Translations under genes and position numbers: made by a program
The notes under the pieces: generated by a model
The model's input: only the letters and a program-made list of their open reading frames with translations
Databases searched by the model: none
What the model was told of the DNA's origin: nothing
In this document: piece by piece, positions 1 to 64,000 of the stretch
Layout of the letters: every line of letters starts with the position of its first letter
How positions within the stretch are numbered: position 1 is the stretch's first letter
NCBI GenBank assembly: GCA_964642165.1
Contig: CAZXOC010000004.1
Coordinates: 2,200 to 66,199 of the forward strand
Length of the DNA: 64,000 nucleotides
From: an uncultured Planctomycetaceae bacterium
GTDB taxonomy: Bacteria > Planctomycetota > Phycisphaerae > SM23-33
Direction: 5' to 3'

Positions 1-1361
1 TCCGCCCCGACGGCGCCGCTGCGGGTCGGCTGGGTAACGAACGACCCGTCGCCGCACCAGGCCAGCGTGAACCACCACCGGTGGTAGTCCATCAGGCGGC
101 GGAAGCCCCGGGGATTGCCGACGGCCACGCCCAGGGCCGACCACATCATCCCCACGCCGCCCGAGCCGTGCGTGTCGGGGAACCACTTGGGGTAGTCGGC
201 GATGTACTTGGCCGTGTGCCGGACGTAGGCGTCGTACGTGCCGTCGCGGTCGCACAGCCAGTGGCCCAGGGCGGCGGCCCCGGTCCGCCCGAAGTCGGCG
301 TTGTTCATCCCGTGAAGGTCGTAGAACTCCCGCCGGTTGTAGCAGACGTACCCGTTGCGGCAGGTGATGGCGGTGAGGAACTCGTGGACCGCGTCGAGGC
401 GCCCGCGATCGATCGCCACGCCGCACCGCTCGATCAGCCCCCAGGCGATCATCATCTGGCCGGACATGATGCTCAGCTCGTTGTAGCCGCCCCAGTCCAC
501 GTCGCCGACCTTCAGGTGCTGCGTGGCGCCGTTGGGCGAGAGGTTCCGCACCATGCCCCATTGGATCCGCTTCAGCGCGGGAATCACGCGCTCGTCGCCG
601 GTGGCCAGGTAGTACTCCGCCAGGAAGACCCCGCTGTACGTCAGCCGCCAGTTGTGCAGGCCTCGCGCGTACGGCTGGATCTTCATCTGCCGCTCGACCG
701 CCCGGCGGACGTTGCCGGCATACTTCGCCTCGCCGCTGCCCAGCAGCACCAGCCCGGCCGCCGAGGTCACGATCCAGTCGCCCTGCCAACTGCCGTCGGG
801 CCTCTGGCGCCCGGCGAGGTAGTCGCACAGCTCGCGGAACAGCAGATCGCTCCGGGCGCAGCGGGCGGGGTACGTCGGGCTGAACTTGCCGATGGTTCGC
901 AGCTTCAGCGTGACGGGGCGGGCCTTGCCGTCGCGACGCACGGTGAGCCTGAGCATGCCGTCGGCGCCCTCGGCCGCCTCGATCGCGCCGCCGAGGTCCA
1001 TCAGCGGCCCTTCGCCGCCGCAGTTCTTGTAGCCCCAGCCGAACTTGTGCGGCGTTTCGAAGGCCTTGCCGCCCGCGCCGACAATCACGTCGCCCACCTT
1101 CAGCTTCCCGTCGGCCGGCGTGCCCTTAAAGACATACCGCACCTCGAGCGACCGGGCGTCCAGCTTCGCCCGCGCGCCGGTCTGGCCGAGGTTCACGAAC
1201 GAGCCGGGCACCTGGTTGTCCGGCTCGAAGCGCGTCTTGCGATCCCACGGGTAGTTCTTGCTGATGCCCCACGCCGAGGAGGCGGCCAGGGCGATGGCGA
1301 CGACCGTTGACCCCATGCCCCACCGCGACACACACGACAACGACTCTGCTTGCTGTTTCAT
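1..1361 (-). CDS. secreted PDZ-like + alpha/alpha-toroid (prenyltransferase/terpene-cyclase-like repeat) protein; 3' end lies outside the window
   Basis: Absent from the ORF track because it runs off the left edge. Hand translation of the reverse strand from ATG 1359-1361 gives MKQQAESLSCVSRWGMGSTVVAIALAASSAWG (signal-like), GKLKVGDVIVGAGGKAF (PDZ-like) and LAGRQRPDGSWQGDW (DGSW toroid-repeat-like). I spot-checked the frame at several points, down to base 1. The + ORF 81..1310 is its antisense shadow. Confidence 0.7.
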   Translation of the reverse strand, partial: MKQQAESLSCVSRWGMGSTVVAIALAASSAWGISKNYPWDRKTRFEPDNQVPGSFVNLGQTGARAKLDARSLEVRYVFKGTPADGKLKVGDVIVGAGGKAFETPHKFGWGYKNCGGEGPLMDLGGAIEAAEGADGMLRLTVRRDGKARPVTLKLRTIGKFSPTYPARCARSDLLFRELCDYLAGRQRPDGSWQGDWIVTSAAGLVLLGSGEAKYAGNVRRAVERQMKIQPYARGLHNWRLTYSGVFLAEYYLATGDERVIPALKRIQWGMVRNLSPNGATQHLKVGDVDWGGYNELSIMSGQMMIAWGLIERCGVAIDRGRLDAVHEFLTAITCRNGYVCYNRREFYDLHGMNNADFGRTGAAALGHWLCDRDGTYDAYVRHTAKYIADYPKWFPDTHGSGGVGMMWSALGVAVGNPRGFRRLMDYHRWWFTLAWCGDGSFVTQPTRSGAVGA

Positions 1362-1382
1362 CTCTGCACTTGCTCCCATGAG

Positions 1383-3383
1383 TCAGGCGGGGCGGAGCGT
1401 CAGGCGGACGGGCCGTTCGGCTTCCAGGCGTGTCCACACGATCAGGTCGGTTCCGTCGACGCGCCGGCGATGGCCGAAGCGGAAGTCGCGCCCTCGCGGG
1501 ACGGCCTCGCCGTCGACCTCGAGCGAGGCGCCCGCCTCGGGCCAGTCGGCCACGACCAGGGCGGGGTTGATGACGGGCGACTCGCCGCTGCCGGCCAGCT
1601 CGATCGCCAGAGGCGCCGCGTCGTCCGCGCCGACGCGCGTCAGGCGGTAGGCCCGCTGGCTGAGGTCGAAGCCGGCGCTCGAGAAGCCGCCGCCCTCGGT
1701 GCGCAGCTCGGGCGCCCGCGTCCAGCCCTTCGCGATCGTGACCAGTCGCTCGATCGGCGCCTCCGTCATGCCGTACAGGCCGTTCCACCACAGCCGCCCG
1801 GCCGCCTCGTGCAGCGGAGGGTACGAGATCGGGAAGCCCAGGAAGCTCGTCGCGCGGTCGGCGGCCTGGCTGGTCCGCCCGTCGCAGATCGCCTGCCCGA
1901 CGGGCCAGTGGCAGCACGAGCCGGGCCCCGACAGGGCCGCCAGGGGCTTGTGGACCGTGTGGCACATGCGGTTGCCGGGCTCGAAGATGATGAACGGCCT
2001 TGCCCGCGACCGGAAGTGGTGCATCTGGATCGTGAGGTCCTCGGGCAGGACGGGCTCGGCGGCCTTGGGGTCCTCGACGAACGACAGGACGCCGGTCTCG
2101 CCCTTCAGGTTGGCCACGGTGGCGTAGTCCGTGTCGATCACGTCGCCCTGGAGCTGCCCCGGATGACACAGCGGGATCGACTCCTGGAACTGCCTCGGCT
2201 CGCCGAGCGTCCCCCGGGCCCACGTGACCTTCCGAACGCCCGTCACGTCCGGGTAGAAGTAGTAGTACTCGTCGATCCAGCAGGCCCAGTCGGTCCTCTC
2301 GTCCACGCGCCAGTGCCGGCCGTGGGCGCTGACCGGGGCGTACCGCCAGTGCACGACGACGCGGGCGTCGGTGTTCTCGATGATGCGGACGTGCGAGTAG
2401 CGGCAGTGGCGGTCCTGCATGTGCTCGAAGCAGCCCTCCCGGTCGTTCCAGGCCTCGACGCTCTGGTCGGCCATCCACAGGCCGTTCTCGGAGACCCACG
2501 CCGGCGAGTACCGCGTCCCGCGCCAGAACACGACCCGCGCGGGCGACTCGTCGAACCGCACGAGCACGTCCGGGTCCGGGCCGACGCGCCAGAGCGCATC
2601 CCACTCGGGATAGTATTCGAGCGTGCCGTAGTACGCGCCGAACCGTCCCGGGCCGGCCGGGCCGGAGGGCATGACGCGCGGCGGCAGGTCGGGGGCCGCG
2701 GTTGGAGGGCTCGCCGAGCGGGCCGCCCGGACCTCCTCGGCGCTCAGCGCCCTGTCGTGGAGCTTCAGCTCGTCCAGCAAGCCGTCCAGCGAGAACCACG
2801 ACGCCAGCGTGCCTTGCTCCCGGTGAATGTGGGAGGGCTTTCGCGGCCCGTCGTTCATTCCGATCCGCAGGTCGGCGCCCTCGGCGTACGTCGGCTCGCC
2901 CGTCACGTCCAGGCGCCCGGCCTGTCTGCCGCTGACGTACACCGTCAGCCCGTCGGCGGCATGGAACGTCGCGGCCACGTGGACCCATTCGCGCAGCGGG
3001 ATGGCGAACTCCCCGCAGGAGCACACGCGCCACTCCCCGCCGGCGGCGAGCTCGAGGGCGACTTCGCCCCGCGGCCCGACGGCGAACCGGTACCCGGCCC
3101 GGTCGCCGCGGGCCTGGCCGATGATCGGGCACCAGTTCCACGGGTACGCCGCCAGCGCGACCCACGCCTCGACGGTGAAGGCCTCGCCCAGCTTCGGCGC
3201 CTTCGCCGCTTCGCGCGTGATGAGCGTCGTGAACCCGTCCAGCTTCAGGGCCGAGCCCGTCACGCCCGGTACGAGGGCGTGGTTGCCGTCGATGCGGTCG
3301 GCGACCTGCGCCGCACAGTCCCACGCGACGGCCGGATCGCTTCCCTCGAAACGCCACCAGGCCACCGGCACGGGAGCACCCAT
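1383..3383 (-). CDS. LamG/concanavalin-A-like lectin domain protein with a large uncharacterised C-terminal domain; no signal peptide seen
   Basis: ORF 1383..3482. LamG pattern: LKLDGFTTLI..FTVEAWVALAAY..WVHVAATFHAADGLTVYVSGRQ..LRIGMN..LDELKLHDRALSAEEV. I prefer ATG at 3383 (MGAPVPVAWWRFEG) because the 33 codons upstream have AT-rich third positions, unlike the rest of the gene. A GTG at 3482 overlapping the upstream stop by 4 nt is the alternative. Confidence 0.8.
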   Translation of the reverse strand: MGAPVPVAWWRFEGSDPAVAWDCAAQVADRIDGNHALVPGVTGSALKLDGFTTLITREAAKAPKLGEAFTVEAWVALAAYPWNWCPIIGQARGDRAGYRFAVGPRGEVALELAAGGEWRVCSCGEFAIPLREWVHVAATFHAADGLTVYVSGRQAGRLDVTGEPTYAEGADLRIGMNDGPRKPSHIHREQGTLASWFSLDGLLDELKLHDRALSAEEVRAARSASPPTAAPDLPPRVMPSGPAGPGRFGAYYGTLEYYPEWDALWRVGPDPDVLVRFDESPARVVFWRGTRYSPAWVSENGLWMADQSVEAWNDREGCFEHMQDRHCRYSHVRIIENTDARVVVHWRYAPVSAHGRHWRVDERTDWACWIDEYYYFYPDVTGVRKVTWARGTLGEPRQFQESIPLCHPGQLQGDVIDTDYATVANLKGETGVLSFVEDPKAAEPVLPEDLTIQMHHFRSRARPFIIFEPGNRMCHTVHKPLAALSGPGSCCHWPVGQAICDGRTSQAADRATSFLGFPISYPPLHEAAGRLWWNGLYGMTEAPIERLVTIAKGWTRAPELRTEGGGFSSAGFDLSQRAYRLTRVGADDAAPLAIELAGSGESPVINPALVVADWPEAGASLEVDGEAVPRGRDFRFGHRRRVDGTDLIVWTRLEAERPVRLTLRPA

Positions 3384-3478
3384 CTCGCCGTCCCCGTTCT
3401 CGCGGCTTTCAGTACGTCTCAATTCAGGACCTTTCGTGTTTCCGTGCGCTCTGTCTTCCCTGTCGCGGAGAATCGCGC

Positions 3479-4618
3479 TCACCTGCCGGCGTACGGGTCG
3501 GCGGCGTCGCGCAGGCCGTCACCCACGAAGTTGAAGCACAGGACCGTCATCGTGATCATCACGACGGGGGCCATGAGCCAGGGATAGCATCGCACCGCCT
3601 CGATGTCCATGCAGTCCTGGAGAATGACGCCCCAACTGACCACGGGCTCGCGAAGCCCCAGGCCCAGGAAGCTCAGGCTCGTCTCGCCGAGGATCACGCC
3701 GGGCACGGCCAGCGTCAGCGAGACGATGATGTGGCTGGTGAAGCCCGGCAGCAGGTGGCGGAAGATGATGCGGGAATGCCCGGCCCCCAGCAGCCGGGCC
3801 GCCGCGGTGTAGTCCTCCTCGCGCAGCGAGAGGATCTTGCCGCGCACCACGCGCGCCAGGCCGGTCCAGCTCAACAGCCCCAGCGCGACGGTGATGCCGA
3901 AGTAGGTCTTCAGCGGCGACCAGTCGTTGGGCACGGCCGCCCCCAGCGCCAGCCACATCGGCAGGCGGGGGAAGGAGTTGATGATCTCGATGAGCCGTTG
4001 GATGATCGTGTCGGTGCGGCCGGACAGGTACCCGCTGATCCCCCCGATCGCCAGCCCGAGGACGAAGGTCACCGCGATGCCGACCAGCCCCACGGACAGC
4101 GAGACGCGGGCGCCGTGGAGGACCCGGCTGAGCAGGTCCCGCCCGTACCGGTCGGCGCCGAGGAACAGGAAGGGGCGTCGCCGGCTGGCGGGGGTCCACC
4201 CGTTCTTCTCGGGATCCGCCCCGCAGAAGTGCGTTCGGCAGGGCACGAGCCCGAGCAGGCGGTACTCGTCTCCCTGGACGAAGAAGCCGAGCTTCAGCAC
4301 CTCGCCGGGCCGGCGGACGTACGTCTGGCGCAGCGTGACGGGATCGACGTGCTGCCGGAGCATGGGGGCGTACAGCCCGCCGTGCCGCAGGCTGAAGCGA
4401 ACCGATTGGGGCGGGCAGAAGGCGTAATCGAGGTCCTTGCGATCGGTGCTCTGGGGCGCGAAGAAGCCGGCGAACACCGCCACGAAGTAGAGGAAGCCGA
4501 CGACGGACAGCGCCACGACGGCCAGCTTGTGCCTGTGGAATCGTCGCCAGATCAGCCGGCGCTGCGAGAGCACCCCCGCGGAGGTCCCGTCGCGCGATCG
4601 CCCGGGGAGGATCCTCAT
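3479..4618 (-). CDS. ABC transporter permease, DppC/OppC-like
   Basis: C-terminal 379 aa of track ORF 3479..8071, starting at MRILPGRS. Shows the DppC/OppC-like N-terminal region, multiple TM segments and the EAA-type loop (TAAARLLGAGHSRIIFRHLLP). Its ATG overlaps the upstream stop (ATGA at 4615-4618). Confidence 0.9.
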   Translation of the reverse strand: MRILPGRSRDGTSAGVLSQRRLIWRRFHRHKLAVVALSVVGFLYFVAVFAGFFAPQSTDRKDLDYAFCPPQSVRFSLRHGGLYAPMLRQHVDPVTLRQTYVRRPGEVLKLGFFVQGDEYRLLGLVPCRTHFCGADPEKNGWTPASRRRPFLFLGADRYGRDLLSRVLHGARVSLSVGLVGIAVTFVLGLAIGGISGYLSGRTDTIIQRLIEIINSFPRLPMWLALGAAVPNDWSPLKTYFGITVALGLLSWTGLARVVRGKILSLREEDYTAAARLLGAGHSRIIFRHLLPGFTSHIIVSLTLAVPGVILGETSLSFLGLGLREPVVSWGVILQDCMDIEAVRCYPWLMAPVVMITMTVLCFNFVGDGLRDAADPYAGR

Positions 4619-7600
4619 CGGCTGCCTCCTCCGAAGCGGATCCGCGGGTCCAGCCACAGCAGCAGCAGGTCGCTGACCAGCGTGCCGAGCACGCCGAGGA
4701 GGCTGAGGACCATCAGCATGGACCCGGCCATGTACATGTCCTGGCTGAACAGCGCGGTGATCATGAGCGGCCCGACGGTGGGCAGCGACAGGACGATGGC
4801 GACGATCGACCCGCCGGACACCAGCCGCGGGAACAGCCCGCCGATCGACGAGATGAACGGGTTCAGCGCCATCCGGACCGGGTACTTGAACAGCAGCTTC
4901 ATGGGGCGGACGCCCTTGGCCATGGCCGTGACGACGTAGGGCTTCTTCAGCTCGTCCAGCAGGTTGGCGCGCATGACGCGGATCATGCCCGCCGTGCCGG
5001 TCACGCCCATGACGAGCACGGGGATCCAGATGTGCTTGAGCAGGTCGAGCACCTTGCCCACGTCCCACTCGGGCCGGGCGACGTACTCGGCGGAGAAGAG
5101 GCCCTCGATGTCGGTGACCGCCGCCAGGACCAGCGCCAGGAGGAACCCCGGAATGCACATGCCCAGGAAGCCGACGAACGTGAAGAGGTAGTCCCCGGGC
5201 GAGTACTGCTTCACGGCCGAGTAGATGCCGATGGGAATCGCCACCGCCCAGGTGAACAGGATCGTGCCGAGCGAGATGAAGAAGGTCAGCACGATGCGGT
5301 CGCCGATGACGGCGTTGATCTCCTTCAGCGTCTCCATGGACCGGCCGAGGTTGCCCTGGAGCAGCCCGCGGTCCTTCTCGTCGAACGTGGCGAACCAGTG
5401 GAAGCCCATCCAGCGCCCGTACTGCTTCCAGGCCGGCTCCTCGTAGTGGAACATCCGCCGGAGGTCGTTCAGCTCCTCCTGGACGCGGGCGGAGTCCATG
5501 CCGGCTTCCTCCAGTTGCACGATCCGCGCGGTGAGGAAGTCGCCCGGCGGCAACTGGATGATGACGAACGCGCTGATGGAGATGATCAGCAAGGTGGGGA
5601 CCATGATGAGCAGCCGGCGGGCGATGTACGGGTGCCGCACCACGACCAGCAGGCCGAACAGGGCGACGACGCCGACGATCAGCCAGCGGATGACGGAGCC
5701 GCCGACGTGTGTTCCCGCTTCCCTCGGCCGCAGCGGCTCGGGGCTCCGCAGGGCGTCCATGATCGCCGCGCGCGCCCCGGGCGTGTGCTTGCGGTCGGCC
5801 CGGCGGGCGAAGAAGAACGTCTCCGGCGCCAGGTGGGACGGCGGGGTGAAGACCTCCCCCGCGAGGGCCTTGCGCGGCACGTTGCGAAAGCCCTCCTTGA
5901 CCACCGCCAACTGCGGCGGCGCGGTGGCGACGCTGATGCTCCAGACGTTCTCCGCCGCGATGTCGAGGACCTGGTTGAAGACGCGCCGCTGGTCGGCCAG
6001 CGAGGAGGCCTGCCGGGCCCGTTCGTAGAGGGCGATGGCCCGGTGCATCGGGTGGTCCCTGGGGACGGGGATGGCGCCGCGTTCCAGCGCGCCCCCGTCC
6101 TTCTTGTAGTAGCCGCCCTGGTAGTACCACGAGCCCCACCGCGTGGCGTAGTAGGCCCCCGCGTCGGTGGGCACGTACAGCCGGGCCGACAGCAGCGGTG
6201 TGAACTCGCAGCCGGAGAAGTACACGTTGAGGTCGAAATTGGCGGTGTTCTTGTCGACGATGAACAGCGACCGTGCCCGGTGGCGCGGCAGCACGCGAAG
6301 GCCGACCTTCGCCCAGTCGTCCACGACGAACTGGCTGGGGCCGAAGCCGGTGTTCTCGCAGTAATCCAGGTAGAACGTCATCTGCGTGCCGTCGGGGAAG
6401 GTGCGGAAGTGCTCCCGGTCGCGGCGGGCCGGGTCGCCGCCGAGGTCGCGCCACAGCTCGTCCAGCAGCCGGCCGGCCTCGTCGGGGTCGTGCCGGACGA
6501 ACGCGTTGGCGGACCGGTCGTGACGGAAGGGGCTCCCCTCGCCCGGCGAGACCTGCGAGGGGCGGCCCTGGCCCTTGTACTCCGCGCGGATGCACAGTTC
6601 CCGGTCGATCGCCAGCGACAGCGCCTGCCGGAACCGCTTGTCCGCCAGGAGCTTCGCCTTCCAGCGCGTCGCGGGGTCGCCGGGGTGCACCACGCGGATG
6701 AGGTTGGGGAAGATGACGTAGTTGCTTCGCTGGCCCGGGTACCAGTGCAGCACCTCGTAGCCGTTGAGGCGCCGGCGGCTCATCAGCTCGGTGTAGTCGC
6801 GGTAGCGGACGTTCGTCGACTGCATGGTGATCTTCCCGCCGGCGATGGTCTGCGGGAGCATCTTGTCGAGCTTGACGTCGATGAGGACCTGGTCGACGTA
6901 GGGCAACTGGTTGCCGTTGGCGTCGACCGCGCCGTAGTAGGGATTGCGCACCAGCATCATCGGCGGGACGGTCTGCCGCTTGCGGCACAGCCACGGGCGG
7001 AGGCTCGGGAGCTCCGGGTTGTCCAGCCCGCGGACCAGCGCGTACACCGCCCGGCGCGTGCCGAGACGGTGCGCGCGGAGGATCTCGCCGATCCTCTCCT
7101 CGTCGCCGATCTTGGGGTCGGGGTGGTACTGCCGGAGGTAGTGCTCCGGGGAGTACAGGATGTCGCCGCCGCGGGTGAGGATCTCGGGAAACAGGCCGTA
7201 CGGCTCCTGGAAGGTGAACTTCACGTGGTACTTGTCCACCCGTTCCAGCGTGCCGGGCTTCCCGCCGGGCTGCATCCACGGCGGGGGAGAGCCGCCGAGG
7301 GTCTTGTCCAGGGCCTCGCACCGCCACCAGTACAGGATGTCGTCGGCGTCGACCTCGTGGCCGTCGGAGTAGCGCAGCCCCTTGCGCAGCGCGAGGATGA
7401 ACTCCCGGTCGCCGTTGCGGGACTCCAGTCCCTTGGCGAAGTGCGGGCGGATGGGGTAGCCCTGCGGCGACCACTGGAACAGCCCGCAGCCGGACATCTG
7501 CCAGGTGAACGCGATGATCTCGTTGACGGTCAGCCCCGCCCGCAGCCACGTGCCCCCGTACTCGCCGATGCCGTCGACGCCCTTCAGGACGATCGGTTCG

Positions 7601-8019
7601 GGTCCGACCCGCCGGGCCACCGGGGGCAGCGAGCCCTCGCGGACCAGTTCCGCCAACAGCGGCGATTCGCGACGCGGGTACCAGCTCGCCAGCTTGCCCT
7701 CCCGAACGAGCCGCTCGGCCAGGTCGGCCGGGATGTGGTCCTCGCCCGCCGGGCGGAGGGCCGCGGCCGCGTCGCGCTGGCTCTGGGGGACGTCGACGTG
7801 GACGATCACCGGCCGGTTCGCATCCAGGGCAATGTCCCGAAGCGCCCGGGCCTCGGCCAGCTCGGCGGGCGTGTAGGACGGGGGCGGACGGTCGGTGTCC
7901 GGCTGGACCAGCCAGGCGAAGATCGCCAGCACGGCGAGGACGATCAACCCGCCGGCCAGCCAACTCAGGCGACGCAGCGCCGCCCCGACCGCCTGGATGG
8001 CACGACCTGACCTGACCAT
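4615..8019 (-). CDS. fused ABC transporter: membrane-anchored family-5 (OppA/DppA-like) substrate-binding domain + DppB/OppB-like permease
   Basis: Single 1134-aa ORF. Order: N-terminal TM (LAGGLIVLAVLAIFAWLV), about 600 aa of SBP-like sequence (KGLRYSDGHEVDADDILYWW, NPYYGAVDANGNQLPYVD), an extra TM (RWLIVGVVALFGLLVVV), then a canonical OppB start (YIARRLLIMVPTLLIISISAFVIIQLPPGDF) and permease body. Confidence 0.85.
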   Translation of the reverse strand: MVRSGRAIQAVGAALRRLSWLAGGLIVLAVLAIFAWLVQPDTDRPPPSYTPAELAEARALRDIALDANRPVIVHVDVPQSQRDAAAALRPAGEDHIPADLAERLVREGKLASWYPRRESPLLAELVREGSLPPVARRVGPEPIVLKGVDGIGEYGGTWLRAGLTVNEIIAFTWQMSGCGLFQWSPQGYPIRPHFAKGLESRNGDREFILALRKGLRYSDGHEVDADDILYWWRCEALDKTLGGSPPPWMQPGGKPGTLERVDKYHVKFTFQEPYGLFPEILTRGGDILYSPEHYLRQYHPDPKIGDEERIGEILRAHRLGTRRAVYALVRGLDNPELPSLRPWLCRKRQTVPPMMLVRNPYYGAVDANGNQLPYVDQVLIDVKLDKMLPQTIAGGKITMQSTNVRYRDYTELMSRRRLNGYEVLHWYPGQRSNYVIFPNLIRVVHPGDPATRWKAKLLADKRFRQALSLAIDRELCIRAEYKGQGRPSQVSPGEGSPFRHDRSANAFVRHDPDEAGRLLDELWRDLGGDPARRDREHFRTFPDGTQMTFYLDYCENTGFGPSQFVVDDWAKVGLRVLPRHRARSLFIVDKNTANFDLNVYFSGCEFTPLLSARLYVPTDAGAYYATRWGSWYYQGGYYKKDGGALERGAIPVPRDHPMHRAIALYERARQASSLADQRRVFNQVLDIAAENVWSISVATAPPQLAVVKEGFRNVPRKALAGEVFTPPSHLAPETFFFARRADRKHTPGARAAIMDALRSPEPLRPREAGTHVGGSVIRWLIVGVVALFGLLVVVRHPYIARRLLIMVPTLLIISISAFVIIQLPPGDFLTARIVQLEEAGMDSARVQEELNDLRRMFHYEEPAWKQYGRWMGFHWFATFDEKDRGLLQGNLGRSMETLKEINAVIGDRIVLTFFISLGTILFTWAVAIPIGIYSAVKQYSPGDYLFTFVGFLGMCIPGFLLALVLAAVTDIEGLFSAEYVARPEWDVGKVLDLLKHIWIPVLVMGVTGTAGMIRVMRANLLDELKKPYVVTAMAKGVRPMKLLFKYPVRMALNPFISSIGGLFPRLVSGGSIVAIVLSLPTVGPLMITALFSQDMYMAGSMLMVLSLLGVLGTLVSDLLLLWLDPRIRFGGGSR

Positions 8020-8244
8020 CGCACTCCGCGCTGCGTGAGGCAGCCGGGGCCGCCGCCTTTTTCCGGGGCACGCGCCCCGGGAACTTCGTGCATCGGACCC
8101 GACGTGCTGCTAGAGAATAACCGTCCTCCCGGGCGTTTGGCCATGCCGGGGGCGTCGCGGAGGCCCGGGCGGATCGTCCGGCGAGAAGTCGCCGCCCGCC
8201 TCGGGGGCCTCGACGACGCCCCCGGACACAGACGAGAGGCAGCG

Positions 8245-9576
8245 ATGCTGAAGATCGTATTTATCGGCGCCGGCAGCCAGTTCGGCGCGACGTCGTTCGT
8301 GGACATCCTGTCCTTCGAGGCCCTGCGCGACAGCGAGGTCGTGCTGGTCGACGTCAATCCCAACCACCTGAGGCCCGTGGCGGCGTACGCCAGGAAGGTG
8401 GCCGAGCACCACGGCGCGCCGACGAAGATCGCCGAGGCCCCGGACTGGCGCGACGGCGCGCTGGACGGGGCCGACTTCGTCATCACCTCCTTCGCCCAGG
8501 GAGGCCCGGCCTATCGCGGCGAGCCGTTCCGCAGCGACATCTGCATCCCGCTGGCCCGCGGCATCCAGCAGAACGTGGGCGACACGGTCGGGCTGGGCGG
8601 CGTCCTGCGGATGATGCGCACCGCGCCGGAGCTGGTCGCCATCGCGAGGGACATGGAGCGCCGCTGCCCCCGCGCCGTGCTCATCAACTACGTCAACCCC
8701 ATGAGCATGCTGACGCGGATCCTGAACCTGGCGTGCCCGGCCGTACGCTCCTACGGGCTGTGCCACAACATCCAGGGCGGCATCCGCGAGATCGCCCACT
8801 ACGTCGGCTGCACGCACAAGGACCTTCGCTTCGAGGCCGCCGGGGTGAATCACCTGGACTGGTTCCTCCGCGTGGAGTACCTCGACGGGCGCGACGCCTA
8901 CCCGGACCTGCGCCGGGCGGGCGAGGACCCCGCGAACTACCGCCGCTGCGCGTCGAAGTTCGAGCTGCTGAAGCACTTCGGCTACTGGTCGGCCGAGGGC
9001 CCCGGGCACGTCGCCGAGTACGTCCCCTACTTCCTGCCGCGCGACGAGGACCGCGAGTCGATCTTCGTCAAGAAGCGTCAGCCGCCGCCGGCGTGGGACG
9101 AGACCCACCCGCGTTGGGCGGCGGACTCCGACCTCGTCCAGCAGCTCGACGGGCGCAAGGCGATGGACCTGAAGCGCTCCTGCGAGTACGGCGCGCACCT
9201 CATCCACGCGGCGAGGAGCGACAACGTCCACCGCATGCACCTGAACGTGATGAACGCCGGGCTCATCGCGAACTTCCCCGACGACACGTGCGTGGAGGTC
9301 TGCTGCACGGCCGACCGGGCGGGGGTGCACCCGCACCGCGTGGGACGGATGCCCGTGGCGTTGGCGGCCCTGTGCCGCGGCATGGCCGACATGCAGACGC
9401 TGGCCGGCGACGCCTTCCTCGAGCGGGACCTGCACAAGGCGTTCCTCGCCTGCGTGCTGGATCCGGCGACCGCCGCGTCCGCCGCCCCGGCCCGCATCCG
9501 CGAGTGCTTCAACGAGCTGCTCGAAGCGCAGCGGCCACTGCTCGAGCCCTACTGGGGCAAGGCGCTGCGCGTCTAG
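8245..9576 (+). CDS. glycoside hydrolase family 4 (NAD/Mn-dependent alpha-glucosidase/galactosidase-type)
   Basis: ORF 8035..9576, trimmed to ATG 8245. Rossmann start MLKIVFIGAGSQFG, GH4-type GLCHNIQG Cys-His motif, INYVNPM. Confidence 0.9.
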   Translation: MLKIVFIGAGSQFGATSFVDILSFEALRDSEVVLVDVNPNHLRPVAAYARKVAEHHGAPTKIAEAPDWRDGALDGADFVITSFAQGGPAYRGEPFRSDICIPLARGIQQNVGDTVGLGGVLRMMRTAPELVAIARDMERRCPRAVLINYVNPMSMLTRILNLACPAVRSYGLCHNIQGGIREIAHYVGCTHKDLRFEAAGVNHLDWFLRVEYLDGRDAYPDLRRAGEDPANYRRCASKFELLKHFGYWSAEGPGHVAEYVPYFLPRDEDRESIFVKKRQPPPAWDETHPRWAADSDLVQQLDGRKAMDLKRSCEYGAHLIHAARSDNVHRMHLNVMNAGLIANFPDDTCVEVCCTADRAGVHPHRVGRMPVALAALCRGMADMQTLAGDAFLERDLHKAFLACVLDPATAASAAPARIRECFNELLEAQRPLLEPYWGKALRV

Positions 9577-9592
9577 GCGAGGCCGGTGGGCC

Positions 9593-10678
9593 CTACTTGC
9601 CGAGCAGCTCGGCCATGGCCTGGCCGAAGGCCTTGCCCATCTTGTAGTAGATCCGGGCGCTGCCGAGGTAGTGGTAGCCCCGCTCGGAGCCGATGTTGTA
9701 GAACGTCACCCAGTCCGGGCCTCGCCAGATGCCCTTCTTGACCATCTCCTCGACGTCCGGCTCCCAGAACTCGCAGGTCTTGGCGAACGCGACGTTGCCC
9801 TTGAACTCGGGCAGCTTCGTCGCCGCCTCCTGGGCCTTCTGGAAGTCGCCGCGCTTCCCGCCCGCCCCCAGCTCGCCGATGACCACCGGCAGCTTCGGCG
9901 CCTTCAGGTCCTTGCGGACGTCCTTGACCAGTTGGGCCAGCCGCTTGGTGAACGTGGCGTACTTCTCCCCGCGCTGCGACCCGTCGACCATGTCGTTCCA
10001 GCCCTGGAAGAAGACGAACCCGGCCAGCTCGTAGCCGCGCTTCTCGTCGTACTTGGGAAAGTGCTCCTTGAGGTGGCCCAGCACGTCGCGGACGTGGGCG
10101 AGCATGTCCCGGTAGGCCTTGCCGTACCGCGCCCTGACGTCGGCCATCGTGGTCTCGGGCTTGCGCTTCCGGGCGCGGGCCAGCTCCTGCTGAAGGACCT
10201 CCTCCGGGGGCATGGCGGCGCCCGGGGGCAGGAAGTCGCGCTTGACGCTCCGGCCGCCCCAGCAGGTCTTGATCAGCAGGACCTGCTCGTCCACGTGCTC
10301 GCCGATCACCCACCCGAAGCCCAGCTCCGGGCCCATCTTGATGTCGTTGACGCCGAAGCCCGGCTTGAGGTTGCCGCTGCGCTCGCCGTCGGTGGTCCAC
10401 ACCCACACGTCGCGGCGCTCGGTCCAGCGGCCGTCGCGGTCCTTCCAGTGCTCGTACTCCTTGGCGGTCTCCTCGTTGTAGATCAGGTACTCCAGCGTGC
10501 GCAGGGCGGCGTGGCCCTGCATGTTGGACTGGCCGGCCAGGATGAAGACCTTCACCGGCCCGTCCTTGGCCATCGGCCAGGGGTCCTTGTTGAAGGCGGA
10601 TTCCGGCACCTTGGCCGAGCCCGCACCGGCGCAAAGACCCATCATCACCAGAGCCGCGGTCCATCGAAGGCGTGCCAT
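9593..10678 (-). CDS. SASA-family carbohydrate esterase (sialate O-acetylesterase-like, SGNH fold), secreted
   Basis: ORF 9593..10714, with start taken at MARLRWTAALVMMGLCAGAGSA (signal peptide). Block I motif VFILAGQSNMQG; later FVFFQGWND. Confidence 0.85.
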   Translation of the reverse strand: MARLRWTAALVMMGLCAGAGSAKVPESAFNKDPWPMAKDGPVKVFILAGQSNMQGHAALRTLEYLIYNEETAKEYEHWKDRDGRWTERRDVWVWTTDGERSGNLKPGFGVNDIKMGPELGFGWVIGEHVDEQVLLIKTCWGGRSVKRDFLPPGAAMPPEEVLQQELARARKRKPETTMADVRARYGKAYRDMLAHVRDVLGHLKEHFPKYDEKRGYELAGFVFFQGWNDMVDGSQRGEKYATFTKRLAQLVKDVRKDLKAPKLPVVIGELGAGGKRGDFQKAQEAATKLPEFKGNVAFAKTCEFWEPDVEEMVKKGIWRGPDWVTFYNIGSERGYHYLGSARIYYKMGKAFGQAMAELLGK

Positions 10679-10775
10679 CGGAGTTTTCCTTTCGCCAGGA
10701 GTGAGAGCCGTCAACGAAAGCGATACCTCGAGTCCACCCTACGCGCCCGGGGGGTGGCTGTCGAGCGCTTGCGGG

Positions 10776-13700
10776 TCAGCGGCTCGCAAACGGCAGCGCC
10801 GGGAAGCCCTCGCGGTTGTACAGGTTGGCGGCGGCCGGGGCCGGCGCCCAGGCGTAACGCACGGCGACGGGCCCGTGGACCTTCCCGCAGGTGACGACGA
10901 CCGTCTCGCCCCGGATCGCCGCCGTCGCGTCCCGCCAACTGCCGTCGGCGCCGGCGACCTGGAACCCGCCGGGCGCCGCGCCGCGCGCGGGCTCGACGCC
11001 CTTGCCGGCGACCGCCCTGCCGACCATCAGCCCCCCGCCGACGTGGTCGAACTCGACGACGACGCTCCCGCCGTCCGCGCGGTGCTTCCGGTACGTCGGG
11101 CCCGTCCGGACGGACGCCTTGCTCACCAGGGCGGCGGCCCACTGCGCGGCGCGGAGGCCGGGGGCCGCATCGCTCCTCGACGTGTCCCTCAGGTCGTACG
11201 TCGCCAGGACGGTGGTGTGCGGGATCCGCGCCAGTTGGTTCTGGGCGTCCCGCAGCCGCACCCAGTCGTTCGGGTCGTCCGTGGCCCGGCTGTCGCCGCG
11301 GTCGGGGCTGTGCATCTGGACGAAGCAGACGGGCAGGTCGTCTCGCCCGAACGCCTTCCGCAGGCCGCCGATCAGGGCCTTCGCCTTGGGCAGGTACGCC
11401 GGGTCGGCGACGCTGAAGGCCTTCGGCTGGATGATGATGCCGCGGATCGCGGCGGGCGTGAAGCGGTGGATCACGTGGTTGTACGTCGTCGTCGGCGCGC
11501 GCTGGTAGTCGGGCGGGCCGGGCAGGCGCGGCGGCTGGGTCAGCTCCCGATAGGTGACGTCGCCCCTCCGCAGCGTGCGGCGTGTCTTCGCGACCCACGC
11601 GGTCACCGCGGCGAGGCCCCGGAGGTACGCCTGCTTGCCGCGCGGGGTGAAGGGCGTCCAGGTGGTCACCGTCCTGCCCAGCGGCCCCAGCTCGGCCTCG
11701 AACGCGCGGAAGCCCTCCGGCGGCGTCATCGACTCCAGCGTCGAGGCGCCCAGGCCCACGATGCCCACGGGCGCCCCCGTGCGGCGCGCCAGGCCGAGGC
11801 CCAGGTAGCAGGCGTCGTTCCGGAAGTAGCGGCTGGCGGGCGTGTAGACGGACCAGCGGCCGCCATCGCCCGCCGGGGCCTGCGGGCGCCGGGCGTGGTT
11901 CCTGTGTTCCCACACGCCGGCCGACGCGCTGGCGCAGATCGGCGGCAGAGACTCGCTGCCCGCCCGGAGCTCCTTCGGCCCCCCCACGTGCCAGGACTGG
12001 GACAGGTACAGCCACACGTCGCCGACGAACACGCCCTTGACCTGGACGGTGCGGTTCGGCCCCTTGACCACGAGCGGTCGGCCGGTGGTCGACGCGGGCA
12101 TCGGGTCGAGCTCGGCGCGCCACCGGCCGAAGCGGTCGGCGGCGGCGGTCTTCGTCTGGCCGGCGAAGGTGACGGTGACCTTCCGGCCGGGCTCGGCCCA
12201 GCCCCACACGGGGGCCCTGGCCTCGCGCTGGAGGACGCAGTTGTCCCCGATGGCCGCCGAGAGCCGCACCTCGCGTCGAGCGGCCCTGCCGCCGCGGCGC
12301 CCGGCCGGAGAGCCCTTGGCCCGGCCGGTCGGCTTCGCTGCGGCCGGGCACGGACGATCGATCGCGTAGTCGCTCGTCGTGTTGAACTGTGCCGCGGGCA
12401 GGCCGGCCTGGTTGTAGAGGAACGGCTCGTCCGCCTTCGATTTCCAGCAGTACCGCACGTCGGTCGGTTTGCTCAGGCCGTCGGCCCAGACGAGCAGCCT
12501 CTCGCCGTCGATCCTCGACCGGGCGGGGACCCAGTTTCGGCCGTCCGCGGTGATCTCCAGGTTGATCAGCTTGCCGTCGGGCAGGCGCTGGGGCGGGTCG
12601 AGCCGGTTCTTCTTCCCGATGAACAGCCCGCCGTGGGTGCAGGTGAACTCGACGACGACCTTGCCGCCCTCGACGCGATGGCGCCGGTACAGCGGGCCGG
12701 AGTAGACCACGTCCTTGCCGTATCGCTTGGCCAGGGCCCACAGGGCGAGGCGTCGGCCGGAGTCCCATTTGTTCGCGGGGTGCAGGTTCATGTCGAGGTC
12801 GAGCAGGACGGCCATGCCCGAATTCGGGATGGTGAAGTAGCTCTGGAACTGGCGGTCGCGGACGCCCGGGCTCATGTACGAGCCGCAGCGCTGCATCTGG
12901 ACGAAGTAGAACGCCAAGTCGGCGGGCTTCTCGCCGGGCGCGGCGAAGAGCGTTCGCCAGGACGCCGCCATCGCCTCGATCTCGTGCAGGTAGCGGGCGT
13001 TGGCGTAGTCCGACTCGCCCTGGTACCAGAGGATGCCCGCGACGGCATACGGCACGAGCGGGTGGACGCGCCCGTTGTAGAGGATCGTCGTGCCGCGCCC
13101 CCGGCCCTGTCCGTCATCCGGCTCGGGCAGCATCGGCTGGGGGAACGGGAACGGGTGGCCCTGCGCGACGTCCTCCCGGGCCTTCGCGGCCCAGGCGGCG
13201 ATCTCATCGACGGCCGCCTCGTAGGCGGCCCGGCCGATCCTCGTGCTCGGGTACCACGCATCGACCGTCCGGGCCGTCTCCGCCAGCTCGCCCCGCAGCC
13301 ACCAGCCGAAGCGCGGGATCCACTCCCTGGCCGTGCTGCCCGCCCAGGCGTTCCAGAGCAGCCCCTGCGGGATGCCGGTCTCCTTGTAGATCCGCTCGGC
13401 GAAGAAGAAGCCCACGGCACAGCATTCGGGCGTCGTCCGGTCGGTGCAGACGTGCCACCGGTTGGGCCTGGTCAGGCGCTTTACGCGCGGCGGGCTCGAC
13501 GGCGGCGGGGGCGGCACGAGCTTCGTCTGGGGGTACTTGCTCCCGCGGCTGGCGACGTTCAGGTAGCGGATGTGGGGGTAGTCCATCCGCTGGCCGTCGG
13601 GCAGCCAGGACCGGCGGACGTCCCGCCCCATGTTGGACTGCCCGCCGGCGATCCAGACGTCGCCGACCAGCACGTCCCGAAACGTCACCGTGCCCGACGC

Positions 13701-13982
13701 GCCCTGGACGGTCAGCTCGCGCGGCTCCGTGCTGGCCTCCAGCGGGGCCAGGCGGACCATCCAGCGCCCGTCCCCCCCGGCGGCGGCCGTCCCGCGCTGC
13801 CCGGCGAAGCGGACCGTGACTCTCTCGCCCGCCGCGGCCGTGCCCCAGATCGGCACGGCCTTGCCCCGCTGAAGGACCATGTGGTCGTTGAGCACGCTGG
13901 CCGGCTCGACCGCCGCGGCGCTGCCGCCCCACGAGGCCGCCAGCAAGACCAGCGGGTACCATCGGCGATGCCCGGTCCGCAT
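10776..13982 (-). CDS. tandem two-module SASA/sialate O-acetylesterase-like protein, secreted
   Basis: 1068 aa with a signal peptide. Module 1 has DVWIAGGQSNMGR and ILWYQGESD and ends ..FLYNQAGLPAAQF. Module 2 repeats the whole architecture (VLQREARAPVWGWAEPGRKVTVTFAGQ.. to ..VRYAWAPAPAAANLYNREGFPALPF) but reads DVWLYLSQSWHVGG and IIIQPKAFS at the two motif positions. Confidence 0.85.
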   Translation of the reverse strand: MRTGHRRWYPLVLLAASWGGSAAAVEPASVLNDHMVLQRGKAVPIWGTAAAGERVTVRFAGQRGTAAAGGDGRWMVRLAPLEASTEPRELTVQGASGTVTFRDVLVGDVWIAGGQSNMGRDVRRSWLPDGQRMDYPHIRYLNVASRGSKYPQTKLVPPPPPSSPPRVKRLTRPNRWHVCTDRTTPECCAVGFFFAERIYKETGIPQGLLWNAWAGSTAREWIPRFGWWLRGELAETARTVDAWYPSTRIGRAAYEAAVDEIAAWAAKAREDVAQGHPFPFPQPMLPEPDDGQGRGRGTTILYNGRVHPLVPYAVAGILWYQGESDYANARYLHEIEAMAASWRTLFAAPGEKPADLAFYFVQMQRCGSYMSPGVRDRQFQSYFTIPNSGMAVLLDLDMNLHPANKWDSGRRLALWALAKRYGKDVVYSGPLYRRHRVEGGKVVVEFTCTHGGLFIGKKNRLDPPQRLPDGKLINLEITADGRNWVPARSRIDGERLLVWADGLSKPTDVRYCWKSKADEPFLYNQAGLPAAQFNTTSDYAIDRPCPAAAKPTGRAKGSPAGRRGGRAARREVRLSAAIGDNCVLQREARAPVWGWAEPGRKVTVTFAGQTKTAAADRFGRWRAELDPMPASTTGRPLVVKGPNRTVQVKGVFVGDVWLYLSQSWHVGGPKELRAGSESLPPICASASAGVWEHRNHARRPQAPAGDGGRWSVYTPASRYFRNDACYLGLGLARRTGAPVGIVGLGASTLESMTPPEGFRAFEAELGPLGRTVTTWTPFTPRGKQAYLRGLAAVTAWVAKTRRTLRRGDVTYRELTQPPRLPGPPDYQRAPTTTYNHVIHRFTPAAIRGIIIQPKAFSVADPAYLPKAKALIGGLRKAFGRDDLPVCFVQMHSPDRGDSRATDDPNDWVRLRDAQNQLARIPHTTVLATYDLRDTSRSDAAPGLRAAQWAAALVSKASVRTGPTYRKHRADGGSVVVEFDHVGGGLMVGRAVAGKGVEPARGAAPGGFQVAGADGSWRDATAAIRGETVVVTCGKVHGPVAVRYAWAPAPAAANLYNREGFPALPFASR

Positions 13983-14027
13983 TCGTTCCAGCTCCTTGTC
14001 CTGGTGAACGCCGCGTATCCCGCCAGG

Positions 14028-14522
14028 TCACTCGTCCATCTTCCCGATCTCGGCCTTGAGCTGCTCGACCTGGTCCTGCAGCTGCTTCACCTTCCTGGCG
14101 ACCTCGGGGTTCGCCTTCTGGATATAACGCCGCATCCAATCGTCGGTGTCCTGGAACTCGCCCAGGTGGTAGAGCGCCCCGCGAACGGCCGGCTTGCGGA
14201 TCGGCCAGACCGTGGCCTGGAACATCCCCGCGGGCGGCGACCCGCCCGCGCGCGGGTCACCGGGCTTGCAGGGCAGGCGCAGCCTCGGAGGCTTCTTGCC
14301 CGCGGCCTCGGCCTGCTCGACCTTCTTCGGGTGCTCGGCCCGGGCTCGCTCGCACGCCTGCTTCCACTCCCGGACGACCTGCCGGTGGTACGCCTCTCGC
14401 TCCCACTTGGCGGTCTCCGCGTCGTACGCCGCCAGGGCCTTCCGGACGAGGTCGCTGTCGAGCTTGTCCAGCTCCTCGCGCGTGCACCGCGTCTGGGCGG
14501 TCGCCCCGCCGCCCCCCGTCAT
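14028..14522 (-). pseudogene. ORF carrying a diverged internal piece of a SASA esterase; probably a truncated gene remnant (may still be expressed)
   Basis: 164-aa ORF. PPAGMFQATVWPIRKPAVRGALYHLGEFQD resembles the NGMI-PL-P-A-RG-WYQGE block of the neighbouring esterases. It is preceded by the coiled-coil/lysine-rich linker typical of these proteins. There is no N-terminal catalytic block. Its ATG (14520-14522) lies inside repeat copy 1. Confidence 0.4.
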
Positions 14523-14625
14523 CCGGCAGAATGGGCGCTTGCGGATGCTCGGGTCAGCGATAGAATCGCCAGAAAGGCCGACGGCGCTCGTCGGCGAGAA
14601 GCTATCCAGGAAATCCCGGGTAAGG
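14516..14625 (+). repeat. copy 1 of a ~110-nt inverted repeat (promoter-like boxes + hairpin + leader) directly upstream of GH95
   Basis: Aligns by hand with the reverse complement of 20350-20468. Shared runs: CCGTCATCC, TTGCGGATGCTCGG, TAGAATCG, GAAAGGCCGACGG, GCTATCCAGGAAAT. Contains TTGCGG (14539-14544), N16, TAGAAT (14561-14566), hairpin GCCGACG/CGTCGGC (14577-14595), then TAAGGAG 7 nt before ATG 14636. Confidence 0.75.
14539..14566 (+). promoter_or_regulatory. sigma70-like promoter candidate TTGCGG-N16-TAGAAT for GH95
   Basis: Hexamers read directly. The same architecture recurs in repeat copy 2 and upstream of the VWA/ExbBD operon. Confidence 0.35.
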
Positions 14626-14635
14626 AGTCACGCAA

Positions 14636-16945
14636 ATGAGAAGTAACTACGCAAGAGTCACACTTGCCCTTCTCGCCACAGCGATCACGTTTCAGCCGCT
14701 TGGAGCGGCTGAGAAGCAGGGGACCTCTCCACACAGGCAGGTCGTCTGGTCGGCCAAGCCGCTGGTGCTGCAGCCGAATCCTCCGAAACCCAGGAAGTAT
14801 TTCCAGCACATGTGGGGGTCGGGCGTGTATCCCCTGGGCAATGGCCGACTGGGATGTGCAGTCTACGGGGCAACCGACAAAGAACGTATCCAGTTCAACG
14901 AAGACACGTTGTGGACAGGTGACGAGGACAATACCGGAGCGTACCAGAACTTCGGGGAAATGTTCATCGCGCTCGACGGCCACACAAACGCATCAACGGG
15001 CGACATCAACTACCGGCGCGAGCTGGATATTGGAAAGGCGCTCCACACCATCAGCTACAAAGTGGCGGGCGTCCGGTACCGGCGCGAGTATTTCGCAAGT
15101 CATCCGGCCAACGTGCTGGTCTTCCGTTTCACGGCCGACAAGAAAGGCGCCTATACCGGGACGGTCACCCTCAAGGATGCCCACCCGGCAGGCGAAATGG
15201 AGGCCGTCGGCAACACGATCACCTTTTCCGGCGCACTTGGCCCGGGGAAGATGAATTTGAAATACGAGGCCCGGGCCAAGGTCCTGAACGAGGGCGGCTC
15301 CCTCGGCGCGACCGACGGGGCCGTGTCGTTCAAAGATTGCGACAGCCTGGTGATCCTGCTGGATGCCGGAACCGACTACCTCAACCAGCGCAAGAAGGGC
15401 TGGAAGCAGGAGCACCCGCACGAGAAGATCTCGCGGCGACTCGCAGAAGCGTCAAAGAGCTCCTTCGATGACCTGCTGGCGGAACATATCAAGGACTACC
15501 AGGGCCTTTTCAGCCGCGTGACACTGGACGTGGGCACCACCCCTCGCGCAACGCAGAGCCTTCAGACCGCGGACAGGCTAACGGCCTACCGCCAGAACAA
15601 GCCGGATCCGGATCTCGAGGAGCTGCTGTTTCAATACGCGCGATACCTCATGATCAGCAGTTCACGGCCCGGCAACATGCCCGCCAACCTGCAGGGATTG
15701 TGGAACCCCTATAACTGGCCGCCATGGCGTTCCGATTATCATTCGGATGTCAACGTGGAGATGAATTACTGGTTCGTCGACCAGGCAAACCTCTCGGAGT
15801 GCTTTTCGCCCTATTCCGAATGGCTCTACTCGGTCATTCCGGTACGACGCGACGCGACCCGGAAAGAATTCGGGGTGCGGGGCTGGATGACCCGCTCGGA
15901 GAACGGGATCTTCGGCGGAGCAACCTATCATTGGGTCCCGGGCGATTCGGCATGGCTTGCACAAAACATATGGGACCACTATGCCTTTACCGTGGACAAG
16001 GACTACCTGAAGACCAGGGCATATCCCATAATCAAAGAGCTCTGCGAGTGCTGGGAAGATCATCTCAAGGAAGGGCCCGACGGCAAACTCATCAGCCCTG
16101 AAAGCATATCTCCTGAGCACGGTCCAAAGGCAGAAGGCAACTCATACGAACAGCAACTCGTCTACGATCTCTTTTCCAACTATATCCAAGCTTCGAAAGC
16201 ACTGGGCGTGGACGAACAGTTCAGGAAAAAGGTGGAGTCGATGAGGGCACGTCTGCTCGGCCCGCGAATCGGCAAGTGGGGGCAGTTGCAGGAGTGGGCC
16301 GAGGATCTGGATGACCCGAAGGATAAGCACCGGCACCTCTCGCACTTGATCGCTGTGCATCCCGGTCGACAGATCTCGCCGCTGACCACTCCGAGACTGG
16401 CCGAAGCGGCGAAAGTCTCCATGAACGCACGCGGCGACGGGGCCACGGGCTGGAGCAAGGCCTGGAAGATCGCCATCTGGGCGCGCCTCCACGATGGCGA
16501 TCGCGCCTATAAGGTGTTGGGGGAATTCATCAAGAGAAATGTCTATCCCAACCTGTTCGGCTTTCATCCGCCGTTCCAGATCGACTGCAATTTCGGGTAT
16601 GCGGCAGGCGTCAACGAGATGCTGGTCCAATCCCACATGCATGTGGCGAGTGCCCCATCGCCAGGCGGGACACCCGACACGCGTCTGGTTCACCTCCTGC
16701 CCGCACTGCCAAAGGCATGGCCTTCCGGGGCGGTCAAAGGCATGCGGGTACGGGGCGGATATGAGCTGAACATGGAATGGAAGGACGGCAAGCTGGTCAA
16801 GGCCACACTGAGGGGTGTGTCCAATGAGAAGACCCCGGTGACTGTGCGCTACGGGGCGGCAACCACAACTGTCAAGCCGGCCAGAGACGAATCACGGGTG
16901 CTTCACGTGAGTGACTTCAGACCAAAGGAAAGAAGCAAGACATAA
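14636..16945 (+). CDS. glycoside hydrolase family 95 (alpha-L-fucosidase-type), secreted
   Basis: 769 aa with a signal peptide. GH95 hallmarks: NEDTLWTG, LQGLWNPYNWPPWRSDYHSDVNVEMNYW, FHPPFQIDCNFG. Visibly lower GC than the flanks. Confidence 0.92.
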   Translation: MRSNYARVTLALLATAITFQPLGAAEKQGTSPHRQVVWSAKPLVLQPNPPKPRKYFQHMWGSGVYPLGNGRLGCAVYGATDKERIQFNEDTLWTGDEDNTGAYQNFGEMFIALDGHTNASTGDINYRRELDIGKALHTISYKVAGVRYRREYFASHPANVLVFRFTADKKGAYTGTVTLKDAHPAGEMEAVGNTITFSGALGPGKMNLKYEARAKVLNEGGSLGATDGAVSFKDCDSLVILLDAGTDYLNQRKKGWKQEHPHEKISRRLAEASKSSFDDLLAEHIKDYQGLFSRVTLDVGTTPRATQSLQTADRLTAYRQNKPDPDLEELLFQYARYLMISSSRPGNMPANLQGLWNPYNWPPWRSDYHSDVNVEMNYWFVDQANLSECFSPYSEWLYSVIPVRRDATRKEFGVRGWMTRSENGIFGGATYHWVPGDSAWLAQNIWDHYAFTVDKDYLKTRAYPIIKELCECWEDHLKEGPDGKLISPESISPEHGPKAEGNSYEQQLVYDLFSNYIQASKALGVDEQFRKKVESMRARLLGPRIGKWGQLQEWAEDLDDPKDKHRHLSHLIAVHPGRQISPLTTPRLAEAAKVSMNARGDGATGWSKAWKIAIWARLHDGDRAYKVLGEFIKRNVYPNLFGFHPPFQIDCNFGYAAGVNEMLVQSHMHVASAPSPGGTPDTRLVHLLPALPKAWPSGAVKGMRVRGGYELNMEWKDGKLVKATLRGVSNEKTPVTVRYGAATTTVKPARDESRVLHVSDFRPKERSKT

Positions 16946-17037
16946 ACAGAAATCGGATCTCATTGTAGTGGCCCGGCGGATTGCCCCTGGGGTTTCTCGG
17001 GCCTTCTCGTTGTTGCGCTGGTCCAGCGACTTGCGGC

Positions 17038-17215
17038 TCTCGGCAGTCCAGGGCGTCCACCCGGCCGGGCCGTCCAGGTCCCGCCTGGGCTTGTACCACG
17101 ACGCATCCAGCCGGCAGTACCGCAGGTGCGGCATGTCGGGGGCGTTCAGCTCGGTGTCCTTGGTCTCGTGGTTGCCCCAGACCATGTTGGACTGCCCCGC
17201 GCAGGGCCAGACCTC
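17038..17215 (-). pseudogene. N-terminal-block fragment of a SASA esterase gene
   Basis: Within ORF 16892..17350: GEVWPCAGQSNMVWGNHETKDTELNAPDMPHLRYCRLD matches only the GQSNM block region of the esterases. No signal peptide and no downstream domains. Sits between two convergent genes. Confidence 0.5.
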
Positions 17216-17531
17216 GCCTTCCGTATCTCCCTCGTCACCATCGCGCGATAGCGCAGCTATGACGAACAACCTCGGAACGAAGAACGGGAACGCCGCAGAG
17301 TGCAACTCTCCAAGCAAGTTGAACCAGAATGACGCCAATTCGGTAAACACGCTTCATGACGCAGTTCTCCTTGAATTCCGTGGTAGTCCACATAGACGGT
17401 TCCGGCATGTGCGGTTCCCGATCATACAGAGGCAGCAGCACCATTGTGGCCGAACCGATCCGGTAGAGCAGCTCCGGAGCCGACGTGATGCCGTCAGGAG
17501 GACTGCTCGCGACAACAGAGACCGATTATCT

Positions 17532-20024
17532 CTATTCAGCGACCTTTCGTTCCTTAAGAGGATACCACCTGTCAATCCTGGATCGCAAAGACCTATACAC
17601 CTTGGGCAGCTTGCCGTATAGATTCTCGTGCTCGAACGGATCGCCGACAAGGTCGTACAGTTCGGGCCCCGTATCTTTGCTCGCGCGTTCGCGCGTGCTG
17701 CCAGCATAGGTTCCCTCCCCATCATAGCTCAGGATCAATTTGTGCCGCTTGTGGATCACCCAGCGCTTGAGCAGTACGGCTTCGGGATTCCCCATGCTGG
17801 CGACGTCACGGGCATAGGCCTCGCCGAAGATGGCCCTGTCGGCAATCTTCGTCTTGCCCTCCATCACGGGCAGGAGATTCATCCCCGGAAGCGCTTTCTC
17901 TGGTGGCGCGGCGCCTGCCGCAGCGAGGATGGTGGGGACGACGTCCACACTGCTGACCGGACATTCGCTCACGGCCGGCTTGAGTCTTGCGGGCCACGAA
18001 CAGATGATCGGCGAACGCACGCCCGCGTCGTACGGCGATCCCTTGCTGCGCGGCGCGTAGTCTCCACGCCTTCGGATCGATACCCATCCGTTCGCGCTCT
18101 GATACACAATCAGGGTATCGTCACGGAGTCCCTTCTTTTCCAGATGAGCGATCAGCTCGCCACAGTGTTCGTCGAACCACTCGATCAATGCGTAGTATCG
18201 TGGGATGTCACCGCGACCATGGCCGACAATGAACTTCTGGTTTTCCACAATCCTCTCAGGCGCGACCTTCATGCCGGTGGGCAGCCGCCCGTTGTGGTTA
18301 AAGGCGGGCAGCGCCGGTGCATACCAGAGCAAGAACGGTTTCTTCTCCTTCGCCGCCATATCGATGAAATCGGTGCAGGCCTTCACGGCGCCCGTGCCGA
18401 TCCCGGGCTTGTCATAGCTGAGATCGCCTCTCTCGGCGGTTCCGTGCGTGAATCCGGCGTCGGCATACCGGCCCTCGAACCATCGGCCGCTCTGATAGCT
18501 GACGTACCCCTGCGCCTTCAAGAGTCGTGGCAGCGTTTCAAAGCCGGCTATGGTCGAGACCGGCCGGGGAGCCTTCTTGAAGGCCCCTTCGTAGCTCACA
18601 AGGTCGTCCACCGTGATGCCATGCTCGTGGGCGTAGCGGCCCGTTGCCAGGGTCATCAATGAGGACCGGCTCCACGCCGTCGGGACATATCCCCTTTTGA
18701 AGAGCACGCCGCTTGCGGCCAGCTTCGACAGATGCGGCGTGTTGACGTGGATATTGCCCATGAACGAGTAATCCGTCCACGCCAAGTCGTCCGCGGTGAT
18801 CACAACGATGTTGGGCTTCGTCGAGTCCGCGTTGGCCACGGGCTGTTTCTTCGGCTCCGGGAGCTTGATCCACTCACCCTTTTCGCTCCTGACCGTATCC
18901 AGTCCTACGCCGTGATAGGCGCGAGCAAGCGTTGCGATGTTCCGGTCATCCCCCTTCAGACCATGCACGGGTCGCGCCAGCAGTGCTGCCAGGCGCCTGC
19001 TGTCCTTTCCACGAGGATCGCTGAATCCGTACAGGCCAACACCCGCCTTCAGTGCCTGGGGCACGACTTTGGTTGCGTCCACGCCGGTCCAGGCCGCCAT
19101 GCAGGTGATCAGCCGGGTATGTGTGCCGACCATGCCCTTGACCTTGTCGATGCGCCCCATGTCACCGATTTCGTTCATCAGCCAGTCGGCCCCCCGGTAC
19201 ATGTTTGAGTCGACGACATGGGGGTGGTCCATGTGGTTGCTGGTGATCCAGACAATGCACTTCGGGTCGGCCTCCTTGGCTGCCTTCCGGATGCTTTTCC
19301 AGCAACGGTCAATGGCCTTGCGGCTGTAAGCGAGTTCCTGCCTCACGGTAAGCGCATCGTCCCCGGGATACGGCTCGCCCATCAGTTGCTTGTACAGCTT
19401 CTTCTCGCACTCGATCCACTTGCCGTTGGTCGGCTTACGCGTCGGCTGCCACACCCAGTCGATCATGAATCCGTCGATGCCCGTCTTGCGTACTGCGTCG
19501 CCGATCGATTTCGACAGGAAGTCGAGATACTCGTCCGTGTAGACAACATGATAACCGCCGCTTATCTTCCCGTCTTTGTCGGCTGTGTAGTTCAAGTCCG
19601 GTCGCAGTGCAGCCCACCTTGGATTGCTGCCAATGGTGAAGTAGCCCATCACGAGCATGCCTTCGGCGTGCCCGAGCTTCACCATCTCCGGCAGGAAGTC
19701 ATGCTTCAGGCCCGGCTGGGCCGGCACGAAACCGTTCTTGTACCAGGCATAGCCGTTGGTCGAGACGCAGAACGTCTGGATGACATTGACGCCCAGCATT
19801 CTGTACCAGGCCAGATGGGTCGCCGGATCGGTCTTGGCAAACACCCCAAGTCTCGCCAGCCTTGGCCGGCCATATGGCTTCTCCCAGTTGAAATCGATGC
19901 AGTAGGCCTTGATGTCCTTGATCGAGCCGGCGTTGACCGGCTTACGTGCCTTCGCCGGCGTGTCCGCCCAGGCGGTGCCGACCACGATCAACACCAGCCA
20001 TAGCACCAGTGCTTTCGTTGTCAT
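17532..20024 (-). CDS. secreted fusion: glycoside-hydrolase-like TIM-barrel domain + sulfatase-like (alkaline-phosphatase superfamily) domain lacking the C/S-x-P-x-R signature
   Basis: ORF 17532..20162, trimmed to MTTKALVLWLVLIVVGTAWA (ATG 20022-20024). The N-terminal half resembles an uncharacterised GH-like barrel (GFMIDWVW, IVWITSNH). The C-terminal half has KPNIVVITADDLAWTDYSFMGN..TPHLSKLAASGVLF..PTAWSRSSLMTLATGRYAHEHG, later SKGSPYDAGVRSPI. Confidence 0.85.
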   Translation of the reverse strand: MTTKALVLWLVLIVVGTAWADTPAKARKPVNAGSIKDIKAYCIDFNWEKPYGRPRLARLGVFAKTDPATHLAWYRMLGVNVIQTFCVSTNGYAWYKNGFVPAQPGLKHDFLPEMVKLGHAEGMLVMGYFTIGSNPRWAALRPDLNYTADKDGKISGGYHVVYTDEYLDFLSKSIGDAVRKTGIDGFMIDWVWQPTRKPTNGKWIECEKKLYKQLMGEPYPGDDALTVRQELAYSRKAIDRCWKSIRKAAKEADPKCIVWITSNHMDHPHVVDSNMYRGADWLMNEIGDMGRIDKVKGMVGTHTRLITCMAAWTGVDATKVVPQALKAGVGLYGFSDPRGKDSRRLAALLARPVHGLKGDDRNIATLARAYHGVGLDTVRSEKGEWIKLPEPKKQPVANADSTKPNIVVITADDLAWTDYSFMGNIHVNTPHLSKLAASGVLFKRGYVPTAWSRSSLMTLATGRYAHEHGITVDDLVSYEGAFKKAPRPVSTIAGFETLPRLLKAQGYVSYQSGRWFEGRYADAGFTHGTAERGDLSYDKPGIGTGAVKACTDFIDMAAKEKKPFLLWYAPALPAFNHNGRLPTGMKVAPERIVENQKFIVGHGRGDIPRYYALIEWFDEHCGELIAHLEKKGLRDDTLIVYQSANGWVSIRRRGDYAPRSKGSPYDAGVRSPIICSWPARLKPAVSECPVSSVDVVPTILAAAGAAPPEKALPGMNLLPVMEGKTKIADRAIFGEAYARDVASMGNPEAVLLKRWVIHKRHKLILSYDGEGTYAGSTRERASKDTGPELYDLVGDPFEHENLYGKLPKVYRSLRSRIDRWYPLKERKVAE

Positions 20025-20085
20025 GATGGTGTCCTGCCGCTTGTGACGTCCTTCGCTGTTTCGATGGTTCATCATGTTCTTCCGC

Positions 20086-20334
20086 TTCTGTAGTAAAGGG
20101 TGAAGCCGGCAAGCCGGCGGAATTGTAGAGGTAGACCCCGAGCGGGCGATTGGCATAGGCATAGCGAACCGCCACCGGATTGGTCACCCTCTTGTCGGAT
20201 ACGATCAGGCCCGCACCGTCAATTCTCCCGTCGGCCCAGTGCCACGTGCCGTCTTTGTCCTGAATCGACAGCCACGGTATCTTCTTCCCGGCGACAGGCA
20301 CGGGTGGCGTGTAGTTGGCCTTTGTGGCAGCCAT
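20086..20334 (-). pseudogene. C-terminal-domain fragment of a SASA esterase fused to repeat copy 2
   Basis: In ORF 19942..20445, from MAATKANY: ..WHWADGRIDGAGLIVSDKRVTNPVAVRYAYANRPLGVYLYNSAGLPASPFTTE matches only the last ~80 aa of the intact esterases. The frame then runs on into the start of the sulfatase-fusion gene. Confidence 0.55.
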
Positions 20335-20349
20335 GAGCTCCTGGGCATA

Positions 20350-20468
20350 CTCAACCGGAATTTCCTGGATAGCCTCCGGCCGATCCCGGCGCGCCGGGAC
20401 CGTCGGCCTTTCGGACGATTCTACCGTTGATCCGAGCATCCGCAAACGCCGTTCCTGCTGGATGACGG
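20350..20468 (-). repeat. copy 2 of the ~110-nt inverted repeat (promoter-like boxes + hairpin + leader)
   Basis: The reverse complement aligns with 14516-14625. TTGCGG (20440-20445 on the complement), N16, TAGAAT (20418-20423 on the complement). The hairpin is extended (GGCCGA..TCCCGG CGCG CCGGGA TCGGCC). CTATCCAGGAAAT and AGGAG then precede ATG 20334. Confidence 0.75.
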
Positions 20469-20773
20469 TGGTGGTCCTCCATCAACTCGGCGATGACCTC
20501 GTCCTTGCGGGCGATCTTGGCCTGGAGCTTTTCGACGCGTTCTGCCAGGTGGCGCGTCTTGGCGTCGGCGGCGGAGCGTCGCTTCTCGAAGGCCGCCGCG
20601 CCGTTCTCGAAGAACTCCTTCTGCCATCGGTAGAAGGCTGTGGGGTTGAGGCCGTGCCTGTCGCAGACCTTCGAGACGGGAACCTTCTCGATCAGATGCT
20701 CCCGCACGATCGCCACCTTCTGCTGGCCCGTGAACCGCCGTCGCGGGCCTTTGAGCTGTTCGTCCATGGACAT
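20469..20773 (-). mobile_element. IS3-family transposase OrfA (HTH) remnant, 3'-truncated at the repeat boundary
   Basis: ORF 20351..20773: RRFTGQQKVAIVREHLIEKVPVSKVCDRHGLNPTAFYRWQKEFFENGAAAF..LQAKIARKDEVIAELMED is a typical IS3/IS911 OrfA. Similarity stops at about 20469 and no OrfB follows. A candidate left IR, TGTAAAGCTCCAG.., ends near 20841. Confidence 0.7.
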
Positions 20774-20837
20774 CTCCTTACCGATTGGCTCTTCTATCTA
20801 ACCGAACCGGTCGCGATGTCCAATTCCGACTGGAGCT

Positions 20838-21095
20838 TTACAAGGCGGCCTGCTTGGTACGAGCGCGTCCGCCGACCACGTAGCGCATCGAGGGATCGAC
20901 TTTCAGCCGCTCCGCATCGTTGGTGTCCTCGTAGCCGGCCAAGCGACTGAAGACCGACTGCCGCAGCAGCCCGCCGTCCGAGGAGACTTTCGAGCCGTGG
21001 AATTCGAGCTTGATCGAGCCCTCGAAACCCTCCCGGAGAGCGTCCTTGCCGGCTTCACCCATTGCATCTTCGCCTTCTGCCGTCCGTGGCGTCAA
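20838..21095 (-). mobile_element. IS1380-like (DDE group 1) transposase N-terminal fragment, interrupted by the IS3 remnant
   Basis: 85-aa ORF. ..VSSDGGLLRQSVFSRLAGYEDTNDAERLKVDP.. resembles the IS1380-family N-terminus (TSDAGLLLL ... LLRQRV..GYED.ND...LR.DP), apparently with an internal deletion. The frame ends where the putative IS3 end begins. Family assignment is from memory of the motif only. Confidence 0.5.
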
Positions 21096-21762
21096 GAAAG
21101 CCCTGTGTTCATGCGGTCAAACGACGCTGTATTGTACGTGAACTGTGACTCCTATCCGGGAAATCCGGGTACGAAGGCCTTCCCGACACGTTCGGGTCGT
21201 GATCTCCATGCAGGCGTTGCCTGCCGCCTGGCGGATGATCCGGACCTCGGTGATCTCACCTAGCGGGCTCGACCGGAAGCTCGGCCAGATTCCGCCGCCG
21301 ACAGCCGCGACGCGCCGGGCCGGAACGGGACCTGACGGACGCGCTACGCTCCGAGGTGCACGGATCTCCCGCTGCGAGCGATCGGACCGGCCATTACACA
21401 CCGCCGGGTGGCCCTTCGTTCGGCGCCGAGCCCGCCCGATGGGGGTCGGTTCCCCATGGCCCCGTACGGGGAACGCCCGCAGATTGCGGTCGTGATGACC
21501 GTAGCGAGGGCGCCGGAATGCCCCGGCGAGCGACGTGCGAAGCTCGCCGGGCGGCTCAACGCGCCGGGAAGACGTAACCGACTATGAGATAATAGCTAAC
21601 AGCAGAATCCCCCGCGGCGCGGTGGGCGCTGGACACGCGCGGGGCCAAGCCCGAACGCAGGCAGCCAAACCGTGTCATTGATTGTCCGACGCCCCGCAAG
21701 CGTCTTGAAAGCGGTACGGTATTAAAGCACTATTATACAACAGGTTATAAGAAAAGCCCGTT

Positions 21763-21790
21763 TGTGTCAACATGGATTAAAGTTGACACA
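21763..21790. repeat. perfect 9-bp inverted repeat TGTGTCAAC-N10-GTTGACACA in an AT-rich patch
   Basis: Read directly. Embedded in the only strongly AT-rich stretch of the window (about 21570-21790). Each arm contains TTGACA. Confidence 0.5.
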
Positions 21791-21990
21791 ATCACGACAC
21801 GTTGGCGGCGTTGCAGCGGGGCCGCTTCGAGCAGGCCGCCCGAGACCAGCAGAACCACAGGCCACGAGGCCGATCGCTGACGGGCATGCATCTGCATCGG
21901 GGATCTCCCGGGGAGAACCGTCGCCCGGCTCGGCTCATCGTGTTGGTCGGCTGATCCCCGTGCAAGCCGCTGAGGGGCGCTGTCGTGCCG

Positions 21991-23283
21991 TCAGTCGTCC
22001 CGCTCGGTGGCGAAGAGGTCTTCGTAGGTCTCGCGCGGGCGGACGAGGCGCCACTGGTCGCCCTGGACGAGCACCTCGGGCGCGCGGGGGCGGCCGTTGT
22101 ACTGGCTGGACATCACGAAGCCGTACGCCCCGGCGCTGAAGACGGCCAGCAGGTCGCCTCGCCGCATCACGGGCAGCACGCGGTCCTTGGCGAGGAAGTC
22201 GCTGGACTCGCAGACGCCGCCGACGACGTCGACCTTCTGCCCGCCCTCGGCGACGTGGTCGATCCGCCGCGGGGGCGGCGCGGCCCCGTCGGGCAGCTTC
22301 GCCGGCCAGACGAAGTGCTCCGAGCCGTACATCGCCGGGCGAAGCAGGTCGGTCATCGCCGCGTCCACGATGAGGAAGCTCTTCGCCCCGCCCTGCTTGA
22401 CGTAGAGCACGCTGGCCAGCAGCAGGCCGGCGTTGCAGGCAATCTGGCGCCCGGGCTCCAGGATGATCTCCAGCCCCCTGCCCGCAAGCAGCGGGACGAT
22501 CTGGCGGGCGTAGTCCGTCGCCAGGGGCGAGGCCCCCTCCTCGTAGTCGGCCGCGAAGCCCCCGCCGAGGTCCAGCGTGCGGACTTCGAAGCCCTCGCCG
22601 CGGAGGCGCTCGATCAGCTCCAGCATCTTCCGGATGGCGCGGACGTAGGGCTCGGCGGAGTAGATGGGCGAGCCGATATGGATGTGGATCGCGTCCAGCC
22701 GGGCGTGCTCGCCCCTGCCATGCGCGCGGAAGAACGCCGCCGCGCGCTCGACGTCGACGCCGAACTTGGACTCCCTCCGGCCGGTGGCGGTCTTCTCGTG
22801 GGTCCGGGGGTCGTAGACGTCGGGGTTGACGCGCAGGGCGCATCGCACCTGCCTGCCGGCGGCGGCCGCGAGGCGCGAGATGTTGTCGAACTCCGCCTCG
22901 GACTCGACGTTCAACAGCGCGACGCCGGCCTGGATGGCCTCGCGGATCTCGCGGTCGGTCTTGCCCACGCCGGCGTAGACGGTCTTGGCCGGGTCGGCCC
23001 CGGCGGCCAGCGCGCGGGCCAGCTCGCCGCCGGAGACGACGTCGAAGCCGCTGCCCGCCTCGGCGAGGAGCTTCAGCACCGACAGGTTCGCCAGCGACTT
23101 GACGGAGAAGCAGAGGGTCGGCTCGAGCTCGGCGAACGCCTCGGCGATGGCGCGGTAGTGGCGCAGCAGCGTCGCGGCGGAGTAGACGTACACCGGCGTG
23201 CCGACCGCGTCGGCGATGTCCGCCACCGGCACGTCCTCGCACCACAGCGAGCCGTCTTTGTAGGCGAAGAAGTCCATGGCCAT
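21991..23283 (-). CDS. lysA: diaminopimelate decarboxylase
   Basis: ORF 21991..23319, start taken at MAMDFFAYKDG. Fold-III PLP decarboxylase pattern: GTPVYVYS, CFSVKSLANLSVL, HIHIGS, LDLGGGF, EPGR, CESSD. Confidence 0.93.
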   Translation of the reverse strand: MAMDFFAYKDGSLWCEDVPVADIADAVGTPVYVYSAATLLRHYRAIAEAFAELEPTLCFSVKSLANLSVLKLLAEAGSGFDVVSGGELARALAAGADPAKTVYAGVGKTDREIREAIQAGVALLNVESEAEFDNISRLAAAAGRQVRCALRVNPDVYDPRTHEKTATGRRESKFGVDVERAAAFFRAHGRGEHARLDAIHIHIGSPIYSAEPYVRAIRKMLELIERLRGEGFEVRTLDLGGGFAADYEEGASPLATDYARQIVPLLAGRGLEIILEPGRQIACNAGLLLASVLYVKQGGAKSFLIVDAAMTDLLRPAMYGSEHFVWPAKLPDGAAPPPRRIDHVAEGGQKVDVVGGVCESSDFLAKDRVLPVMRRGDLLAVFSAGAYGFVMSSQYNGRPRAPEVLVQGDQWRLVRPRETYEDLFATERDD

Positions 23284-23383
23284 CCTCGCAGCTCCCGTCG
23301 CGCTGGGGCTCCGAACCATGCAGGGTACCGGCTCGGGTCGGGCGACACAATGCGAACCGGCGCGCGCCTCCCCGCGACGGGGA

Positions 23384-24535
23384 CTACGCGCCGTTCCGCA
23401 CGAACCGGCGGACGGCGTCGGCCGCGCGCTGTCGGAGCAGTTCGGCCGGTCGGTGCATGGCGTCGGCGACGGTCACCTCGCCGGCCACCAGGGGACGCAC
23501 GGCGGCGAAGAGCCCGCCGTGGTCGAGGCCCGTCTCGGCCTGGGCGGGAATGCACAGCACGGGGACGGCGGCCTCGCGGGCGACGCGGGCGACGCCGACG
23601 GCGGTCTTGCCGGAGAGGCTCTGGCGGTCGAGCTTGCCCTCCCCGGTGAGGCACAGGTCGGCCCCGGCCAGACGGGCGGACAGGCCGACGGCGTCGGCGA
23701 CGATCTCCACGCCGCGCTGAAGCTCGGCGCCGAGGAACGCCACGAGCCCGGCGCCGAGCCCCCCGGCGGCTCCCGCGCCCGGCAGGTGTTCCACGTCGAG
23801 CCCCAGGTCGCGGCGGATGACCTCGGCCAGGTGCGCCAGGGCGGCCTCGAGCTGCTCGACCATCTCGGGCGTGGCGCCCTTCTGGGGCCCGTAGACCCGC
23901 GCGGCGCCGCTGGGGCCCGTCAGCGGGTTCGTCACGTCGCAGGCGACGCGGATGCGCGCCTGCGCGACGCGGGGGTCGCGCCGGGCGAGATCGATTCGGT
24001 GGACCGCCGGCAGCCCGCCGCCGGCCAGCCCGCAGACACACGGCTCGCCCGCCGCATCGGTGAAGGCCACGCCGATCGCCTGGGCGCAGCCGCAGCCGCC
24101 GTCGACGGTCGCCGAGCCACCGATGCCCACGAGGATCTCGCTCGCCCCCGCGTCGAGGGCCGCGCGGATCAGCTCGCCCGTGCCGTAGGTCGTGGTGCGC
24201 AGGGGGTCGCGCCGCGCCGGGGGCACGAGGTCGAGCCCGGACGCGGCGGCCATCTCAATGACCGCCACCTTGCCCGCGGCCGCGGCCCGGCCGCCCAGCA
24301 GGCCGAACCCGGCGTCGAGCGGCTCGCCCAGGGGCCCGGCGACGCTGGCGGTGCGGACCGTCCCGCGGGTGGCCGCTACCATCGCCGCAACGGTTCCCTC
24401 CCCGCCATCGGCCATGGGGCAGGCATCGATGGTCGCGCGCGGGAGGGCGGCGCGGACGCCGTCGGCCAAGGCCTCGGCGACCTCCGCGGCGCTGAGCGTC
24501 TCCTTGAAGGAGTCGGGCGCGATGACGATCTTCAT
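23384..24535 (-). CDS. glycerate kinase (GlxK/GarK family)
   Basis: 383 aa. MKIVIAPDSFKETLSAAEVAEAL, PMADGGEGT, TGEGKLDRQSLSGK. Confidence 0.9.
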   Translation of the reverse strand: MKIVIAPDSFKETLSAAEVAEALADGVRAALPRATIDACPMADGGEGTVAAMVAATRGTVRTASVAGPLGEPLDAGFGLLGGRAAAAGKVAVIEMAAASGLDLVPPARRDPLRTTTYGTGELIRAALDAGASEILVGIGGSATVDGGCGCAQAIGVAFTDAAGEPCVCGLAGGGLPAVHRIDLARRDPRVAQARIRVACDVTNPLTGPSGAARVYGPQKGATPEMVEQLEAALAHLAEVIRRDLGLDVEHLPGAGAAGGLGAGLVAFLGAELQRGVEIVADAVGLSARLAGADLCLTGEGKLDRQSLSGKTAVGVARVAREAAVPVLCIPAQAETGLDHGGLFAAVRPLVAGEVTVADAMHRPAELLRQRAADAVRRFVRNGA

Positions 24536-24619
24536 GCGTTCGTCCTCGTGGAGGCGAGACGTCGCGGTTGGCTGCCGCCCCGGCCAGCGAACCGGCCGGC
24601 ACCCAGGCGCGCCGCCGGA

Positions 24620-26026
24620 TCAGATCTCGTCCGCGCCGCGGCCAGGCCTGCTCTTCGGCTTGGGGCGAGGCCCGGTTGCGGGGGCCCGGCGGGCGCGGAG
24701 ATGCACCCAGGCCGCCACCGTGCCGCGCGCCACGCCCAGTCGGACGCGCTGGTCGGGCTTGACGTCCTCCAGCAGGATGCCCAGCGACTCCAGGTCGAGG
24801 ACGTAGTAGTTGTCCACCTGGAAGACGACGTCCTTGAGGCGCAGCCGGATCCGGTCCGCCGGCCCGCCCGCGTCGATGCCGACGATCATCAGCCCGTTCT
24901 CCATCGGCAGGCGCAGCTCCCGCGCCAGCCGGGGCGTGACCTCCCGCAGCGTCAGGCCGAACAGGCGGCGGGCGAGGAGCTTGCCGTCGGGGCGGGGCTT
25001 GGCCTGCACGGGCACGGCCACGGCGAGGGTCTTGCCGTCGCGGACACACGTCAGGCGGGCCGTCGTCGGCGCGCCCGCCGCCAGCATCGCGCAGGTGAAG
25101 TCCGGGATCTGCCGGACGGGCTTGCCGTTCAGCTCGACCAGCCGATCGCCGGCGCGGAGCCGCTCGCCGGCAGGCGTGTTCGGGCGGACCGCGGCGACGT
25201 ACAGCTCGTCGCCGTCGTCGGTGTGTCGCTGCCGGATCTCCGCGCCGAAGACGGCCCGGTTGATCCGCTCGAAGTTCAGCAGGTCGGGGAACTGCCGGAT
25301 CAGCGCGTCGACGGGGATGGCGAAGCCGATGTTCTGGGCGTCGGGGCGGATGGCGGTGTTGATGCCGATCAGCTCGCCGCAGATGTTGAGCAGGGGCCCG
25401 CCGCTGGAGCCGGAGTTGATCGGCGCGTCGGTCTGGATGATGCCCTCGTAGGTAACGCCGGAGGCAAACGCCAGCTTGCGGTCCAGGGCGCTGATGATGC
25501 CGCTGGTGACGGTGTGCTGGTAGCCCAACGGGTTGCCGATGGCGAGGACCGTCTCGCCGACCATGAGGTCGTCGCTGCGGCCGAGGGGCAGGTAGGCCAG
25601 CTCGCGCCCCTTGGGCGGGTCGATCCGGAGGACGGCCAGGTCGTGCTTCGCATCCGAGCTGATGATCTTCGCCGGGTGCCGGGACTTGTCGGCGAGCATG
25701 ACGGTGATCTTCCGGGCTCGCCGCACGACGTGGGCGTTGGTGATGATGTACCCGCCCCGGTGGACCAGGAAGCCGCTGCCGAGGCTCTGCACCGGCACCT
25801 CGCGCCGGAACGGGCTGGGGAAGATGTCCTCGAAGGGGTCGCGCCCGAACAGGCCCCACCGGACGGTGACGACCTTCTCGGCCGAGATGTTGACGACGGC
25901 GGGTTTGGCCTTGAGGTACGCCGCCACGACGGGCGTCCGGCGCTTGGCCTGCCGCGCCGCGGCGTCACCCATCGCCGGCGCCGCCGCAAGCAGACCAGCC
26001 AGCAGACACAGAGCTCCTCTGGTCAT
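24620..26026 (-). CDS. HtrA/DegP-family periplasmic serine protease with two PDZ-like domains
   Basis: 468 aa with a signal peptide. Catalytic blocks GSGFLVHRGGYIITNAHVV, DLAVLRI, DAPINSGSSGGPLLN. C-terminal PDZ-like segments. Confidence 0.92.
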   Translation of the reverse strand: MTRGALCLLAGLLAAAPAMGDAAARQAKRRTPVVAAYLKAKPAVVNISAEKVVTVRWGLFGRDPFEDIFPSPFRREVPVQSLGSGFLVHRGGYIITNAHVVRRARKITVMLADKSRHPAKIISSDAKHDLAVLRIDPPKGRELAYLPLGRSDDLMVGETVLAIGNPLGYQHTVTSGIISALDRKLAFASGVTYEGIIQTDAPINSGSSGGPLLNICGELIGINTAIRPDAQNIGFAIPVDALIRQFPDLLNFERINRAVFGAEIRQRHTDDGDELYVAAVRPNTPAGERLRAGDRLVELNGKPVRQIPDFTCAMLAAGAPTTARLTCVRDGKTLAVAVPVQAKPRPDGKLLARRLFGLTLREVTPRLARELRLPMENGLMIVGIDAGGPADRIRLRLKDVVFQVDNYYVLDLESLGILLEDVKPDQRVRLGVARGTVAAWVHLRARRAPATGPRPKPKSRPGRGADEI

Positions 26027-26044
26027 CTCACGCTCCCGTTGTAC

Positions 26045-26917
26045 TCACAACTCCAGCACTTCCAGACGCTTTCGGGAGTACGTGCTGCCGATGTTGACGA
26101 CCTTGATCCGCCCGACGGTCGTCTCCGCGGGCCAGTGCGAGTGCCCGCAGAAGACGTGGGAGACCTTCGGGCAGTCGCGAAGAACGGCGCCGAGCCGCGC
26201 GGCGCCCATGTAGGCGGCCGCGAAGGCGAACGGCGCGGGCCGGCCCTTCGGCACCAGGTCCGCGAACGGCAGGTGGTGCACGAACGCCACGATCCGCTCG
26301 ACGCGCCCGGCGATCTGGGCCAGGTGCCGCGAGAGCTTCGCGGCGAGGTCCTCGAGGAACTCCTCGTCGCTGACGCCGAGGCGGACGTGCCGGCCGTCCA
26401 TCCACCGCGTTCCCATTCTCATGTGCGCCTCGGTCAGCACGTCGCGGTGGGCTTCCAGCAGGTCATCGTGCCGGCCGAGGTGCGCCGCCGCCCCCGGCGC
26501 CACCTTCGCCCGGTAGAACGCCTCGGGGATGCCCAGCGACTCGTCGCGGAAGGAGTAGTCGTACCATCCGACGGACCCGGCGAGCCCGACGGCGTCGAGG
26601 ACGACCGGGGCGTGATCCAGCAGGTGGAAGCCCTCCTCGGCCGCGACGCGCGGCAGGAGCTGCTCGTAGCGCTGGAGGGAGGTCTCCCCCTCGCGGCACC
26701 AGAGGCAGTGGTTTCCGGCGACGAGGAAGCGACGCCCGCCAAAGCCCGCGAAGAGCCGCAGGCACCGACGAAGCGGCGTCGGATCGGCCCCGGCGGCGTC
26801 ACCCACCAGGACGAAGGCGTCGCCGCCAAGGGCGCACACGCGCCCCGCGAGGCGCCGCGCCGGGTCGCGCGACCTCGGGATGTCGTAGTGCAGATCGGCG
26901 GTGACCAGGATCCTCAT
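26045..26917 (-). CDS. calcineurin-like metallophosphoesterase
   Basis: ORF 26045..27193, trimmed to MRILVTADLHYD (ATG 26915-26917). Motifs DLH, GD..G, GNH, GHSH. Confidence 0.8.
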   Translation of the reverse strand: MRILVTADLHYDIPRSRDPARRLAGRVCALGGDAFVLVGDAAGADPTPLRRCLRLFAGFGGRRFLVAGNHCLWCREGETSLQRYEQLLPRVAAEEGFHLLDHAPVVLDAVGLAGSVGWYDYSFRDESLGIPEAFYRAKVAPGAAAHLGRHDDLLEAHRDVLTEAHMRMGTRWMDGRHVRLGVSDEEFLEDLAAKLSRHLAQIAGRVERIVAFVHHLPFADLVPKGRPAPFAFAAAYMGAARLGAVLRDCPKVSHVFCGHSHWPAETTVGRIKVVNIGSTYSRKRLEVLEL

Positions 26918-27165
26918 GGACAAGCGATGGATTATAGGCCCCGCGGTGCGCGGGGACCACCTGCCCTGTGGTACGACCGGCCGGGCGCGAGGTTCCGCCG
27001 GAAGGTGGGCTGTTCCGGCGAGACGTCTTGGGGAAGCCTGTGGGCCGCCTGGGATCTTGAGGTATAATGGCTCGTTCGACGCCTGTTTGACAACGGGCGG
27101 CCTGCGCATATCATGGCGGGCTACCTGTCGTCTGCGCCCCGTTGCGTGATCCCGGGCTGTACACC

Positions 27166-28209
27166 ATGGCTGACAACAAGGTCCGTGAGACATTCCGTGC
27201 CAGGGAACTGGCGGTCTGCCTGAGCTATTACGATCTCGGGATCATCAGCGAGATCGAGGAGTTCGCGAGGGGTTCACGACGTGCGCCGAAGGTGGTGATC
27301 GACTGCGAACGGGGCCGGTTCCTCTTCAAGCGCCGCACCATGGGCAGGGACGACCTGGCCAAGGTGGCCTTCACCCACCAGATCCAACTGACCCTCGCCG
27401 GGCAGAACTTCCCCCTGCCCCACCTGCTGGGCACGCGGGACAGCAACAACTCCATGCTCGTCTGGGAGGACGGCATCTACGAGATGTTCGAGTACATCGT
27501 CGGCAGCAGCTACGACGCCTCCCTGGACGCGACGTTCCACTCCGGCAAGATCCTCGGGCTCTACCACAAGCTGCTCCAGGACTTCCGCAGCGACTACCAG
27601 CCCCCCACCGGCAGCTACCACGGCGCCAAGGCCATCCAGCAGGCCATCCGCAAGACGGTCAGCTCCCTGCCGATGGACTCGCGCCCCCCCACGGAGGAGC
27701 TCACCGAGACGGTCGGCGCGCTGGAGCAGGCCTACAAGAGCAGCGCCCGCAAGGTCCACGAGCTGGGCCTGGCCCACTGGCAGAGCCAGATCGTCCACGG
27801 CGACTGGCACCCGGGCAACATGCTCTTTCGCGAGGGACACGTGGTGGCCGTCATCGACTACGACGCCGCGCGCCTCCAGCAGCGGGTGATCGACCTGGCC
27901 AACGGGGCGCTCCAGTTCTCCATCCTCGGCGGCGCCGACGACCCCACGACCTGGCCGGACTACCTCGACCAGTCCCGCTTCAAGCGGTTCATGCGCGGCT
28001 ACGACTCCGTCAACGTCGTCTCCGTCGCCGAGCTGAAGGCCGTGCCCTACCTCATGTGCGAGGCGATGATCGCCGAGGCGGTCCTGCCCATCGCCGCCAC
28101 GGGCAGCTTCGGGCGCCTCGACGGCTTCGGCTTCCTCCGAATGGTCCACAAGAAGATCAAGTGGATCCTCGCCCACCTCGACGAGATCGGCCGCGTCCTG
28201 GAGGACTAG
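27166..28209 (+). CDS. APH/choline-kinase-fold phosphotransferase, substrate unknown
   Basis: ORF 27142..28209, ATG at 27166 (MADNKV). Brenner motif IVHGDWHPGNMLF followed by VIDYD. Confidence 0.8.
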   Translation: MADNKVRETFRARELAVCLSYYDLGIISEIEEFARGSRRAPKVVIDCERGRFLFKRRTMGRDDLAKVAFTHQIQLTLAGQNFPLPHLLGTRDSNNSMLVWEDGIYEMFEYIVGSSYDASLDATFHSGKILGLYHKLLQDFRSDYQPPTGSYHGAKAIQQAIRKTVSSLPMDSRPPTEELTETVGALEQAYKSSARKVHELGLAHWQSQIVHGDWHPGNMLFREGHVVAVIDYDAARLQQRVIDLANGALQFSILGGADDPTTWPDYLDQSRFKRFMRGYDSVNVVSVAELKAVPYLMCEAMIAEAVLPIAATGSFGRLDGFGFLRMVHKKIKWILAHLDEIGRVLED

Positions 28210-28229
28210 CCCCGCCCCGCCGCTGGGCG

Positions 28230-28248
28230 TGAGGCCCGGACGGCCTCA
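28230..28248. terminator. 7-bp GC hairpin between the convergent kinase and nth genes
   Basis: TGAGGCC-CGGAC-GGCCTCA read directly. No U-tract, and it overlaps the nth stop codon, so support is weak. Confidence 0.25.
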
Positions 28249-28974
28249 ACCTGCTGTCTCGCGCCCCGTCGCCCCCCCTGCGCCGCGGAGCTGCTCTTGC
28301 CCGAACGGGCAGAGAGACAGGATGCGGCAATCGACGCACCTGGGCCGCCGCGCGCGGCAGGTGGCGCGGCCGTGAGCGATCAGCAGCACGTGCATCGCGT
28401 AGCGATCGCGGGGCGCGATCAGCGGCGTCAGGTGCTCGTGGGCGCGGTGCGGCGGGACGTTGTCCGGGAGCACGCGCAGCCGGCGGCAGATCCGCCCGAT
28501 GTGCGTGTCCACGGGGAACACGGGCATGCCGAGGGCGAACAGGAGCACGCAGAGGGCGGTTTTCGGCCCGACGCCGTCGAACCGCAGCAGCGCGTCGCAG
28601 GCCGCGGCGGGGTCCATCTCGGCGAGGAAGCCCAGCTCGATGCGGCCTCGCTCGGCCCGCACCTGGCGCAAGATCCGGCGGATCCGCGGCGCCTTGATGC
28701 GGCTCAACCCGCTGACGCGAATGCACCGCTCGATGGCCGAGACGGGCGCGTCGGCGGCCGCGTCCCAGGTGGGGAAGCGTCGCTTGAGCCGGCGGAAGCC
28801 GGCCGAGCTGTTCGCGTCGCTGGTGTTCTGGGAGAGGATCGTGCCGACCAGCATGTCGACGGGGTCGCGTGGCCCGGCCCACCGCCGCGGGCCGTACGCT
28901 CGCCGCAGCTCGCTCAGCACGCGCCGGAGAACGTGACGTGGACTGCCGCCGGTGCTGGTGCGCCGAGCCGCCAT
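28246..28974 (-). CDS. nth: endonuclease III (HhH-GPD base-excision glycosylase with 4Fe-4S cluster)
   Basis: 242 aa. LVGTILSQNTSD, HhH GVGPKTA, VDTH, Cys ladder CRARRPRCVDCRILSLC. Confidence 0.88.
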   Translation of the reverse strand: MAARRTSTGGSPRHVLRRVLSELRRAYGPRRWAGPRDPVDMLVGTILSQNTSDANSSAGFRRLKRRFPTWDAAADAPVSAIERCIRVSGLSRIKAPRIRRILRQVRAERGRIELGFLAEMDPAAACDALLRFDGVGPKTALCVLLFALGMPVFPVDTHIGRICRRLRVLPDNVPPHRAHEHLTPLIAPRDRYAMHVLLIAHGRATCRARRPRCVDCRILSLCPFGQEQLRGAGGATGRETAG

Positions 28975-29068
28975 GATCGGCGGACAGACTCGCCAACAGG
29001 ACCTCGCCTGTCAAGGCGCGTCGTTCCGCCGCGGCGGCCGTGCCCTTCGCAGGCGGGCCCGCCGCCCG

Positions 29069-32000
29069 TCACTTGCCGCCGACGGGCTCCGGCGCGGACG
29101 GCGCGGACGGTGCGGACGTTTCGGGCTCGGCCTCGCTCGTCGGCACCGGGGCCTTCATGGCGGCCCGCACGCGCGCCAGCGCCCGCTGGCCGTCCTCCAC
29201 GGCCATGTACAGCGACGGCACCAGCAGGAGCGTGATGAGCGTGGCGAACAGGATGCCGAAGCCCAGCGAGATGGCCATCGGGATCAGGAACCGCGCCTGG
29301 AGGGACGTCTCGAAGATCATGGGCGCCAGCCCGCCGAAGGTGGTCAGCGTGGTCAGCAGGATCGGGCGGAAGCGCTGGATGGCGGCGTCGTGGACGGCCT
29401 GCCGGGGCGGGAAATGGGCCTCCCTCCTTCGGCGGTTGGCGAAGTCGATCAGGACGAGGGAGTCGTTGACCACCACGCCGGCCAGCGCCACGATGCCCAG
29501 GACGCTGACGACGCTCAGGGAGTAGCCCATGATCAGGTGCCCGAGCACCGCGCCGACGACGCCGAAGGGGATGCTGACCATGACGATCAGCGGCTGGGCA
29601 TAGCTGCGGAACGGAATGGCCAGCAGCGCGAAGATGGCCAGCAGCGCCATCGCGAAGGTGACCTCGAGGCTGCCGATGCTCTCGCGCTGGTCGGCCTGTC
29701 GGCCCTCGAAGCTGAAGCCCAGCCCGGGGTAGCGAGCCTGCAGCGCCGGCAGCGATTCGGACTCCAGGCTCCGGATGACTTCGCCGGCCTGGCTGCGCGG
29801 CGTCACCTCCGCGAGGACACGGATGCTCCGCCGCCCCTCGCGGCGGTTGATCTCGGTGTAGGCCCTTCCCCGGCGGGCGGTGGCCACCTCGCGGAGCATC
29901 ACTTCCGTGCCGGCCGGCGTGCGGAGGATCAGCTCGTCGAGGTTGTACTCGCTGATCCGTTCGCGCTTGGGCAGGCGAACCATGATCTTGATCTCGTTGC
30001 GCCCCCGCTGCTGCCGAATGGCCTCGGCGCCGTAGAAGGCGCTGCGGACCTGCCTCGCGACACTCCGCGCGGTCAGGCCCAGCATCTTTCCCTCCGGCTT
30101 GACCGTGAAGTCCAACTGCTGCTTGCCGCGCTGGTAGCCCTCGTAGACGTCGGAGGTCCGCGGGAACCCCCGCAACTGCTCCGCCAAGTCGCTGCACGCG
30201 CGCTCCAGGGCCGGGATCCTCCGGTGGCTCAGCTCGACCTCCAGCGCCGGGCCGCGCCCGGGACCGCCGAAGTCGCTCTCGAACCGCACGTAGCTGGCGC
30301 CGACCACCTCGCCGACCCTCTCGCGCCAGCGCCGGACGAACTCCGCCGTGCTCATGATCTCGTCCCGCACCTCCGCGTCGGCCAGGTACGCCCGGACGAC
30401 CACGTGGTGGCTGCCCTCACGGCCGACCTGGGCGTAAATGCCTTCGACCAGCTCTTCGCGCCCGCACTCGGCGACGACGTCCCGTATGCCCCGGACCATG
30501 CGCTGCATGACGGCCTCCGTCCTCTCGACGGCCGAGCCGTAAGGCAGGTAGACCTCGACGCGGCCCCAGTCGCTCTCGACGCGGGGGAAGCTCTGGAAGC
30601 CCATGCGTCCGCTGAAGGCGTAGCCCAGCGCGGCGGCGAGCACGGCGACCGCCGCGGCGATGGTGACATAACGGTGCCGCAGGGCGAAGTCGAGGAAGCC
30701 TCCGTAGCGCCGGCGGACCCAGCGCGCGAAGGCCCGGCTGAAGGCCTGCTGGCGGGTATGCAGCCAGCCCGACAGTCCGCGCCGCATGCGGTCGCGCTGA
30801 TGGCCCAGATGGCTCGGCAGCACGAACAGCGCCTCCAGCAGGCTGATCAGGAAGACCACGATCACCACCAAAGGGATCATCCCGAAGATCTTCCCCATGC
30901 GGCCCGGCATGAAGTACAGGGGAAGGAAGGCGACCATGTTGGTCAGGATGCTGAACGTGACGGGCATGGCCACTTCGCGAGCGCCCCGGATGGCCGCCTT
31001 GAGGAACGGCATCCCCTCCTGGTGGTAGTGGTAGACGTTCTCGCCGACGACGATGGCATCGTCGACGACGATACCCAGGGTGATGATGCAGGCGAACAGC
31101 GTGACCATGTTGATGGTCACGCCGGTGGCCGGCAGCAGCAGCAGCGCCCCGAGGAAGGAGATGGGGATCCCCATCATCACCCAGAACGCCAGGCGCGCCT
31201 CCAGGAAGAGCCCCAGCACCAGCAGCACGAGCACCAGCCCCAGCGAACCGTTGCGGACGAGCAGGCTGACGCGCTGCCAGTACACGTCGGCCATGTCGCG
31301 CCGAATCGCCAGGTCGATCCCCGGCGGCAGCGCCGGGCGGACGTCTTCCAGGATGCGCTTGACCGCCCCGGCGACCTGGATGGGCGTCTGGTCGCCCACG
31401 CGGTAGACGTCGACCATGACCGCGGACTGGCCGCTGTAGGTGGCGTGGTAGTCGCTGTCCTCGTAGCCGTCCTTGATCTCGGCGACGTCCTCCAGCAGCA
31501 CCTCCGTGCCGTCCGCGGTCGTGATGATGGGCAGCTTGGCGAACTGCCGCCCGTAGTCCCGGCGCTCCTTCACGCGGAGGAGCACCTCCCCGCCGCGGGT
31601 CTTGATGCCCCCGCCGGGAAGCTCGACCGAGGCGTTCCGCAGCCGCCCGGCCACCTCCTCCAGCGTCAGCCCGTACCGCCGCAGGTTCGCCTGGGCGATC
31701 TCGATGCTGATCTCCATCCGCCGAACGCCCGACAGGTCCACCTGCGTGATGTCCGGGTCCTGGAGGAACCGGTCGCGGAGCTGCTCGGCCAGCTCGTGCA
31801 GGACGCGTTCCTCGGCCGGGCCGAACAGCGCCACCTGGATGACGCCCCGCCTGCGCGAGACGATCGTCACCCGCGGTTCCTCGGCGTCCTCCGGGAACGT
31901 GGTGATCCGGTCCACCTCGTTCTTGATGTCGTTGGCCAGCTTCTGGATGTCCGCCCCCAGCAGCAGCTCCACGGTCACCGTGCCCGAGCCCTCCCGCGCG

Positions 32001-32290
32001 ACGGCCGTGACCTCCTTCGCCCCGTCCAGCCCGCGGACGACCTCCTCAATGGCACGGACGATCCCGCGCTCCACTTCCTCGGGGCTGGCGCCGGGGTACG
32101 GCACGGTCACGCTGACCAGGTCCAGCTCGATGTCCGGAAAGACCTCCTGCTTGATGTTCCAGAGCATCAACACCCCGCCGACCAGGCAGGCCCCCATGAT
32201 CAGGTTGGCCGCCACGGAGTGCCCCGCCATGTAGGCGATGGGCCCGCGGCGCGGCGAGGCCTCCGGCGTGGGGCCCGGCGCGGGGGTCAT
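29069..32290 (-). CDS. RND efflux permease (AcrB/CzcA superfamily)
   Basis: ORF 29069..32512, trimmed to MTPAPGPT.. (ATG 32288-32290, ATGA overlap with the MFP stop). About 1070 aa, 12-TM RND pattern, two large periplasmic loops. Confidence 0.93.
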   Translation of the reverse strand: MTPAPGPTPEASPRRGPIAYMAGHSVAANLIMGACLVGGVLMLWNIKQEVFPDIELDLVSVTVPYPGASPEEVERGIVRAIEEVVRGLDGAKEVTAVAREGSGTVTVELLLGADIQKLANDIKNEVDRITTFPEDAEEPRVTIVSRRRGVIQVALFGPAEERVLHELAEQLRDRFLQDPDITQVDLSGVRRMEISIEIAQANLRRYGLTLEEVAGRLRNASVELPGGGIKTRGGEVLLRVKERRDYGRQFAKLPIITTADGTEVLLEDVAEIKDGYEDSDYHATYSGQSAVMVDVYRVGDQTPIQVAGAVKRILEDVRPALPPGIDLAIRRDMADVYWQRVSLLVRNGSLGLVLVLLVLGLFLEARLAFWVMMGIPISFLGALLLLPATGVTINMVTLFACIITLGIVVDDAIVVGENVYHYHQEGMPFLKAAIRGAREVAMPVTFSILTNMVAFLPLYFMPGRMGKIFGMIPLVVIVVFLISLLEALFVLPSHLGHQRDRMRRGLSGWLHTRQQAFSRAFARWVRRRYGGFLDFALRHRYVTIAAAVAVLAAALGYAFSGRMGFQSFPRVESDWGRVEVYLPYGSAVERTEAVMQRMVRGIRDVVAECGREELVEGIYAQVGREGSHHVVVRAYLADAEVRDEIMSTAEFVRRWRERVGEVVGASYVRFESDFGGPGRGPALEVELSHRRIPALERACSDLAEQLRGFPRTSDVYEGYQRGKQQLDFTVKPEGKMLGLTARSVARQVRSAFYGAEAIRQQRGRNEIKIMVRLPKRERISEYNLDELILRTPAGTEVMLREVATARRGRAYTEINRREGRRSIRVLAEVTPRSQAGEVIRSLESESLPALQARYPGLGFSFEGRQADQRESIGSLEVTFAMALLAIFALLAIPFRSYAQPLIVMVSIPFGVVGAVLGHLIMGYSLSVVSVLGIVALAGVVVNDSLVLIDFANRRRREAHFPPRQAVHDAAIQRFRPILLTTLTTFGGLAPMIFETSLQARFLIPMAISLGFGILFATLITLLLVPSLYMAVEDGQRALARVRAAMKAPVPTSEAEPETSAPSAPSAPEPVGGK

Positions 32291-33708
32291 GGCCTGGTCT
32301 CCGGGTCCGCGGCGGGCGGCGTCGCTTCCCCGGGGCTCGAGGCGGGCGCCCGTGCCTCGCGGAGCTTCATGCCCTCCACCGGTGTCGCCAGGTCGCTCAC
32401 GACGAGCCTCTCGCCGTCCTGGAGCCCCTCGCCGACGTAGACGCGCTGCGGCTCGCGGTGGACGATGCTGACCCTGCGGATCTCGAGCGTGTCGTCCGGC
32501 CCCATGACCCACACGCGGTCGCCGTCATGCAGGGCGGACCGGTCGAGGGCGACGACGCCCGCCAGATCGCGCCCCTCCAGCTTCACGCGAACGACCGACC
32601 CGGCGATCAGGGCGGGCCTGCCGGCATGTTCGTCCCGGAGCGACAGCGGATCCTCCACGGCGACCAGCAGGCGGGCCATGAGGCTCTGCTCTTCGAGCTC
32701 GGCCTCCTGGCGAATGACGTGCCCGGTTCGGAAGGCGTCGGGGCCCCACGCCGCTTCGTAGTAGATGCGACCCGGCGAGCCGGTCTGCCCGGCCTGTCGC
32801 GGGATCGTCAGCCACGTCAACTCGTCGACCGGCACGGCGACCTCAACCCAGTACTCGTCGGTGCCGATCAGCCGGGCCAGCGGCGTCTGCGGCGAGACCT
32901 GCGAGCCCAGGTCCACGTGCTTGGCGGCGACCAGCGTGTTGAACGGGGCGCGAACGGTCGTCCGCGTCAGCTCCAGTTGGGCCTTCCGGAGGGCCACGTC
33001 GGCGGCGGCCTTCGTCGCGCCCGCCGCCCGGCTGGTGGCCTCGGCCGCCTTCTTCGCCGCGCGGGCTGCATCGCAGGCCGCCTGGAACGCGCGGAGCTGC
33101 GGCTGGCGCAGCACCCACTCGAGGTCCTGCTTCCCCACCGTCTTGTCGAGCAGCTCGTACCCGTGCCGCGCGACGTCCTGCTGGCCCTCCTCCAGCTTCA
33201 GGTCGCACTCGGCGCGGGTGACGTCCGTGGCTCGCTGGGCGACCTCGCTGGCGCGCTGGTCTACGTCGGCGGCGGCCTTGGCCACCTGCGTCGCCTGCTG
33301 ATCCACCGCAAACTGGTAGTCGTTCGGGTCGATCCGGACGATCATCTCGCCGGCGGCGTAGCGCCCCCCGGGGACCAGCTCGTCGCTGATCTCGACGATC
33401 TGCCCGCTCACCTGCGGGGTCAGCTCGACCGTCCGGGCCGGCCTCACCGGCCCCATGACGTCGACGATCACGGCGTGCGTCTGCGGCCGGACCCGCTGGA
33501 CCTCCACGAGCGTCGCCGTCGGGCCCGGCGGACGGCGCCGTGCCTGCGGCGGCGTGATCAGGTAGTAGTACGCCAAGCCCCCGCCGCCGCCCAGGATGGC
33601 CAGCACCAGCACCAGCCGCGCCGTCGCTCCGATCCAGTGGGCGGCTGCCCCCGAGGGGGCGCCGGCCGGTCCGCCCGGGCTGGGGACACCTGTGTCATTC
33701 GCCGTCAT
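32287..33708 (-). CDS. RND periplasmic adaptor (membrane-fusion protein, HlyD family)
   Basis: 473 aa. N-terminal TM, coiled-coil hairpin (AKAAADVDQRASEVAQRATD..), lipoyl/beta-barrel segments. ATGA overlap with the OMF stop at 33705-33708. Confidence 0.88.
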   Translation of the reverse strand: MTANDTGVPSPGGPAGAPSGAAAHWIGATARLVLVLAILGGGGGLAYYYLITPPQARRRPPGPTATLVEVQRVRPQTHAVIVDVMGPVRPARTVELTPQVSGQIVEISDELVPGGRYAAGEMIVRIDPNDYQFAVDQQATQVAKAAADVDQRASEVAQRATDVTRAECDLKLEEGQQDVARHGYELLDKTVGKQDLEWVLRQPQLRAFQAACDAARAAKKAAEATSRAAGATKAAADVALRKAQLELTRTTVRAPFNTLVAAKHVDLGSQVSPQTPLARLIGTDEYWVEVAVPVDELTWLTIPRQAGQTGSPGRIYYEAAWGPDAFRTGHVIRQEAELEEQSLMARLLVAVEDPLSLRDEHAGRPALIAGSVVRVKLEGRDLAGVVALDRSALHDGDRVWVMGPDDTLEIRRVSIVHREPQRVYVGEGLQDGERLVVSDLATPVEGMKLREARAPASSPGEATPPAADPETRP

Positions 33709-35213
33709 GGTCTCTCCTGGTCTCCTTTGCCGGTTCCGTCGGGCGCCTCGGCCGGCGCGGCGGGCCCCGGCGAGGCCAGGCCCCGCCGCAGGCGCTCGAC
33801 CGGGCCGTGCACGCGCCGCGCGGGCCGGGGCGGCTCGGGAAGCTCCCAGCCGCCGCCGAGGGCGCGGTACAGGTCGATGCGGAACTGCACCAGCCGCCGC
33901 CTCGCCTGGAGGTACGTCCGCTCCAGGCGCTGGTGGCTCAGCAGCGTCGTCAGGAAGCGCACGAAATCCCCGCCGCCCTTCATGTAGTCCCGCCGCGTCT
34001 GGTCCGACGCCTGGCGCGACAGCTCCAACTGCTTGCGGAGGCTGGCGAGATACTCGCGCTGCTTGGCCTCGCGCCGGAGGGCGTCCTCCACCTCCCGCAG
34101 GGAGGCCAGCACCGCGCGGCCGTAGGCGTGGAGCTGCTCGTCCGCCGCGGCACGGGCGCGGTCCACCTCCGCGGCCCGCAGGCCCGCGTCAAACAGCGGC
34201 GCCGCGGCATTCGCCGCCATGCTCGCCAGCCAGTTGTCGAAGAGCTCCCGGACGCGTTCGGCCGAGGTGCTCCCGGTGGCCGTCAGGCCCACCCTCGGGA
34301 AGCGGTCGGCGATCGCCGCCGCCACGCGGTGGTCCGCCGCACGCACGCGAAGCTGCGCGGCGCGAACATCGGGGCGCTGGGCGATCCGCTCGGCCGGAAG
34401 GCCCGTCCTCGGCAGCGGCAGGGGCGTCGGCAGCTCGCGTGACTCCGGGGCGCGGAAGCCCATCGGCTCGCGCCCGAGCAGCACCGCCAGGGCGTGCCGC
34501 TCCACGGCCAGGTCGCCCTCGGCCTGGACGCGCTCGCCCCGGGTGGACTCCAGGAGCTGGCGCTGCTGGAGCACGTCCGTGGCCGAGGCCTGCCCCCGGC
34601 GGAACATCACCGTGATGATGTCCAGGTAGTCGCCGTTGGTCTTGCTCTGCGCGTCGAGCAGGTCGAGCTGGCGGCGCAGCTCCACGACGCGATACCACGC
34701 GCCCGCCACCTCGGCGCTGAGGGTCATCGCCGCGGAGCGGAGGTCCTGCTCGGCCGCTCGGACGTCGAGCTCGCTCGCCTCGTACGCGGAGCGGACACGG
34801 CCCCACAGGTCCAGTTCGTACTCGGCGGCGAGCCCCAGCCTGACCTCGTTCTGGTAAGCCCTGGGGTGACCCTCGATCGAGGTCAGCGTGCGCGACCCCC
34901 CGGCCGTGCCGTCCAGCGACGGCAGCAGCGGCGCCACCCGCTGTCGCGCGACAGCCCGCGCCTGGGCCAGGCGATCCCACGTGCGGCGAAGGTCCAGGTT
35001 GCCCCGCAGCGCTTCGGCCACCAGCCCGTCCAGCGCCTCGTCGCCGAGGCCCGTCCACCACTGGTCCGCCTGGTTCGCGTCGCCATCGGCCGAGAAGGCC
35101 TCCGGCAGCGTCACCGGCACGCCGGGGGCCTCGACCTCCGGCGTGCAGCCGTTGGCCGCCATCGCTGCCGTCAGCAGCAGCGCCGGGCGGAAGCTCGCGC
35201 GCAGCGCGGTCAC
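33705..35213 (-). CDS. outer-membrane efflux lipoprotein (TolC/NodT family)
   Basis: Lower part of ORF 33705..35717. GTG at 35211-35213 gives VTALRASFRPALLLTAAMAANGC (lipobox). Two OEP repeats (LDLRRTWDRLAQARA.., PDVRAAQLRVRAADHRV..). GTGA overlap with the tetR stop. Confidence 0.85.
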   Translation of the reverse strand: MTALRASFRPALLLTAAMAANGCTPEVEAPGVPVTLPEAFSADGDANQADQWWTGLGDEALDGLVAEALRGNLDLRRTWDRLAQARAVARQRVAPLLPSLDGTAGGSRTLTSIEGHPRAYQNEVRLGLAAEYELDLWGRVRSAYEASELDVRAAEQDLRSAAMTLSAEVAGAWYRVVELRRQLDLLDAQSKTNGDYLDIITVMFRRGQASATDVLQQRQLLESTRGERVQAEGDLAVERHALAVLLGREPMGFRAPESRELPTPLPLPRTGLPAERIAQRPDVRAAQLRVRAADHRVAAAIADRFPRVGLTATGSTSAERVRELFDNWLASMAANAAAPLFDAGLRAAEVDRARAAADEQLHAYGRAVLASLREVEDALRREAKQREYLASLRKQLELSRQASDQTRRDYMKGGGDFVRFLTTLLSHQRLERTYLQARRRLVQFRIDLYRALGGGWELPEPPRPARRVHGPVERLRRGLASPGPAAPAEAPDGTGKGDQERP

Positions 35214-35899
35214 GGGGCGTCTCCTTCCCTGGCGGCCGCCTCTTCCATCCCGCGGCGAACCTCGCGAAGCCCGGCGAGGGAGAAGCGGGTGATGTGGTCG
35301 GCGAGCTTTTCGGGGGCCTCCCGATAGGGAGGAGCCGGCGGCTGCGGGGGCACCGGGCCCTTGCCGAAGTGCCCGCGATGCCAGTCCCGGTGCATCACGT
35401 GCATGCACTGGCTGATGATGCTGCGCATGCAGAGATGGACCAGGTGATCGTCGGCGTGGTCGCCCAGCAGTTGGCGGACGACCTCGAACGTGCCCCGCCG
35501 CAGGGGCTCGATGGCCTTCCGCATCGCTTCGTGGAGCAGCCCCGTGGGGTTGCCCATCTCGTGGCGAACGATGGCGAACTCCGGGCTGCCCGGGCTCATG
35601 ATCCGCCGGAGCAGCGCGAGGATCCGCGCCCGGAGCCGCTCCTCCGGCGGGTCGTCCGCCCGCGCGCCCCCGCCCGGGGGATGGGCTCGCAGCGATGCCT
35701 CGAACGAGTGCCGCCACGCCTCGACGTAGAGGCTGGCCTTGTCGCCGAAATGGTAGTTCACGGCCGCGATGTTCGCCCCCGCGCGCTCGCAGATCTCGGC
35801 GATCGTGGCGGCCCGGTAGCCCTTGTCGGCGAAGACCCGGCAGGCCGCCTCCAGCAGGCGCTCCCGGGTGCCCTTCCCTGCTTTATCCGGTTGGACCAT
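35210..35899 (-). CDS. TetR/AcrR-family transcriptional regulator
   Basis: 229 aa. N-terminal HTH TRERLLEAACRVFADKGYRAATIAEICERAGANIAAVNYHFGDK. Confidence 0.88.
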   Translation of the reverse strand: MVQPDKAGKGTRERLLEAACRVFADKGYRAATIAEICERAGANIAAVNYHFGDKASLYVEAWRHSFEASLRAHPPGGGARADDPPEERLRARILALLRRIMSPGSPEFAIVRHEMGNPTGLLHEAMRKAIEPLRRGTFEVVRQLLGDHADDHLVHLCMRSIISQCMHVMHRDWHRGHFGKGPVPPQPPAPPYREAPEKLADHITRFSLAGLREVRRGMEEAAAREGDAP

Positions 35900-35939
35900 G
35901 CTGTCAGCCCTCGATCCGAACCGCCATTTTAATCAAACG

Positions 35940-35954
35940 ATTGAAACATTCAAT
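35940..35954. promoter_or_regulatory. candidate TetR operator ATTGAA-ACA-TTCAAT
   Basis: Perfect 6-bp arms read directly, about 40 nt upstream of the tetR ATG (35899) in an AT-richer intergenic stretch. Confidence 0.4.
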
Positions 35955-36126
35955 GGGTTTTCTTGCCTTTCGCCGTCGCCAGAGGGCACCCTCGCGAATG
36001 AGGAACATAAAGCCTTGCTTAAAAGGAGCGTAAGGCAGGAAGAGCCGTGTCGTCAGTGACGGGCTTCCGCAGGTGGGTGCAGTGAGACGTCCGCAGGCGA
36101 GTTCCGCGCGGCGACCGGACCGGGGG

Positions 36127-37572
36127 CTACTTGGCGGGCTCGTCGAGCAGCGGCGCGGGCGCTGCGGGCCGACGCCGGAACCGCGAGACCAGCCAGTCCC
36201 TCGTCACGAACCAGATCCACGACCAGAACACCTTAAAGGCCGTCCGCCGCAAGCGGCTGAGGTTCGTCCGCTTGCTGAACAGCGAGCGCAGGAACCGCCA
36301 CCGCAGGTACACGCGCCGGTACGCGCGGTACATGATGCCGTCCATCTCCGGCTTGGGGAGTTGGCCCTCCATGGTCGGAGAGGTGAAGTCGTACCGGTCC
36401 CAGTCGCGCTCCACGAGTTTCCCGGAGGCCTTGGCCTCATCGTACAGGTCGGAGCCGGGAATCGGCGTGGCGACGGTGATCTGCACCACGTCCACCTCGG
36501 TGGTCGCGATGAACTCAGCCGTGGTCTCCGTCTCCTCCCGCGTCTCCCCGGGCAGCCCGAGAACGAACGTGCCCCACACGCCGACGTCGTGGGCGTGGAG
36601 CATCTCAACGGCCTTGTCCATCTGCTCGACCGAGATGCCCTTCCGCGAGGCGTCCAGGAGCCTGCGGACCGGGGTCTCCAGGCCGACGAGGACGGCGGCA
36701 AAGCGCGCCCTGCCCATCCACTCCGCCACCTCGGGGTGCTTCGCCAGCAGGTCCACCCGCGCCTGGCACCAGAAGTGGGCGTCGGTCTTGCGGTCGACGA
36801 TGGCCTGGCAGATCGCCTTCACGCGGCGGATGTCGTTCGAGAAGTTGTCGTCGGCGAAGAAGATGACCTTCGGCTCGGGGTAGCGTTCCAGCAGGTCGTC
36901 CACCTCCTGCATGACGCGGCCGACGCTCTTGGGGCGCCACCTGCCCCGGTGGAAGTTGCGGATGGAGCAGAAGGAACAGCGGAACGGGCAGCCGCGGCTG
37001 GCCTCGATCCCCTCCACACGGTACTCGCCCATGCGGTAGCGCGAGCGGTCGGGCAGCAACTCCCGCGCGGGCAGCCGCACCGTGTCCAGGTCCTCGATGA
37101 GCGGCCGGTCCGGTTCGTGACGGATGGTTCCGTTCTCCCGCCACGACACGCCGGCGACCCCGCGGAAGCTCCCGCGGGTCAGGATCTCGCACAGCGTGAT
37201 CTCGCCCTCGCCCCTCACCACGGCGTCGATGTGACCGGGACCGAGCATCTCCTCGGCGAGGAAGGTGGCCTGCTGGCCGCCGACGAGGATCCGGAGGTCC
37301 GCCTGCCGCCGCCGGAGGGCCTCGACGAGGGCCAGCGTGTAGTTCGTGTGGGAGGCGCTGTTGAGGCTGATCCCCACGATGTCCGGGTCCGCCTTCAGCA
37401 GGTCCTCGGCATGGGCCTCCACGTCGCGCCCCTTGCCGCGCATGTCGGCAAGCTCCACGTCCGCGTGGGCGCGTGTGTGGGCCGCAAGCGTCTCAATCCC
37501 GAGCGGAGAGGCAGAGAAATAGTCGTCGTACCCGACCTGCAGCCCCGTGGGCATCACCAGAAGTAAGCGCAC
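36127..37572 (-). CDS. B12-binding-domain radical SAM enzyme (class B)
   Basis: 481 aa. N-terminal cobalamin-binding-like Rossmann region (DIVGISLNSASH..), CPFRCSFCS radical SAM cluster motif. Basic/hydrophobic C-terminal tail (FKVFWSWIWFVTRDWLVSRF). Confidence 0.88.
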   Translation of the reverse strand: MRLLLVMPTGLQVGYDDYFSASPLGIETLAAHTRAHADVELADMRGKGRDVEAHAEDLLKADPDIVGISLNSASHTNYTLALVEALRRRQADLRILVGGQQATFLAEEMLGPGHIDAVVRGEGEITLCEILTRGSFRGVAGVSWRENGTIRHEPDRPLIEDLDTVRLPARELLPDRSRYRMGEYRVEGIEASRGCPFRCSFCSIRNFHRGRWRPKSVGRVMQEVDDLLERYPEPKVIFFADDNFSNDIRRVKAICQAIVDRKTDAHFWCQARVDLLAKHPEVAEWMGRARFAAVLVGLETPVRRLLDASRKGISVEQMDKAVEMLHAHDVGVWGTFVLGLPGETREETETTAEFIATTEVDVVQITVATPIPGSDLYDEAKASGKLVERDWDRYDFTSPTMEGQLPKPEMDGIMYRAYRRVYLRWRFLRSLFSKRTNLSRLRRTAFKVFWSWIWFVTRDWLVSRFRRRPAAPAPLLDEPAK

Positions 37573-37715
37573 GCGCGTTCATCCTTAGGTAGGTAGAGAT
37601 AGCCCAGGAGCATACAGCATTGCCCCGCGACGACCAATGGAATTATACTCCCCCCCCGACCCCGGAGCGCGGTGCCCCGACCGGCGGACCTCCACGAGGG
37701 GGCAGGAAGGACAGA

Positions 37716-38630
37716 ATGAGAGGCTTCCGGCTTCTGTGTCTTCTGGCGATGACGGCGTCGGTGGGCTGCAGTGCGGCGGCCGCCGACGGGCCGGACGCGC
37801 CGGCCCCCGTCCGCTACGGCCCGGGGCGCCTGCTCGGCACCCTCGCCAACGAGAAGATCGACGAGAGCAGCGGGCTGGCGTGCAGCCGGCGCAGGGACGG
37901 GGTGTTCTGGACGCACAACGACTCGGGCGACAAGCCCCGTCTCTTCGCCTTCGACGGGAAGGGGCGCCATCTCGGCGAGTACGAGGTCCGCGGCGCGCGC
38001 AACCGGGACTGGGAAGACATGGCCTCGGTTCGCCTCGGCGGCACGGGCTACCTGCTGATCTGTGACACGGGCGACAACGACCGCAAGAAGACCTCCGTCA
38101 CGCTCTACCTGGTCGAGGAGCCCGCGATCGATCCCGACAAGCCGGCAATCCAGGGCAAGCTCGACGTCGCGCGGAGCGTGCACTTCACCTACGACGACGG
38201 GCCCCAGGACTGCGAAGCCGTCGCCGTCGATCCCACGTCGCGGACCATCTACCTCGTCTCCAAGCGCGGCAAGCGGACCGTCTACGAGCTGCCCCTGACC
38301 CGGAAGCCGGCCGCCGGGAAGCTCGTCGCCCGCTCGATCGCCCGCCTGGGCATCACGCCCGCCGTCGCGATGGACATCTCCCCGGACGGCCGGCGGGCCA
38401 TCGTGCTGACCTACCTCTTCGCGCACGAGTACCGGCGCGCCGCGGGCGAGACGTGGGCGAAGGCGTTCTCCCGGCGGCCCCGCACGCTGTGGATGCCCGG
38501 CCGGCGGCAGGGCGAGTCGATCTGCTACGGCCGGGACGGCAGGACGCTCTACCTGACCAGCGAGAAGCGCCCCACCCCCCTGCTGGAGGTCCCCGCGCGA
38601 CCGGAGGAACCGGCCACGAGACCCAGGTGA
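37716..38630 (+). CDS. lipoprotein, beta-propeller-like (SdiA-regulated/phytase-like repeat), function unknown
   Basis: ORF 37620..38630, trimmed to MRGFRLLCLLAMTASVGC (lipobox). IDESSGLACS..VFWTHNDSGD motif. Confidence 0.7.
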   Translation: MRGFRLLCLLAMTASVGCSAAAADGPDAPAPVRYGPGRLLGTLANEKIDESSGLACSRRRDGVFWTHNDSGDKPRLFAFDGKGRHLGEYEVRGARNRDWEDMASVRLGGTGYLLICDTGDNDRKKTSVTLYLVEEPAIDPDKPAIQGKLDVARSVHFTYDDGPQDCEAVAVDPTSRTIYLVSKRGKRTVYELPLTRKPAAGKLVARSIARLGITPAVAMDISPDGRRAIVLTYLFAHEYRRAAGETWAKAFSRRPRTLWMPGRRQGESICYGRDGRTLYLTSEKRPTPLLEVPARPEEPATRPR

Positions 38631-38649
38631 CGGCGCGCGCCGCCCCTGC

Positions 38650-38678
38650 TTGCTATTGGGCGGACCCGCCCGTACCAT
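38650..38678 (+). promoter_or_regulatory. sigma70-like promoter candidate TTGCTA-N17-TACCAT upstream of hom
   Basis: Hexamers and spacing read directly. GGAG lies 9 nt before ATG 38705. Confidence 0.25.
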
Positions 38679-38704
38679 GCCCCGCGGAACTGGAGACGGC
38701 GCAC

Positions 38705-40036
38705 ATGACGGACGGTGGTTCGACGCTGGGCGTGGCGGTGGTCGGCTGCGGGACGGTCGGCGGGGCCACGGCGCTGCTGCTGACGCACGAAGGCAGCCTG
38801 CTGGCCGGACGCATCGAGCCGCGGATCGAGCTGCGGCACATCGTGGACGTGGGCTACGCCCACGCCCGGGAGCTGGGACTGGACGAGGGGCTCTTCACGC
38901 CGGACCTCGATGCGGCGCTGGCGGACGAGCGCGTCGGGGCCGTCGTGGAGTTGGTCGGCGGGATGACCGTCGCCAAGGAGATCATCGAGCGGGCCCTGCG
39001 CGCGGGGAAGTCCGTCGTGACCGCCAACAAGGCCCTGCTGGCCCACCACGGCGTGGAGCTCTGCGCCCTGGCGAGGGCCCACGGGGCGTCGCTGTCGTTC
39101 GAGGCCAGTTGCGCCGGCGGCATCCCCATCCTCCGGGCGCTGTGCGACGGGCTCGTTGCCAACCGCATCGAGGCCCTCTACGGCATCGTCAACGGCACCT
39201 GCAACCACATCCTGACGGCCATGACCCAACGCGGGCAGCCCTACGCCGACGCGCTGGCCGACGCCCAGGTCCAAGGGCTCGCCGAGGCCGATCCCACGCT
39301 GGACGTGGCGGGCACGGATTCCGCCCACAAGCTGGCGATCCTGGCCGCCCTGGCGTTCGGCGCGAGGATCGACTGCGAGCGGATCCCCGTCAGCGGCATC
39401 GACTCGCTGGACCTGTGCGACGTGAGCTACGGGCAGGAAATCGGGTACGTGATCAAGCTGCTGGCGATTGCGGCCCGGCAGGGCGACGGGCTGATCCTCC
39501 GCGTCGGCCCGGCGTTCATCTCGAAGGAGCATCCGCTGGCGTGGGTTTCCGGCCCGTTCAACGCCGTGAGCGTCTACGGGCACGCCACCGGGCACACGAT
39601 GTACTACGGTCGCGGGGCGGGCGGGCGGCCGACGGCCTCGGCGGTCGTAGCGGACCTGGCGGCCGTCGCGATGGGCACGGCCGGCGAGCTCTTCACCAAG
39701 CTGCGGATCTGGCCGGACCGCTGCGAGGCGGCCAGCCAGCTCCCCATCGCCGCCGCGCGCAGCCGCCACTACCTGCGAGTGATGTGCGTGGACCGGCCGG
39801 GCGTGCTGGCGCAGTTAGCGGCCGTTCTCGGCCGGCACGACATCAGCATCTCGTCGGTCCTCCAGCGCGAGGCGCCCGACGGCGGCGAGGGCAACGTCGT
39901 GCCGCTGGTCATCACCACGCACAAGGCCCTGGAGGGCGACGTCACGGGCGCCCTGGCCGAGGTGAGCGCCCTGGAGGTCATCAAGGCCGACAGCGTCTGC
40001 ATCCCCATCGTGGAAGAGCACCCCGAGCAACTGTGA
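38705..40036 (+). CDS. hom: homoserine dehydrogenase with C-terminal ACT domain
   Basis: ORF 38453..40036, trimmed to MTDGGSTLGVAVVGCGTVGG. VTANKALLA, ASCAGGIPI, DPTLDVAGTDSAHKLAILA, ACT-like tail. Confidence 0.93.
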   Translation: MTDGGSTLGVAVVGCGTVGGATALLLTHEGSLLAGRIEPRIELRHIVDVGYAHARELGLDEGLFTPDLDAALADERVGAVVELVGGMTVAKEIIERALRAGKSVVTANKALLAHHGVELCALARAHGASLSFEASCAGGIPILRALCDGLVANRIEALYGIVNGTCNHILTAMTQRGQPYADALADAQVQGLAEADPTLDVAGTDSAHKLAILAALAFGARIDCERIPVSGIDSLDLCDVSYGQEIGYVIKLLAIAARQGDGLILRVGPAFISKEHPLAWVSGPFNAVSVYGHATGHTMYYGRGAGGRPTASAVVADLAAVAMGTAGELFTKLRIWPDRCEAASQLPIAAARSRHYLRVMCVDRPGVLAQLAAVLGRHDISISSVLQREAPDGGEGNVVPLVITTHKALEGDVTGALAEVSALEVIKADSVCIPIVEEHPEQL

Positions 40037-40055
40037 CCCACAGCCGGACGCCAGG

Positions 40056-41243
40056 ATGAAATACGCACTGGTCATCACGGACGGGGCCGCCGACGTGCCG
40101 CTGGCGGAGCTCGACGGCAAGACGCCCCTGGAAGCCGCCCAACTGCCCCACATCGACTGGATCGCCCAGCACGGAAAGATCGGCACGGTACGTAACATCC
40201 CGGAGGGGATGGCCGCCGGCTCCGACGTGGCGATCCTCTCCGTGCTGGGCTACGACCCCCGGGAGCACTACACCGGCCGGGCGCCGCTCGAGGCGGCCGC
40301 CCAGGGGCTCAAGACCCGTCCCGACGAGTGGATCTTCCGCTGCAACTTCGTCACGCTCGTCGATGAGCGAATGGAGGATTACTCCGCGGGGCACATCTCC
40401 ACCGAAGAGGCCCAGGCGCTGATCGACGAGCTCAACCGCCGCATCGCCCCCGACGGCGTGCGGTTCTACTGCGGCGTGAGCTACCGCCACCTCATGACCT
40501 TCCAGGGCGACTGCGCCGTCACGACCACCCCGCCGCACGACATCCTCTCCCAGCCCGTGGCCGACCACCTGCCCACCGGCGCCGGAAGCGACACCCTCCG
40601 CCGCCTCATGGAACGCAGCCAGGAGCTCCTCGCCGGCCACGAAATCAACGAGATCCGACGCGACCTCGGCGACAACCCGGCCACCAGCATCTGGCTGTGG
40701 GGCGAGGGGAAGATGCCGACGCTGCCGGCCTTTCGCGACCTGCACGGGCTGACCGGCAAGGCGATCACGGCGGTCGACCTCGTCCGGGGCATCGCCGCGC
40801 TGATCGGCTGGCAGCCGATCGACGTGGAGGGCGCGACGGGCTTCCTGGACACGAACTACGCCGGCAAGGGCGCCGCGGCCGTGGAGGCCCTCGACGACTG
40901 CGACCTCGTCTGCGTGCACGTCGAGGCCCCCGACGAGGCGGGGCACCACGCCGACCCCGGCGGCAAGGTCGCCGCCCTGGAGCAGATCGACCGCCACGTC
41001 GTCGGCCCGCTGCTGGAGCGCCTCCGGCAGGAAGGCGACGCGTGGCGGGTCCTGGTCCTGCCGGACCACCCCACCCCCTGCACGGTCCGCACGCACACGC
41101 GCGACGCCGTGCCGTTCGCCATCGCCGGCCGGGGCATCAAGGCCGTCATCCACGGGCCGTTCACGGAGGCCGAGGCCGCCCAGTCCGACCTCCACATCCG
41201 CCGCGGGCACGAGCTCATGGAGTACTTCCTGACCGTGCGCTAG
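40056..41243 (+). CDS. cofactor-independent phosphoglycerate mutase family (ApgM-like); candidate non-canonical homoserine kinase
   Basis: 395 aa. MKYALVITDGAAD.., AAGSDVAILSVLGYDP, HVEAPDEAGH, LPDHPTP. Starts 20 nt after the hom stop. Confidence 0.85.
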   Translation: MKYALVITDGAADVPLAELDGKTPLEAAQLPHIDWIAQHGKIGTVRNIPEGMAAGSDVAILSVLGYDPREHYTGRAPLEAAAQGLKTRPDEWIFRCNFVTLVDERMEDYSAGHISTEEAQALIDELNRRIAPDGVRFYCGVSYRHLMTFQGDCAVTTTPPHDILSQPVADHLPTGAGSDTLRRLMERSQELLAGHEINEIRRDLGDNPATSIWLWGEGKMPTLPAFRDLHGLTGKAITAVDLVRGIAALIGWQPIDVEGATGFLDTNYAGKGAAAVEALDDCDLVCVHVEAPDEAGHHADPGGKVAALEQIDRHVVGPLLERLRQEGDAWRVLVLPDHPTPCTVRTHTRDAVPFAIAGRGIKAVIHGPFTEAEAAQSDLHIRRGHELMEYFLTVR

Positions 41244-42738
41244 CCGGGCGGAGGCCCCGACGCCCCGGGGGCGGGGGGCAGTTCCCGTCGAGGAAGAAGA
41301 CCAGGTCCGGCGAGTCGACCAGGTCGAGATGGCCGCGCGAGCCGACGAAGAAGCTCCCGCGGTCCTCGCGGGCGTTCTTGAAGACGCTGTACAGCCGCGG
41401 GCAGTCCCGCGCCGGCAGGTACCGGACCGCCGCGGCACCGGCGGCGAACGGGTCGTCGGGCACGGCGGCAAGGTACTCGGGAACCAGCTCCGCGAGTTCC
41501 TTGGGGCGGTGGCCGTGGTCCAGTTCGTACAGGCGCATGGCCAGGGCCGCCGCGGCCATCCGCCGCGTCGCCAGGTTGCGGAACCGCACCTTGAAGGAGC
41601 GGTTCAGGCGCGGCAGCAGCAGCGCCACCAGGGTGCAGGAGGCGTTGGCGAAGCGCCGTCGCGGCAGCGTCCGGCGCGCGTCGCAGGCCTGGGGATACGT
41701 CGCCGCACGCGCCGCTTCGACGTCGCCGGCCATCTTCGCCAGCAGCTCCGCCTCGTCGGCGGCGTAGAAGGCCGGCAGGATCGCGCCCAGGTGCCCGCCG
41801 CCGCCCAGCAGCCCCGTGCGGCCCTGGGGCCAACGCGGCAGCCGGCGCAGCGACAGCCGGCCCGCCCGCGCCCGCTCGGCCATCTCGTAGGCCATGCTCC
41901 GCTCGCCCAGGATCGCGCGGTCGAAGCCGTCGCGGCGAAGCAGGTCGGCGATCAACCCGCGAGCGGCCCGGTGCGCCTCGCCGTCCTCCCGGGCTGCCGA
42001 CAGGCGGGGCGCCATCTCCTCGATCGCCAGACACACCTCGCGGCGGATCCTGTCGGCCGTCTCGAAGGCCGTCAGGCACAGCACCGACTCGACCGACCGC
42101 GCCAGGGCCATCGCGTCGCGCAGCCGCTCGACGGCCCCGGCCGTCTCTCCGTCCTCGTTCGCCCTCAGCGCGTCCAAGCAGAGGAGGTCGCCCACGTCCG
42201 ACAGCTCCCGGAGCCGGGGCGGGCGCCACCGGAACACGGGCTGGCGAAAGCGGATGCCCCAATCGGCCGACCGGCAGCGCCGCGCCCGGCGGCACAGCCC
42301 CAGGACCTCCTTCGACAAGGCCAGGGCCTCCCGGACGCGACGCGCGTCCCCGGGGCGGCCGCGGCGATGGGCCAGGACCCCGTCGCGCAGCAGGTCGACC
42401 AGATCCCCCCGGCGTGCGCGCGTCGCGGCGTGTGCGGCAGCGGCATCCCCCAGGCCGAACGCCCGCCGGTAGGTCTCGGCGGCTTGGCGGTGGTGTTCGG
42501 CCGCGTTCTCCGCGACCGCGGGGCGGGTCGTGGCGAAGTCCCGCCAGGCCAGCGGCTCGCCCCGTCTGCGGATGCGCTCCACGCACGCGTCCAGCCGCGC
42601 CTCGTCGCGGTGGAGCTTCGCCAGCAGCACGACGGCCCCGACCGCGGCACCGGCCAGCAGGAACAAGGCGATGCGAAGGACCCGTCGCAGGCGCCTGCCC
42701 CGGCGCCCGCGATCAGATGTCGAATCGGCTTCGGGCAT
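41215..42738 (-). CDS. membrane-anchored hypothetical protein
   Basis: ORF 41215..42984, trimmed to MPEADSTSD.. (ATG 42736-42738). TM LRIALFLLAGAAVGAVVLLA. C-terminal LYELDHGHRPKELAELVPEYLAAVPDDPF motif. Its 3' end overlaps the apgM-like gene by 29 nt. Confidence 0.65.
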   Translation of the reverse strand: MPEADSTSDRGRRGRRLRRVLRIALFLLAGAAVGAVVLLAKLHRDEARLDACVERIRRRGEPLAWRDFATTRPAVAENAAEHHRQAAETYRRAFGLGDAAAAHAATRARRGDLVDLLRDGVLAHRRGRPGDARRVREALALSKEVLGLCRRARRCRSADWGIRFRQPVFRWRPPRLRELSDVGDLLCLDALRANEDGETAGAVERLRDAMALARSVESVLCLTAFETADRIRREVCLAIEEMAPRLSAAREDGEAHRAARGLIADLLRRDGFDRAILGERSMAYEMAERARAGRLSLRRLPRWPQGRTGLLGGGGHLGAILPAFYAADEAELLAKMAGDVEAARAATYPQACDARRTLPRRRFANASCTLVALLLPRLNRSFKVRFRNLATRRMAAAALAMRLYELDHGHRPKELAELVPEYLAAVPDDPFAAGAAAVRYLPARDCPRLYSVFKNAREDRGSFFVGSRGHLDLVDSPDLVFFLDGNCPPPPGRRGLRPASARSGSTP

Positions 42739-42983
42739 CGCAACGTACCTCGAAGGGCGCGCGAGCCCCAACCAGGGACAAGACGCCGCGGCCCGAATTG
42801 CCCGGGGCGATGTCCTCTGTCCGTCGTTCTGCGGCCTTGGCGGAATTATACGGAACGGATCGTGCCCTGTCGGCGTGGCGGTCGAAAATGGATGGACACG
42901 GCGGCAGGATCGACTACATTCTCTGGACTTGCGCAGCGCCTCGCGAAGGCGCGGGCGGCCCCGCAGCGGAGCAGCGGCAGACA

Positions 42984-44237
42984 ATGAGCACGGTCGTGAT
43001 GAAGTTCGGCGGGACGAGCGTGGCCGACGCGGAGTTGATCCGTGCCGCGGCCCGGCGCGCCATTCGCGCCCAGAAGGCCGGGAACCGGGTCGCCATGGTC
43101 GTTTCGGCGATGGGAGCCACGACCGACCGGCTGGTGGACCTGGCCGCCCAGATCACTCCCAACCCGCCCAAGCGGGAGATGGACCAGTTGCTGGCCACGG
43201 GCGAGCAGGTGACGATCTCGCTGATGGCGATGGCGCTGGAGCAGATGGGCGCGGCGGCGATCAGCTTCACGGCCGGGCAGATCGGCATCGTCACCAACGA
43301 CGCCCACATGAAGGCGAAGGTCAAGTCGATCGACGTGCGGAGGATCCGCCAGCACCTCGACGCGGGGCGGATCGTCGTCATTGCGGGCTTCCAGGGCATG
43401 ACGGAGACCGGCGCGGTCACGACGCTCGGCCGCGGCGGCAGCAACGTCACGCTGGTGGCCATCGCCGCGGCGCTCGGGGCCGAGGCCTGCGAGAACTATA
43501 CCGACGTCGACGGCATCTTCACCGCCGACCCGCGGATCGTGCCCAACGCCCGGAAGATCCACCGCATCAGCTACGACGAGATGCTCGAGCTCGCCAGCCT
43601 GGGGGCCAAGGTGCTCCACAACCGCTCCGTCGAGTTCGCCAAGAAATACAACGTGCCCATCCACGTCCGCAGCAGCAAGCACAACCGCAAAGGAACGATG
43701 ATCGTGGCCGAGACCGAATCCATGGAGCGCATCGTCGTCAGCGGGGTCGCGCTGAAGGACAACCTCGCCCGCGTGACGCTGCGGGACGTGCCGGACCGCC
43801 CCGGCGTGGCGGCGGCCGTCTTCCACCAGATCGCCGCCCACAAAATCGTCGTCGACGACATCATCCAGACCATCGCCGACAACCGCCAGGCCACCATCTC
43901 CTTCACCATCGAGCTGGCCGACCTCGCCGATGCCAAGAAGGTCGTCGAGGGGATCGGCAGGGACCTCGGCTGCGCCGCGACGTTCGAGGACCGCCTGGCG
44001 AAGGTGTCGGTCGTCGGGATGGGCATGCGGATGCACACCGGCGTGGCCGAGCGGATGTTCGCGGCCCTGGCGAAGGCGAGGATCAACATCCAGAACATCA
44101 CGACGAGCGAGATCAAGGTCTCCTGCCTGATCGATCGCACGGACGGGCAGCGGGCGCTGCGCCTGGTCCACGACGCGTTCAACCTGGGCGCCAAGCCGCG
44201 CGGGAAGACCAAGAGGAAGAAGTCGAAGAAACGCTGA
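42984..44237 (+). CDS. lysC: aspartate kinase (monofunctional, two ACT domains)
   Basis: ORF 42414..44237, trimmed to MSTVVMKFGGTSV. VVSAMGATTD, GRGGSNVT, TDVDGIFTADPRIV, ACT repeats. Confidence 0.93.
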   Translation: MSTVVMKFGGTSVADAELIRAAARRAIRAQKAGNRVAMVVSAMGATTDRLVDLAAQITPNPPKREMDQLLATGEQVTISLMAMALEQMGAAAISFTAGQIGIVTNDAHMKAKVKSIDVRRIRQHLDAGRIVVIAGFQGMTETGAVTTLGRGGSNVTLVAIAAALGAEACENYTDVDGIFTADPRIVPNARKIHRISYDEMLELASLGAKVLHNRSVEFAKKYNVPIHVRSSKHNRKGTMIVAETESMERIVVSGVALKDNLARVTLRDVPDRPGVAAAVFHQIAAHKIVVDDIIQTIADNRQATISFTIELADLADAKKVVEGIGRDLGCAATFEDRLAKVSVVGMGMRMHTGVAERMFAALAKARINIQNITTSEIKVSCLIDRTDGQRALRLVHDAFNLGAKPRGKTKRKKSKKR

Positions 44238-44270
44238 GGCGCCAAGCCCGGCTTCCCGAAACGCAGAGAC

Positions 44271-44303
44271 GGGTGGACCCACAGGTCCGCTCGTTTTCGT
44301 ATT
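44271..44303 (+). terminator. candidate intrinsic terminator after lysC
   Basis: GGGTGGACC-CACA-GGTCCGCTC (9 bp including two G-U pairs) followed by GTTTTCGTATT. Read directly. Confidence 0.4.
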
Positions 44304-44356
44304 GCGGGGCCCACGTCTCTGCCCTACCTTGCGCGAGCAAGGGCTGGACCTGTGGG

Positions 44357-45241
44357 ATGAAGCCGACGAAGCCCAAGCTGAGCGGTCGCCGCAGGCGCCT
44401 GCGCGTCGCGGCGAGGAAGGCGCGGTGGCCGGCCGTTGCGCTGGTGGTCGTCGCGCTGATCATCGTCGCGGACCGGGCAGGCCTCTTCGGCCTTCGCCCG
44501 GCGCCGACGGGCGACGACTACCGGCGCTATCACGGCAAGTCGTTCCGCGTCGTTCGCGTGATCGACGGCGACACGCTGGACGTCGACGCGCCCGACGGGC
44601 GCCGCGGGCACACCCGGATCCGCCTCTGGGGCGTCGACACGCCCGAGACCAGGCATCCCCAGAAGGGCGTGCAGCACTTCGGCCCCGAGGCGGCCGCCTT
44701 CACCCGCCGTGCCTGCGAAGGCAACACCGTGCGCCTGGAACTGGCCCCCCGCCGCACGAGAGACAGGTACCGCCGCCTCCTGGCCTACGTGTTCCTGCCC
44801 GACGGCCGCCTGCTCAACCGCGAGCTGGTCCGCCTGGGCTTCGGCTACGCCGACCCGCGCTACCGCCATCCCTACCGGGAGGAGTTCCTGCGGCTGCACG
44901 ACACCGCGCGGGCGGCGCGGCGGGGGCTCTGGCGGGACGTGCGGCAGAAGGACCTGCCGTACTACCTCCAGAACGCACTCGGGTGCGTTCGCCTTCCGGA
45001 ACGGCCTCCAGCGGGGGCGCCCGAGGGGGCTTACAGGTCGCTGACCTGGCCCTCGCGCCCGGGCTGGTGGCGGTCGACGGCGAGCTTGCCGCGGATGGAT
45101 TCGAGGGCCTGGGCCTTCCTGCCGATCCGCCCGACCAGCAGCATCACGGGCAGCCGCCGGCTGTCGCGGAACGTGACGACGATCCGCCCGAAGCCGAGGA
45201 TCCGCTCGAGGAAGTCGCTGGTGTCCACGCGGGTGTTGTAG
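44357..45241 (+). CDS. membrane-anchored staphylococcal-nuclease (thermonuclease) domain protein
   Basis: Frame of ORF 42530..45241 from MKPTKPKLSG. TM WPAVALVVVALIIVA. SNase pattern VIDGDTLDV..IRLWGVDTPE..FGPEAAAF..DRYRRLLAYVFLPDG..NRELVRLGFG. There is no in-frame stop until 45241, so the last ~70 codons overlap the convergent gene. Confidence 0.78.
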   Translation: MKPTKPKLSGRRRRLRVAARKARWPAVALVVVALIIVADRAGLFGLRPAPTGDDYRRYHGKSFRVVRVIDGDTLDVDAPDGRRGHTRIRLWGVDTPETRHPQKGVQHFGPEAAAFTRRACEGNTVRLELAPRRTRDRYRRLLAYVFLPDGRLLNRELVRLGFGYADPRYRHPYREEFLRLHDTARAARRGLWRDVRQKDLPYYLQNALGCVRLPERPPAGAPEGAYRSLTWPSRPGWWRSTASLPRMDSRAWAFLPIRPTSSITGSRRLSRNVTTIRPKPRIRSRKSLVSTRVL

Positions 45242-45879
45242 TCCTCGCGGGAGATCTGCTCGCCCGTCTCGGTCAGGCCGACCTGGATGTTCATGTAGTT
45301 CGGCGTGATGGCGACGTAGTAGAACAGGCCCTTGACCCACGAGACGACCACGCCGATCGAGAAGATCGCCGCGATCAGCAGGAAGCCCATCCAGCTCATC
45401 GACACGGTGATCCTGCCCAGGGCGTTGAGGAAGGACCCCAGCCAGCCCAGCAGGTGCAGCCAGAGCAGCACGAGCAGCACGAACAGCACGACGATCGCCA
45501 GGACCTTGACGCTCATCTCGTACTCGTCGACGAGGAAGCACAGGACGAAGACGGCCAGCCACACGCCGCCGACCACCCGCGCCGCGACGTCGGCCGCCGA
45601 GGCGGGGATCGCCCCCAGGTCGATCATCAACATGACGCCCGCGCCCACGATCGACGCCAGGATCGCCGGGATGTAGAGCACCTTGCGGCTCCAGTTGAAG
45701 CAGACCAGCCACTCGTTGATGTCCGGGTCGTTCTTGAGCTGCAAGCCCACGCGGACCCGCGTCCGCAGCGTCCGGCGGAACAGCACGAACACCAGGGCCG
45801 TCAGGCCCATCAGGGCGAAGGGAATGCAGAGGACCACGTACTTGTCCCAGCCCCAGTTCCAGTCGATCTTCGCCAGCAT
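45031..45879 (-). CDS. multi-pass membrane protein with C-terminal bacterial PH (YdbS/YdbT-like) domain
   Basis: ORF 45031..46392, trimmed to MLAKIDWNWGWDKY (ATG 45877-45879). About six hydrophobic segments, then ITPNYMNIQVGLTETGEQISREDY..ERILGFGRIVVTF. Confidence 0.75.
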   Translation of the reverse strand: MLAKIDWNWGWDKYVVLCIPFALMGLTALVFVLFRRTLRTRVRVGLQLKNDPDINEWLVCFNWSRKVLYIPAILASIVGAGVMLMIDLGAIPASAADVAARVVGGVWLAVFVLCFLVDEYEMSVKVLAIVVLFVLLVLLWLHLLGWLGSFLNALGRITVSMSWMGFLLIAAIFSIGVVVSWVKGLFYYVAITPNYMNIQVGLTETGEQISREDYNTRVDTSDFLERILGFGRIVVTFRDSRRLPVMLLVGRIGRKAQALESIRGKLAVDRHQPGREGQVSDL

Positions 45880-46054
45880 CTTGCGTCCTTTCCTGTCGAT
45901 CGCCACGGGCGAGGCACCACGGTACCCGACCGCGTCGCGGCGGGCAAGCCTGCGCCGGCGCCGATGACGTTCGACCCGGTCGCCTCGGCTCTCGCCGCGC
46001 GCCTTCGAGGCGGCGACCGCTCGCCGGGTTAGACGCGGCCGGCACGCGAGGAAT

Positions 46055-46408
46055 TCAGGCGTCGCGGGCAGATAGACCTCTCGCCGGCCGGGCGGAGATG
46101 GCCGCGCGCCGAACGCGGACGTGTTTGCCCGGCGAGCGCCGGCGCACCCACCGCACGAACTTCCGGATCCCCGGGTGGCGGCGGATGGCCGACAGCGTGG
46201 CGTACTCCCGCTCCAGCTTCTTTGCCCCGAAGGTGGCGTGCAGCATGTCGTGGCACGCCCCGCACAACATCGCGATCCGCTCGTGCACTTCGCGACGCTC
46301 GAAGGCCTTCTTGTTCTGCTTGTTCTTGTGCCGGGTGCGAGGAATGAGGTGGTGCCGCTCCAGCTTGCCGACGGTCCGGCCGCACAGCTCACAGCGCTTG
46401 TCGTTCAT
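46055..46408 (-). CDS. small HNH-motif endonuclease-like protein
   Basis: C-terminal 117 aa of ORF 46055..47296 from MNDKRCELCGR. CxxC..ERHHLIP..H..CGACHDMLH zinc/HNH pattern. Confidence 0.7.
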   Translation of the reverse strand: MNDKRCELCGRTVGKLERHHLIPRTRHKNKQNKKAFERREVHERIAMLCGACHDMLHATFGAKKLEREYATLSAIRRHPGIRKFVRWVRRRSPGKHVRVRRAAISARPARGLSARDA

Positions 46409-46545
46409 CTCGCCTCGCCTCGTCGCGTCGCGGGCGCCCTCGCCCCGGGGCCCGTTCATTGTACCTGCCCGATCCGTCCGCGCATCGGCAAAGCCGCCCG
46501 AAGCCACGCACCGGCCGTCCGCGCCGATGCCCCGGGGCTCGCCCC

Positions 46546-46573
46546 TTGCAAGCCGCGCCCGAGCGGCTACGAT
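46546..46573 (+). promoter_or_regulatory. sigma70-like promoter candidate TTGCAA-N16-TACGAT
   Basis: Read directly. It would give a ~175-nt leader to the 46754 gene. Confidence 0.2.
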
Positions 46574-46753
46574 ACGCTCACACGCGACGGAAACGCTGGA
46601 GCCGTCTGGAAGTCTCGTCCGATACATCAAAGGAGTCTGTGCCGCTCGCGGAGAGATCGTGCGCGCCGCGATCGGCAGCCGGCGGGGCGGGCTTCCGCGG
46701 CGAGACGCATCGGTCGGCGAGGAACAAAGAGGCCCTGGAAGACAAGGCGGTCT

Positions 46754-47311
46754 ATGGAGCCTCGACCCGAGAGAAGGCATGGCGACTACGAGCCGAGCGG
46801 CATCCGGCGGCTGCTGGGTGCGGCCGGGCGGCTCGTGGGCTTCTGCGCCGCGGCGGGGCTGGCGATGGCGATCTTCGGCTGCGTCCTGCTGCTGCCGGAG
46901 TGTGCCCGCCTGGCCAAGGCGCGCTACCACCTGGCCCGCCAGCAGGCGATCAACGCCGAGCTCGCCGAGCTCGTCCGCGCCAACGAGCGCCTGATCGCCA
47001 ACCTGCCCGACGACCCCGTCCTCACGAAGCGGCTGGCCATGAACCAACTGGGCCTCTGGCCGGAGGACGAGGTGGTGGTTCCCGCCGTGCAGCGCATGCA
47101 ACGCCCACCTCCCGCCGTCGTGCTGATCCGCCGGCGCGTCCGCCCGCAGCCCCCGAGCGGGTGGCTCCTCGACGCCGCCCGGCGCGTCTCGAAGCCCGGC
47201 ACGAAGCGCGGGCTGCTGCTGCTGGCGGCCCTGGCCCTGTTCGCCGCGATCTGGGTCTTCCCGGCCAGGGACCCCGGCCGGAGGGAGAAGGTCCACCCGC
47301 CCGCGCCGTGA
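46754..47311 (+). CDS. small single-pass membrane protein with coiled-coil segment, function unknown
   Basis: Frame of ORF 46121..47311 from MEPRPERRHG. TM LVGFCAAAGLAMAIFGCVLLL, then ARYHLARQQAINAELAELVRANERLIANL. Confidence 0.55.
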   Translation: MEPRPERRHGDYEPSGIRRLLGAAGRLVGFCAAAGLAMAIFGCVLLLPECARLAKARYHLARQQAINAELAELVRANERLIANLPDDPVLTKRLAMNQLGLWPEDEVVVPAVQRMQRPPPAVVLIRRRVRPQPPSGWLLDAARRVSKPGTKRGLLLLAALALFAAIWVFPARDPGRREKVHPPAP

Positions 47312-47377
47312 GCCGCCCAGAGCGCCGGTGGGCTTCGGCGGAGGGCCGGCGGGGCTCGCCCGTCCATCGACACCCCC

Positions 47378-48505
47378 CTATCGGCGGAAACGCAGCGTCT
47401 TGACCCAGGCAATATACGGCTTCTCGACCTGGTCGATCTTCCGGCCGAAGACGTGCTCGATGGCCCGGACGTCGGCGTTGCGGGCGCTGTGGTGGGCGCG
47501 GAAATGCTTGTAGAACTTCCGCAGCAGACCTTTCGTCTGCATGTACATCACGAAATAGCGGGCCTGGGCGTAGTTGTCGCCCTGGAGGCGGCCGTAGAAG
47601 TCGCGCTTGGTCACCAGGTCCCGCAGCGGGCGGAGCGTGCCCTTCTTGACGGCCGACTGGAGGCCCGGCAGGCGCCAGTTCGTCAGGCCGATGATCGTCT
47701 CCTCCCGCACGCTGCACTGCTCGTGGAGGCTGGCGAGGCCCTCGTTGAACCAGGTGGGCACGTTGGGGAAGTCGTAGACGATCAGCGCGTGGGTCAGCTC
47801 GTGCACCAGCGTGCCGGTGCCGGTGTTGATGTTCATGACCATGCGCCGGTCGGTCGGCTGGTAGTAGCCGAAGTACGGCTCGCCGCCCCGGGGATAGTCG
47901 CGCTTGGCGTACCGCTTGTAGTTCGTCTCGCCGGCGAAGAGGAAGATGCTGATGGGGTGCGCGGGCTTCTTGTCGAAGTAGGCCGTCCACATCGCCTTCG
48001 CCGGGCGGACGACGCTCCACTTGGCATACGAGGCGAGCTGCGCCTCGGACGAGTTGCCCGCCACCACGAACGGCGTCCGGACGATGACGTTGATCTTCCG
48101 CCCATGCGCGGTCCGGATCGCCGCCGCTTTCTTCGCGCAGGCCGTGACCAGCTCCGCGGGGGGGTACTTCTCCGGGCGGGCCGGCAGCGTTGCCGCGGGA
48201 ACGCGCGCGGGCGGCTTGACCTTCGCGGCCCGCGCGGAGCGCGGCGGCCGGGCCCCGACCGAACCGATCGGCCCGGCGCCTGCCGAGGCACCCGCCCGCG
48301 GTGCCGCCGGGCGCGCGGGCAGCAAGACACAGCAAGCTGCCGCAGCGAAGACCGCCAAGGCACAGGTGATCCACGCGACGTGCTTCCCGTTCACGTCTGG
48401 CGTCGTCTTCGGCGTGTGCACAGAAGGCTTCCTTGGCTTGGCGGGCCCCGCAGGCCGCGCCCGATCCCATCCGCGAGGCCGCGGGCTCCTGGGGCTTGGT
48501 CGCAC
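47378..48505 (-). CDS. putative zinc metallopeptidase (HExxH; resembles planctomycetal DUF1570-type proteins)
   Basis: 375 aa. Signal anchor VAWITCALAVFAAAACCVLL, LVHELTHAL plus downstream NEGLASLHE. GTG start at 48503-48505. Confidence 0.72.
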   Translation of the reverse strand: MRPSPRSPRPRGWDRARPAGPAKPRKPSVHTPKTTPDVNGKHVAWITCALAVFAAAACCVLLPARPAAPRAGASAGAGPIGSVGARPPRSARAAKVKPPARVPAATLPARPEKYPPAELVTACAKKAAAIRTAHGRKINVIVRTPFVVAGNSSEAQLASYAKWSVVRPAKAMWTAYFDKKPAHPISIFLFAGETNYKRYAKRDYPRGGEPYFGYYQPTDRRMVMNINTGTGTLVHELTHALIVYDFPNVPTWFNEGLASLHEQCSVREETIIGLTNWRLPGLQSAVKKGTLRPLRDLVTKRDFYGRLQGDNYAQARYFVMYMQTKGLLRKFYKHFRAHHSARNADVRAIEHVFGRKIDQVEKPYIAWVKTLRFRR

Positions 48506-48533
48506 GAGCCCCGCGCCGGGTTCGCGCGGACCG

Positions 48534-50219
48534 TCACGACAGCAGGTCCGCCCGCTCCGGGCGGAGGATGTGGCGGAGCTTCTTGAGGGCCTGGATCTCG
48601 ATCTGGCGGACCCGCTCCTTCGAGATGCCGAGGTGGCGGCCGAGCTGATCGAACGTCATGGAGCGCCCGCTGTCGTCCAAGCCGTAGTGGTCGATCAGGA
48701 TCGTCCGCTCGCGCGGCGTGAGTTGGGCAAGGACGGCGTCGAGGCTCTCGCGCAGCTCGGGCAGGTTGACCTCATTGGGGTCGTAGGTCCTCAGGGCGGC
48801 GGCGATATCGAGGACCTCGTCGTGGCCGGTGGTGAAGCGGTCGAGCTGGTAGCGCTCGCGCGGCACGGAGCGAGCGAAGTTGCGAATGATGGCCCAGGAG
48901 GCGTAGGTGCTGAAGCGGTTGCCCCGGGAGTAGTCGAACTTCTCGACGGCCATCATGAGCGAGACGTTGCCGTCGCTGATCAGCTCGAAGAGGCCCTGGG
49001 GCCCGCCGACGTGCTTCTTGGCGATGGAAACGACCAGGCGCAGGTTGGCGCGGATGATCCGGTTCTTGACGACGTTGGCCTGGAGCAGGAGCTGCTCGAT
49101 CTCCTTGAGGTCGCGAGTTCGGACGCGGTTCAGGTCGAGCTTGCTGCGGAGCTTGTCGGCCTTGTACTTGAGGTAGTTGTAGAGCCGGAAGAGGTTGCGT
49201 TCGCCCTCGGGGCTCAGCAAGGGCACCTCGTACAGCGCGCGGAGGTAGGGGGGCAAGTTCCTCGGCGGCCTGGGCGCCTGGGGCGCCTGGCCCGAGGCGG
49301 TTCCGGAGCTGCCCAGGGAGGCCTCGAGGATCACGTCGTCGGCGTTCGGCAGGTCGAACTGGGCGTTGTGGACGCACTTGATGGGCCGGCTCAGGAGCTG
49401 CTTTGCCCGCATCTCGTTGACGATGCGGTAGATGCTGCCGCGCGCGCGGTGGTACCGCTCGGCCAGGTCCGGCACGGACGCGCCGCGCAGGAACGCGCGG
49501 TAGATGGCGTTCTTCTCCTCGTCGCCGAGCGGGCCGGCGAGGTAGGGGAAGACGGCATCCTCGGGATGGTCCTTGTCGTGCTTGCGAATGGTGTAGCGGA
49601 TGGTCTCGATGGCGCGGTGGGTGTGACGGGCCAGGCGCCTCGCGACGTCGCTCAGGCTGCACGGGGCGCGCCGGGCCATCCGCCGGGCGCGGCGGATGAT
49701 GTCCCGCCGTTCCTCGTCGGTCATCTGCGTGAACCGGGCGGACCGTTCGACCTGGCGGCTGCGCTGCCGGACAAAGCGCCGGACGGAGCCTTCCAGGAAC
49801 GCCACGCGACGCTTGCCGTTGGGGAAGACGAGTCTCCGAGCGGCCAGCCCGTTGCGGCGCCAGCGTTGGATCGTCTTGGTCGAGACGTTGAAACGCCGCG
49901 CCAGGGCGGCCGTGTCGTAGACCGGCTCGGGGTACTCGTCCGTGGTCAGCTCGAAGCTGTCGCAGATGTCCAGGATCAGCCGCATCAGGTCGGCCCGGAG
50001 TGTCTTGCCGGACATCGGCTCGGCGGGGGGCAGCTCGTCGCCGTGCGGCCGGTAGCCCGTCAGTCGGTAGACCACGAACTCGTAGGGGTACCGGCGAGCC
50101 GGGCCGATGATCTGCACGAGGCCCTCGGCGGAGTCGACGTAGCCCTTCCGGAGGCGCCTCAATCCGGCGGTCAACTCCCTCGCCAGGTCCTCCATAGGCT
50201 TGTTGACGTACTTCCGCAT
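48534..50219 (-). CDS. sigma-70 family RNA polymerase sigma factor with a ~260-aa N-terminal extension
   Basis: ORF 48534..50423, trimmed to MRKYVNKPMEDL. Regions 1.2-4 are recognisable (YLRALYEVPLLSPEGERNLF, NLRLVVSIAKKH, FELISDGNVSLMMAVEKFDYSRGNRFSTYASWAIIRN, TFDQLGRHLGISKERVRQIEIQALKKLR). Confidence 0.9.
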   Translation of the reverse strand: MRKYVNKPMEDLARELTAGLRRLRKGYVDSAEGLVQIIGPARRYPYEFVVYRLTGYRPHGDELPPAEPMSGKTLRADLMRLILDICDSFELTTDEYPEPVYDTAALARRFNVSTKTIQRWRRNGLAARRLVFPNGKRRVAFLEGSVRRFVRQRSRQVERSARFTQMTDEERRDIIRRARRMARRAPCSLSDVARRLARHTHRAIETIRYTIRKHDKDHPEDAVFPYLAGPLGDEEKNAIYRAFLRGASVPDLAERYHRARGSIYRIVNEMRAKQLLSRPIKCVHNAQFDLPNADDVILEASLGSSGTASGQAPQAPRPPRNLPPYLRALYEVPLLSPEGERNLFRLYNYLKYKADKLRSKLDLNRVRTRDLKEIEQLLLQANVVKNRIIRANLRLVVSIAKKHVGGPQGLFELISDGNVSLMMAVEKFDYSRGNRFSTYASWAIIRNFARSVPRERYQLDRFTTGHDEVLDIAAALRTYDPNEVNLPELRESLDAVLAQLTPRERTILIDHYGLDDSGRSMTFDQLGRHLGISKERVRQIEIQALKKLRHILRPERADLLS

Positions 50220-50606
50220 GACCTCGCCGCCCTCTGCAATGCCCGTGCGCAAAGGCCCATTGGCACGGCTGGCCCCGCTCAGTGTGCCTATAGTATGCGG
50301 GACAACCCCAGAAATGGCAACGGGTTTCTGCCCGTCGGCCGCCCGGGGCGGCCCGGGCGCCGGGAGCACCTGGTTGGCCGATGGCGACGCCCCAGGGTCA
50401 GCCGCCGGCCATGTTCGACACAAGTCCTTTCTTCGAAACGAGCAATCTCGACGGACGGCACCGGGTGGACGCCCGAAGTACGGCCAGGGAACCCGCGCCG
50501 GATAAGCCGGCAGGCGGGACCGAGAGCCAAGGGCCGCAACGGCGGCGCCCTTCGTTCGCGCAGACAGAGTGTCCTATCGCAAACGAGCCGCAAGTGCCGC
50601 CGCAGC

Positions 50607-52232
50607 CTAGGGGCTAGGCGGTTCGGGAGCGGGCGTCCCACCCAGCAGCTTCCGGAAATGGGCCGCGTGCTTCGCCACGTAGGGTGAGGCCTCGGCCCGG
50701 CCGAGCTGGTCCAGCACCTCCGTGCCCTTGCGGCGGTACTCGGCGTCCTGCGACAGCCGGTACAGCGCCGCGTAGGCCGCGGCCGTCTGAAGGCGGTAGG
50801 CCCACTGCAGCTTCTTGTCCTTCTCCTTCCGACCGACGAGCTCGGCGGCGTCTTCGTACCGGATGGCCGCCCACCGGAAGTCCTCCTGTGCGGCGGTCTT
50901 CATCTCCTGGGCGTTCGTGCGGTAGGCGGGGACCTGGGTGACGATGTCGGGCACCGTGTTCTGCACGGGCAGGGCTTCCCAGAGCTTGGTGACGCTGGCC
51001 ACGACGTGGTCGAGGCGCTTCTGGAGGCTCAGGCCGGCCAGGCGGAGCTGGCCCTGCTGCATCCGCATGTCGCCCCACATCGAGACGATCGCCGGGTCGG
51101 AGTCCAGTTCCGGCACGTCCATCGGCGCCTGGTCGCCGGTGCAGCCGGCGTACTTCTTGTACTGGCCCTCGGCGCCGCCGTAGGCCTTGTTGGCATCGTC
51201 CTCCTCGTCTCGGGCCTGCTTGCAGAGATCGATGGTCTTGCCGGCCAGCGTCTCCACCTCCTTCTGGCTGTCGGTCACCAGCTGGACGAAGGCGTCGCGT
51301 TCCTGGCGGATGGTCGCCGTTCGCTTCTCGCGGCGGCTGGCGACCTCAGCGGCGGCCGTCCCGCGTCTCTGCGCCGCGGCAACGTCCAGCTTCAGCGTGG
51401 CGATCTGGGAGGCGAGGAACTGGACGGTGTCTTCCAGCTCGGTGATCCGGACGGAGTTGGCCGTGGCCTGGTCCTCCTTGGCCCGGGCCTTGTCGAACAG
51501 CTCGATGCCCTTGATGGGCCCGGCGAGCTGGCTCTGCACGCGGAGCTCGCGGGCGTCGGCCAGCAGCTTCTCGTTGGCCGTGGCCAGCGAGGCCTTCTCC
51601 TTCTCGTGGGCCTGCCTCTTCTGGGTCAGCCCACCGATCTTCCCCTGCGCCGCGGCGATGTCGGCCTTGGCGCCGCCGGCCATCTTCGCCACGGACGGAT
51701 CGGTGACGCTGAGGAGCTGGTCGCAGTTGGCCACGCGTTTGCCGTGATCGCCCATGGCGATGGCGGCGTCCTCCATTCGCCGCAGGAGCGTCCAGGCCTC
51801 GTGGCGCTTCTGGGTGGCGAGAAGAGCCATGCGATCCCCTTCGAGGGCATGGATGCGCGCGAGGACGGCGTGGGCCAGGGCCTTGTCGACGGGCGGCGTG
51901 TCGCTGTCGGCGGCGGCGAGGGCGGCCGACAGCTCGTCGGCGGCCTGCTTCAGCGCCGGCGCCGCCTTGGGGTTCACCATGCCCAGCGGAACCAGCTCGA
52001 TGGCGTTCGGGTCGTCGGGGGCGTCCTTCCGCTCGGTGAAGGGGGCGTAGTCTCCGCCGACCTTGAAGACCGGGTCGTGCAGCACGGCACAGGCCCGGTC
52101 GTAGAGCCGTCGGGCGCGGTTGGTAGCCTTGGCCAGGTCGCTCCGGGCGTCGCCCCCGCAGCCGATCAGCCCAAACGCCGCCCAGCTGAACGCCCCCAAC
52201 AGTACGAACAGCACACGCTTGTCCTTATGCAC
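50607..52232 (-). CDS. coiled-coil lipoprotein, function unknown
   Basis: 541 aa. Lipobox FGLIGCGG, long heptad-like Ala/Lys/Glu-rich stretches. Confidence 0.7.
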   Translation of the reverse strand: MHKDKRVLFVLLGAFSWAAFGLIGCGGDARSDLAKATNRARRLYDRACAVLHDPVFKVGGDYAPFTERKDAPDDPNAIELVPLGMVNPKAAPALKQAADELSAALAAADSDTPPVDKALAHAVLARIHALEGDRMALLATQKRHEAWTLLRRMEDAAIAMGDHGKRVANCDQLLSVTDPSVAKMAGGAKADIAAAQGKIGGLTQKRQAHEKEKASLATANEKLLADARELRVQSQLAGPIKGIELFDKARAKEDQATANSVRITELEDTVQFLASQIATLKLDVAAAQRRGTAAAEVASRREKRTATIRQERDAFVQLVTDSQKEVETLAGKTIDLCKQARDEEDDANKAYGGAEGQYKKYAGCTGDQAPMDVPELDSDPAIVSMWGDMRMQQGQLRLAGLSLQKRLDHVVASVTKLWEALPVQNTVPDIVTQVPAYRTNAQEMKTAAQEDFRWAAIRYEDAAELVGRKEKDKKLQWAYRLQTAAAYAALYRLSQDAEYRRKGTEVLDQLGRAEASPYVAKHAAHFRKLLGGTPAPEPPSP

Positions 52233-52322
52233 GGTACGCTCTCCTGATCCTCTCGGCGTCGAACCCGACGCGAGAGGCGCCTAGCTTGTATCACGGCGGG
52301 AAGCGGTTTGCAATGTCCTGAT

Positions 52323-52979
52323 TCAGGATGATCCGGTCGGTTCCTCGGCGGGCGCCGCGCGGAGCAGCCGGAGGGCGGCCTCGACACACGGCAGGGGAAC
52401 GGCGTGGTCCGGCGCGCCGCGTCGCGCCGGCGCCGCGACCATCAGCGTGGTGCCGCGTGTCTCGATGCTCCCGCCGGTGTCGGCGAGGTCCGCGCAGGCC
52501 TCCGCCAACGCGGCGGCCAGCGCCGCCGGGCCCCGGTAGCGCCACGCGCCCACGTGCCAGCGGCAGTCGCGGGCGGCCAGCGGCGCCAGCTCGGCGTCGG
52601 CGTCGTGCCACATGAGCAGGTACGGCGCGGCGCGGTCGGCCTCGGCCACGACGACGCTGTAGTGGCGCGTCGTCCGGCGCGTGCCGTGCCCGAGCTCACA
52701 GCGGAAGTCGAACGCGCGGAGGCTCCGGCCGTCGACCCGTCCATCGGTGACGTTGTTCGCGCGCGGGCTGTGCCCCCCGGAGATGACGGCGAACTCGCCG
52801 TAGCGCCGGGGCGCGTCGAAGGGGTCGTCGGGGAAGAACCGCATGCCCCGCTCGTGGGCCTTGCGCCCCAGGCGGCGCGTGCGCCGGACGGTCGCCAGGC
52901 CCATGGCCACAAACGAGATGACGGCTGTCATGAGCACGCCGACCAACACAGCCATCAAGGCGTATCGAAGCACGACCAC
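52323..52979 (-). CDS. membrane-anchored hypothetical protein
   Basis: 218 aa. N-terminal TM ALMAVLVGVLMTAVISFVAMGL. Normal composition compared with the overlapping shadow ORFs. Confidence 0.55.
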   Translation of the reverse strand: MVVLRYALMAVLVGVLMTAVISFVAMGLATVRRTRRLGRKAHERGMRFFPDDPFDAPRRYGEFAVISGGHSPRANNVTDGRVDGRSLRAFDFRCELGHGTRRTTRHYSVVVAEADRAAPYLLMWHDADAELAPLAARDCRWHVGAWRYRGPAALAAALAEACADLADTGGSIETRGTTLMVAAPARRGAPDHAVPLPCVEAALRLLRAAPAEEPTGSS

Positions 52980-53046
52980 GACTGCGCCCCTTCGAGCGGG
53001 CTGCTTCCGGCGCGAGCCCGGCCCTGCGCGCCCGCTCGCGCCTACT

Positions 53047-54240
53047 TCAGAAGGGCACGTCCGTTCTCTTCGCCGGCTTGGTGGTGGGACCGGGGATATT
53101 CAGCCCCGGCAGCCCGGTCGAGGGCGCCATCACGTTCGGCGGAAGCTTCTTGATCCCGTAGTCGGGGTGCCTCGGCCCGGCGAGCTTCTTGATCCACTCG
53201 AGCGTCGTCCGATAGCCGCCGGCGGTCGGGGCCCGGAAGGGGGGACGGATCTTCTTCGGGTGGTGCACTTCGGCCTGCGTCGGCGGAAGGGCGTACTGGA
53301 GGAGCAGGGACCTGTCCGCCTGGCCCCGGCGGATCACCTGCTCGCCCTTCTTGTGGAAGGTGGAGAGGATGAGGAAGTTGGTGTAGTCGACGTTGACGTT
53401 GCGGCCGGACAGGTTGTAGAGCTTCAGCCCGCCCTGGCCCTTCCGCGCGCCATGGCATCGGGAGGATCCGCAGGAGCCGGCGATCCACCGCCAGATGCCC
53501 GTGCGGAACTCTCGCATGGCGGCCGGGTCTGTCTTGACGAGGATGCCGGCGCGGATCGGGTCGCCCTCGTCGGTGTTCTGGAGGATGTACATGGCCTGCT
53601 TAGCCCTGGGCCAGCGGCGGAAGGCCCGCTCGGCGCCCTTCTGGGCGAAGTCGGCGGTTCCCTGCATCTTCTTGACGAACCGGTCGATCACGCCCTTGCG
53701 GAAGTCGACGGTGACGCGGTCGTCGTCGCGCAGTTCCTCCCGGCGGATCCCGTAGATGTCGTCCGTCTGGAGGAAGAGCTTCCCGCTGCGAGGTACCGTC
53801 CGGCCGGAGTTGGGGTCGGTGGGCGTCTCCCCGCCGGAGAGCTTCGCCTGGGCCTCGGCCAGCAGCTCGGAGGCCTTGGCGTGGTCCTTCTTGAGGGCCA
53901 GGGCGGCCTTGAAACGGGAGACGGCCTCCTCGTAGAGCTTCTGCTCCATGGCCCACTGCCCCAGCGCCAGGTGGGCGTCGGGGTCCTTGGCGTCGATCTT
54001 GGCCAGCCGCTGCTCGTACTCGGCATCGGGGCTCAGGATGTCCTCGACGGCCTCGATCTGGTCCTTCGGGTAGAAGACGATCGCCAGCTTTCCCTGGACC
54101 TTCACGCCGGCTTCGCTGGTCTCGATGACGTCGCCGACGATAACGCGGCCGTTCTTGAGCTTGATGCGCTTCTTCTCGGCGAGGGCGGGCCAGGCCAGCA
54201 GCAGGCAGCAGACCAGGGGAAGACATGTCTTTCTAGGCAT
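53047..54240 (-). CDS. secreted protein: small N-terminal beta domain + TPR-like helices + PSCyt1-like motif with CX4CH
   Basis: 397 aa with a signal peptide. RIKLKNGRVIVGDVIETSEAGVKV.., HLALGQWAMEQKLYEEAVSRFKAAL, WIAGSCGSSRCHGARKGQGGLKLYN. Confidence 0.7.
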   Translation of the reverse strand: MPRKTCLPLVCCLLLAWPALAEKKRIKLKNGRVIVGDVIETSEAGVKVQGKLAIVFYPKDQIEAVEDILSPDAEYEQRLAKIDAKDPDAHLALGQWAMEQKLYEEAVSRFKAALALKKDHAKASELLAEAQAKLSGGETPTDPNSGRTVPRSGKLFLQTDDIYGIRREELRDDDRVTVDFRKGVIDRFVKKMQGTADFAQKGAERAFRRWPRAKQAMYILQNTDEGDPIRAGILVKTDPAAMREFRTGIWRWIAGSCGSSRCHGARKGQGGLKLYNLSGRNVNVDYTNFLILSTFHKKGEQVIRRGQADRSLLLQYALPPTQAEVHHPKKIRPPFRAPTAGGYRTTLEWIKKLAGPRHPDYGIKKLPPNVMAPSTGLPGLNIPGPTTKPAKRTDVPF

Positions 54241-54381
54241 ACGTCACCTCGTTTCGACACGGCGAGTCCGTGTGCACATCGTATAGATCGACAGCCGAGG
54301 CACAGGGGGGTTAGCAGAGGCAGGCGCGTCCGGCGGGAGGCCCGGCGCGCCTGTTCCGCGGCCCGGCAGGCCCCGGCACAC

Positions 54382-54455
54382 AGGCGGCAGTGGGATTCGA
54401 ACCCACGAATAACGGATTTGCAATCCGTCGCCTTGGTCCACTTGGCTATGCCGCC
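54382..54455 (-). tRNA. tRNA-Cys (anticodon GCA)
   Basis: The reverse complement folds as a cloverleaf. Acceptor GGCGGCA/TGCCGCC, anticodon arm ACGGA-TTGCAAA-TCCGT, T arm GTGGG-TTCGAAT-CCCAC. No encoded CCA. Confidence 0.93.
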
Positions 54456-54513
54456 TTACTCTGGCAAGTATACGCATACCGTTCGAGAGATCAATCCCGA
54501 GGCGCGCCCCGGG

Positions 54514-57500
54514 CTACTTGTGCACGTTGACCTTCCTGGCCTTGGACTTCGCGGCGATCTTCAGGGCCTCGCGACGGATGGCCTCGAATCCCCCCCCCAG
54601 GCCGCCCATCGTCTTGTCCTCCAACTGAAGCATGTTGATGTGGATGACGAGGTTCTTCATGGCCTCGGCGCTGTCGGCGTAGCCCTCGAAGTGGCACTGG
54701 CAGCGCTCCAACTGGGCCCGCCAGTAGACCTTGGGGAACCGGGACTTGTCGATCCCGTCGGTGTAGCGGCGGTAGTACTCCATCGCCTTGTCGTACTGCC
54801 CCAGCCCGCGGTAGGCCCGCGCCAGCCCGATGACGTTGAGGTGATCCACCGTCACGCGTGTCTTCAGCCGCCGCAGGTGGTTCTCCCATCCGCGCACCAG
54901 CAGGGCCACGGGGCGCGGCAGGTGCCGCCGCTCGTCGGCCTGCGTGCGGGCTCGCTTAAGGACCCGGTACGAGAACTCCAGCGTGCTGACATCCACCGAC
55001 TCGTTGGGGTCCTGTCCCCTGGCGACCAGGTCCGCCCGGAACTGGTCGATGAGCCGCCGGACCTGGTCGCGGTTCTTCGCCTTGGGCTGGATGGCGTCGA
55101 TGATCGGCCGGAACTCCTTCTCCAGCCAGTCCGCCTGGACCTTCCGCCGCGCCTGGTCGACTCCGTAGCTCGCCTCGAAGAGGGCCAACGCATTCTGGTA
55201 CGTCCCCTTGGACTCGATCGTCTGCCGGGCGGCCTTCAGGGCCTCGCCCTTCTGAAGAAGGGCGTCCGCGTACATCTGACGCAGCGCGTAGCGCTCGCCC
55301 ACCACGTCGCGCAGCGCGACCACGGCGTTGATGTAGGCCGCGGCCAGGTTCGGCAGGATCTCCCTTTTCGCGGCCGGATCGCCGGCCCCGGCCGCGTCGC
55401 CCATCACCCGCTCGAGCACCGGGGCGGCCTTGATCTCCTGCATCTTCGCTTCGTGCGTCTCCACCAGCGCGGCGTACTCGCCGGCCAGCGCGCGCAGGGC
55501 GTCGAACTCGCCCCTCTTCTCGAGGTCCTCGGCATCCTTGACCTTCGCGTCGAGCGCGGCGAGGTCCACCGGCAGGGCCTCGGACGCCTGGTACAGGTCC
55601 TCGGCGAAGCTCGCGTAGGCCACCTGGTACCGCTGCAGGTCGCTGCGGTACTGCGCCAGGTCCTGCTGCGTGACGGCCTTCTTGATGCGCTTGCGCAGGC
55701 GGTCGATCCGCACCTTGATCTGCTGGACCACGAGCTGGATGAGCTGTTCGGCCTGCTCGGGATACCTGCCCTTGAAGTCCCGGACCTTCTCGATGGCCTC
55801 GGCGGTCTGGCCGCGCTCGATGAGCTTGCGGATCTCGAACTCATAGGCCGTGCGGCGCACCGCCGTGTCCGGCCACTTCCGGATGACCTCGCGGATGTCC
55901 TGAAGGGCCTCCTTCTCCGTGCGCTCGCGGTCCGGCGGCTTCATGCCCTGGGTGAGCTCTTCGTACTTGATGACGGCGGCCTGGAATTCCGCCTCCGCCG
56001 CCCAGTCCTTCAGGCCCGCGATGTGGTCCTGCCAGAGCTTCTTCTCCTTCTCGGGCAGGGCCCCGATCTGGCGTTGGACCTTGGCGATCTCCTGGGCGGC
56101 GTCGCCGCTGTAGGCCTTCAGGCGCGTGATGAGGGCGCCGGGGGCGGAGTAGACCTTCAGGCTCTCGTTCAGCTCCTTGGCGAGCGCCTCGGTTCGCTCG
56201 GCGAGCTTCTCGGGGGCCGGGAGGTTGCCCCCCCCGGCGGCGGGGGCCGTCGTCGCCAGCGGCCGGCCAATCGCCGCCAGCGCCGCCCGGACGTCCACCT
56301 GCTCGTAGGAGAGGACCTGGGCGGCCAGCCGCTTGACCTCCGCGTTGGCCTTGAGCTTCTGCTCCTCGAACTGCCTGGCCAGGTCGCCGCGGTTGAGCAC
56401 GACGGCCGTCCGCAGCCCCAGCGCCGTGTGCTGCGACTCCATGTACTCCCGCAGCGAGGCCGGCACGCCCTCGTAGGCGGCGATGGCGCGTCCCTGCCAG
56501 TAGAACTTGACGGCCTCGTCCTCGCTCATGTCGGCCATCTTCGCGCAGTGCAGGCCGAGGTCGTAGTTCCACTTGACGGCGTCTTCCTCCTTGGCCCACC
56601 CGGCCAGCAGCGTCCCGATGGCCCGGACGAACTCCAGACGGACGTTGGTTTCGAGGAGCTTGCTCTTCTGGCGGCGTTCGTTGACGACGCCCCAGAGGCT
56701 CAGGACGGCGAACTTGGCGGACCGGAACGCCAGGCGGTGCTGCGGGTACAGGCGGGCCAGCAGGACGAAGTACGTCGCCGCCTCGCTGTTGCGCCGGCGC
56801 TTGTTCATCCGGTGGCCCAGCTCCCACATCGCCCCCGGCCGAATGGCCTGCGCGACCTTCGGGTTCTGCATGTCCTTGTGGACGAGGACGCGGCGGAGGA
56901 GGTCCTCGGCGTCGGCGAGCTCGTTGTCGTCCTTGGAATCGATCTTGCTGTAGGCCCGGGCCAGCAGGACGACGGCGCTGGCCTTGTCGAGGTCCTTCAC
57001 GTTGGCGAACTTCGTCGCGACGATGTCCAGGAACGCCCGCACGAGGTCCGGGCGGTCGGCGTAGCGCTCGATGAACCACAGCAGCGTGTCCTGGGCCTTC
57101 GCGCGGAGGGCCCGGACCTGGCGCCGCAGTTGCTTCTGCTTGGCCGAGCCGGGCTTCTCCTTGAGGGCGAGCGCCTCGAGCTTGTCCGCGCGGAGCCCGT
57201 ACATGTAGTTCCGCAGGAAGACCAGGCGCAGGTCGACCTTCGCCTGCTGCCCCTGCCCGAAGACGAACGCCGCGCCCTGCTCGTACTCCTGGATGGCCTT
57301 GTCGGCCTTCTGGGGGTCGCCCTCCTCGATCCGGTTGCGGGCGCGCTCGAACCACGCCCGGGAGCGCAGATCGACGGACCGGGCCTCGGGCACGGCGGCT
57401 TGGTTGAGGAGCTTCTCCGCCCGGTCGTACTGCTTCGTCAGGCGGTGCGCCACGCCGGTGGCGAACAGGGCCCAGTGCTTCCGGCCCCCCAGGGGGTCGC

Positions 57501-58239
57501 CCGCGAACTTCCGCATCTCGGCGACGATGTCCCGGCAGAGCTGGGTCTTCTCGCCGCCGTCGTTCAGCACGCGCGCGCGGGTGAGGCGGATCCACCCGGC
57601 GTTGTAGACCACCTCGCTCTGGATGTCCTCCAACCGGGGCACATAGAGCATGACCCACTCCATGTTCGACCGCCAGTCGGTGAGCGTGTCGGCGATGTCG
57701 TCCTTGAGGTAGTCCATGATCTCGACCGCTTCCTTGGTGAACGTGCGGATCACCTTGCGGTCCTGGTCGCTCCCCTGGAGGTGGCGCAGGCGCAGGAGAT
57801 GGGGATTGGTCACGCGGTGCAGGCCCATCGCCACGGCCAGCTCCAGCGTGTGGCGGAAGTACTCCAGCGTCTGCGGCGGCGTGAGCTTGGGGTCTTTCTC
57901 GCCGAGCTTGACGGCCTGCCGGAGCAGCGGGATGCCCTCGTCGAGCAGGCCGTTGCGCACCTTCTCGTCGGACATGGCCAGCGCCCGGCCGACGCGAATC
58001 CTGCCGCGCAGGCCCACGGCCTTGGCCGACGCGTCGCCCGGGGGAATCCGCTCTTCCATTGCCGCCAGCAGATCGACCATGCCCAGCCGCGATAACTGCT
58101 TGATGAGCTGATCGTCCCGGAGCCGCCGATAGGGGCTGGGGACGTTCTCCTGGGCGACGGCCGAAAGGGAGGCGGCCAGCGCCATAGCGCACGCCGCCGC
58201 CCATGTCCGCCTCAACAGGCCGGTCTGCGTCCTGTTCAT
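54514..58239 (-). CDS. 1241-aa secreted all-helical (TPR-like) repeat protein
   Basis: ORF 54514..58302, trimmed to MNRTQTGLLRRTWAAACAMALAASLSAVAQ. Helical-repeat composition throughout. C-terminal TPR-like IGLARAYRGLGQYDKAMEYYRRY. Confidence 0.8.
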   Translation of the reverse strand: MNRTQTGLLRRTWAAACAMALAASLSAVAQENVPSPYRRLRDDQLIKQLSRLGMVDLLAAMEERIPPGDASAKAVGLRGRIRVGRALAMSDEKVRNGLLDEGIPLLRQAVKLGEKDPKLTPPQTLEYFRHTLELAVAMGLHRVTNPHLLRLRHLQGSDQDRKVIRTFTKEAVEIMDYLKDDIADTLTDWRSNMEWVMLYVPRLEDIQSEVVYNAGWIRLTRARVLNDGGEKTQLCRDIVAEMRKFAGDPLGGRKHWALFATGVAHRLTKQYDRAEKLLNQAAVPEARSVDLRSRAWFERARNRIEEGDPQKADKAIQEYEQGAAFVFGQGQQAKVDLRLVFLRNYMYGLRADKLEALALKEKPGSAKQKQLRRQVRALRAKAQDTLLWFIERYADRPDLVRAFLDIVATKFANVKDLDKASAVVLLARAYSKIDSKDDNELADAEDLLRRVLVHKDMQNPKVAQAIRPGAMWELGHRMNKRRRNSEAATYFVLLARLYPQHRLAFRSAKFAVLSLWGVVNERRQKSKLLETNVRLEFVRAIGTLLAGWAKEEDAVKWNYDLGLHCAKMADMSEDEAVKFYWQGRAIAAYEGVPASLREYMESQHTALGLRTAVVLNRGDLARQFEEQKLKANAEVKRLAAQVLSYEQVDVRAALAAIGRPLATTAPAAGGGNLPAPEKLAERTEALAKELNESLKVYSAPGALITRLKAYSGDAAQEIAKVQRQIGALPEKEKKLWQDHIAGLKDWAAEAEFQAAVIKYEELTQGMKPPDRERTEKEALQDIREVIRKWPDTAVRRTAYEFEIRKLIERGQTAEAIEKVRDFKGRYPEQAEQLIQLVVQQIKVRIDRLRKRIKKAVTQQDLAQYRSDLQRYQVAYASFAEDLYQASEALPVDLAALDAKVKDAEDLEKRGEFDALRALAGEYAALVETHEAKMQEIKAAPVLERVMGDAAGAGDPAAKREILPNLAAAYINAVVALRDVVGERYALRQMYADALLQKGEALKAARQTIESKGTYQNALALFEASYGVDQARRKVQADWLEKEFRPIIDAIQPKAKNRDQVRRLIDQFRADLVARGQDPNESVDVSTLEFSYRVLKRARTQADERRHLPRPVALLVRGWENHLRRLKTRVTVDHLNVIGLARAYRGLGQYDKAMEYYRRYTDGIDKSRFPKVYWRAQLERCQCHFEGYADSAEAMKNLVIHINMLQLEDKTMGGLGGGFEAIRREALKIAAKSKARKVNVHK

Positions 58240-58314
58240 GTCTCTCTCACACCTCTTTCGTGCATCGCCGCCGCCCGGCCGTGTCCCACCCGGATCCGGC
58301 ATCGCCGCAGCTCC

Positions 58315-58833
58315 CTAGGGCGACGACAGCATCGCCAGGTCGTCCCGGGCGAAGGCAATCTTCGTGAACTCCGCGCGGACGGCCTGGTTGAAGGCCTCCA
58401 CGACGAACTCCCACGGCACGGTCGGCTCGGGATGGATCAGCAGGGGCACGTCCCGGCTTCCGATCGCCTCCTGCCGCTGCCGGAGGCGGGTGTACAGCTC
58501 CCGCGGGCCGGCGATCGTCTCCGCCGTGCCGCTCAGCCGGTAGTAGACCATGCCTTCCTGCCCGGACCGATGGAGCGTCACCTCGATGGGGCTGAGGAGC
58601 TTCTCGGCGGCGCGGCCGGGGCCGATGTGCGGCAGGCTCCCGGGGATCACCCCCTCGGTCTCGCGGAACTCGCACGTCAACAGGAAGAACAGCAGCAACT
58701 GAAACGTCACGTCGATCATGGGCGTCAGCGGCGGCTGCATCCGCTGCCGGCGGCGGGAACGCTCTTCGGCGCGCGGGTCGATCGGGCTGGCCTTCTCCAC
58801 CTGGGGGTTCCTCGTCCGCGAGGCCATGGGCAT
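58315..58833 (-). CDS. ExbD/TolR-family protein (paralog 1)
   Basis: ORF 58315..58983, trimmed to MPMASRTRN. TM with the conserved Asp: LTPMIDVTFQLLLFFLL. Confidence 0.85.
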   Translation of the reverse strand: MPMASRTRNPQVEKASPIDPRAEERSRRRQRMQPPLTPMIDVTFQLLLFFLLTCEFRETEGVIPGSLPHIGPGRAAEKLLSPIEVTLHRSGQEGMVYYRLSGTAETIAGPRELYTRLRQRQEAIGSRDVPLLIHPEPTVPWEFVVEAFNQAVRAEFTKIAFARDDLAMLSSP

Positions 58834-59022
58834 GCTCCTCGAAACGACAGCCAGGGGCCCGATGCCAGGAGCCACCGAAGCGCCCGGGCCGGTCCCTTCT
58901 CGCCGCCTGCGCCGCGGAGCGGGGCTCGGCAGGTGCTGTCTGCTCGTACCTGGCTGCGGGCCCCTGGCTGGACGCCGCTGCAATGCCTGCGGCCATGGCC
59001 GCCTCGACGCGCCGCGGCCGCG

Positions 59023-59526
59023 TCACAGTATCTGCTGCGCGAAGCCGATCTTCAGGAACCTCGCGCGAACCGCCTGGTTGAAGGCCTCGACGACGAACTC
59101 CCACGGGACGTCTTCGGCCGGCAGGATCACGATGGGCACCTCGTCGCTGCCGAGCTGCTCCTGTCGCTGCTTGAGATACCCGAACAACTCCGCCGGGCTG
59201 TTGATCACCACGGGCACGCCGGTCATCTCGTAATGGGCCGCGGCGCGGTCGGCCGAGGGGCGCAGCCGGATCTGGATCGGGTCCGGCGGCGGGGTCTGCT
59301 GCTGCTGAAGGACGATGTTTCCCTTGGCCGGCAGCGTACCGGGGATGTTGCCCTCCGACTCGCGGAACTCGCACGTCAGCAGGAAGAACAGCAGCAACTG
59401 AAACGTCACGTCGATCATGGGCGTCAGCGGCGGCTGCATCTTCACGTGCCCCTTCGCGCGCTTCTTGCGCGGCGGGGTGTAGTGGACCGTCTGCTCGCCC
59501 TGAACGGATTTTGCGGATACCGCCAT
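59023..59526 (-). CDS. ExbD/TolR-family protein (paralog 2)
   Basis: 167 aa. KMQPPLTPMIDVTFQLLLFFLLTCEFRESEG. C-terminal VPWEFVVEAFNQAVRARF is shared with paralog 1. Confidence 0.85.
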   Translation of the reverse strand: MAVSAKSVQGEQTVHYTPPRKKRAKGHVKMQPPLTPMIDVTFQLLLFFLLTCEFRESEGNIPGTLPAKGNIVLQQQQTPPPDPIQIRLRPSADRAAAHYEMTGVPVVINSPAELFGYLKQRQEQLGSDEVPIVILPAEDVPWEFVVEAFNQAVRARFLKIGFAQQIL

Positions 59527-59538
59527 GGTGCCCTCTGG

Positions 59539-60066
59539 CTAGTCCTGCTGGGTCAGCGCCGTGATGTTCATCTTCCGCACGCCGGCGGCGACGCCCGCCC
59601 GGATCACCGGGGCCACGTCGTGCCAGTTGACGCGCTTGTCGGCGCGGACCTCGATGACGAACTCCTTGCCCGTCCGCCCGCCGATGGCCCCGGCGGCCTC
59701 GGCCAGGACCTTCTCGTTCTTGACCAGCTCGATGATCGGGTCAATGTCGCCCACGTCGTACTTCTCGCCGTCGATCTCGTACCAGCCGGCATTGGCCGCC
59801 TCCAACGGGTCCTCCGCCTCGCCGCGCGGATCCGCCGAAACCACGTTGATCGTCAGCTTGTTCGGCTCGTTGTAGTCCTTGAGGGGGACGGACTGGCTCT
59901 CATCCGGGCGGGGGATCTTCACGTTCTTGGCGTACGCCTTGTTGGCGATCTGGCTGGCGAGGATGAAGAAGATGATCAACTGGAACGTGCAGTCGATCAT
60001 GGGCGTCATGTTGAAGCTGACCTCGCCCGCGTGGGCGCCCTTGCGGAAGACGAACACTTTCGCCAT
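59539..60066 (-). CDS. ExbD/TolR-family protein (paralog 3, divergent)
   Basis: 175 aa. NMTPMIDCTFQLIIFFIL, with a periplasmic domain ending IEVRADKRVNWHDVAPVIRA. Confidence 0.85.
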   Translation of the reverse strand: MAKVFVFRKGAHAGEVSFNMTPMIDCTFQLIIFFILASQIANKAYAKNVKIPRPDESQSVPLKDYNEPNKLTINVVSADPRGEAEDPLEAANAGWYEIDGEKYDVGDIDPIIELVKNEKVLAEAAGAIGGRTGKEFVIEVRADKRVNWHDVAPVIRAGVAAGVRKMNITALTQQD

Positions 60067-60111
60067 GACTCGTACTCCTTGCCTGCGCCGGGCGGCGGCG
60101 GGTGAGGCGGC

Positions 60112-60744
60112 TCACTCGCTGCCCTTGGGGGCCGGGCGGAACGTCGTGATCAGCTCCTCCGAGGCCATCATCGCCTCGGCGGACAGCGCGTCGATGCGGT
60201 TGCGCATGACGGCGAAGACCGCCAGCGAGGGGATGGCGATCGCCAGCCCCAGCAGCGTCGTGACCAGGGCGATGCCGATGGAGTAGGCCAGCTTGTCCGG
60301 CGAGGGGATGCCCCTGGCCTTCACGATTTCCATGAAGGCGTTGATCATGCCCCAGACCGTGCCCAGCAGGCCCAGCATCGGGCTGACGTTGCCGATGAGG
60401 TTGAGCCACTCGATCCGCCGCAGCAGGTGGGTGGTCTTCTCTTCGGCGGCCTCCTCCATGGCCCGTTCCATGGCGACATATCCGTGGGCCGCCTCCGTCA
60501 GCGCCGCGTGGACCACGTGGCTCAGCATGCTGGGCTCGGTGGCCGTCACCTCGATGGCCTCGCGGTACTGCTTGTTCTCGAAGAGGCCCTGGATCTGCTG
60601 GCGGACGAGGTCCGGCATGACGCTGCCGCGGCGGATCGTGATGAAGTACTGGATGATGATGGCGAGCGTGACGATGCTCAGCCCCCAGAGGATCAACCCG
60701 ATGTACCCGCCGCCGGGCCAGACCAGCGTCTTGAAGTAGTCCAT
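60112..60744 (-). CDS. MotA/TolQ/ExbB-family proton channel
   Basis: ORF 60112..60795, start taken at MDYFKTLV. Three TMs, signature SPMLGLLGTVWGMINAF and LAIAIPSLAVFAVMRNR. Confidence 0.88.
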   Translation of the reverse strand: MDYFKTLVWPGGGYIGLILWGLSIVTLAIIIQYFITIRRGSVMPDLVRQQIQGLFENKQYREAIEVTATEPSMLSHVVHAALTEAAHGYVAMERAMEEAAEEKTTHLLRRIEWLNLIGNVSPMLGLLGTVWGMINAFMEIVKARGIPSPDKLAYSIGIALVTTLLGLAIAIPSLAVFAVMRNRIDALSAEAMMASEELITTFRPAPKGSE

Positions 60745-60900
60745 ACCCTCCTCGGGTCTCACCTGTGCCAGAAACGCCCATGGAAAACTCACCATACTCT
60801 CGATCTCCTCTGCTATGCAGCGACCTTGGGTCGCGCCGTTCGGTGCCTGCCGGTATCCGCCGCGCCCGGACGGGCCCCGGCGGGATGGTTCTTGCGATGC

Positions 60901-61974
60901 TCAGCTTCCGCCGCCCAGGGCGGCCCGGGCCTTCCGGGCCCATTCGGGGTAGCGGATCCGCATCTCCGCCGCGATCAGCCGGTACGCGTTGGCGGCGGCC
61001 ACCCGGTTGCCCAGGTGCTCGCACACCTTCGCCGCCAGGAACGTCGCCTCCGGCACCTCCGGGTAGGACGGGTCCACGCACGCCGAGACCCGCATGAAGG
61101 TCAGCCCCGCGTCGACGAGCGTCTGGCGTTTCCGACTGACGCCCTTCTCGTAGGCCAGCAGCAGCGCCTTGCCGCGAAGCAGCAGCGCCGCCGGCAGCTC
61201 GCGGTCGTCGTAGGTGTCGAGGCGCGCCCGGATCGCCTCGGCGGCTTCGACGTACCGGCCGGCCTTGACCTGGTCCGCCAGGCCCCGCAGCTTGGCGCTG
61301 AGCCCCCCCCCGTTGGTGACGGTCATCGTCGTCGGGGCGACGGGCTCGGTGCTGCCGCCGGTGGCGGGCTTGCCGCCGGTGAGCATCGCCGCCTTGTCGT
61401 CCAGCCCCTCGAGCTTGTACAGCCGCCCCAGCAGGCCCTTGATCCGCCCCTGGAAGTCGCCCTTGGCGCGGTCGAGGCGCGGCTCCAGCAGCCTGATGGC
61501 CTTGGCGTTCTCCGCCGAGCCGCGCTGCCCCAACCGGGACGGGCCCAACGCCAGCGACGCGAGGGAGACGCCCTCGTCGTCCACGATGGCGAGCCAGTCC
61601 TGGACGGCCCGCCCGATGAGCCCCGCGCCGTCCAGCGCCCGCAGCCGGCGGTAGAGGATCAACCGCTTGTGCCACTGCTGGAGGGTGGAGCTCTGGGCGG
61701 CCTTGTCGTAGGCGGCGACGGCCTGGGCGGCCTTGCCGGACTCCATCAGCTTCTCCGCGGCGTTGAAGTTCTTCTGCCCGCCGAGGTCGATGGCGTTGAC
61801 GTCGGCGAGAGGCTTCTGAAACTCGCGCCCGCGAAGCTGGTAGACGATGCGGCCGCTGCTCACCCCCACCAGCCGGACACCCGTGTACGGGATGCTCTTG
61901 ATCGTGATCTGGTCGGCGCGGGCGGCCCCGAAGGCAATCGCCACCATCGCCGCAAGCCTTGTTGTCTGCCGCAT
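60901..61974 (-). CDS. secreted protein: small N-terminal beta domain + helical (TPR-like) region
   Basis: 357 aa with a signal peptide MRQTTRLAAMVAIAFGAARA. ITIKSIPYTGVRLVGVSSGRIVYQL.. parallels the N-terminus of 53047..54240. Confidence 0.7.
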   Translation of the reverse strand: MRQTTRLAAMVAIAFGAARADQITIKSIPYTGVRLVGVSSGRIVYQLRGREFQKPLADVNAIDLGGQKNFNAAEKLMESGKAAQAVAAYDKAAQSSTLQQWHKRLILYRRLRALDGAGLIGRAVQDWLAIVDDEGVSLASLALGPSRLGQRGSAENAKAIRLLEPRLDRAKGDFQGRIKGLLGRLYKLEGLDDKAAMLTGGKPATGGSTEPVAPTTMTVTNGGGLSAKLRGLADQVKAGRYVEAAEAIRARLDTYDDRELPAALLLRGKALLLAYEKGVSRKRQTLVDAGLTFMRVSACVDPSYPEVPEATFLAAKVCEHLGNRVAAANAYRLIAAEMRIRYPEWARKARAALGGGS

Positions 61975-61993
61975 GGCGTCTCCGGAAGCCGGC

Positions 61994-63187
61994 TCACTCG
62001 TCGGTGCTGATCTGGCTGAACCCCCCGCCGTTCTCGTGGGCGATGGTCTTCATGACCTTAATCGCCGCGTCCTGCCGGCCGAGGTACAGGAAGGTGTTGA
62101 TGTACACCATCTCCTTGGGGTCTTTCTTGTTGGTGTCGCGAAGCCACTGGACGACGGCCTCGTTGCCGTTGAGCGTCCGCCCGTCGTTCGTGACGTACGT
62201 GCTGCCGCCGGTGACGCCGGCGAAGTCGCCGTCGCTGAGCAGGTAGACGAGCTTGCCGGGGCGGCTGCGGTCGGCGTACTTCAGCACGGCAAAGGCCCGT
62301 TTCAGCGCCGGCAGGACGGTCGTCTGCCCCGAGGCGGTGACCTTCTTGAGGAAGCGGTTGGCGGCGAGCTTGTTGCTGAAGTCCGCCGACACCAGGCGCT
62401 TCTGGGGGCCCTCGAGGTACTTGTTGTTGCTGAACAGGATGACGCTGAAGTCCTGGATGGGCTTGAGGCGGCTGATGGACTTGAGCATCTCGATGCGGAC
62501 CTCGTCGAAGGTCGGCGCCATCGAGCCGCTCCGGTCCACGACGTAGATGATGTGGTAGGCGTTCCCGCCGGAGCCGAAGAAGCGGCTCCGCGGGCCGCCT
62601 CGCGTGTCGCTGTTGGTCAGGCCGAGCTCCGCCGCCCCGCCCTTCGCGCCGTCCGCCGAGGGGGCCAGCAGCTCGATGGTCTGCTCCGTCTTGCCCTTGT
62701 CGATGCGGTCCTCGCGCTTGGTGTAGCGCCGGACCACGGTGCGGCGGTCGTTGTGGCTGCGGGACAGCGTGCGGGTCTTCGGGTTCATCACCCCGCCGGG
62801 GTTGCGCGGGTTCAGCACGGCGTCGGGGATGATCACGCTGTCGGGCTTCTTCTTGTCCGCGACGACCATCACGAAGAACAGCATGATCAGGAACAACCCC
62901 AGGTGCAGGAAGACGCTGATCACCCAGGGCATGATCATGGCCATGGCGCCCATGACCGCCTCGCCCTCGATGGGCTCTTCCTCTTCGGCGTCCTCGCCGG
63001 CTTGCGACTGAGCCTGCGGGGGAGGAGGGGGCGTCGCGTTGGGGGGGATCTGCGGCCTCGGCAGGGAGGCGAGGCCCTCGGGTACCGTGACCTTCTTCCG
63101 GCAGTGCGGGCAGCGGGCGGTGCTGCCGGGTTGGGCATCGATGCTCAACAGCTTGCCGCAGTTCTCACAACGGAAATCAACGGCCAT
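61994..63187 (-). CDS. zinc-ribbon / Pro-acidic linker / TM / von Willebrand factor A domain protein
   Basis: 397 aa. CENCGK..CPHCRK zinc ribbon, PPNATPPPPPQAQSQAGEDAEEEE, TM AMIMPWVISVFLHLGLFLIMLFFVMVV, MIDAS YVVDRSGSM..SGQTT..LLSDGD. Strong GAGGAGG RBS. Confidence 0.85.
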   Translation of the reverse strand: MAVDFRCENCGKLLSIDAQPGSTARCPHCRKKVTVPEGLASLPRPQIPPNATPPPPPQAQSQAGEDAEEEEPIEGEAVMGAMAMIMPWVISVFLHLGLFLIMLFFVMVVADKKKPDSVIIPDAVLNPRNPGGVMNPKTRTLSRSHNDRRTVVRRYTKREDRIDKGKTEQTIELLAPSADGAKGGAAELGLTNSDTRGGPRSRFFGSGGNAYHIIYVVDRSGSMAPTFDEVRIEMLKSISRLKPIQDFSVILFSNNKYLEGPQKRLVSADFSNKLAANRFLKKVTASGQTTVLPALKRAFAVLKYADRSRPGKLVYLLSDGDFAGVTGGSTYVTNDGRTLNGNEAVVQWLRDTNKKDPKEMVYINTFLYLGRQDAAIKVMKTIAHENGGGFSQISTDE

Positions 63188-63273
63188 CTCTGCACCTCCT
63201 CAGGGGTACCGGCCCGTCCGGCTGGACTCATCCGCGGCCGAACACGAGACTCCCACTGGACGGAAGACACGCA

Positions 63274-63302
63274 TTTCTACCATCTTGAAAGCTATCCCGC
63301 AA
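63274..63302 (-). promoter_or_regulatory. sigma70-like promoter candidate TTGCGG-N17-TAGAAA for the VWA/ExbBD operon
   Basis: The reverse complement reads TTGCGG GATAGCTTTCAAGATGG TAGAAA, about 85 nt upstream of ATG 63187. Same hexamers as in the 14.5/20.4-kb repeat. Confidence 0.3.
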
Positions 63303-63451
63303 TCGGTCGCGCCAGCTTTTCGGCGCGATCGAAGCGAGGGCCAAGCTTGGGAACGGGACCCATCGGCACGGGTCGCGCGGCTCGTCTGCGCGGTGCCGGC
63401 GCCTGTCCCGTGCGGCTGGACCGCGTCCAACTGGCATGGCGGGCCAGGGCG

Positions 63452-63625
63452 TTACTTATCCGCCCGACGTGGGCCCGCTTGGGCGGGCCCAAAGAGGAGC
63501 CCGCCCGGAGAGAACGTCGATGCGACAACTTCATCACATAGCTGACGCACTGCGTCGAAACACTGCGTCATGATGTGCTCTCGGATCTCTTGCCGCATTG
63601 CCTCAAGGCTTCGCTGCAAGTTCAT
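63452..63625 (-). CDS. possible 57-aa protein, function unknown
   Basis: ORF 63452..63652, from MNLQRSLEAMRQEIREHIMTQCFDAVRQLCDEVV. Non-shadow composition and lower GC, but no clear RBS. Confidence 0.3.
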   Translation of the reverse strand: MNLQRSLEAMRQEIREHIMTQCFDAVRQLCDEVVASTFSPGGLLFGPAQAGPRRADK

Positions 63626-63802
63626 GATACCGCCTTTTCGGCCCGGCCGCAATCACATTTTCCCGGGCGCCGCGGGCCCAACCCGCCCCACGCGGGTTGG
63701 GCCCGCGGGCAAAAAGGCTGGCAAGCGGGGCATGCGTCATTTATGTTGTCTAGGAAGGCCGTGCCGCCAGCGGGCGGCGAGGTCCGTCGGGACGGACGGC
63801 CT

Positions 63803-63884
63803 GCGAGGGTGGCGGAATTGGCAGACGCGCCAGGTTTAGGTCCTGGTCCCGAAAGGGGTGTGGGTTCGAGTCCCGCCCCTCGCA
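63803..63884 (+). tRNA. tRNA-Leu (anticodon TAG), class II long variable arm
   Basis: Acceptor GCGAGGG/CCCTCGC, anticodon arm CCAGG-TTTAGGT-CCTGG, variable arm TCCCGAAAGGGGTG, T arm GTGGG-TTCGAGT-CCCGC. Confidence 0.93.
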
Positions 63885-63892
63885 GTCGACGC

Positions 63893-63918
63893 GGCCCCGC
63901 CCCGGTGCGGGTGGGGCC
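63893..63918. terminator. 10-bp GC hairpin between tRNA-Leu and a convergent partial CDS
   Basis: GGCCCCGCCC-CGGTGC-GGGTGGGGCC (one G-U pair) read directly. Only a weak T-run (TATTCG) follows. Confidence 0.35.
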
Positions 63919-64000
63919 TATTCGTGCGCCTCGACGGGGGCTCGCGCGCCTTGGTCGCCGCGCTGGCGGACGCGGCGCGCGACCAGGCTCATGACGGCCA
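63918..64000 (-). CDS. possible 3' end of a gene entering from the right edge
   Basis: The reverse strand reads ..AVMSLVARRVRQRGDQGARAPVEAHE-stop (TAG at 63918-63920). Too short to identify. Confidence 0.2.
   Translation of the reverse strand, partial: AVMSLVARRVRQRGDQGARAPVEAHE

Follow-up and report, generated by a model that had tools for sequence, protein, structure and literature searches.

Each arm of a ~110-nt inverted repeat in the 64,000-nt stretch of DNA analyzed here (the window) is the last ~110 nt, that is, the 3′ or right end, of an insertion sequence (IS) of the IS1380 family. By analogy with ISEcp1 and ISPme1, the arms are probably fixed remnants that supply outward promoters to the adjacent genes. 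This is no new kind of element; it is a known bacterial mechanism, familiar from ISEcp1 before resistance genes, here in a planctomycete-type genome. What had been a puzzling repeat is ordinary mobile-element debris, and the borders of the surrounding island can be fixed at 14505-21169.

The inward-facing repeat of ~110 nt reported in the preliminary description of this DNA is real (Table 1). A repeat search of the window gave a longer match (14513-14584 / 20400-20471, 72 nt, 85%) and a shorter one (14591-14624 / 20350-20383, 34 nt, 82%). Arm limits were set with an nhmmer profile of the 3′ ends of related elements, and the two homologous arms are ~80-85% identical; in a MAFFT alignment they differ by a single indel, of 10 nt, in the hairpin. 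Both arms carry, in the order first described, TTGCGG-N16-TAGAAT (14539-14566 and 20445-20418) and the block GCTATCCAGGAAAT (14601-14614 and 20373-20360). The conserved blocks occur at only two sites within the 64 kb, a count reached in 0 of 100 shuffles. A partial third copy of the terminal block, at 21151-21169, is the left terminal repeat (IRL) of the same IS. The hairpin does lie at the same place in both arms and differs in length, as claimed. Its stem bases have not changed, however: the basal stem GCCGA/TCGGC is identical, with no compensatory change between arms, and the arm 2 stem is lengthened by the 10-nt insertion, which is also found at another locus (L013). Nor do a ribosome-binding site and ATG belong to each copy. 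The AAGGAG...ATG before the arm 1 gene is the native 5′ end of GH95, present also at a more distant GH95 locus that lacks the repeat unit (L131); on the arm 2 side, an AGGAG just 3 nt ahead of an ATG lies within the esterase fragment.

Table 1. Features of the two arms, the island and the neighboring genes (window coordinates)
Feature	Position	Strand	Basis
Arm 1, solo right-end remnant of IS1380-family IS	14505..14619	+	nhmmer profile positions 148-261, E 4e-30
Arm 1 -35-like TTGCGG	14539-14544	+	sequence
Arm 1 -10-like TAGAAT	14561-14566	+	sequence
Arm 1 hairpin	14577-14595	+	RNA fold
Arm 1 right terminal inverted repeat (IRR) CTATCCAGGAAATCCCGG	14602-14619	+	
GH95 alpha-L-fucosidase-type gene	14636..16945	+	Pfam Glyco_hydro_95_cat, E 1e-149
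SASA-type carbohydrate esterase, N-terminal fragment (GQSNM motif)	17025..17350	-	BLASTP vs neighboring SASA protein, E 6e-4
GHL6 (TIM-barrel) + sulfatase fusion gene	17532..20024	-	Pfam Sulfatase 2.4e-35, GHL6 7.9e-12
SASA esterase, C-terminal fragment	20089..20354	-	BLASTP vs the window's SASA protein, E 5e-11
Arm 2, right end of gutted IS1380-family copy	20355..20470	-	nhmmer profile positions 156-261, E 5e-23
Arm 2 -35-like box	20445-20440	-	
Arm 2 -10-like box	20423-20418	-	
Arm 2 long hairpin	20408-20378	-	
Arm 2 IRR	20372-20355	-	
IS3-family fragment: left inverted repeat TGGACATCGCGACC + orfA cut at ~codon 108	20476..20823	-	Pfam HTH_Tnp_1 6.5e-14; NCBIfam transpos_IS3
Left end of arm 2's IS1380-family copy: IRL, 5′ UTR, transposase N-terminus	20845..21169	-	Pfam DDE_Tnp_1_4, NCBIfam IS1380
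IRL CCCGGATTTCCCGGATAGG of arm 2's IS copy	21169-21151	-	

The parent element was found complete in a metagenome (L012). It spans 1678 bp: an IRL, the gene for a transposase of 456 aa, a 3′ stretch of 230 nt that includes the unit, and the IRR. The transposase, its only transposase ORF and placed before the unit, scored 366.7 bits against the NCBIfam model NF033539, 'IS1380 family transposase' (cutoff 180 bits). Members of this family normally measure ~1.65-1.7 kb and have a single transposase ORF, and the element fits this norm in both respects. Two further complete copies, also ~1.68 kb, came from metagenomes (L084 and L097). In all three, the unit lies 3′ of the transposase stop codon and the element ends in the same terminal inverted repeat, CTATCCAGGAAATCCCGG. 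The ends of the complete copies are mirrored, IRL CCCGGATTTCCCAGATAG matching the reverse complement of IRR CCGGGATTTCCTGGATAG. Because these three copies are independent, chimeric assembly is unlikely. At all loci compared, sequence likeness breaks off precisely where the IS ends. The family norm includes a target-site duplication of 4-5 bp; no direct repeat flanks the complete copies or two derivatives with an internal deletion or MITE-like form (L030, L062), which is atypical and may mean that the copies are old or rearranged.

Compared with the complete element by blastn, arm 1 covers IS positions 1613-1678. On the minus strand, window positions 21169-20845 match IS positions 1-433 (1-207 at 82%, 310-433 at 80%), including a transposase fragment with a Pfam DDE_Tnp_1_4 match, in the orientation expected if arm 2 is the IRR end of this copy. 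The preliminary description had named an IS end as an outcome that would refute it, and this outcome applies. It had also proposed a non-autonomous transposon bounded by long inverted repeats, which as stated is not supported. The true inverted repeat is only ~18 nt, at the inner tips of the arms, and the arms are not transposon termini: each is the inside end of an IS copy, and the left copy lacks its outer end. We also considered MITEs and rejected them, since the outer ends of the arms lack an inverted repeat; the true MITE-like derivatives are L062 and L030.

In order, the IS right end would comprise TTGCSG-N16-TAGAAT as a sigma-70-like outward promoter, then a short GC hairpin directly past the predicted transcription start, and finally the 18-nt IRR. 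An alignment of 34 units shows no variation at the T and final T of the –10 box; conservation is 90% or more for the two A's of that box and for the TG of the –35 box. Further copies, which the preliminary description had proposed to count, occur in ~27 independent contexts in Planctomycetota and related metagenome-assembled genomes (MAGs). The best downstream ORF is co-oriented with the unit in 26 of these (binomial p = 2e-7), beginning 10-400 nt past the IRR (median ~45 nt). Nineteen co-oriented ORFs have Pfam matches, among them GH101, GH43, GH36C, SASA (three), AXE1, sulfatase and fucosidase, and many of the genes are glycan-degrading enzymes. Others encode an aldolase, GmrSD, alanine dehydrogenase or GDPD. 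The idea of a portable promoter/5′-leader cassette thus stands insofar as the unit recurs upstream of co-oriented, often glycan-related genes. But its portability comes from being the end of an IS, not from being a dedicated regulon cassette. An outward promoter role is suggested by these sequence features, although part of the orientation bias could stem from a preference in insertion instead of selection.

Clustering of the cut points of remnants also favors a promoter role: 19 of 36 5′ truncation points fall in a 45-nt span just upstream of the –35 box (p = 5e-6). The cut points of arms 1 and 2 lie within ~8 nt of one IS position, and this near-identity needs either selection or coincidence as an explanation. 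One possibility is that the ~100-nt tail is a domesticated, selectively retained promoter-leader module, that the IS has thereby built a dispersed regulon, and that both arms are nodes of it. We regard this as doubtful. In copies collected outside the IRR-pattern selection, conservation of the promoter boxes was 0.77 and 0.87 versus 0.82 for the IRR; this does not place the boxes above the IRR, and therefore selection acting only on the promoter gives no clear signal. If the proposal were true, transposition would have placed the tail before dozens of genes whose products are secreted or degrade polysaccharides, in Planctomycetota and Kiritimatiellota, and the palindrome in the promoter spacer together with the 5′ hairpin would give those genes a common regulatory input. 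A simple sigma-70 scan called neither arm, since TTGCGG shares just 3 of its 6 bases with TTGACA. The rules for planctomycete promoters are poorly known.

Along the window, GC content falls from 72-74% to 56-63% at ~14500 and rises again at ~21250, in agreement with the reported drop in GC between and just beyond the copies. The drop coincides with arm 1's cut edge and the recovery with the IRL of arm 2's copy; these two points delimit the island. The island is most likely a horizontally acquired, lower-GC set of glycan-degradation genes. Broken genes had been described at both outer ends. The IS3 orfA beside arm 2 is indeed truncated; its fragment has host-like GC3 (0.89) and lies inside the IS1380 copy, filling the gap between the transposase N-terminus remnant and arm 2. 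For ORF 14028-14522, with host-type codon composition and a start codon within arm 1, breakage is only plausible.

These features suggest the following history. The left IS copy has lost all but its tail, now fused to the GH95 region at a distance of 16 nt from the gene. In the right copy, the IRL and transposase N-terminus survive (21169-20845); this copy was probably struck by an IS3 element and then suffered one deletion that took most of both elements, so that the arm 2 tail came to abut a truncated esterase gene, with the GHL6-sulfatase gene next in line. Both tails would now be promoters of two convergent gene modules, and the inverted-repeat appearance would be a by-product of two facing IS copies, with no functional pairing of arms.

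GH95 begins 16 nt past the arm 1 IRR, in the orientation of the predicted promoter. The same unit/GH95 junction is found at an independent locus (L129/L130; 93.6% nucleotide identity), whose genomic neighborhood differs from that of the window; at the unit-less locus (L131), GH95 sits in a co-directional gene array. The SASA N-terminal fragment, for which a Pfam search gave no match, is broken off at the 3′ flank of GH95, and ~25 nt of it are also present in L129. On the other side, the SASA C-terminal fragment (56% identical by blastx to residues 387-482 of a SASA protein of 485 aa, E 2e-29) ends exactly at the arm 2 IRR tip. The GHL6-sulfatase gene lies downstream of arm 2 in the same orientation. 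Relatives of this gene reside in co-directional glycan-degradation arrays, always behind a co-oriented upstream gene; in the window, this array is cut by the IS.

How the island arose is a separate matter from what the arms do. Perhaps, though we lean slightly against it, each IS mobilized 3′-adjacent DNA via a surrogate right end, as in the transposable modules of ISEcp1 and ISPme1, and two such modules (GH95, and 'SASA-GHL6-sulfatase-SASA') landed tail to tail. This account concerns origin and is compatible with the outward-promoter reading of function. It would explain why a gene is cut exactly at the arm 2 IRR tip, and why the missing esterase half is not found past the IRL, where host-GC DNA begins. 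A block of [unit + GH95 + ~90 nt] is, moreover, common to the window and L129 in another context, and such behavior is known in this IS family (PMC9330008). Yet the module ends show no convincing surrogate IRR, target-site duplications were not found, and deletions could produce the same picture.

We consider it unlikely that the island is a decayed composite transposon, in which two inverted IS copies brought in the 6.7 kb in one transposition, in the manner of Tn10, with the arms as inside ends. The right border, where IRL and GC shift coincide, fits, as does the TTGCGGATGCTCGG subtype common to both arms. Within the collected set, each arm also has the other as its closest relative, but barely so (80%, versus 79% to copies from other organisms), and their hairpin variants differ. 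Two complete IS copies are not present, the left being 115 nt only, without its outer end, and the right gutted. Elsewhere, the GH95 module is found with this junction while the sulfatase module is absent, and therefore the island halves have separate histories.

A transposon-independent cis-regulatory RNA leader or operator, with the hairpin and GCTATCCAGGAAAT block acting as a riboswitch-like or protein-binding device for a glycan regulon, is very improbable. The hairpin position is kept, with 89% of cells paired and 4 pairs changed on both sides, but hairpin energies did not improve on shuffled sequence (z between -1.9 and +0.2), and the covariation proposed as a check did not exceed that of shuffles. 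One subfamily has a palindrome between the –35 and –10 boxes, paired, however, in only 61% of cells. Glycan degradation is enriched among downstream genes, yet the genes of other function listed above follow the same unit. An Rfam search of the whole window returned two tRNAs only and no match for the unit. The GCTATCCAGGAAAT block is the terminal repeat bound by the transposase, and in complete copies it has a mirrored counterpart at the IRL; the unit does occur within transposase-bearing elements, and likeness stops at the IS tip. The suggestion of an invertible 5.7-kb segment, flipped by recombination between the arms to switch expression, is not supported and very improbable: the arms are inverted and face inward, but they are only ~80-85% identical with an indel, the window and three further independent long assemblies of its locus (L002, L003 and L006) have one orientation and are colinear through both arms, the island ORFs include no invertase or recombinase gene, and a flip would leave unchanged the gene faced by each promoter.

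Described relatives also favor the reading of the arms as outward-promoter remnants. ISEcp1 and ISPme1, both of the IS1380 family, have strong outward promoters at their 3′ ends and mobilize 3′-adjacent DNA, and one ISEcp1 copy has been reported as a ~200-bp remnant bearing the promoter (PMC9330008). The putative role of both tails would match the 'promoter fixation' known for these elements. ISEcp1, found upstream of blaCTX-M and blaOXA-181/232, belongs to the same family as the arms' element by NCBIfam model. As in ISEcp1, a full –35/–10 outward pair, here predicted, lies in non-coding 3′ sequence directly interior to the IRR, the neighboring gene is co-oriented and a few tens of nt downstream, and decay has left a short remnant with the (predicted) promoter kept. 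The transposase, in contrast, is only ~26% identical, the hosts are Planctomycetota/PVC bacteria, the cargo is glycan-degrading rather than resistance genes, a conserved hairpin follows the promoter, and no target-site duplication is visible. ISPme1 of Paracoccus, compared by description, forms modules with variable lengths of 3′-adjacent DNA (PMC9330008); the window likewise has an IS with 3′-adjacent gene fragments cut at the IRR, but no surrogate ends were identified in it.

The closest relative of the complete copy in the annotated collection is an IS present in four copies on a Microvirga ossetica plasmid (NZ_CP016617), where it is unannotated. Amino-acid identity is 68.6% over 94% of the transposase. 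By eye, its 3′ end has the layout of the arms (–35/–10-like pair, hairpin and IRR GGGGAATGTCGGG), although it comes from a different phylum and nhmmer detected no sequence similarity between the 3′ ends. The Correia elements of Neisseria are likewise dispersed ~100-nt repeats, derived from mobile DNA, that give neighboring genes outward promoters and RNA hairpins. They are, however, entire MITEs that have TA duplications and a repeat at each end, whereas the arms have an inverted repeat at one end only and are deletion remnants of a full IS.

Fixed IS-borne outward promoters are best known from antibiotic resistance; here they would serve carbohydrate-degradation genes of environmental PVC bacteria. 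Promoters of PVC bacteria are poorly characterized, and the TTGCCG-N16-TAGAAT unit, standing before many co-oriented genes, is a candidate native planctomycete promoter and a possible genetic tool. The IS1380-family element with this right end is common in Planctomycetota-type genomes.

A repeat search of the window recovered two inverted copies of a ~110-nt unit mechanically, as 72 nt at 85% plus 34 nt at 82% with one 10-nt indel between, which bears out the inverted repeat of the preliminary description. Both copies (arms 1 and 2) contain TTGCGG-N16-TAGAAT, a GC hairpin and the block GCTATCCAGGAAAT in the order originally described, and the conserved blocks occur at only these two sites in the 64-kb window, far above the shuffled expectation. 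Identity is about 80% between the arms and 79% with copies in other organisms, and the arms are not recent duplicates. Around 14500 GC content drops from 72–74% to 56–63%, and it is back at about 72% near 21250, in keeping with the lower GC noted earlier between and around the copies. The borders of this low-GC island are the cut edge of arm 1 and, at 21169, a left terminal inverted repeat (IRL); by GC3 the genes inside look foreign (0.72–0.77 versus 0.95–0.97 in host genes).

Judged by sequence, the arms are right-end remnants of an IS1380-family element with a predicted outward promoter. When the GCTATCCAGGAAAT block was searched for under relaxed criteria, a third and partial copy appeared on the + strand at 21151–21169. 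In the minus-strand direction this copy precedes an IS1380-type transposase fragment by about 110 nt, the place expected for an IRL, and from this the inner tips of the arms were suspected to be the corresponding right terminal inverted repeats (IRR). Protein searches with the transposase fragment returned short proteins only, with no full-length relative directly, and led to contigs of the same species. A first genome-collection scan, for the promoter block GGATGCTCGGNTCANCGNTAGAAT in representative genomes, found nothing; the block is subtype-specific, and the source genome lies outside that set. Public metagenomes were then scanned for exact matches to GCTATCCAGGAAATNCCGG, which gave 78 loci. 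The whole unit is present in about 35, further copies of the sort that the preliminary description proposed to look for, and similarity always ends exactly after ...CCCGG. One locus, L012, holds a complete 1678-bp element, running from IRL (CCCGGATTTCCCAGATAG) through a 456-aa ORF and 230 nt of 3' sequence to IRR; the unit is the last ~110 nt of those 230. The ORF matches the NCBIfam model 'IS1380 family transposase' at 366.7 bits (cutoff 180). Two further complete copies (L084 and L097) are 82% and 87% identical to L012, L030 is a 613-bp derivative with an internal deletion, and L062 is a ~105-bp MITE-like IRL+IRR element.

Window positions 21169–20845 align to positions 1–207 and 310–433 of the L012 element, and a profile built for the IS 3' end hits arm 1 at 14505–14619 (+; E 4e-30) and arm 2 at 20470–20355 (−; E 5e-23). 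It follows that arm 2 is the right end of an IS copy that still has its left end, 700 nt away; in arm 1 the right end stands solo. What separates arm 2 from the left end is an IS3 left end plus a partial orfA, the latter truncated where it adjoins arm 2, just as first described. One IS3 insertion followed by one deletion would produce this layout. The IS3 fragment (20476–20823, −) has a host-like GC3 of 0.89, versus 0.72–0.77 in island genes; a resident IS3 probably hit the foreign IS1380 element after its arrival.

The original observation was correct, and its explanation is a kind of thing already known. ISEcp1 and ISPme1 both carry strong outward promoters at their 3' ends and mobilise 3'-adjacent DNA, and in one ISEcp1 copy deletion has left a ~200-bp remnant that bears the promoter and precedes a carbapenemase gene (review PMC9330008). 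The version represented by the arms is distantly related to ISEcp1 (26% transposase identity); it occurs in genomes of planctomycete type, where it precedes genes for glycan degradation.

Promoter activity of the arms is predicted from several features of the unit and its copies. When 34 distinct units are aligned, the −10 hexamer never varies in its first and last T and is at least 90% conserved at its two A's, as is the −35 box at its TG. Among copies gathered without the IRR pattern, conservation did not clearly differ between the promoter boxes and the IRR, the boxes being no better. A simple promoter scan misses both arms, whose −35 box is weak by E. coli standards. The search pattern for units placed no constraint on downstream sequence, and the best downstream ORF (that of highest GC3) was co-oriented with the unit in 26 of about 27 independent contexts (binomial p = 2e-7), starting 10–400 nt past the IRR (median about 45 nt). 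By Pfam, 19 of the downstream ORFs are real genes. Glycan-related ones encode GH101-like, GH43 and GH36C proteins, three SASA esterases, an AXE1-type esterase, a sulfatase, an alpha-L-fucosidase, an arylsulfotransferase and a beta-helix lyase; others encode two GFO/IDH oxidoreductases, an aldolase, GDPD and GmrSD. The 5' truncation points of solo tails cluster, with 19/36 in one 45-nt span just upstream of the −35 box (p = 5e-6), with the caveat that local-alignment ends vary with sequence divergence.

Hairpin position is conserved (89% of cells paired, four pairs changed on both sides), and long-stem insertion variants recur (loci L013, L035, L048, L050 and L077). Neither covariation, a check proposed at the outset, nor folding energy exceeds its controls, and Rfam gave no match at the arms. 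The idea that the stem was kept while its bases changed does not hold: the basal stem is identical in both arms, and the difference is an insertion.

A second scan covered species-representative genomes; there the full unit is present in MAGs labelled Planctomycetaceae, Phycisphaerae, Thermoguttaceae, Planctomycetales and Kiritimatiellae, and also in two Anaerolineales bins. A profile search added many solo tails, up to five per contig. Contigs with 2–5 each are L024 (7741–8010), L074 (321–694), L122 (five copies), L080 and L050; some pairs stand back-to-back, with diverging promoters and an IRR at both outer tips, and resemble bidirectional promoter MITEs. No target-site duplication was found at the complete copies (L012, L084, L097), the MITE-like or deleted copies (L030, L062) or the back-to-back pairs. 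Just beyond both ends of these complete and shortened copies the flanks are mostly T/A-rich (NTNA), and the ribosome-binding site of the downstream gene frequently lies within them. An unannotated IS on a Microvirga ossetica plasmid (NZ_CP016617), present in 4 copies, encodes a transposase 68.6% identical to that of L012. Inspected by eye, the 3' end of this IS is laid out in the same way (−35/−10-like pair, hairpin, IRR), with no detectable sequence similarity.

On the GH95 side, the closest homologue (93% amino-acid identity) is found in another neighbourhood, on contigs L129/L130. The junction there is the same as in the window, a more degenerate unit and then the IRR followed directly by ATAAGGAGTCACGCAGATG, and nucleotide identity is 93.6% over 14569–16961. 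A 78% identical GH95 (L131) is without the unit and sits behind co-oriented DUF6288, SASA and small ORFs; its native 5' end reads ...CAAACAAAGGAGCCACGCAAATG. It follows from the shared junction and the unit-free homologue that the IS inserted within a few bases of the GH95 ribosome-binding site, on its upstream side, and that the unit–GH95 fusion is older than the split of the window and L129/L130 loci.

On the other side, relatives of the GHL6-sulfatase gene always occur in long co-directional arrays, behind another gene. At L132–L134 and around protein P0244 the arrays run DUF6288-SASA-GHL6sulfatase-SASA-SASA, or also include GH95 and a GDSL lipase. The conserved arrays look like a cluster for degradation of sulfated or acetylated fucose-glycans. 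In the window, arm 2 cuts the array inside a SASA gene, leaving the C-terminal 96 residues, and on that side the IS tail alone, through its predicted promoter, would be left to drive transcription.

The island may have originated as two ISEcp1-like transposable modules joined tail to tail, or possibly as a composite transposon that has since decayed; separate occurrence of the GH95 module favours the two-module route. Inspection by eye of the arm 1 cut edge and of the sequence after GH95 gave no convincing surrogate right end. Inversion of the segment between the arms, suggested in the preliminary description, is not supported, as three other assemblies of the locus, 99% identical, are all colinear across both arms.

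Genes and gene fragments in and around the island (window positions)
Feature	Position	Strand	Remark
1068-aa protein	10776–13982	−	two tandem SASA-esterase-like halves; directly left of island
GH95	14636–16945	+	
SASA-esterase N-terminal fragment	about 17025–17350	−	fragment
GHL6+sulfatase fusion gene	17532–20024	−	
SASA C-terminal fragment	20089–20354	−	fragment
IS3 orfA, truncated	20476–20773	−	part of IS3 fragment
IS1380-family transposase N-terminal fragment	20841–21095	−	

ORF 14028–14522 (−; 164 aa) is genuine host-type coding DNA (codon-position GC 0.71/0.47/0.95). Its ATG lies inside arm 1, as had been noticed, and it is therefore probably an N-terminally truncated host gene; searches of Pfam and NCBIfam gave no match. 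A single split esterase gene, made up of this ORF and the two esterase fragments, was rejected on BLASTP (ORF against SASA, E 2.5), on blastx against the cluster esterases (no match for the ORF or the N-terminal fragment) and on GC3 (0.95 in the ORF versus 0.72–0.84 in the fragments). SASA-type sequence is found on both sides of the island's left border, in the 1068-aa neighbour and in the fragments within.

Compared with L129, the window has 52 nt inserted immediately downstream of the GH95 stop (16962–17011), with a terminator-like hairpin at 16986–17001. An AT-rich host intergenic stretch (21550–21990; 58–60% GC) adjoins a lysA-like (Orn/DAP decarboxylase) gene and contains a palindrome, TTGTGTCAACATGGATTAAAGTTGACACAA, at about 21761–21790 that is operator-like in look. 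The only Rfam matches of the window are tRNA genes at 54382–54455 (−) and 63803–63884 (+).

Follow-up and report, generated by a model that had tools for sequence, protein, structure and literature searches.

A TolQ/TolR-like motor operon with a VWA-domain candidate force transducer in Phycisphaerae

The seven-gene cluster described here is a genuine system. It is a variant of a class proposed only recently, the "vWA force transducers" put forward computationally by Williams-Jones et al. (Mol Biol Evol 2025, msaf138; PMC12204202) with Tichowtungia aerotolerans as the type example. We consider it likely that the cluster encodes a trans-envelope system of the Ton/Tol type driven by the proton motive force (PMF), in which a VWA protein takes the role of TonB or TolA and whose inferred output resembles that of Tol-Pal. 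The first-pass annotation had already read the genes as the operon of a PMF motor, and this reading is borne out by the MotA_ExbB and ExbD matches and by the lack of a TonB C-terminal, TolA, TolB or Pal domain. It had also considered that the operon might match a known system; the class has indeed been proposed, but not as an experimentally characterised system.

A seven-gene operon in a conserved core region

Seven co-directional genes lie on the minus strand of the 64-kb stretch of DNA that we analysed (the window), at the positions first annotated (Table 1), and the same set was called independently on identical metagenome contigs. In 5′ to 3′ order they encode a Zn-ribbon/TM/VWA protein, the protein P2, a TolQ-like ExbB, three ExbD/TolR paralogs and a secreted repeat protein of 1241 aa. 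According to the ORF coordinates the gaps within the operon measure 12-195 bp, and the strong ribosome binding site noted earlier corresponds to a GGAGG located 7 nt ahead of the start codon of the VWA gene. A promoter-like site reported at 63274-63302 was not recovered by a consensus scan, which located a promoter-like TTGATC-16-TATACT element at 54494-54467 that belongs to tRNA-Cys. The array had been described as continuing down to 47378: its synteny is conserved, but the string of genes is broken after the giant gene by this tRNA, which has a promoter-like site of its own and precedes the following ORF. The span is thus conserved synteny across a tRNA gene and not a demonstrated operon.

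Table 1. Positions of the operon genes, their flanks and the downstream syntenic genes in the window.
Feature	Position	Strand	Basis or remark
tRNA-Leu(tag)	63802..63885	+	ARAGORN and Rfam; divergent from the operon, upstream boundary marker
VWA protein, force-transducer candidate, 397 aa	61994..63187	-	Pfam VWA_2, alignment invariants, AF2, Foldseek, motif census
TM helix of the VWA protein (aa 84-110), Ser-x3-His core of the TonB/TolA SHLS motor-docking motif	62858..62938	-	Alignments
P2, 357 aa, secreted; small N-terminal beta-barrel and C-terminal CpoB/YbgF-like TPR domain	60901..61974	-	Profile search
TolQ/ExbB-type pentameric stator subunit	60112..60795	-	Pfam MotA_ExbB 1.7e-27
ExbD/TolR paralog 1 (PMIDC)	59539..60066	-	Pfam ExbD 1.2e-15
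ExbD/TolR paralog 2 (PMIDV)	59023..59526	-	Pfam ExbD 2.6e-13
ExbD/TolR paralog 3	58315..58827	-	Pfam ExbD 7.4e-13
Giant secreted repeat protein, 1241 aa	54514..58239	-	Signal peptide read from sequence
tRNA-Cys(gca)	54381..54456	-	ARAGORN and Rfam; co-directional, between motor operon and downstream genes
P8, 397 aa, secreted; Sm/SH3-like barrel, TPR, conserved C-terminal domain without fold match	53047..54240	-	Syntenic
P9, 218 aa, single-pass inner-membrane protein, conserved domain probably cytoplasmic	52323..52979	-	Syntenic
P10, 541 aa, lipobox (LIGC) lipoprotein	50607..52232	-	Syntenic; sequence
Sigma-70 family protein, extra N-terminal HTH modules, start codon uncertain	48534..50423	-	Pfam Sigma70_r2, r4 and HTH

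The order VWA(x1-3)-P2-ExbB-ExbD-ExbD(-ExbD)-giant protein is repeated in some 50 species-level MAGs of Phycisphaerae (Planctomycetota), with one to three VWA genes in tandem per locus. The neighbourhood is therefore strongly conserved: ExbB was present in 52/56 and the giant gene, directly 3′ of the ExbD genes, in 45/48 loci with room for them. Conserved tRNA genes bound the cluster, tRNA-Leu upstream of the VWA gene in 25/30 related loci and tRNA-Cys at the equivalent position in all 30 of 30, and the cluster adjoins the ribosomal spc/alpha operon, rpoA and rplQ. Upstream, a GT2 glycosyltransferase gene is likewise a conserved neighbour; ~730 bp and the divergent tRNA lie between it and the operon.

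The channel and the three ExbD/TolR proteins had been recognised correctly (Pfam 1.7e-27 and 1e-13 to 1e-15, respectively), and each ExbD retains the TM aspartate (PMIDC / PMIDV). TolQ is the best NCBIfam match of ExbB and also provides its best PDB matches, across the full length (8.5e-12); the TolQ/TolR scores all remain far under the NCBIfam equivalog cut-offs. ExbD paralog 1 diverges from paralogs 2 and 3, its likeness to them being confined to the TM region, while paralog 3, judged by its 50% identity, is a lineage-specific duplicate of paralog 2; a third ExbD occurs in 12/48 loci. Cryo-EM has shown that TonB S16/H20 contact ExbB S34/W38/P190 and that TolA S18/H22 contact TolQ S28/W32/P187 (PMC12215075). 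Among 55 ExbB homologs, the equivalents of the TolQ pore residues T145, T178 and P187 are invariant (55/55) and a Ser occupies the S28 position in 40/55; the His-contacting Trp is mostly replaced by Val or Leu in this motor family.

P2 had been taken for an anonymous TPR-like protein, but in its C-terminal domain it resembles CpoB/YbgF: a profile built from 28 homologs matched CpoB (6g5s, E 4.7e-12), BamD (2e-4) and YbgF (2xev, 8e-4), and TPR_6 was found in 16/28 family members. Beyond this domain P2 carries further TPRs and an extra N-terminal barrel, and its N-terminus is common to P8 (hhalign probability 92%). The giant protein has the signal peptide of a secreted protein; it shows scattered TPR/CpoB-like matches and ranges from 1000 to 1240 aa across loci.

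The VWA protein as candidate transducer

The VWA protein has the topology of TonB: N-in, a single TM helix, a disordered domain II and a globular C-terminal head. Its cytoplasmic Zn ribbon (C7xxC10...C26xxC29, aa 1-35) is followed by a Pro-rich/acidic linker, the TM helix, a strand-like V-I-I-P-D-A motif, a disordered periplasmic domain II of ~90 residues (about aa 112-205) and a VWA head with complete MIDAS (aa 210-397). The CxxC..CxxC ribbon and the intact MIDAS had both been seen before, and the head matches Pfam VWA_2 (8.8e-8). In an alignment of 20 homologs, MIDAS residues D218, S220, S222 and T289 are invariant and D319 nearly so, and a motif census found the MIDAS kept in 121/122 further representatives. 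The top Foldseek matches of the head are the MIDAS-type VWA domains of ITIH, SpaC and the anthrax receptor. The cytoplasmic linker had likewise been described, but the second, periplasmic one had been missed. AF2 predicts the Zn ribbon (1-35), a helix at 76-111 and the VWA domain (210-397) with confidence, with pLDDT below 50 at 45-75 and 120-201.

The earlier description of the operon as "TonB-less" holds in that a TonB C-terminal domain is lacking, but not in a functional sense, given the invariant S91/H95 core of the anchor and the periplasmic domain II. Similarly, of the cryptic TonB/TolA-like domain that had been envisaged, the Ser-x3-His TM element was found, while a TonB_C/TolA domain is absent. 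We compared the helix by local alignment with the sequences of TonB 10-32 and TolA 4-34 (PMC12215075). Its motif reads P87-W88-x2-S91-x3-H95, and P87, W88, S91, H95 and G97 are invariant in the 20 homologs (46-81% identity), which places the helix among the best-conserved parts of the protein. The equivalent Ser and His remained invariant when the most divergent relatives were added to the alignment, and S-x3-H followed by a hydrophobic run was found in 112/122 further representatives. Conservation does not extend to the Leu and the second Ser of SHLS, which are replaced by M102 and V106 here, and one species (L058) has lost the His from both VWA copies, with Asn in one and Val in the other. 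Directly after the helix follows a candidate motor box with the consensus (I/V)(I/V)(I/V)-P-(D/N)-A, at which AF2 predicts no strand in the VWA protein.

About a quarter of the representatives scanned lack the Zn ribbon. Since these members keep the rest of the cluster, the ribbon is accessory; the conserved cytoplasmic-side proline motif LPxPxVPP belongs to the same accessory module absent from some relatives. Ribbon-less relatives begin like TonB, with an R-rich flank before P-W-x2-S-x3-H, and this flank fixes the N-in topology; the post-helix flank of the VWA protein studied here, DKKK, alone argues weakly for the opposite orientation.

The Ser-x3-His anchor supports the earlier suggestion that the VWA protein receives the force. 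It is highly improbable that the protein is instead uncoupled from the motor, as a membrane VWA protein, BatA/BatB-like or otherwise, that has a role of its own and is held in place by frozen synteny. Because the synteny of the region is unusually rigid, with flanking tRNAs, GT2 and sigma factor all conserved, adjacency alone is weak evidence of coupling, and orphan VWA paralogs do occur in unrelated contexts. BatA and BatB are likewise membrane-anchored bacterial VWA proteins whose genes lie next to those of TPR proteins. However, the highly conserved TM helix bears the specific Ser-x3-His pair of TonB/TolA, and the gaps within the operon are short. Moreover, two proteins (P0402 and P0378) are natural fusions in which an ExbD2-like periplasmic domain (46% and 42% identity to ExbD2) is joined directly to this VWA domain. 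The operon and window ORFs scanned contain neither a BatA N-terminal domain nor a MoxR or DUF58 partner; across the loci, the BatA domain (PF07584) is confined to locus L041, where it belongs to an unrelated gene. Matches to defence systems were not found either. To our knowledge, Bat operons are without ExbB/ExbD.

Relation to known energised systems

The vWA force transducers have been reported in Planctomycetes and the PVC group, encoded next to a TPR gene, tolQ and two tolR genes, and AF3 models put their conserved His on the motor (PMC12204202). They have in common with our protein an inner-membrane tether, an SHLS-type TM helix with the conserved His, a disordered linker, a domain II of ~100 residues and a C-terminal vWA domain. 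In that class the vWA gene follows TPR-tolQ-tolR-tolR, whereas here the VWA gene or genes precede them. Furthermore, our cluster has an extra cytoplasmic Zn ribbon with a conserved proline motif, the giant protein of 1000-1240 aa as an obligate downstream neighbour and, in some lineages, a third ExbD. The word "zinc" is absent from the main text of that study; the GltJ-like ribbon and proline motif, the giant partner, the third ExbD and the ExbD-domain/VWA fusions all go beyond its text (PMC12204202). Profile searches found matches within Phycisphaerae only, and thus no direct sequence homology to the Tichowtungia proteins.

As in the Ton system, there is a 5:2-type motor with a TM Asp. The N-terminus of the transducer is likewise R-rich or cytoplasmic, its helix carries P-W...S-x3-H and is followed by a strand-like segment, and its periplasmic spacer is long and disordered. 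Ton systems differ in having a TonB C-terminal domain and a TonB-dependent receptor. As first annotated, the operon and the window ORFs scanned (codon-bias-supported ORFs and three from the low-GC stretch) gave no match to TonB_C, TolA, TolB, Pal or a TonB-dependent receptor, nor to flagellar or gliding domains; since 64 kb were covered, the genome may encode a canonical TonB or Tol-Pal outside this stretch. The same machine could have a Ton-like output, in which the VWA head engages a channel in the outer membrane, or a binding protein, and so energises the import of polysaccharides or other macromolecules; the first-pass annotation had alluded to this idea of macromolecule uptake in planctomycetes. 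The architecture is equally close to TonB and TolA, the window has many genes for glycan degradation (GH95, sulfatase, SASA esterases, GH4) as well as an ABC importer, and the tandem and orphan VWA paralogs recall several TonBs served by one motor. We nevertheless regard this output as unlikely: none of about 50 loci has a linked gene for an outer-membrane barrel, TonB-dependent receptor or binding protein, the cluster is located beside ribosomal genes in a conserved core region and not in islands of the polysaccharide-utilisation type, and the motor and TPR protein score nearer TolQ, TolR and CpoB than ExbB or ExbD.

Tol-Pal shares with the cluster the best motor matches, a co-operonic CpoB/YbgF-like TPR protein and a housekeeping genomic position. 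It differs by TolA domain III, TolB and Pal, which are lacking here, and P2 has an extra barrel and TPRs.

An Agl-Glt/Nfs-like surface machine is a further reading, and a distinctly unlikely one. The motor would move the transducer, which the Zn ribbon would position from the cytoplasm, the giant TPR protein would play the pillar role of GltD, and the output would be gliding, adhesion or the directed deposition of a surface polymer. The genes can be read as coding for a pentamer of TolQ-like subunits and a TolR-like heterodimer, as in AglR/Q/S. Moreover, ahead of its TM helix GltJ carries a Zn ribbon on the cytoplasmic side and a proline-rich linker (PMC11135422), and GltD provides Glt with a large central scaffold in the periplasm, alongside TPR proteins such as GltE (PMC11761067), which NCBIfam names a TPR lipoprotein. 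A VWA/MIDAS protein, the adhesin CglB, also belongs to Glt, a GT2 gene is the conserved upstream neighbour, and gliding has been suggested by Williams-Jones et al. as well (PMC12204202). On the other hand, GltJ has a GYF domain and ends in TonB_C, both absent here, and the VWA domain sits on the transducer itself. Homology to Glt families was not detectable with the NCBIfam models beyond a weak generic TPR match, and no Glt outer-membrane components such as GltA/B/H/K-type barrel genes are linked. Furthermore, the ribbon is accessory, and the GT2 gene lies at a distance beyond the divergent tRNA.

Proposed mechanism and downstream genes

In the Ton/Tol-type machine that we favour, the ExbB pentamer probably surrounds an ExbD1/ExbD2 (or ExbD3) heterodimer, and the TM helix of the transducer would dock on the outside of the pentamer, as the two-residue motif and its conservation suggest. 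The strand after the helix would pair with the ExbD periplasmic domain, like the "motor box" of TonB. Proton flow would then pull the VWA head while the MIDAS metal holds an acidic residue of the partner, a metal contact in place of the beta-strand augmentation of TonB. The most likely partners are the co-operonic CpoB-like P2 and the 1241-aa protein, which may also serve as a periplasmic scaffold. By analogy with Myxococcus GltJ, the Zn ribbon and LPxPxVPP probably recruit or regulate the transducer from inside.

A housekeeping envelope role akin to Tol-Pal, in outer-membrane tethering or organisation and possibly at division, is our leading guess for the output and the weakest step of the model. 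This guess draws on the resemblance to TolQ, TolR and a CpoB-like TPR protein, on where the cluster lies in the core genome and on the report that Planctomycetes lack pal (supplement of Williams-Jones et al., PMC12204202); no outer-membrane partner, peptidoglycan-binding domain or division gene is linked to the cluster.

Among the syntenic genes beyond tRNA-Cys, P8 is an unproven candidate member of the machine; it has TPR profile matches and a mean AF2 pLDDT of 83.6, with no PDB fold match at E <= 0.001. P9, which has no Pfam or PDB match, is kept in 27 loci including the most distant ones. The only database matches of P10 are weak SMC-type NCBIfam ones, which suggest a coiled coil. The sigma-70 gene is also found downstream in loci L007, L060, L067-L070, L074 and L076.

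The proposed transducer with its helix and VWA head, and the motor

The best-supported reading of the cluster is a Ton/Tol-type machine with the VWA protein as its transducer, and this reading rests on architecture, motif, conservation and fusions. The seven co-directional minus-strand genes (54514–63187) described in the first-pass annotation were recovered as the same set when genes were predicted separately on metagenome contigs of identical sequence. In Pfam and NCBIfam searches, the 397-aa product of the first gene (the VWA protein) has a CxxC...CxxC zinc ribbon at its N-terminus and a VWA domain at its C-terminus, and ExbB is recognised as MotA/TolQ/ExbB (1.7e-27). The three ExbD/TolR proteins score 1e-13 to 1e-15 and all keep the transmembrane (TM) aspartate (PMIDC, PMIDV and PMIDV). 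Of the two secreted products of the operon, P2 has 357 aa and the giant protein shows scattered TPR matches. The VWA protein, previously listed among the candidates to receive the force, is the likely receiver and more than candidate cargo, since its TM helix bears the Ser-x3-His of TonB and TolA. A hidden TonB- or TolA-like element is therefore present in part: the helix carries the core of the SHLS motif, which docks TonB onto ExbB and TolA onto TolQ (PMC12215075), but neither a TonB C-terminal domain nor a TolA domain was found in the operon. In cryo-EM structures from 2025, S16 and H20 of TonB contact S34, W38 and P190 of ExbB, and S18 and H22 of TolA contact S28, W32 and P187 of TolQ (PMC12215075).

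Outside the MIDAS, the TM helix is the most conserved part of the VWA protein, with P87, W88, S91, H95 and G97 invariant among 20 homologs of 46–81% identity. The equivalents of S91 and H95 are also invariant in an alignment with the most divergent relatives added, the motif is kept in tandem paralogs, and S-x3-H occurs in 112 of 122 additional representatives (50%-identity set). The Leu and the second Ser of SHLS correspond to M102 and V106, positions that are often unconserved in TonB as well (PMC12215075). Relatives that lack the zinc ribbon open as TonB does, with an Arg-rich flank followed by P-W-x2-S-x3-H (for example RRLLPWAVSLAVHGAL, compared with RRFPWPTLLSVCIHGAV in TonB), and the N-in/C-out topology follows from this flank. 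An inverted topology, raised by a DKKK flank, was rejected in view of these Arg-rich N-flanks and of the Cys4 zinc ribbon, for which a cytoplasmic location is expected. In one species (L058) the transducer His is lost from both VWA copies, one having S-x3-N and the other S-x3-V; Asn is tolerated at TonB H20.

In the AF2 model of the VWA protein, the zinc ribbon (residues 1–35), the helix (76–111) and the VWA domain (210–397) are confident, while 45–75 and 120–201 are disordered. The linker had been placed on the cytoplasmic side; a cytoplasmic linker does exist, but the model also reveals a second, TonB-like periplasmic domain II of ~90 residues (~112–205; pLDDT <50 at 120–201), which is length-variable and of low complexity in the alignments. 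A conserved (I/V)(I/V)(I/V)-P-(D/N)-A-x-L motif lies 5–10 residues past the helix and is a candidate for the TonB/TolA-type “motor box”; the AF2 monomer model has no strand and low pLDDT at this site. The cytoplasmic zinc ribbon and a conserved LPxPxVPP motif are found in 89 of the 122 representatives. The head itself is recognised by Pfam VWA_2 and VWA and by a PDB profile match to ITIH4 (1.8e-14), is modelled with pLDDT 85–94, and reaches E ~1e-10 against VWA domains in Foldseek, where it matches MIDAS-bearing adhesion domains of ITIH, the pilus adhesin SpaC, the anthrax receptor and integrin I domains.

On the motor side, ExbB is closest among solved structures to TolQ proteins, with an alignment that spans the whole chain (8.5e-12), and the equivalents of TolQ T145, T178 and P187 are invariant in all 55 ExbB homologs. 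At the site of TolQ S28, 40 of these 55 have Ser; at the site of Trp32, the TM1 Trp that in ExbB/TolQ contacts the TonB/TolA His, Val or Leu predominates. With the Ser mostly kept, the Pro kept and Trp32 mostly replaced, the docking site of the motor is conserved only in part; we infer that the transducer helix docks there. A different Trp is conserved in the 55 homologs three residues before the Ser of ExbB TM1 (LLWxLS) and mirrors the P-W-x2-S of the transducer helix. According to the best NCBIfam scores, the motor proteins are family-level relatives only of TolQ (75.7 bits, cut-off 221) and TolR (21–27 bits, cut-off 127). ExbD2 and ExbD3 are duplicates with 50% identity and ExbD1 is distinct, which suggests a possible ExbD heterodimer as in AglQ/AglS; a phmmer search of the PDB with ExbD1 alone found nothing.

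Two relatives that share this VWA domain, P0402 and P0378, lack the TM/SH helix; in them the VWA domain is preceded by a lipoprotein or signal peptide, an ExbD2-like periplasmic domain (46% and 42% identical to ExbD2, respectively) and a linker rich in proline. Judged by eye, locus L063 (~9160–10555) has the same layout. The MAG that contains L063 also contains the operon-bearing locus L017, and both forms can thus share a genome. Such Rosetta-stone-type fusions join the VWA head to periplasmic domains of the ExbD type and lend support to a predicted physical coupling of motor and transducer. A third architecture carrying this head is seen in P0392 (638 aa), where the VWA domain follows ~400 residues of repeated HGFLYDG(K/T)TWKT(L/I)D(V/M)PGA units that resemble beta-propeller blades. 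Moreover, orphan zinc-ribbon/SH-helix/VWA copies occur away from motor genes (loci L019 and L041), with genes for ribonucleotide reductase or ParA-like proteins as neighbours, or else a VWA gene of the BatA type and a YhdP-like gene; the two neighbourhoods gave no functional clue. The occurrence of these orphan copies suggests that one motor may serve several transducers, as is the case with multiple TonBs.

Operon extent and conservation in Phycisphaerae

We treated the VWA gene through the giant gene as the operon because a tRNA-Cys gene with a promoter-like site (TTGATC-16-TATACT) separates the giant gene from P8, the next gene downstream. The strong ribosome-binding site noted earlier was confirmed as GGAGG 7 nt 5′ of the first ATG of the VWA gene, but a consensus scan missed the promoter proposed at 63274–63302; this consensus may not suit Planctomycete promoters. 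The array had been described as continuing to 47378. P8, P9, P10, the sigma factor gene and the peptidase gene are rigidly syntenic neighbours, but the tRNA-Cys gene interrupts the array and membership of these genes in the machine is only putative. Across the related loci (L007–L077), the positions of tRNA-Cys and tRNA-Leu together with the proteins form a synteny of unusual rigidity.

Features of the window
Feature	Position	Strand	Remarks
VWA protein (candidate transducer)	61994–63187	-	397 aa
P2	60901–61974	-	357 aa
ExbB	60112–60795	-	
ExbD1	59539–60066	-	
ExbD2	59023–59526	-	
ExbD3	58315–58827	-	
Giant protein	54514–58239	-	1241 aa
P8	53047–54240	-	
P9	52323–52979	-	
P10	50607–52232	-	
tRNA-Leu(tag)	63802–63885	+	divergent, upstream of VWA gene; in 25/30 related loci
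tRNA-Cys(gca)	54381–54456	-	co-directional, between giant gene and P8; in 30/30 related loci
Sigma-70 family protein	48534–50423	-	regions 2 and 4; start codon uncertain
GH95 alpha-fucosidase-type enzyme	14636–16945	+	in low-GC stretch
GHL6/sulfatase fusion	17532–20162	-	in low-GC stretch
tRNA-Trp call	14643–14739		ARAGORN only, without Rfam confirmation; start of low-GC stretch

A scan of GTDB species representatives yielded 69 loci, nearly every one of them in a MAG of Phycisphaerae-type Planctomycetota, with the recurrent order VWA(x1–3)-P2-ExbB-ExbD1-ExbD2(-ExbD3)-giant-P8-P9-P10(-sigma). The linkage is therefore conserved beyond this genome: where a locus has room for the gene, ExbB was seen in 52 of 56 cases and the giant gene in 45 of 48. 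Two ExbD genes are found in 34 loci and three in 12; two VWA genes occur in 23 loci and three in one. Immediately upstream of the block are the ribosomal spc/alpha operon, rpoA, rplQ and a GT2 glycosyltransferase gene. The VWA family comprises 838 representative clusters (E <= 1e-30), and a profile search with its most divergent members, aimed at Tichowtungia/Verrucomicrobia proteins, returned only Phycisphaerae/Planctomycetota matches.

The C-terminal TPR region of P2, searched as a profile of 28 homologs, matches CpoB/YbgF (6g5s, E 4.7e-12; 2xev, 8e-4) and also BamD. P2 itself falls short of the NCBIfam tol_pal_ybgF model and differs in its N-terminal half; a signal peptide and a small beta-barrel N-terminus are common to P2 and P8. 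For the giant protein, Pfam, NCBIfam and profile searches gave scattered TPR matches only, with no GltD-like or other specific family. P8 is conserved at residues 159–375, a secreted C-terminal domain that AF2 models confidently (pLDDT >90) and that has no match among PDB folds at E <= 0.001. P8 had been called PSCyt1-like, a hint that found no Pfam support across 30 homologs; its near-invariant C-x5-C-H-G...GGLKL recalls planctomycete PSCyt1 domains with a non-canonical Cys spacing. P9 has no relative in Pfam or the PDB. The sigma-70 gene keeps its place downstream even in distant loci, and its product carries ~400 extra N-terminal residues with several HTH modules (HTH_17, HTH_28, HTH_38 and Mor-like).

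Relation to known systems and possible output

To our knowledge, TonB and TolA were long the sole known routes by which proton energy of the inner membrane reaches the outer membrane (OM). In 2025, genomes and AlphaFold models alone led to the proposal of VWA-headed transducers, with their function unassigned (PMC12204202). Each such protein is tethered to the inner membrane and combines an SHLS helix with a motor box, a domain II of ~100 residues and a vWA domain at the C-terminus. They occur in Proteobacteria, Planctomycetes, Verrucomicrobia, Bacteroidetes and Rhodothermaeota, and AF3 models put their conserved His on the motor (PMC12204202). Four of the six features listed for this class are present in our cluster (helix motif, domain II, vWA head and synteny), in which, as a difference, the vWA gene comes first. 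The published description does not cover the zinc ribbon with LPxPxVPP, a giant protein as obligate partner, a third ExbD or the fusions. In its architecture the cluster fits this class (itself proposed by computation only), but sequence-level homology to the type example was not found. The system is a variant of the kind proposed in 2025 and not a categorically new machine. It is a good experimental lead, of moderate interest. It supplies a class-wide conserved Phycisphaerae parts list, namely a motor, one to three transducers, a CpoB-like TPR protein and a giant scaffold protein, and adds to the class a cytoplasmic zinc-ribbon module and natural ExbD-VWA fusions.

The absence of the classical force partners, as first reported, held up: the operon and the scanned ORFs of the window are without TonB_C, TolA, TolB, Pal, TonB-dependent receptor, flagellar or gliding domains. 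Ton-like uptake is a possible output; the machine would differ from the Ton system in that the operon proteins have no TonB C-terminal domain (PF03544) at E <= 0.1 or in the PDB profile search, and in that no TonB-dependent OM receptor is found among the scanned ORFs of the 64-kb window. A Glt-like surface function is also possible. In the Agl-Glt system, an AglR pentamer and an AglQ/AglS heterodimer work with GltD as central periplasmic scaffold (PMC11761067), and GltJ of Myxococcus has the layout zinc ribbon, linker, GYF, TM helix and TonB_C, its zinc ribbon and linker binding MglB and MglA and thereby switching focal adhesions (PMC11135422). The VWA protein resembles GltJ in its zinc ribbon, proline-rich linker and TM arrangement but lacks the GYF domain and TonB_C, and NCBIfam detected no sequence homology of the operon proteins to Glt proteins. 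Two further candidates were rejected: a Bat operon, as the operon and scanned window ORFs contain no BatA N-terminal domain, MoxR or DUF58, and anti-phage defence (e.g. Zorya), given no PADLOC matches for 10 proteins and the core-genome position.

Within the class assignment, a housekeeping Tol-like envelope role may be the output, a choice we favour only tentatively, because the parts resemble TolQ, TolR and CpoB, the position is in the core genome, no OM channel is linked and the phylum reportedly lacks Pal; the operon and scanned window ORFs differ from Tol-Pal in having no TolA domain III, TolB beta-propeller or Pal OmpA-like lipoprotein. According to the supplement of the 2025 study, pal has yet to be found in Planctomycetes (PMC12204202). 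A Tol-like output would show how members of a phylum reportedly without Pal stabilise or constrict their OM, with the MIDAS metal-ion bond as load-bearing contact of a bacterial motor. In a more specific version, which we consider improbable, the cluster would be the Phycisphaerae replacement of Tol-Pal: the motor-pulled MIDAS head would grip the CpoB-like protein and the giant scaffold, tethering or constricting the OM, and the cytoplasmic zinc ribbon and proline motif would switch or position the transducer. If true, a VWA domain under load would be controlled “inside-out” in bacteria, and in a phylum reported to be without Pal and to have an atypical division machinery.

Other features of the window

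The window has a G+C content of ~70%. A stretch at ~14640–21000 falls to 0.60–0.63, compared with ~0.70 elsewhere in the window, and may be a horizontally acquired glycan-degradation island. Furthermore, a stop-to-stop ORF of 1164 codons at 4615–8109 (minus strand) matches a family-5 solute-binding protein and an ABC permease domain, and represents either a fusion or two adjacent genes sharing one frame.
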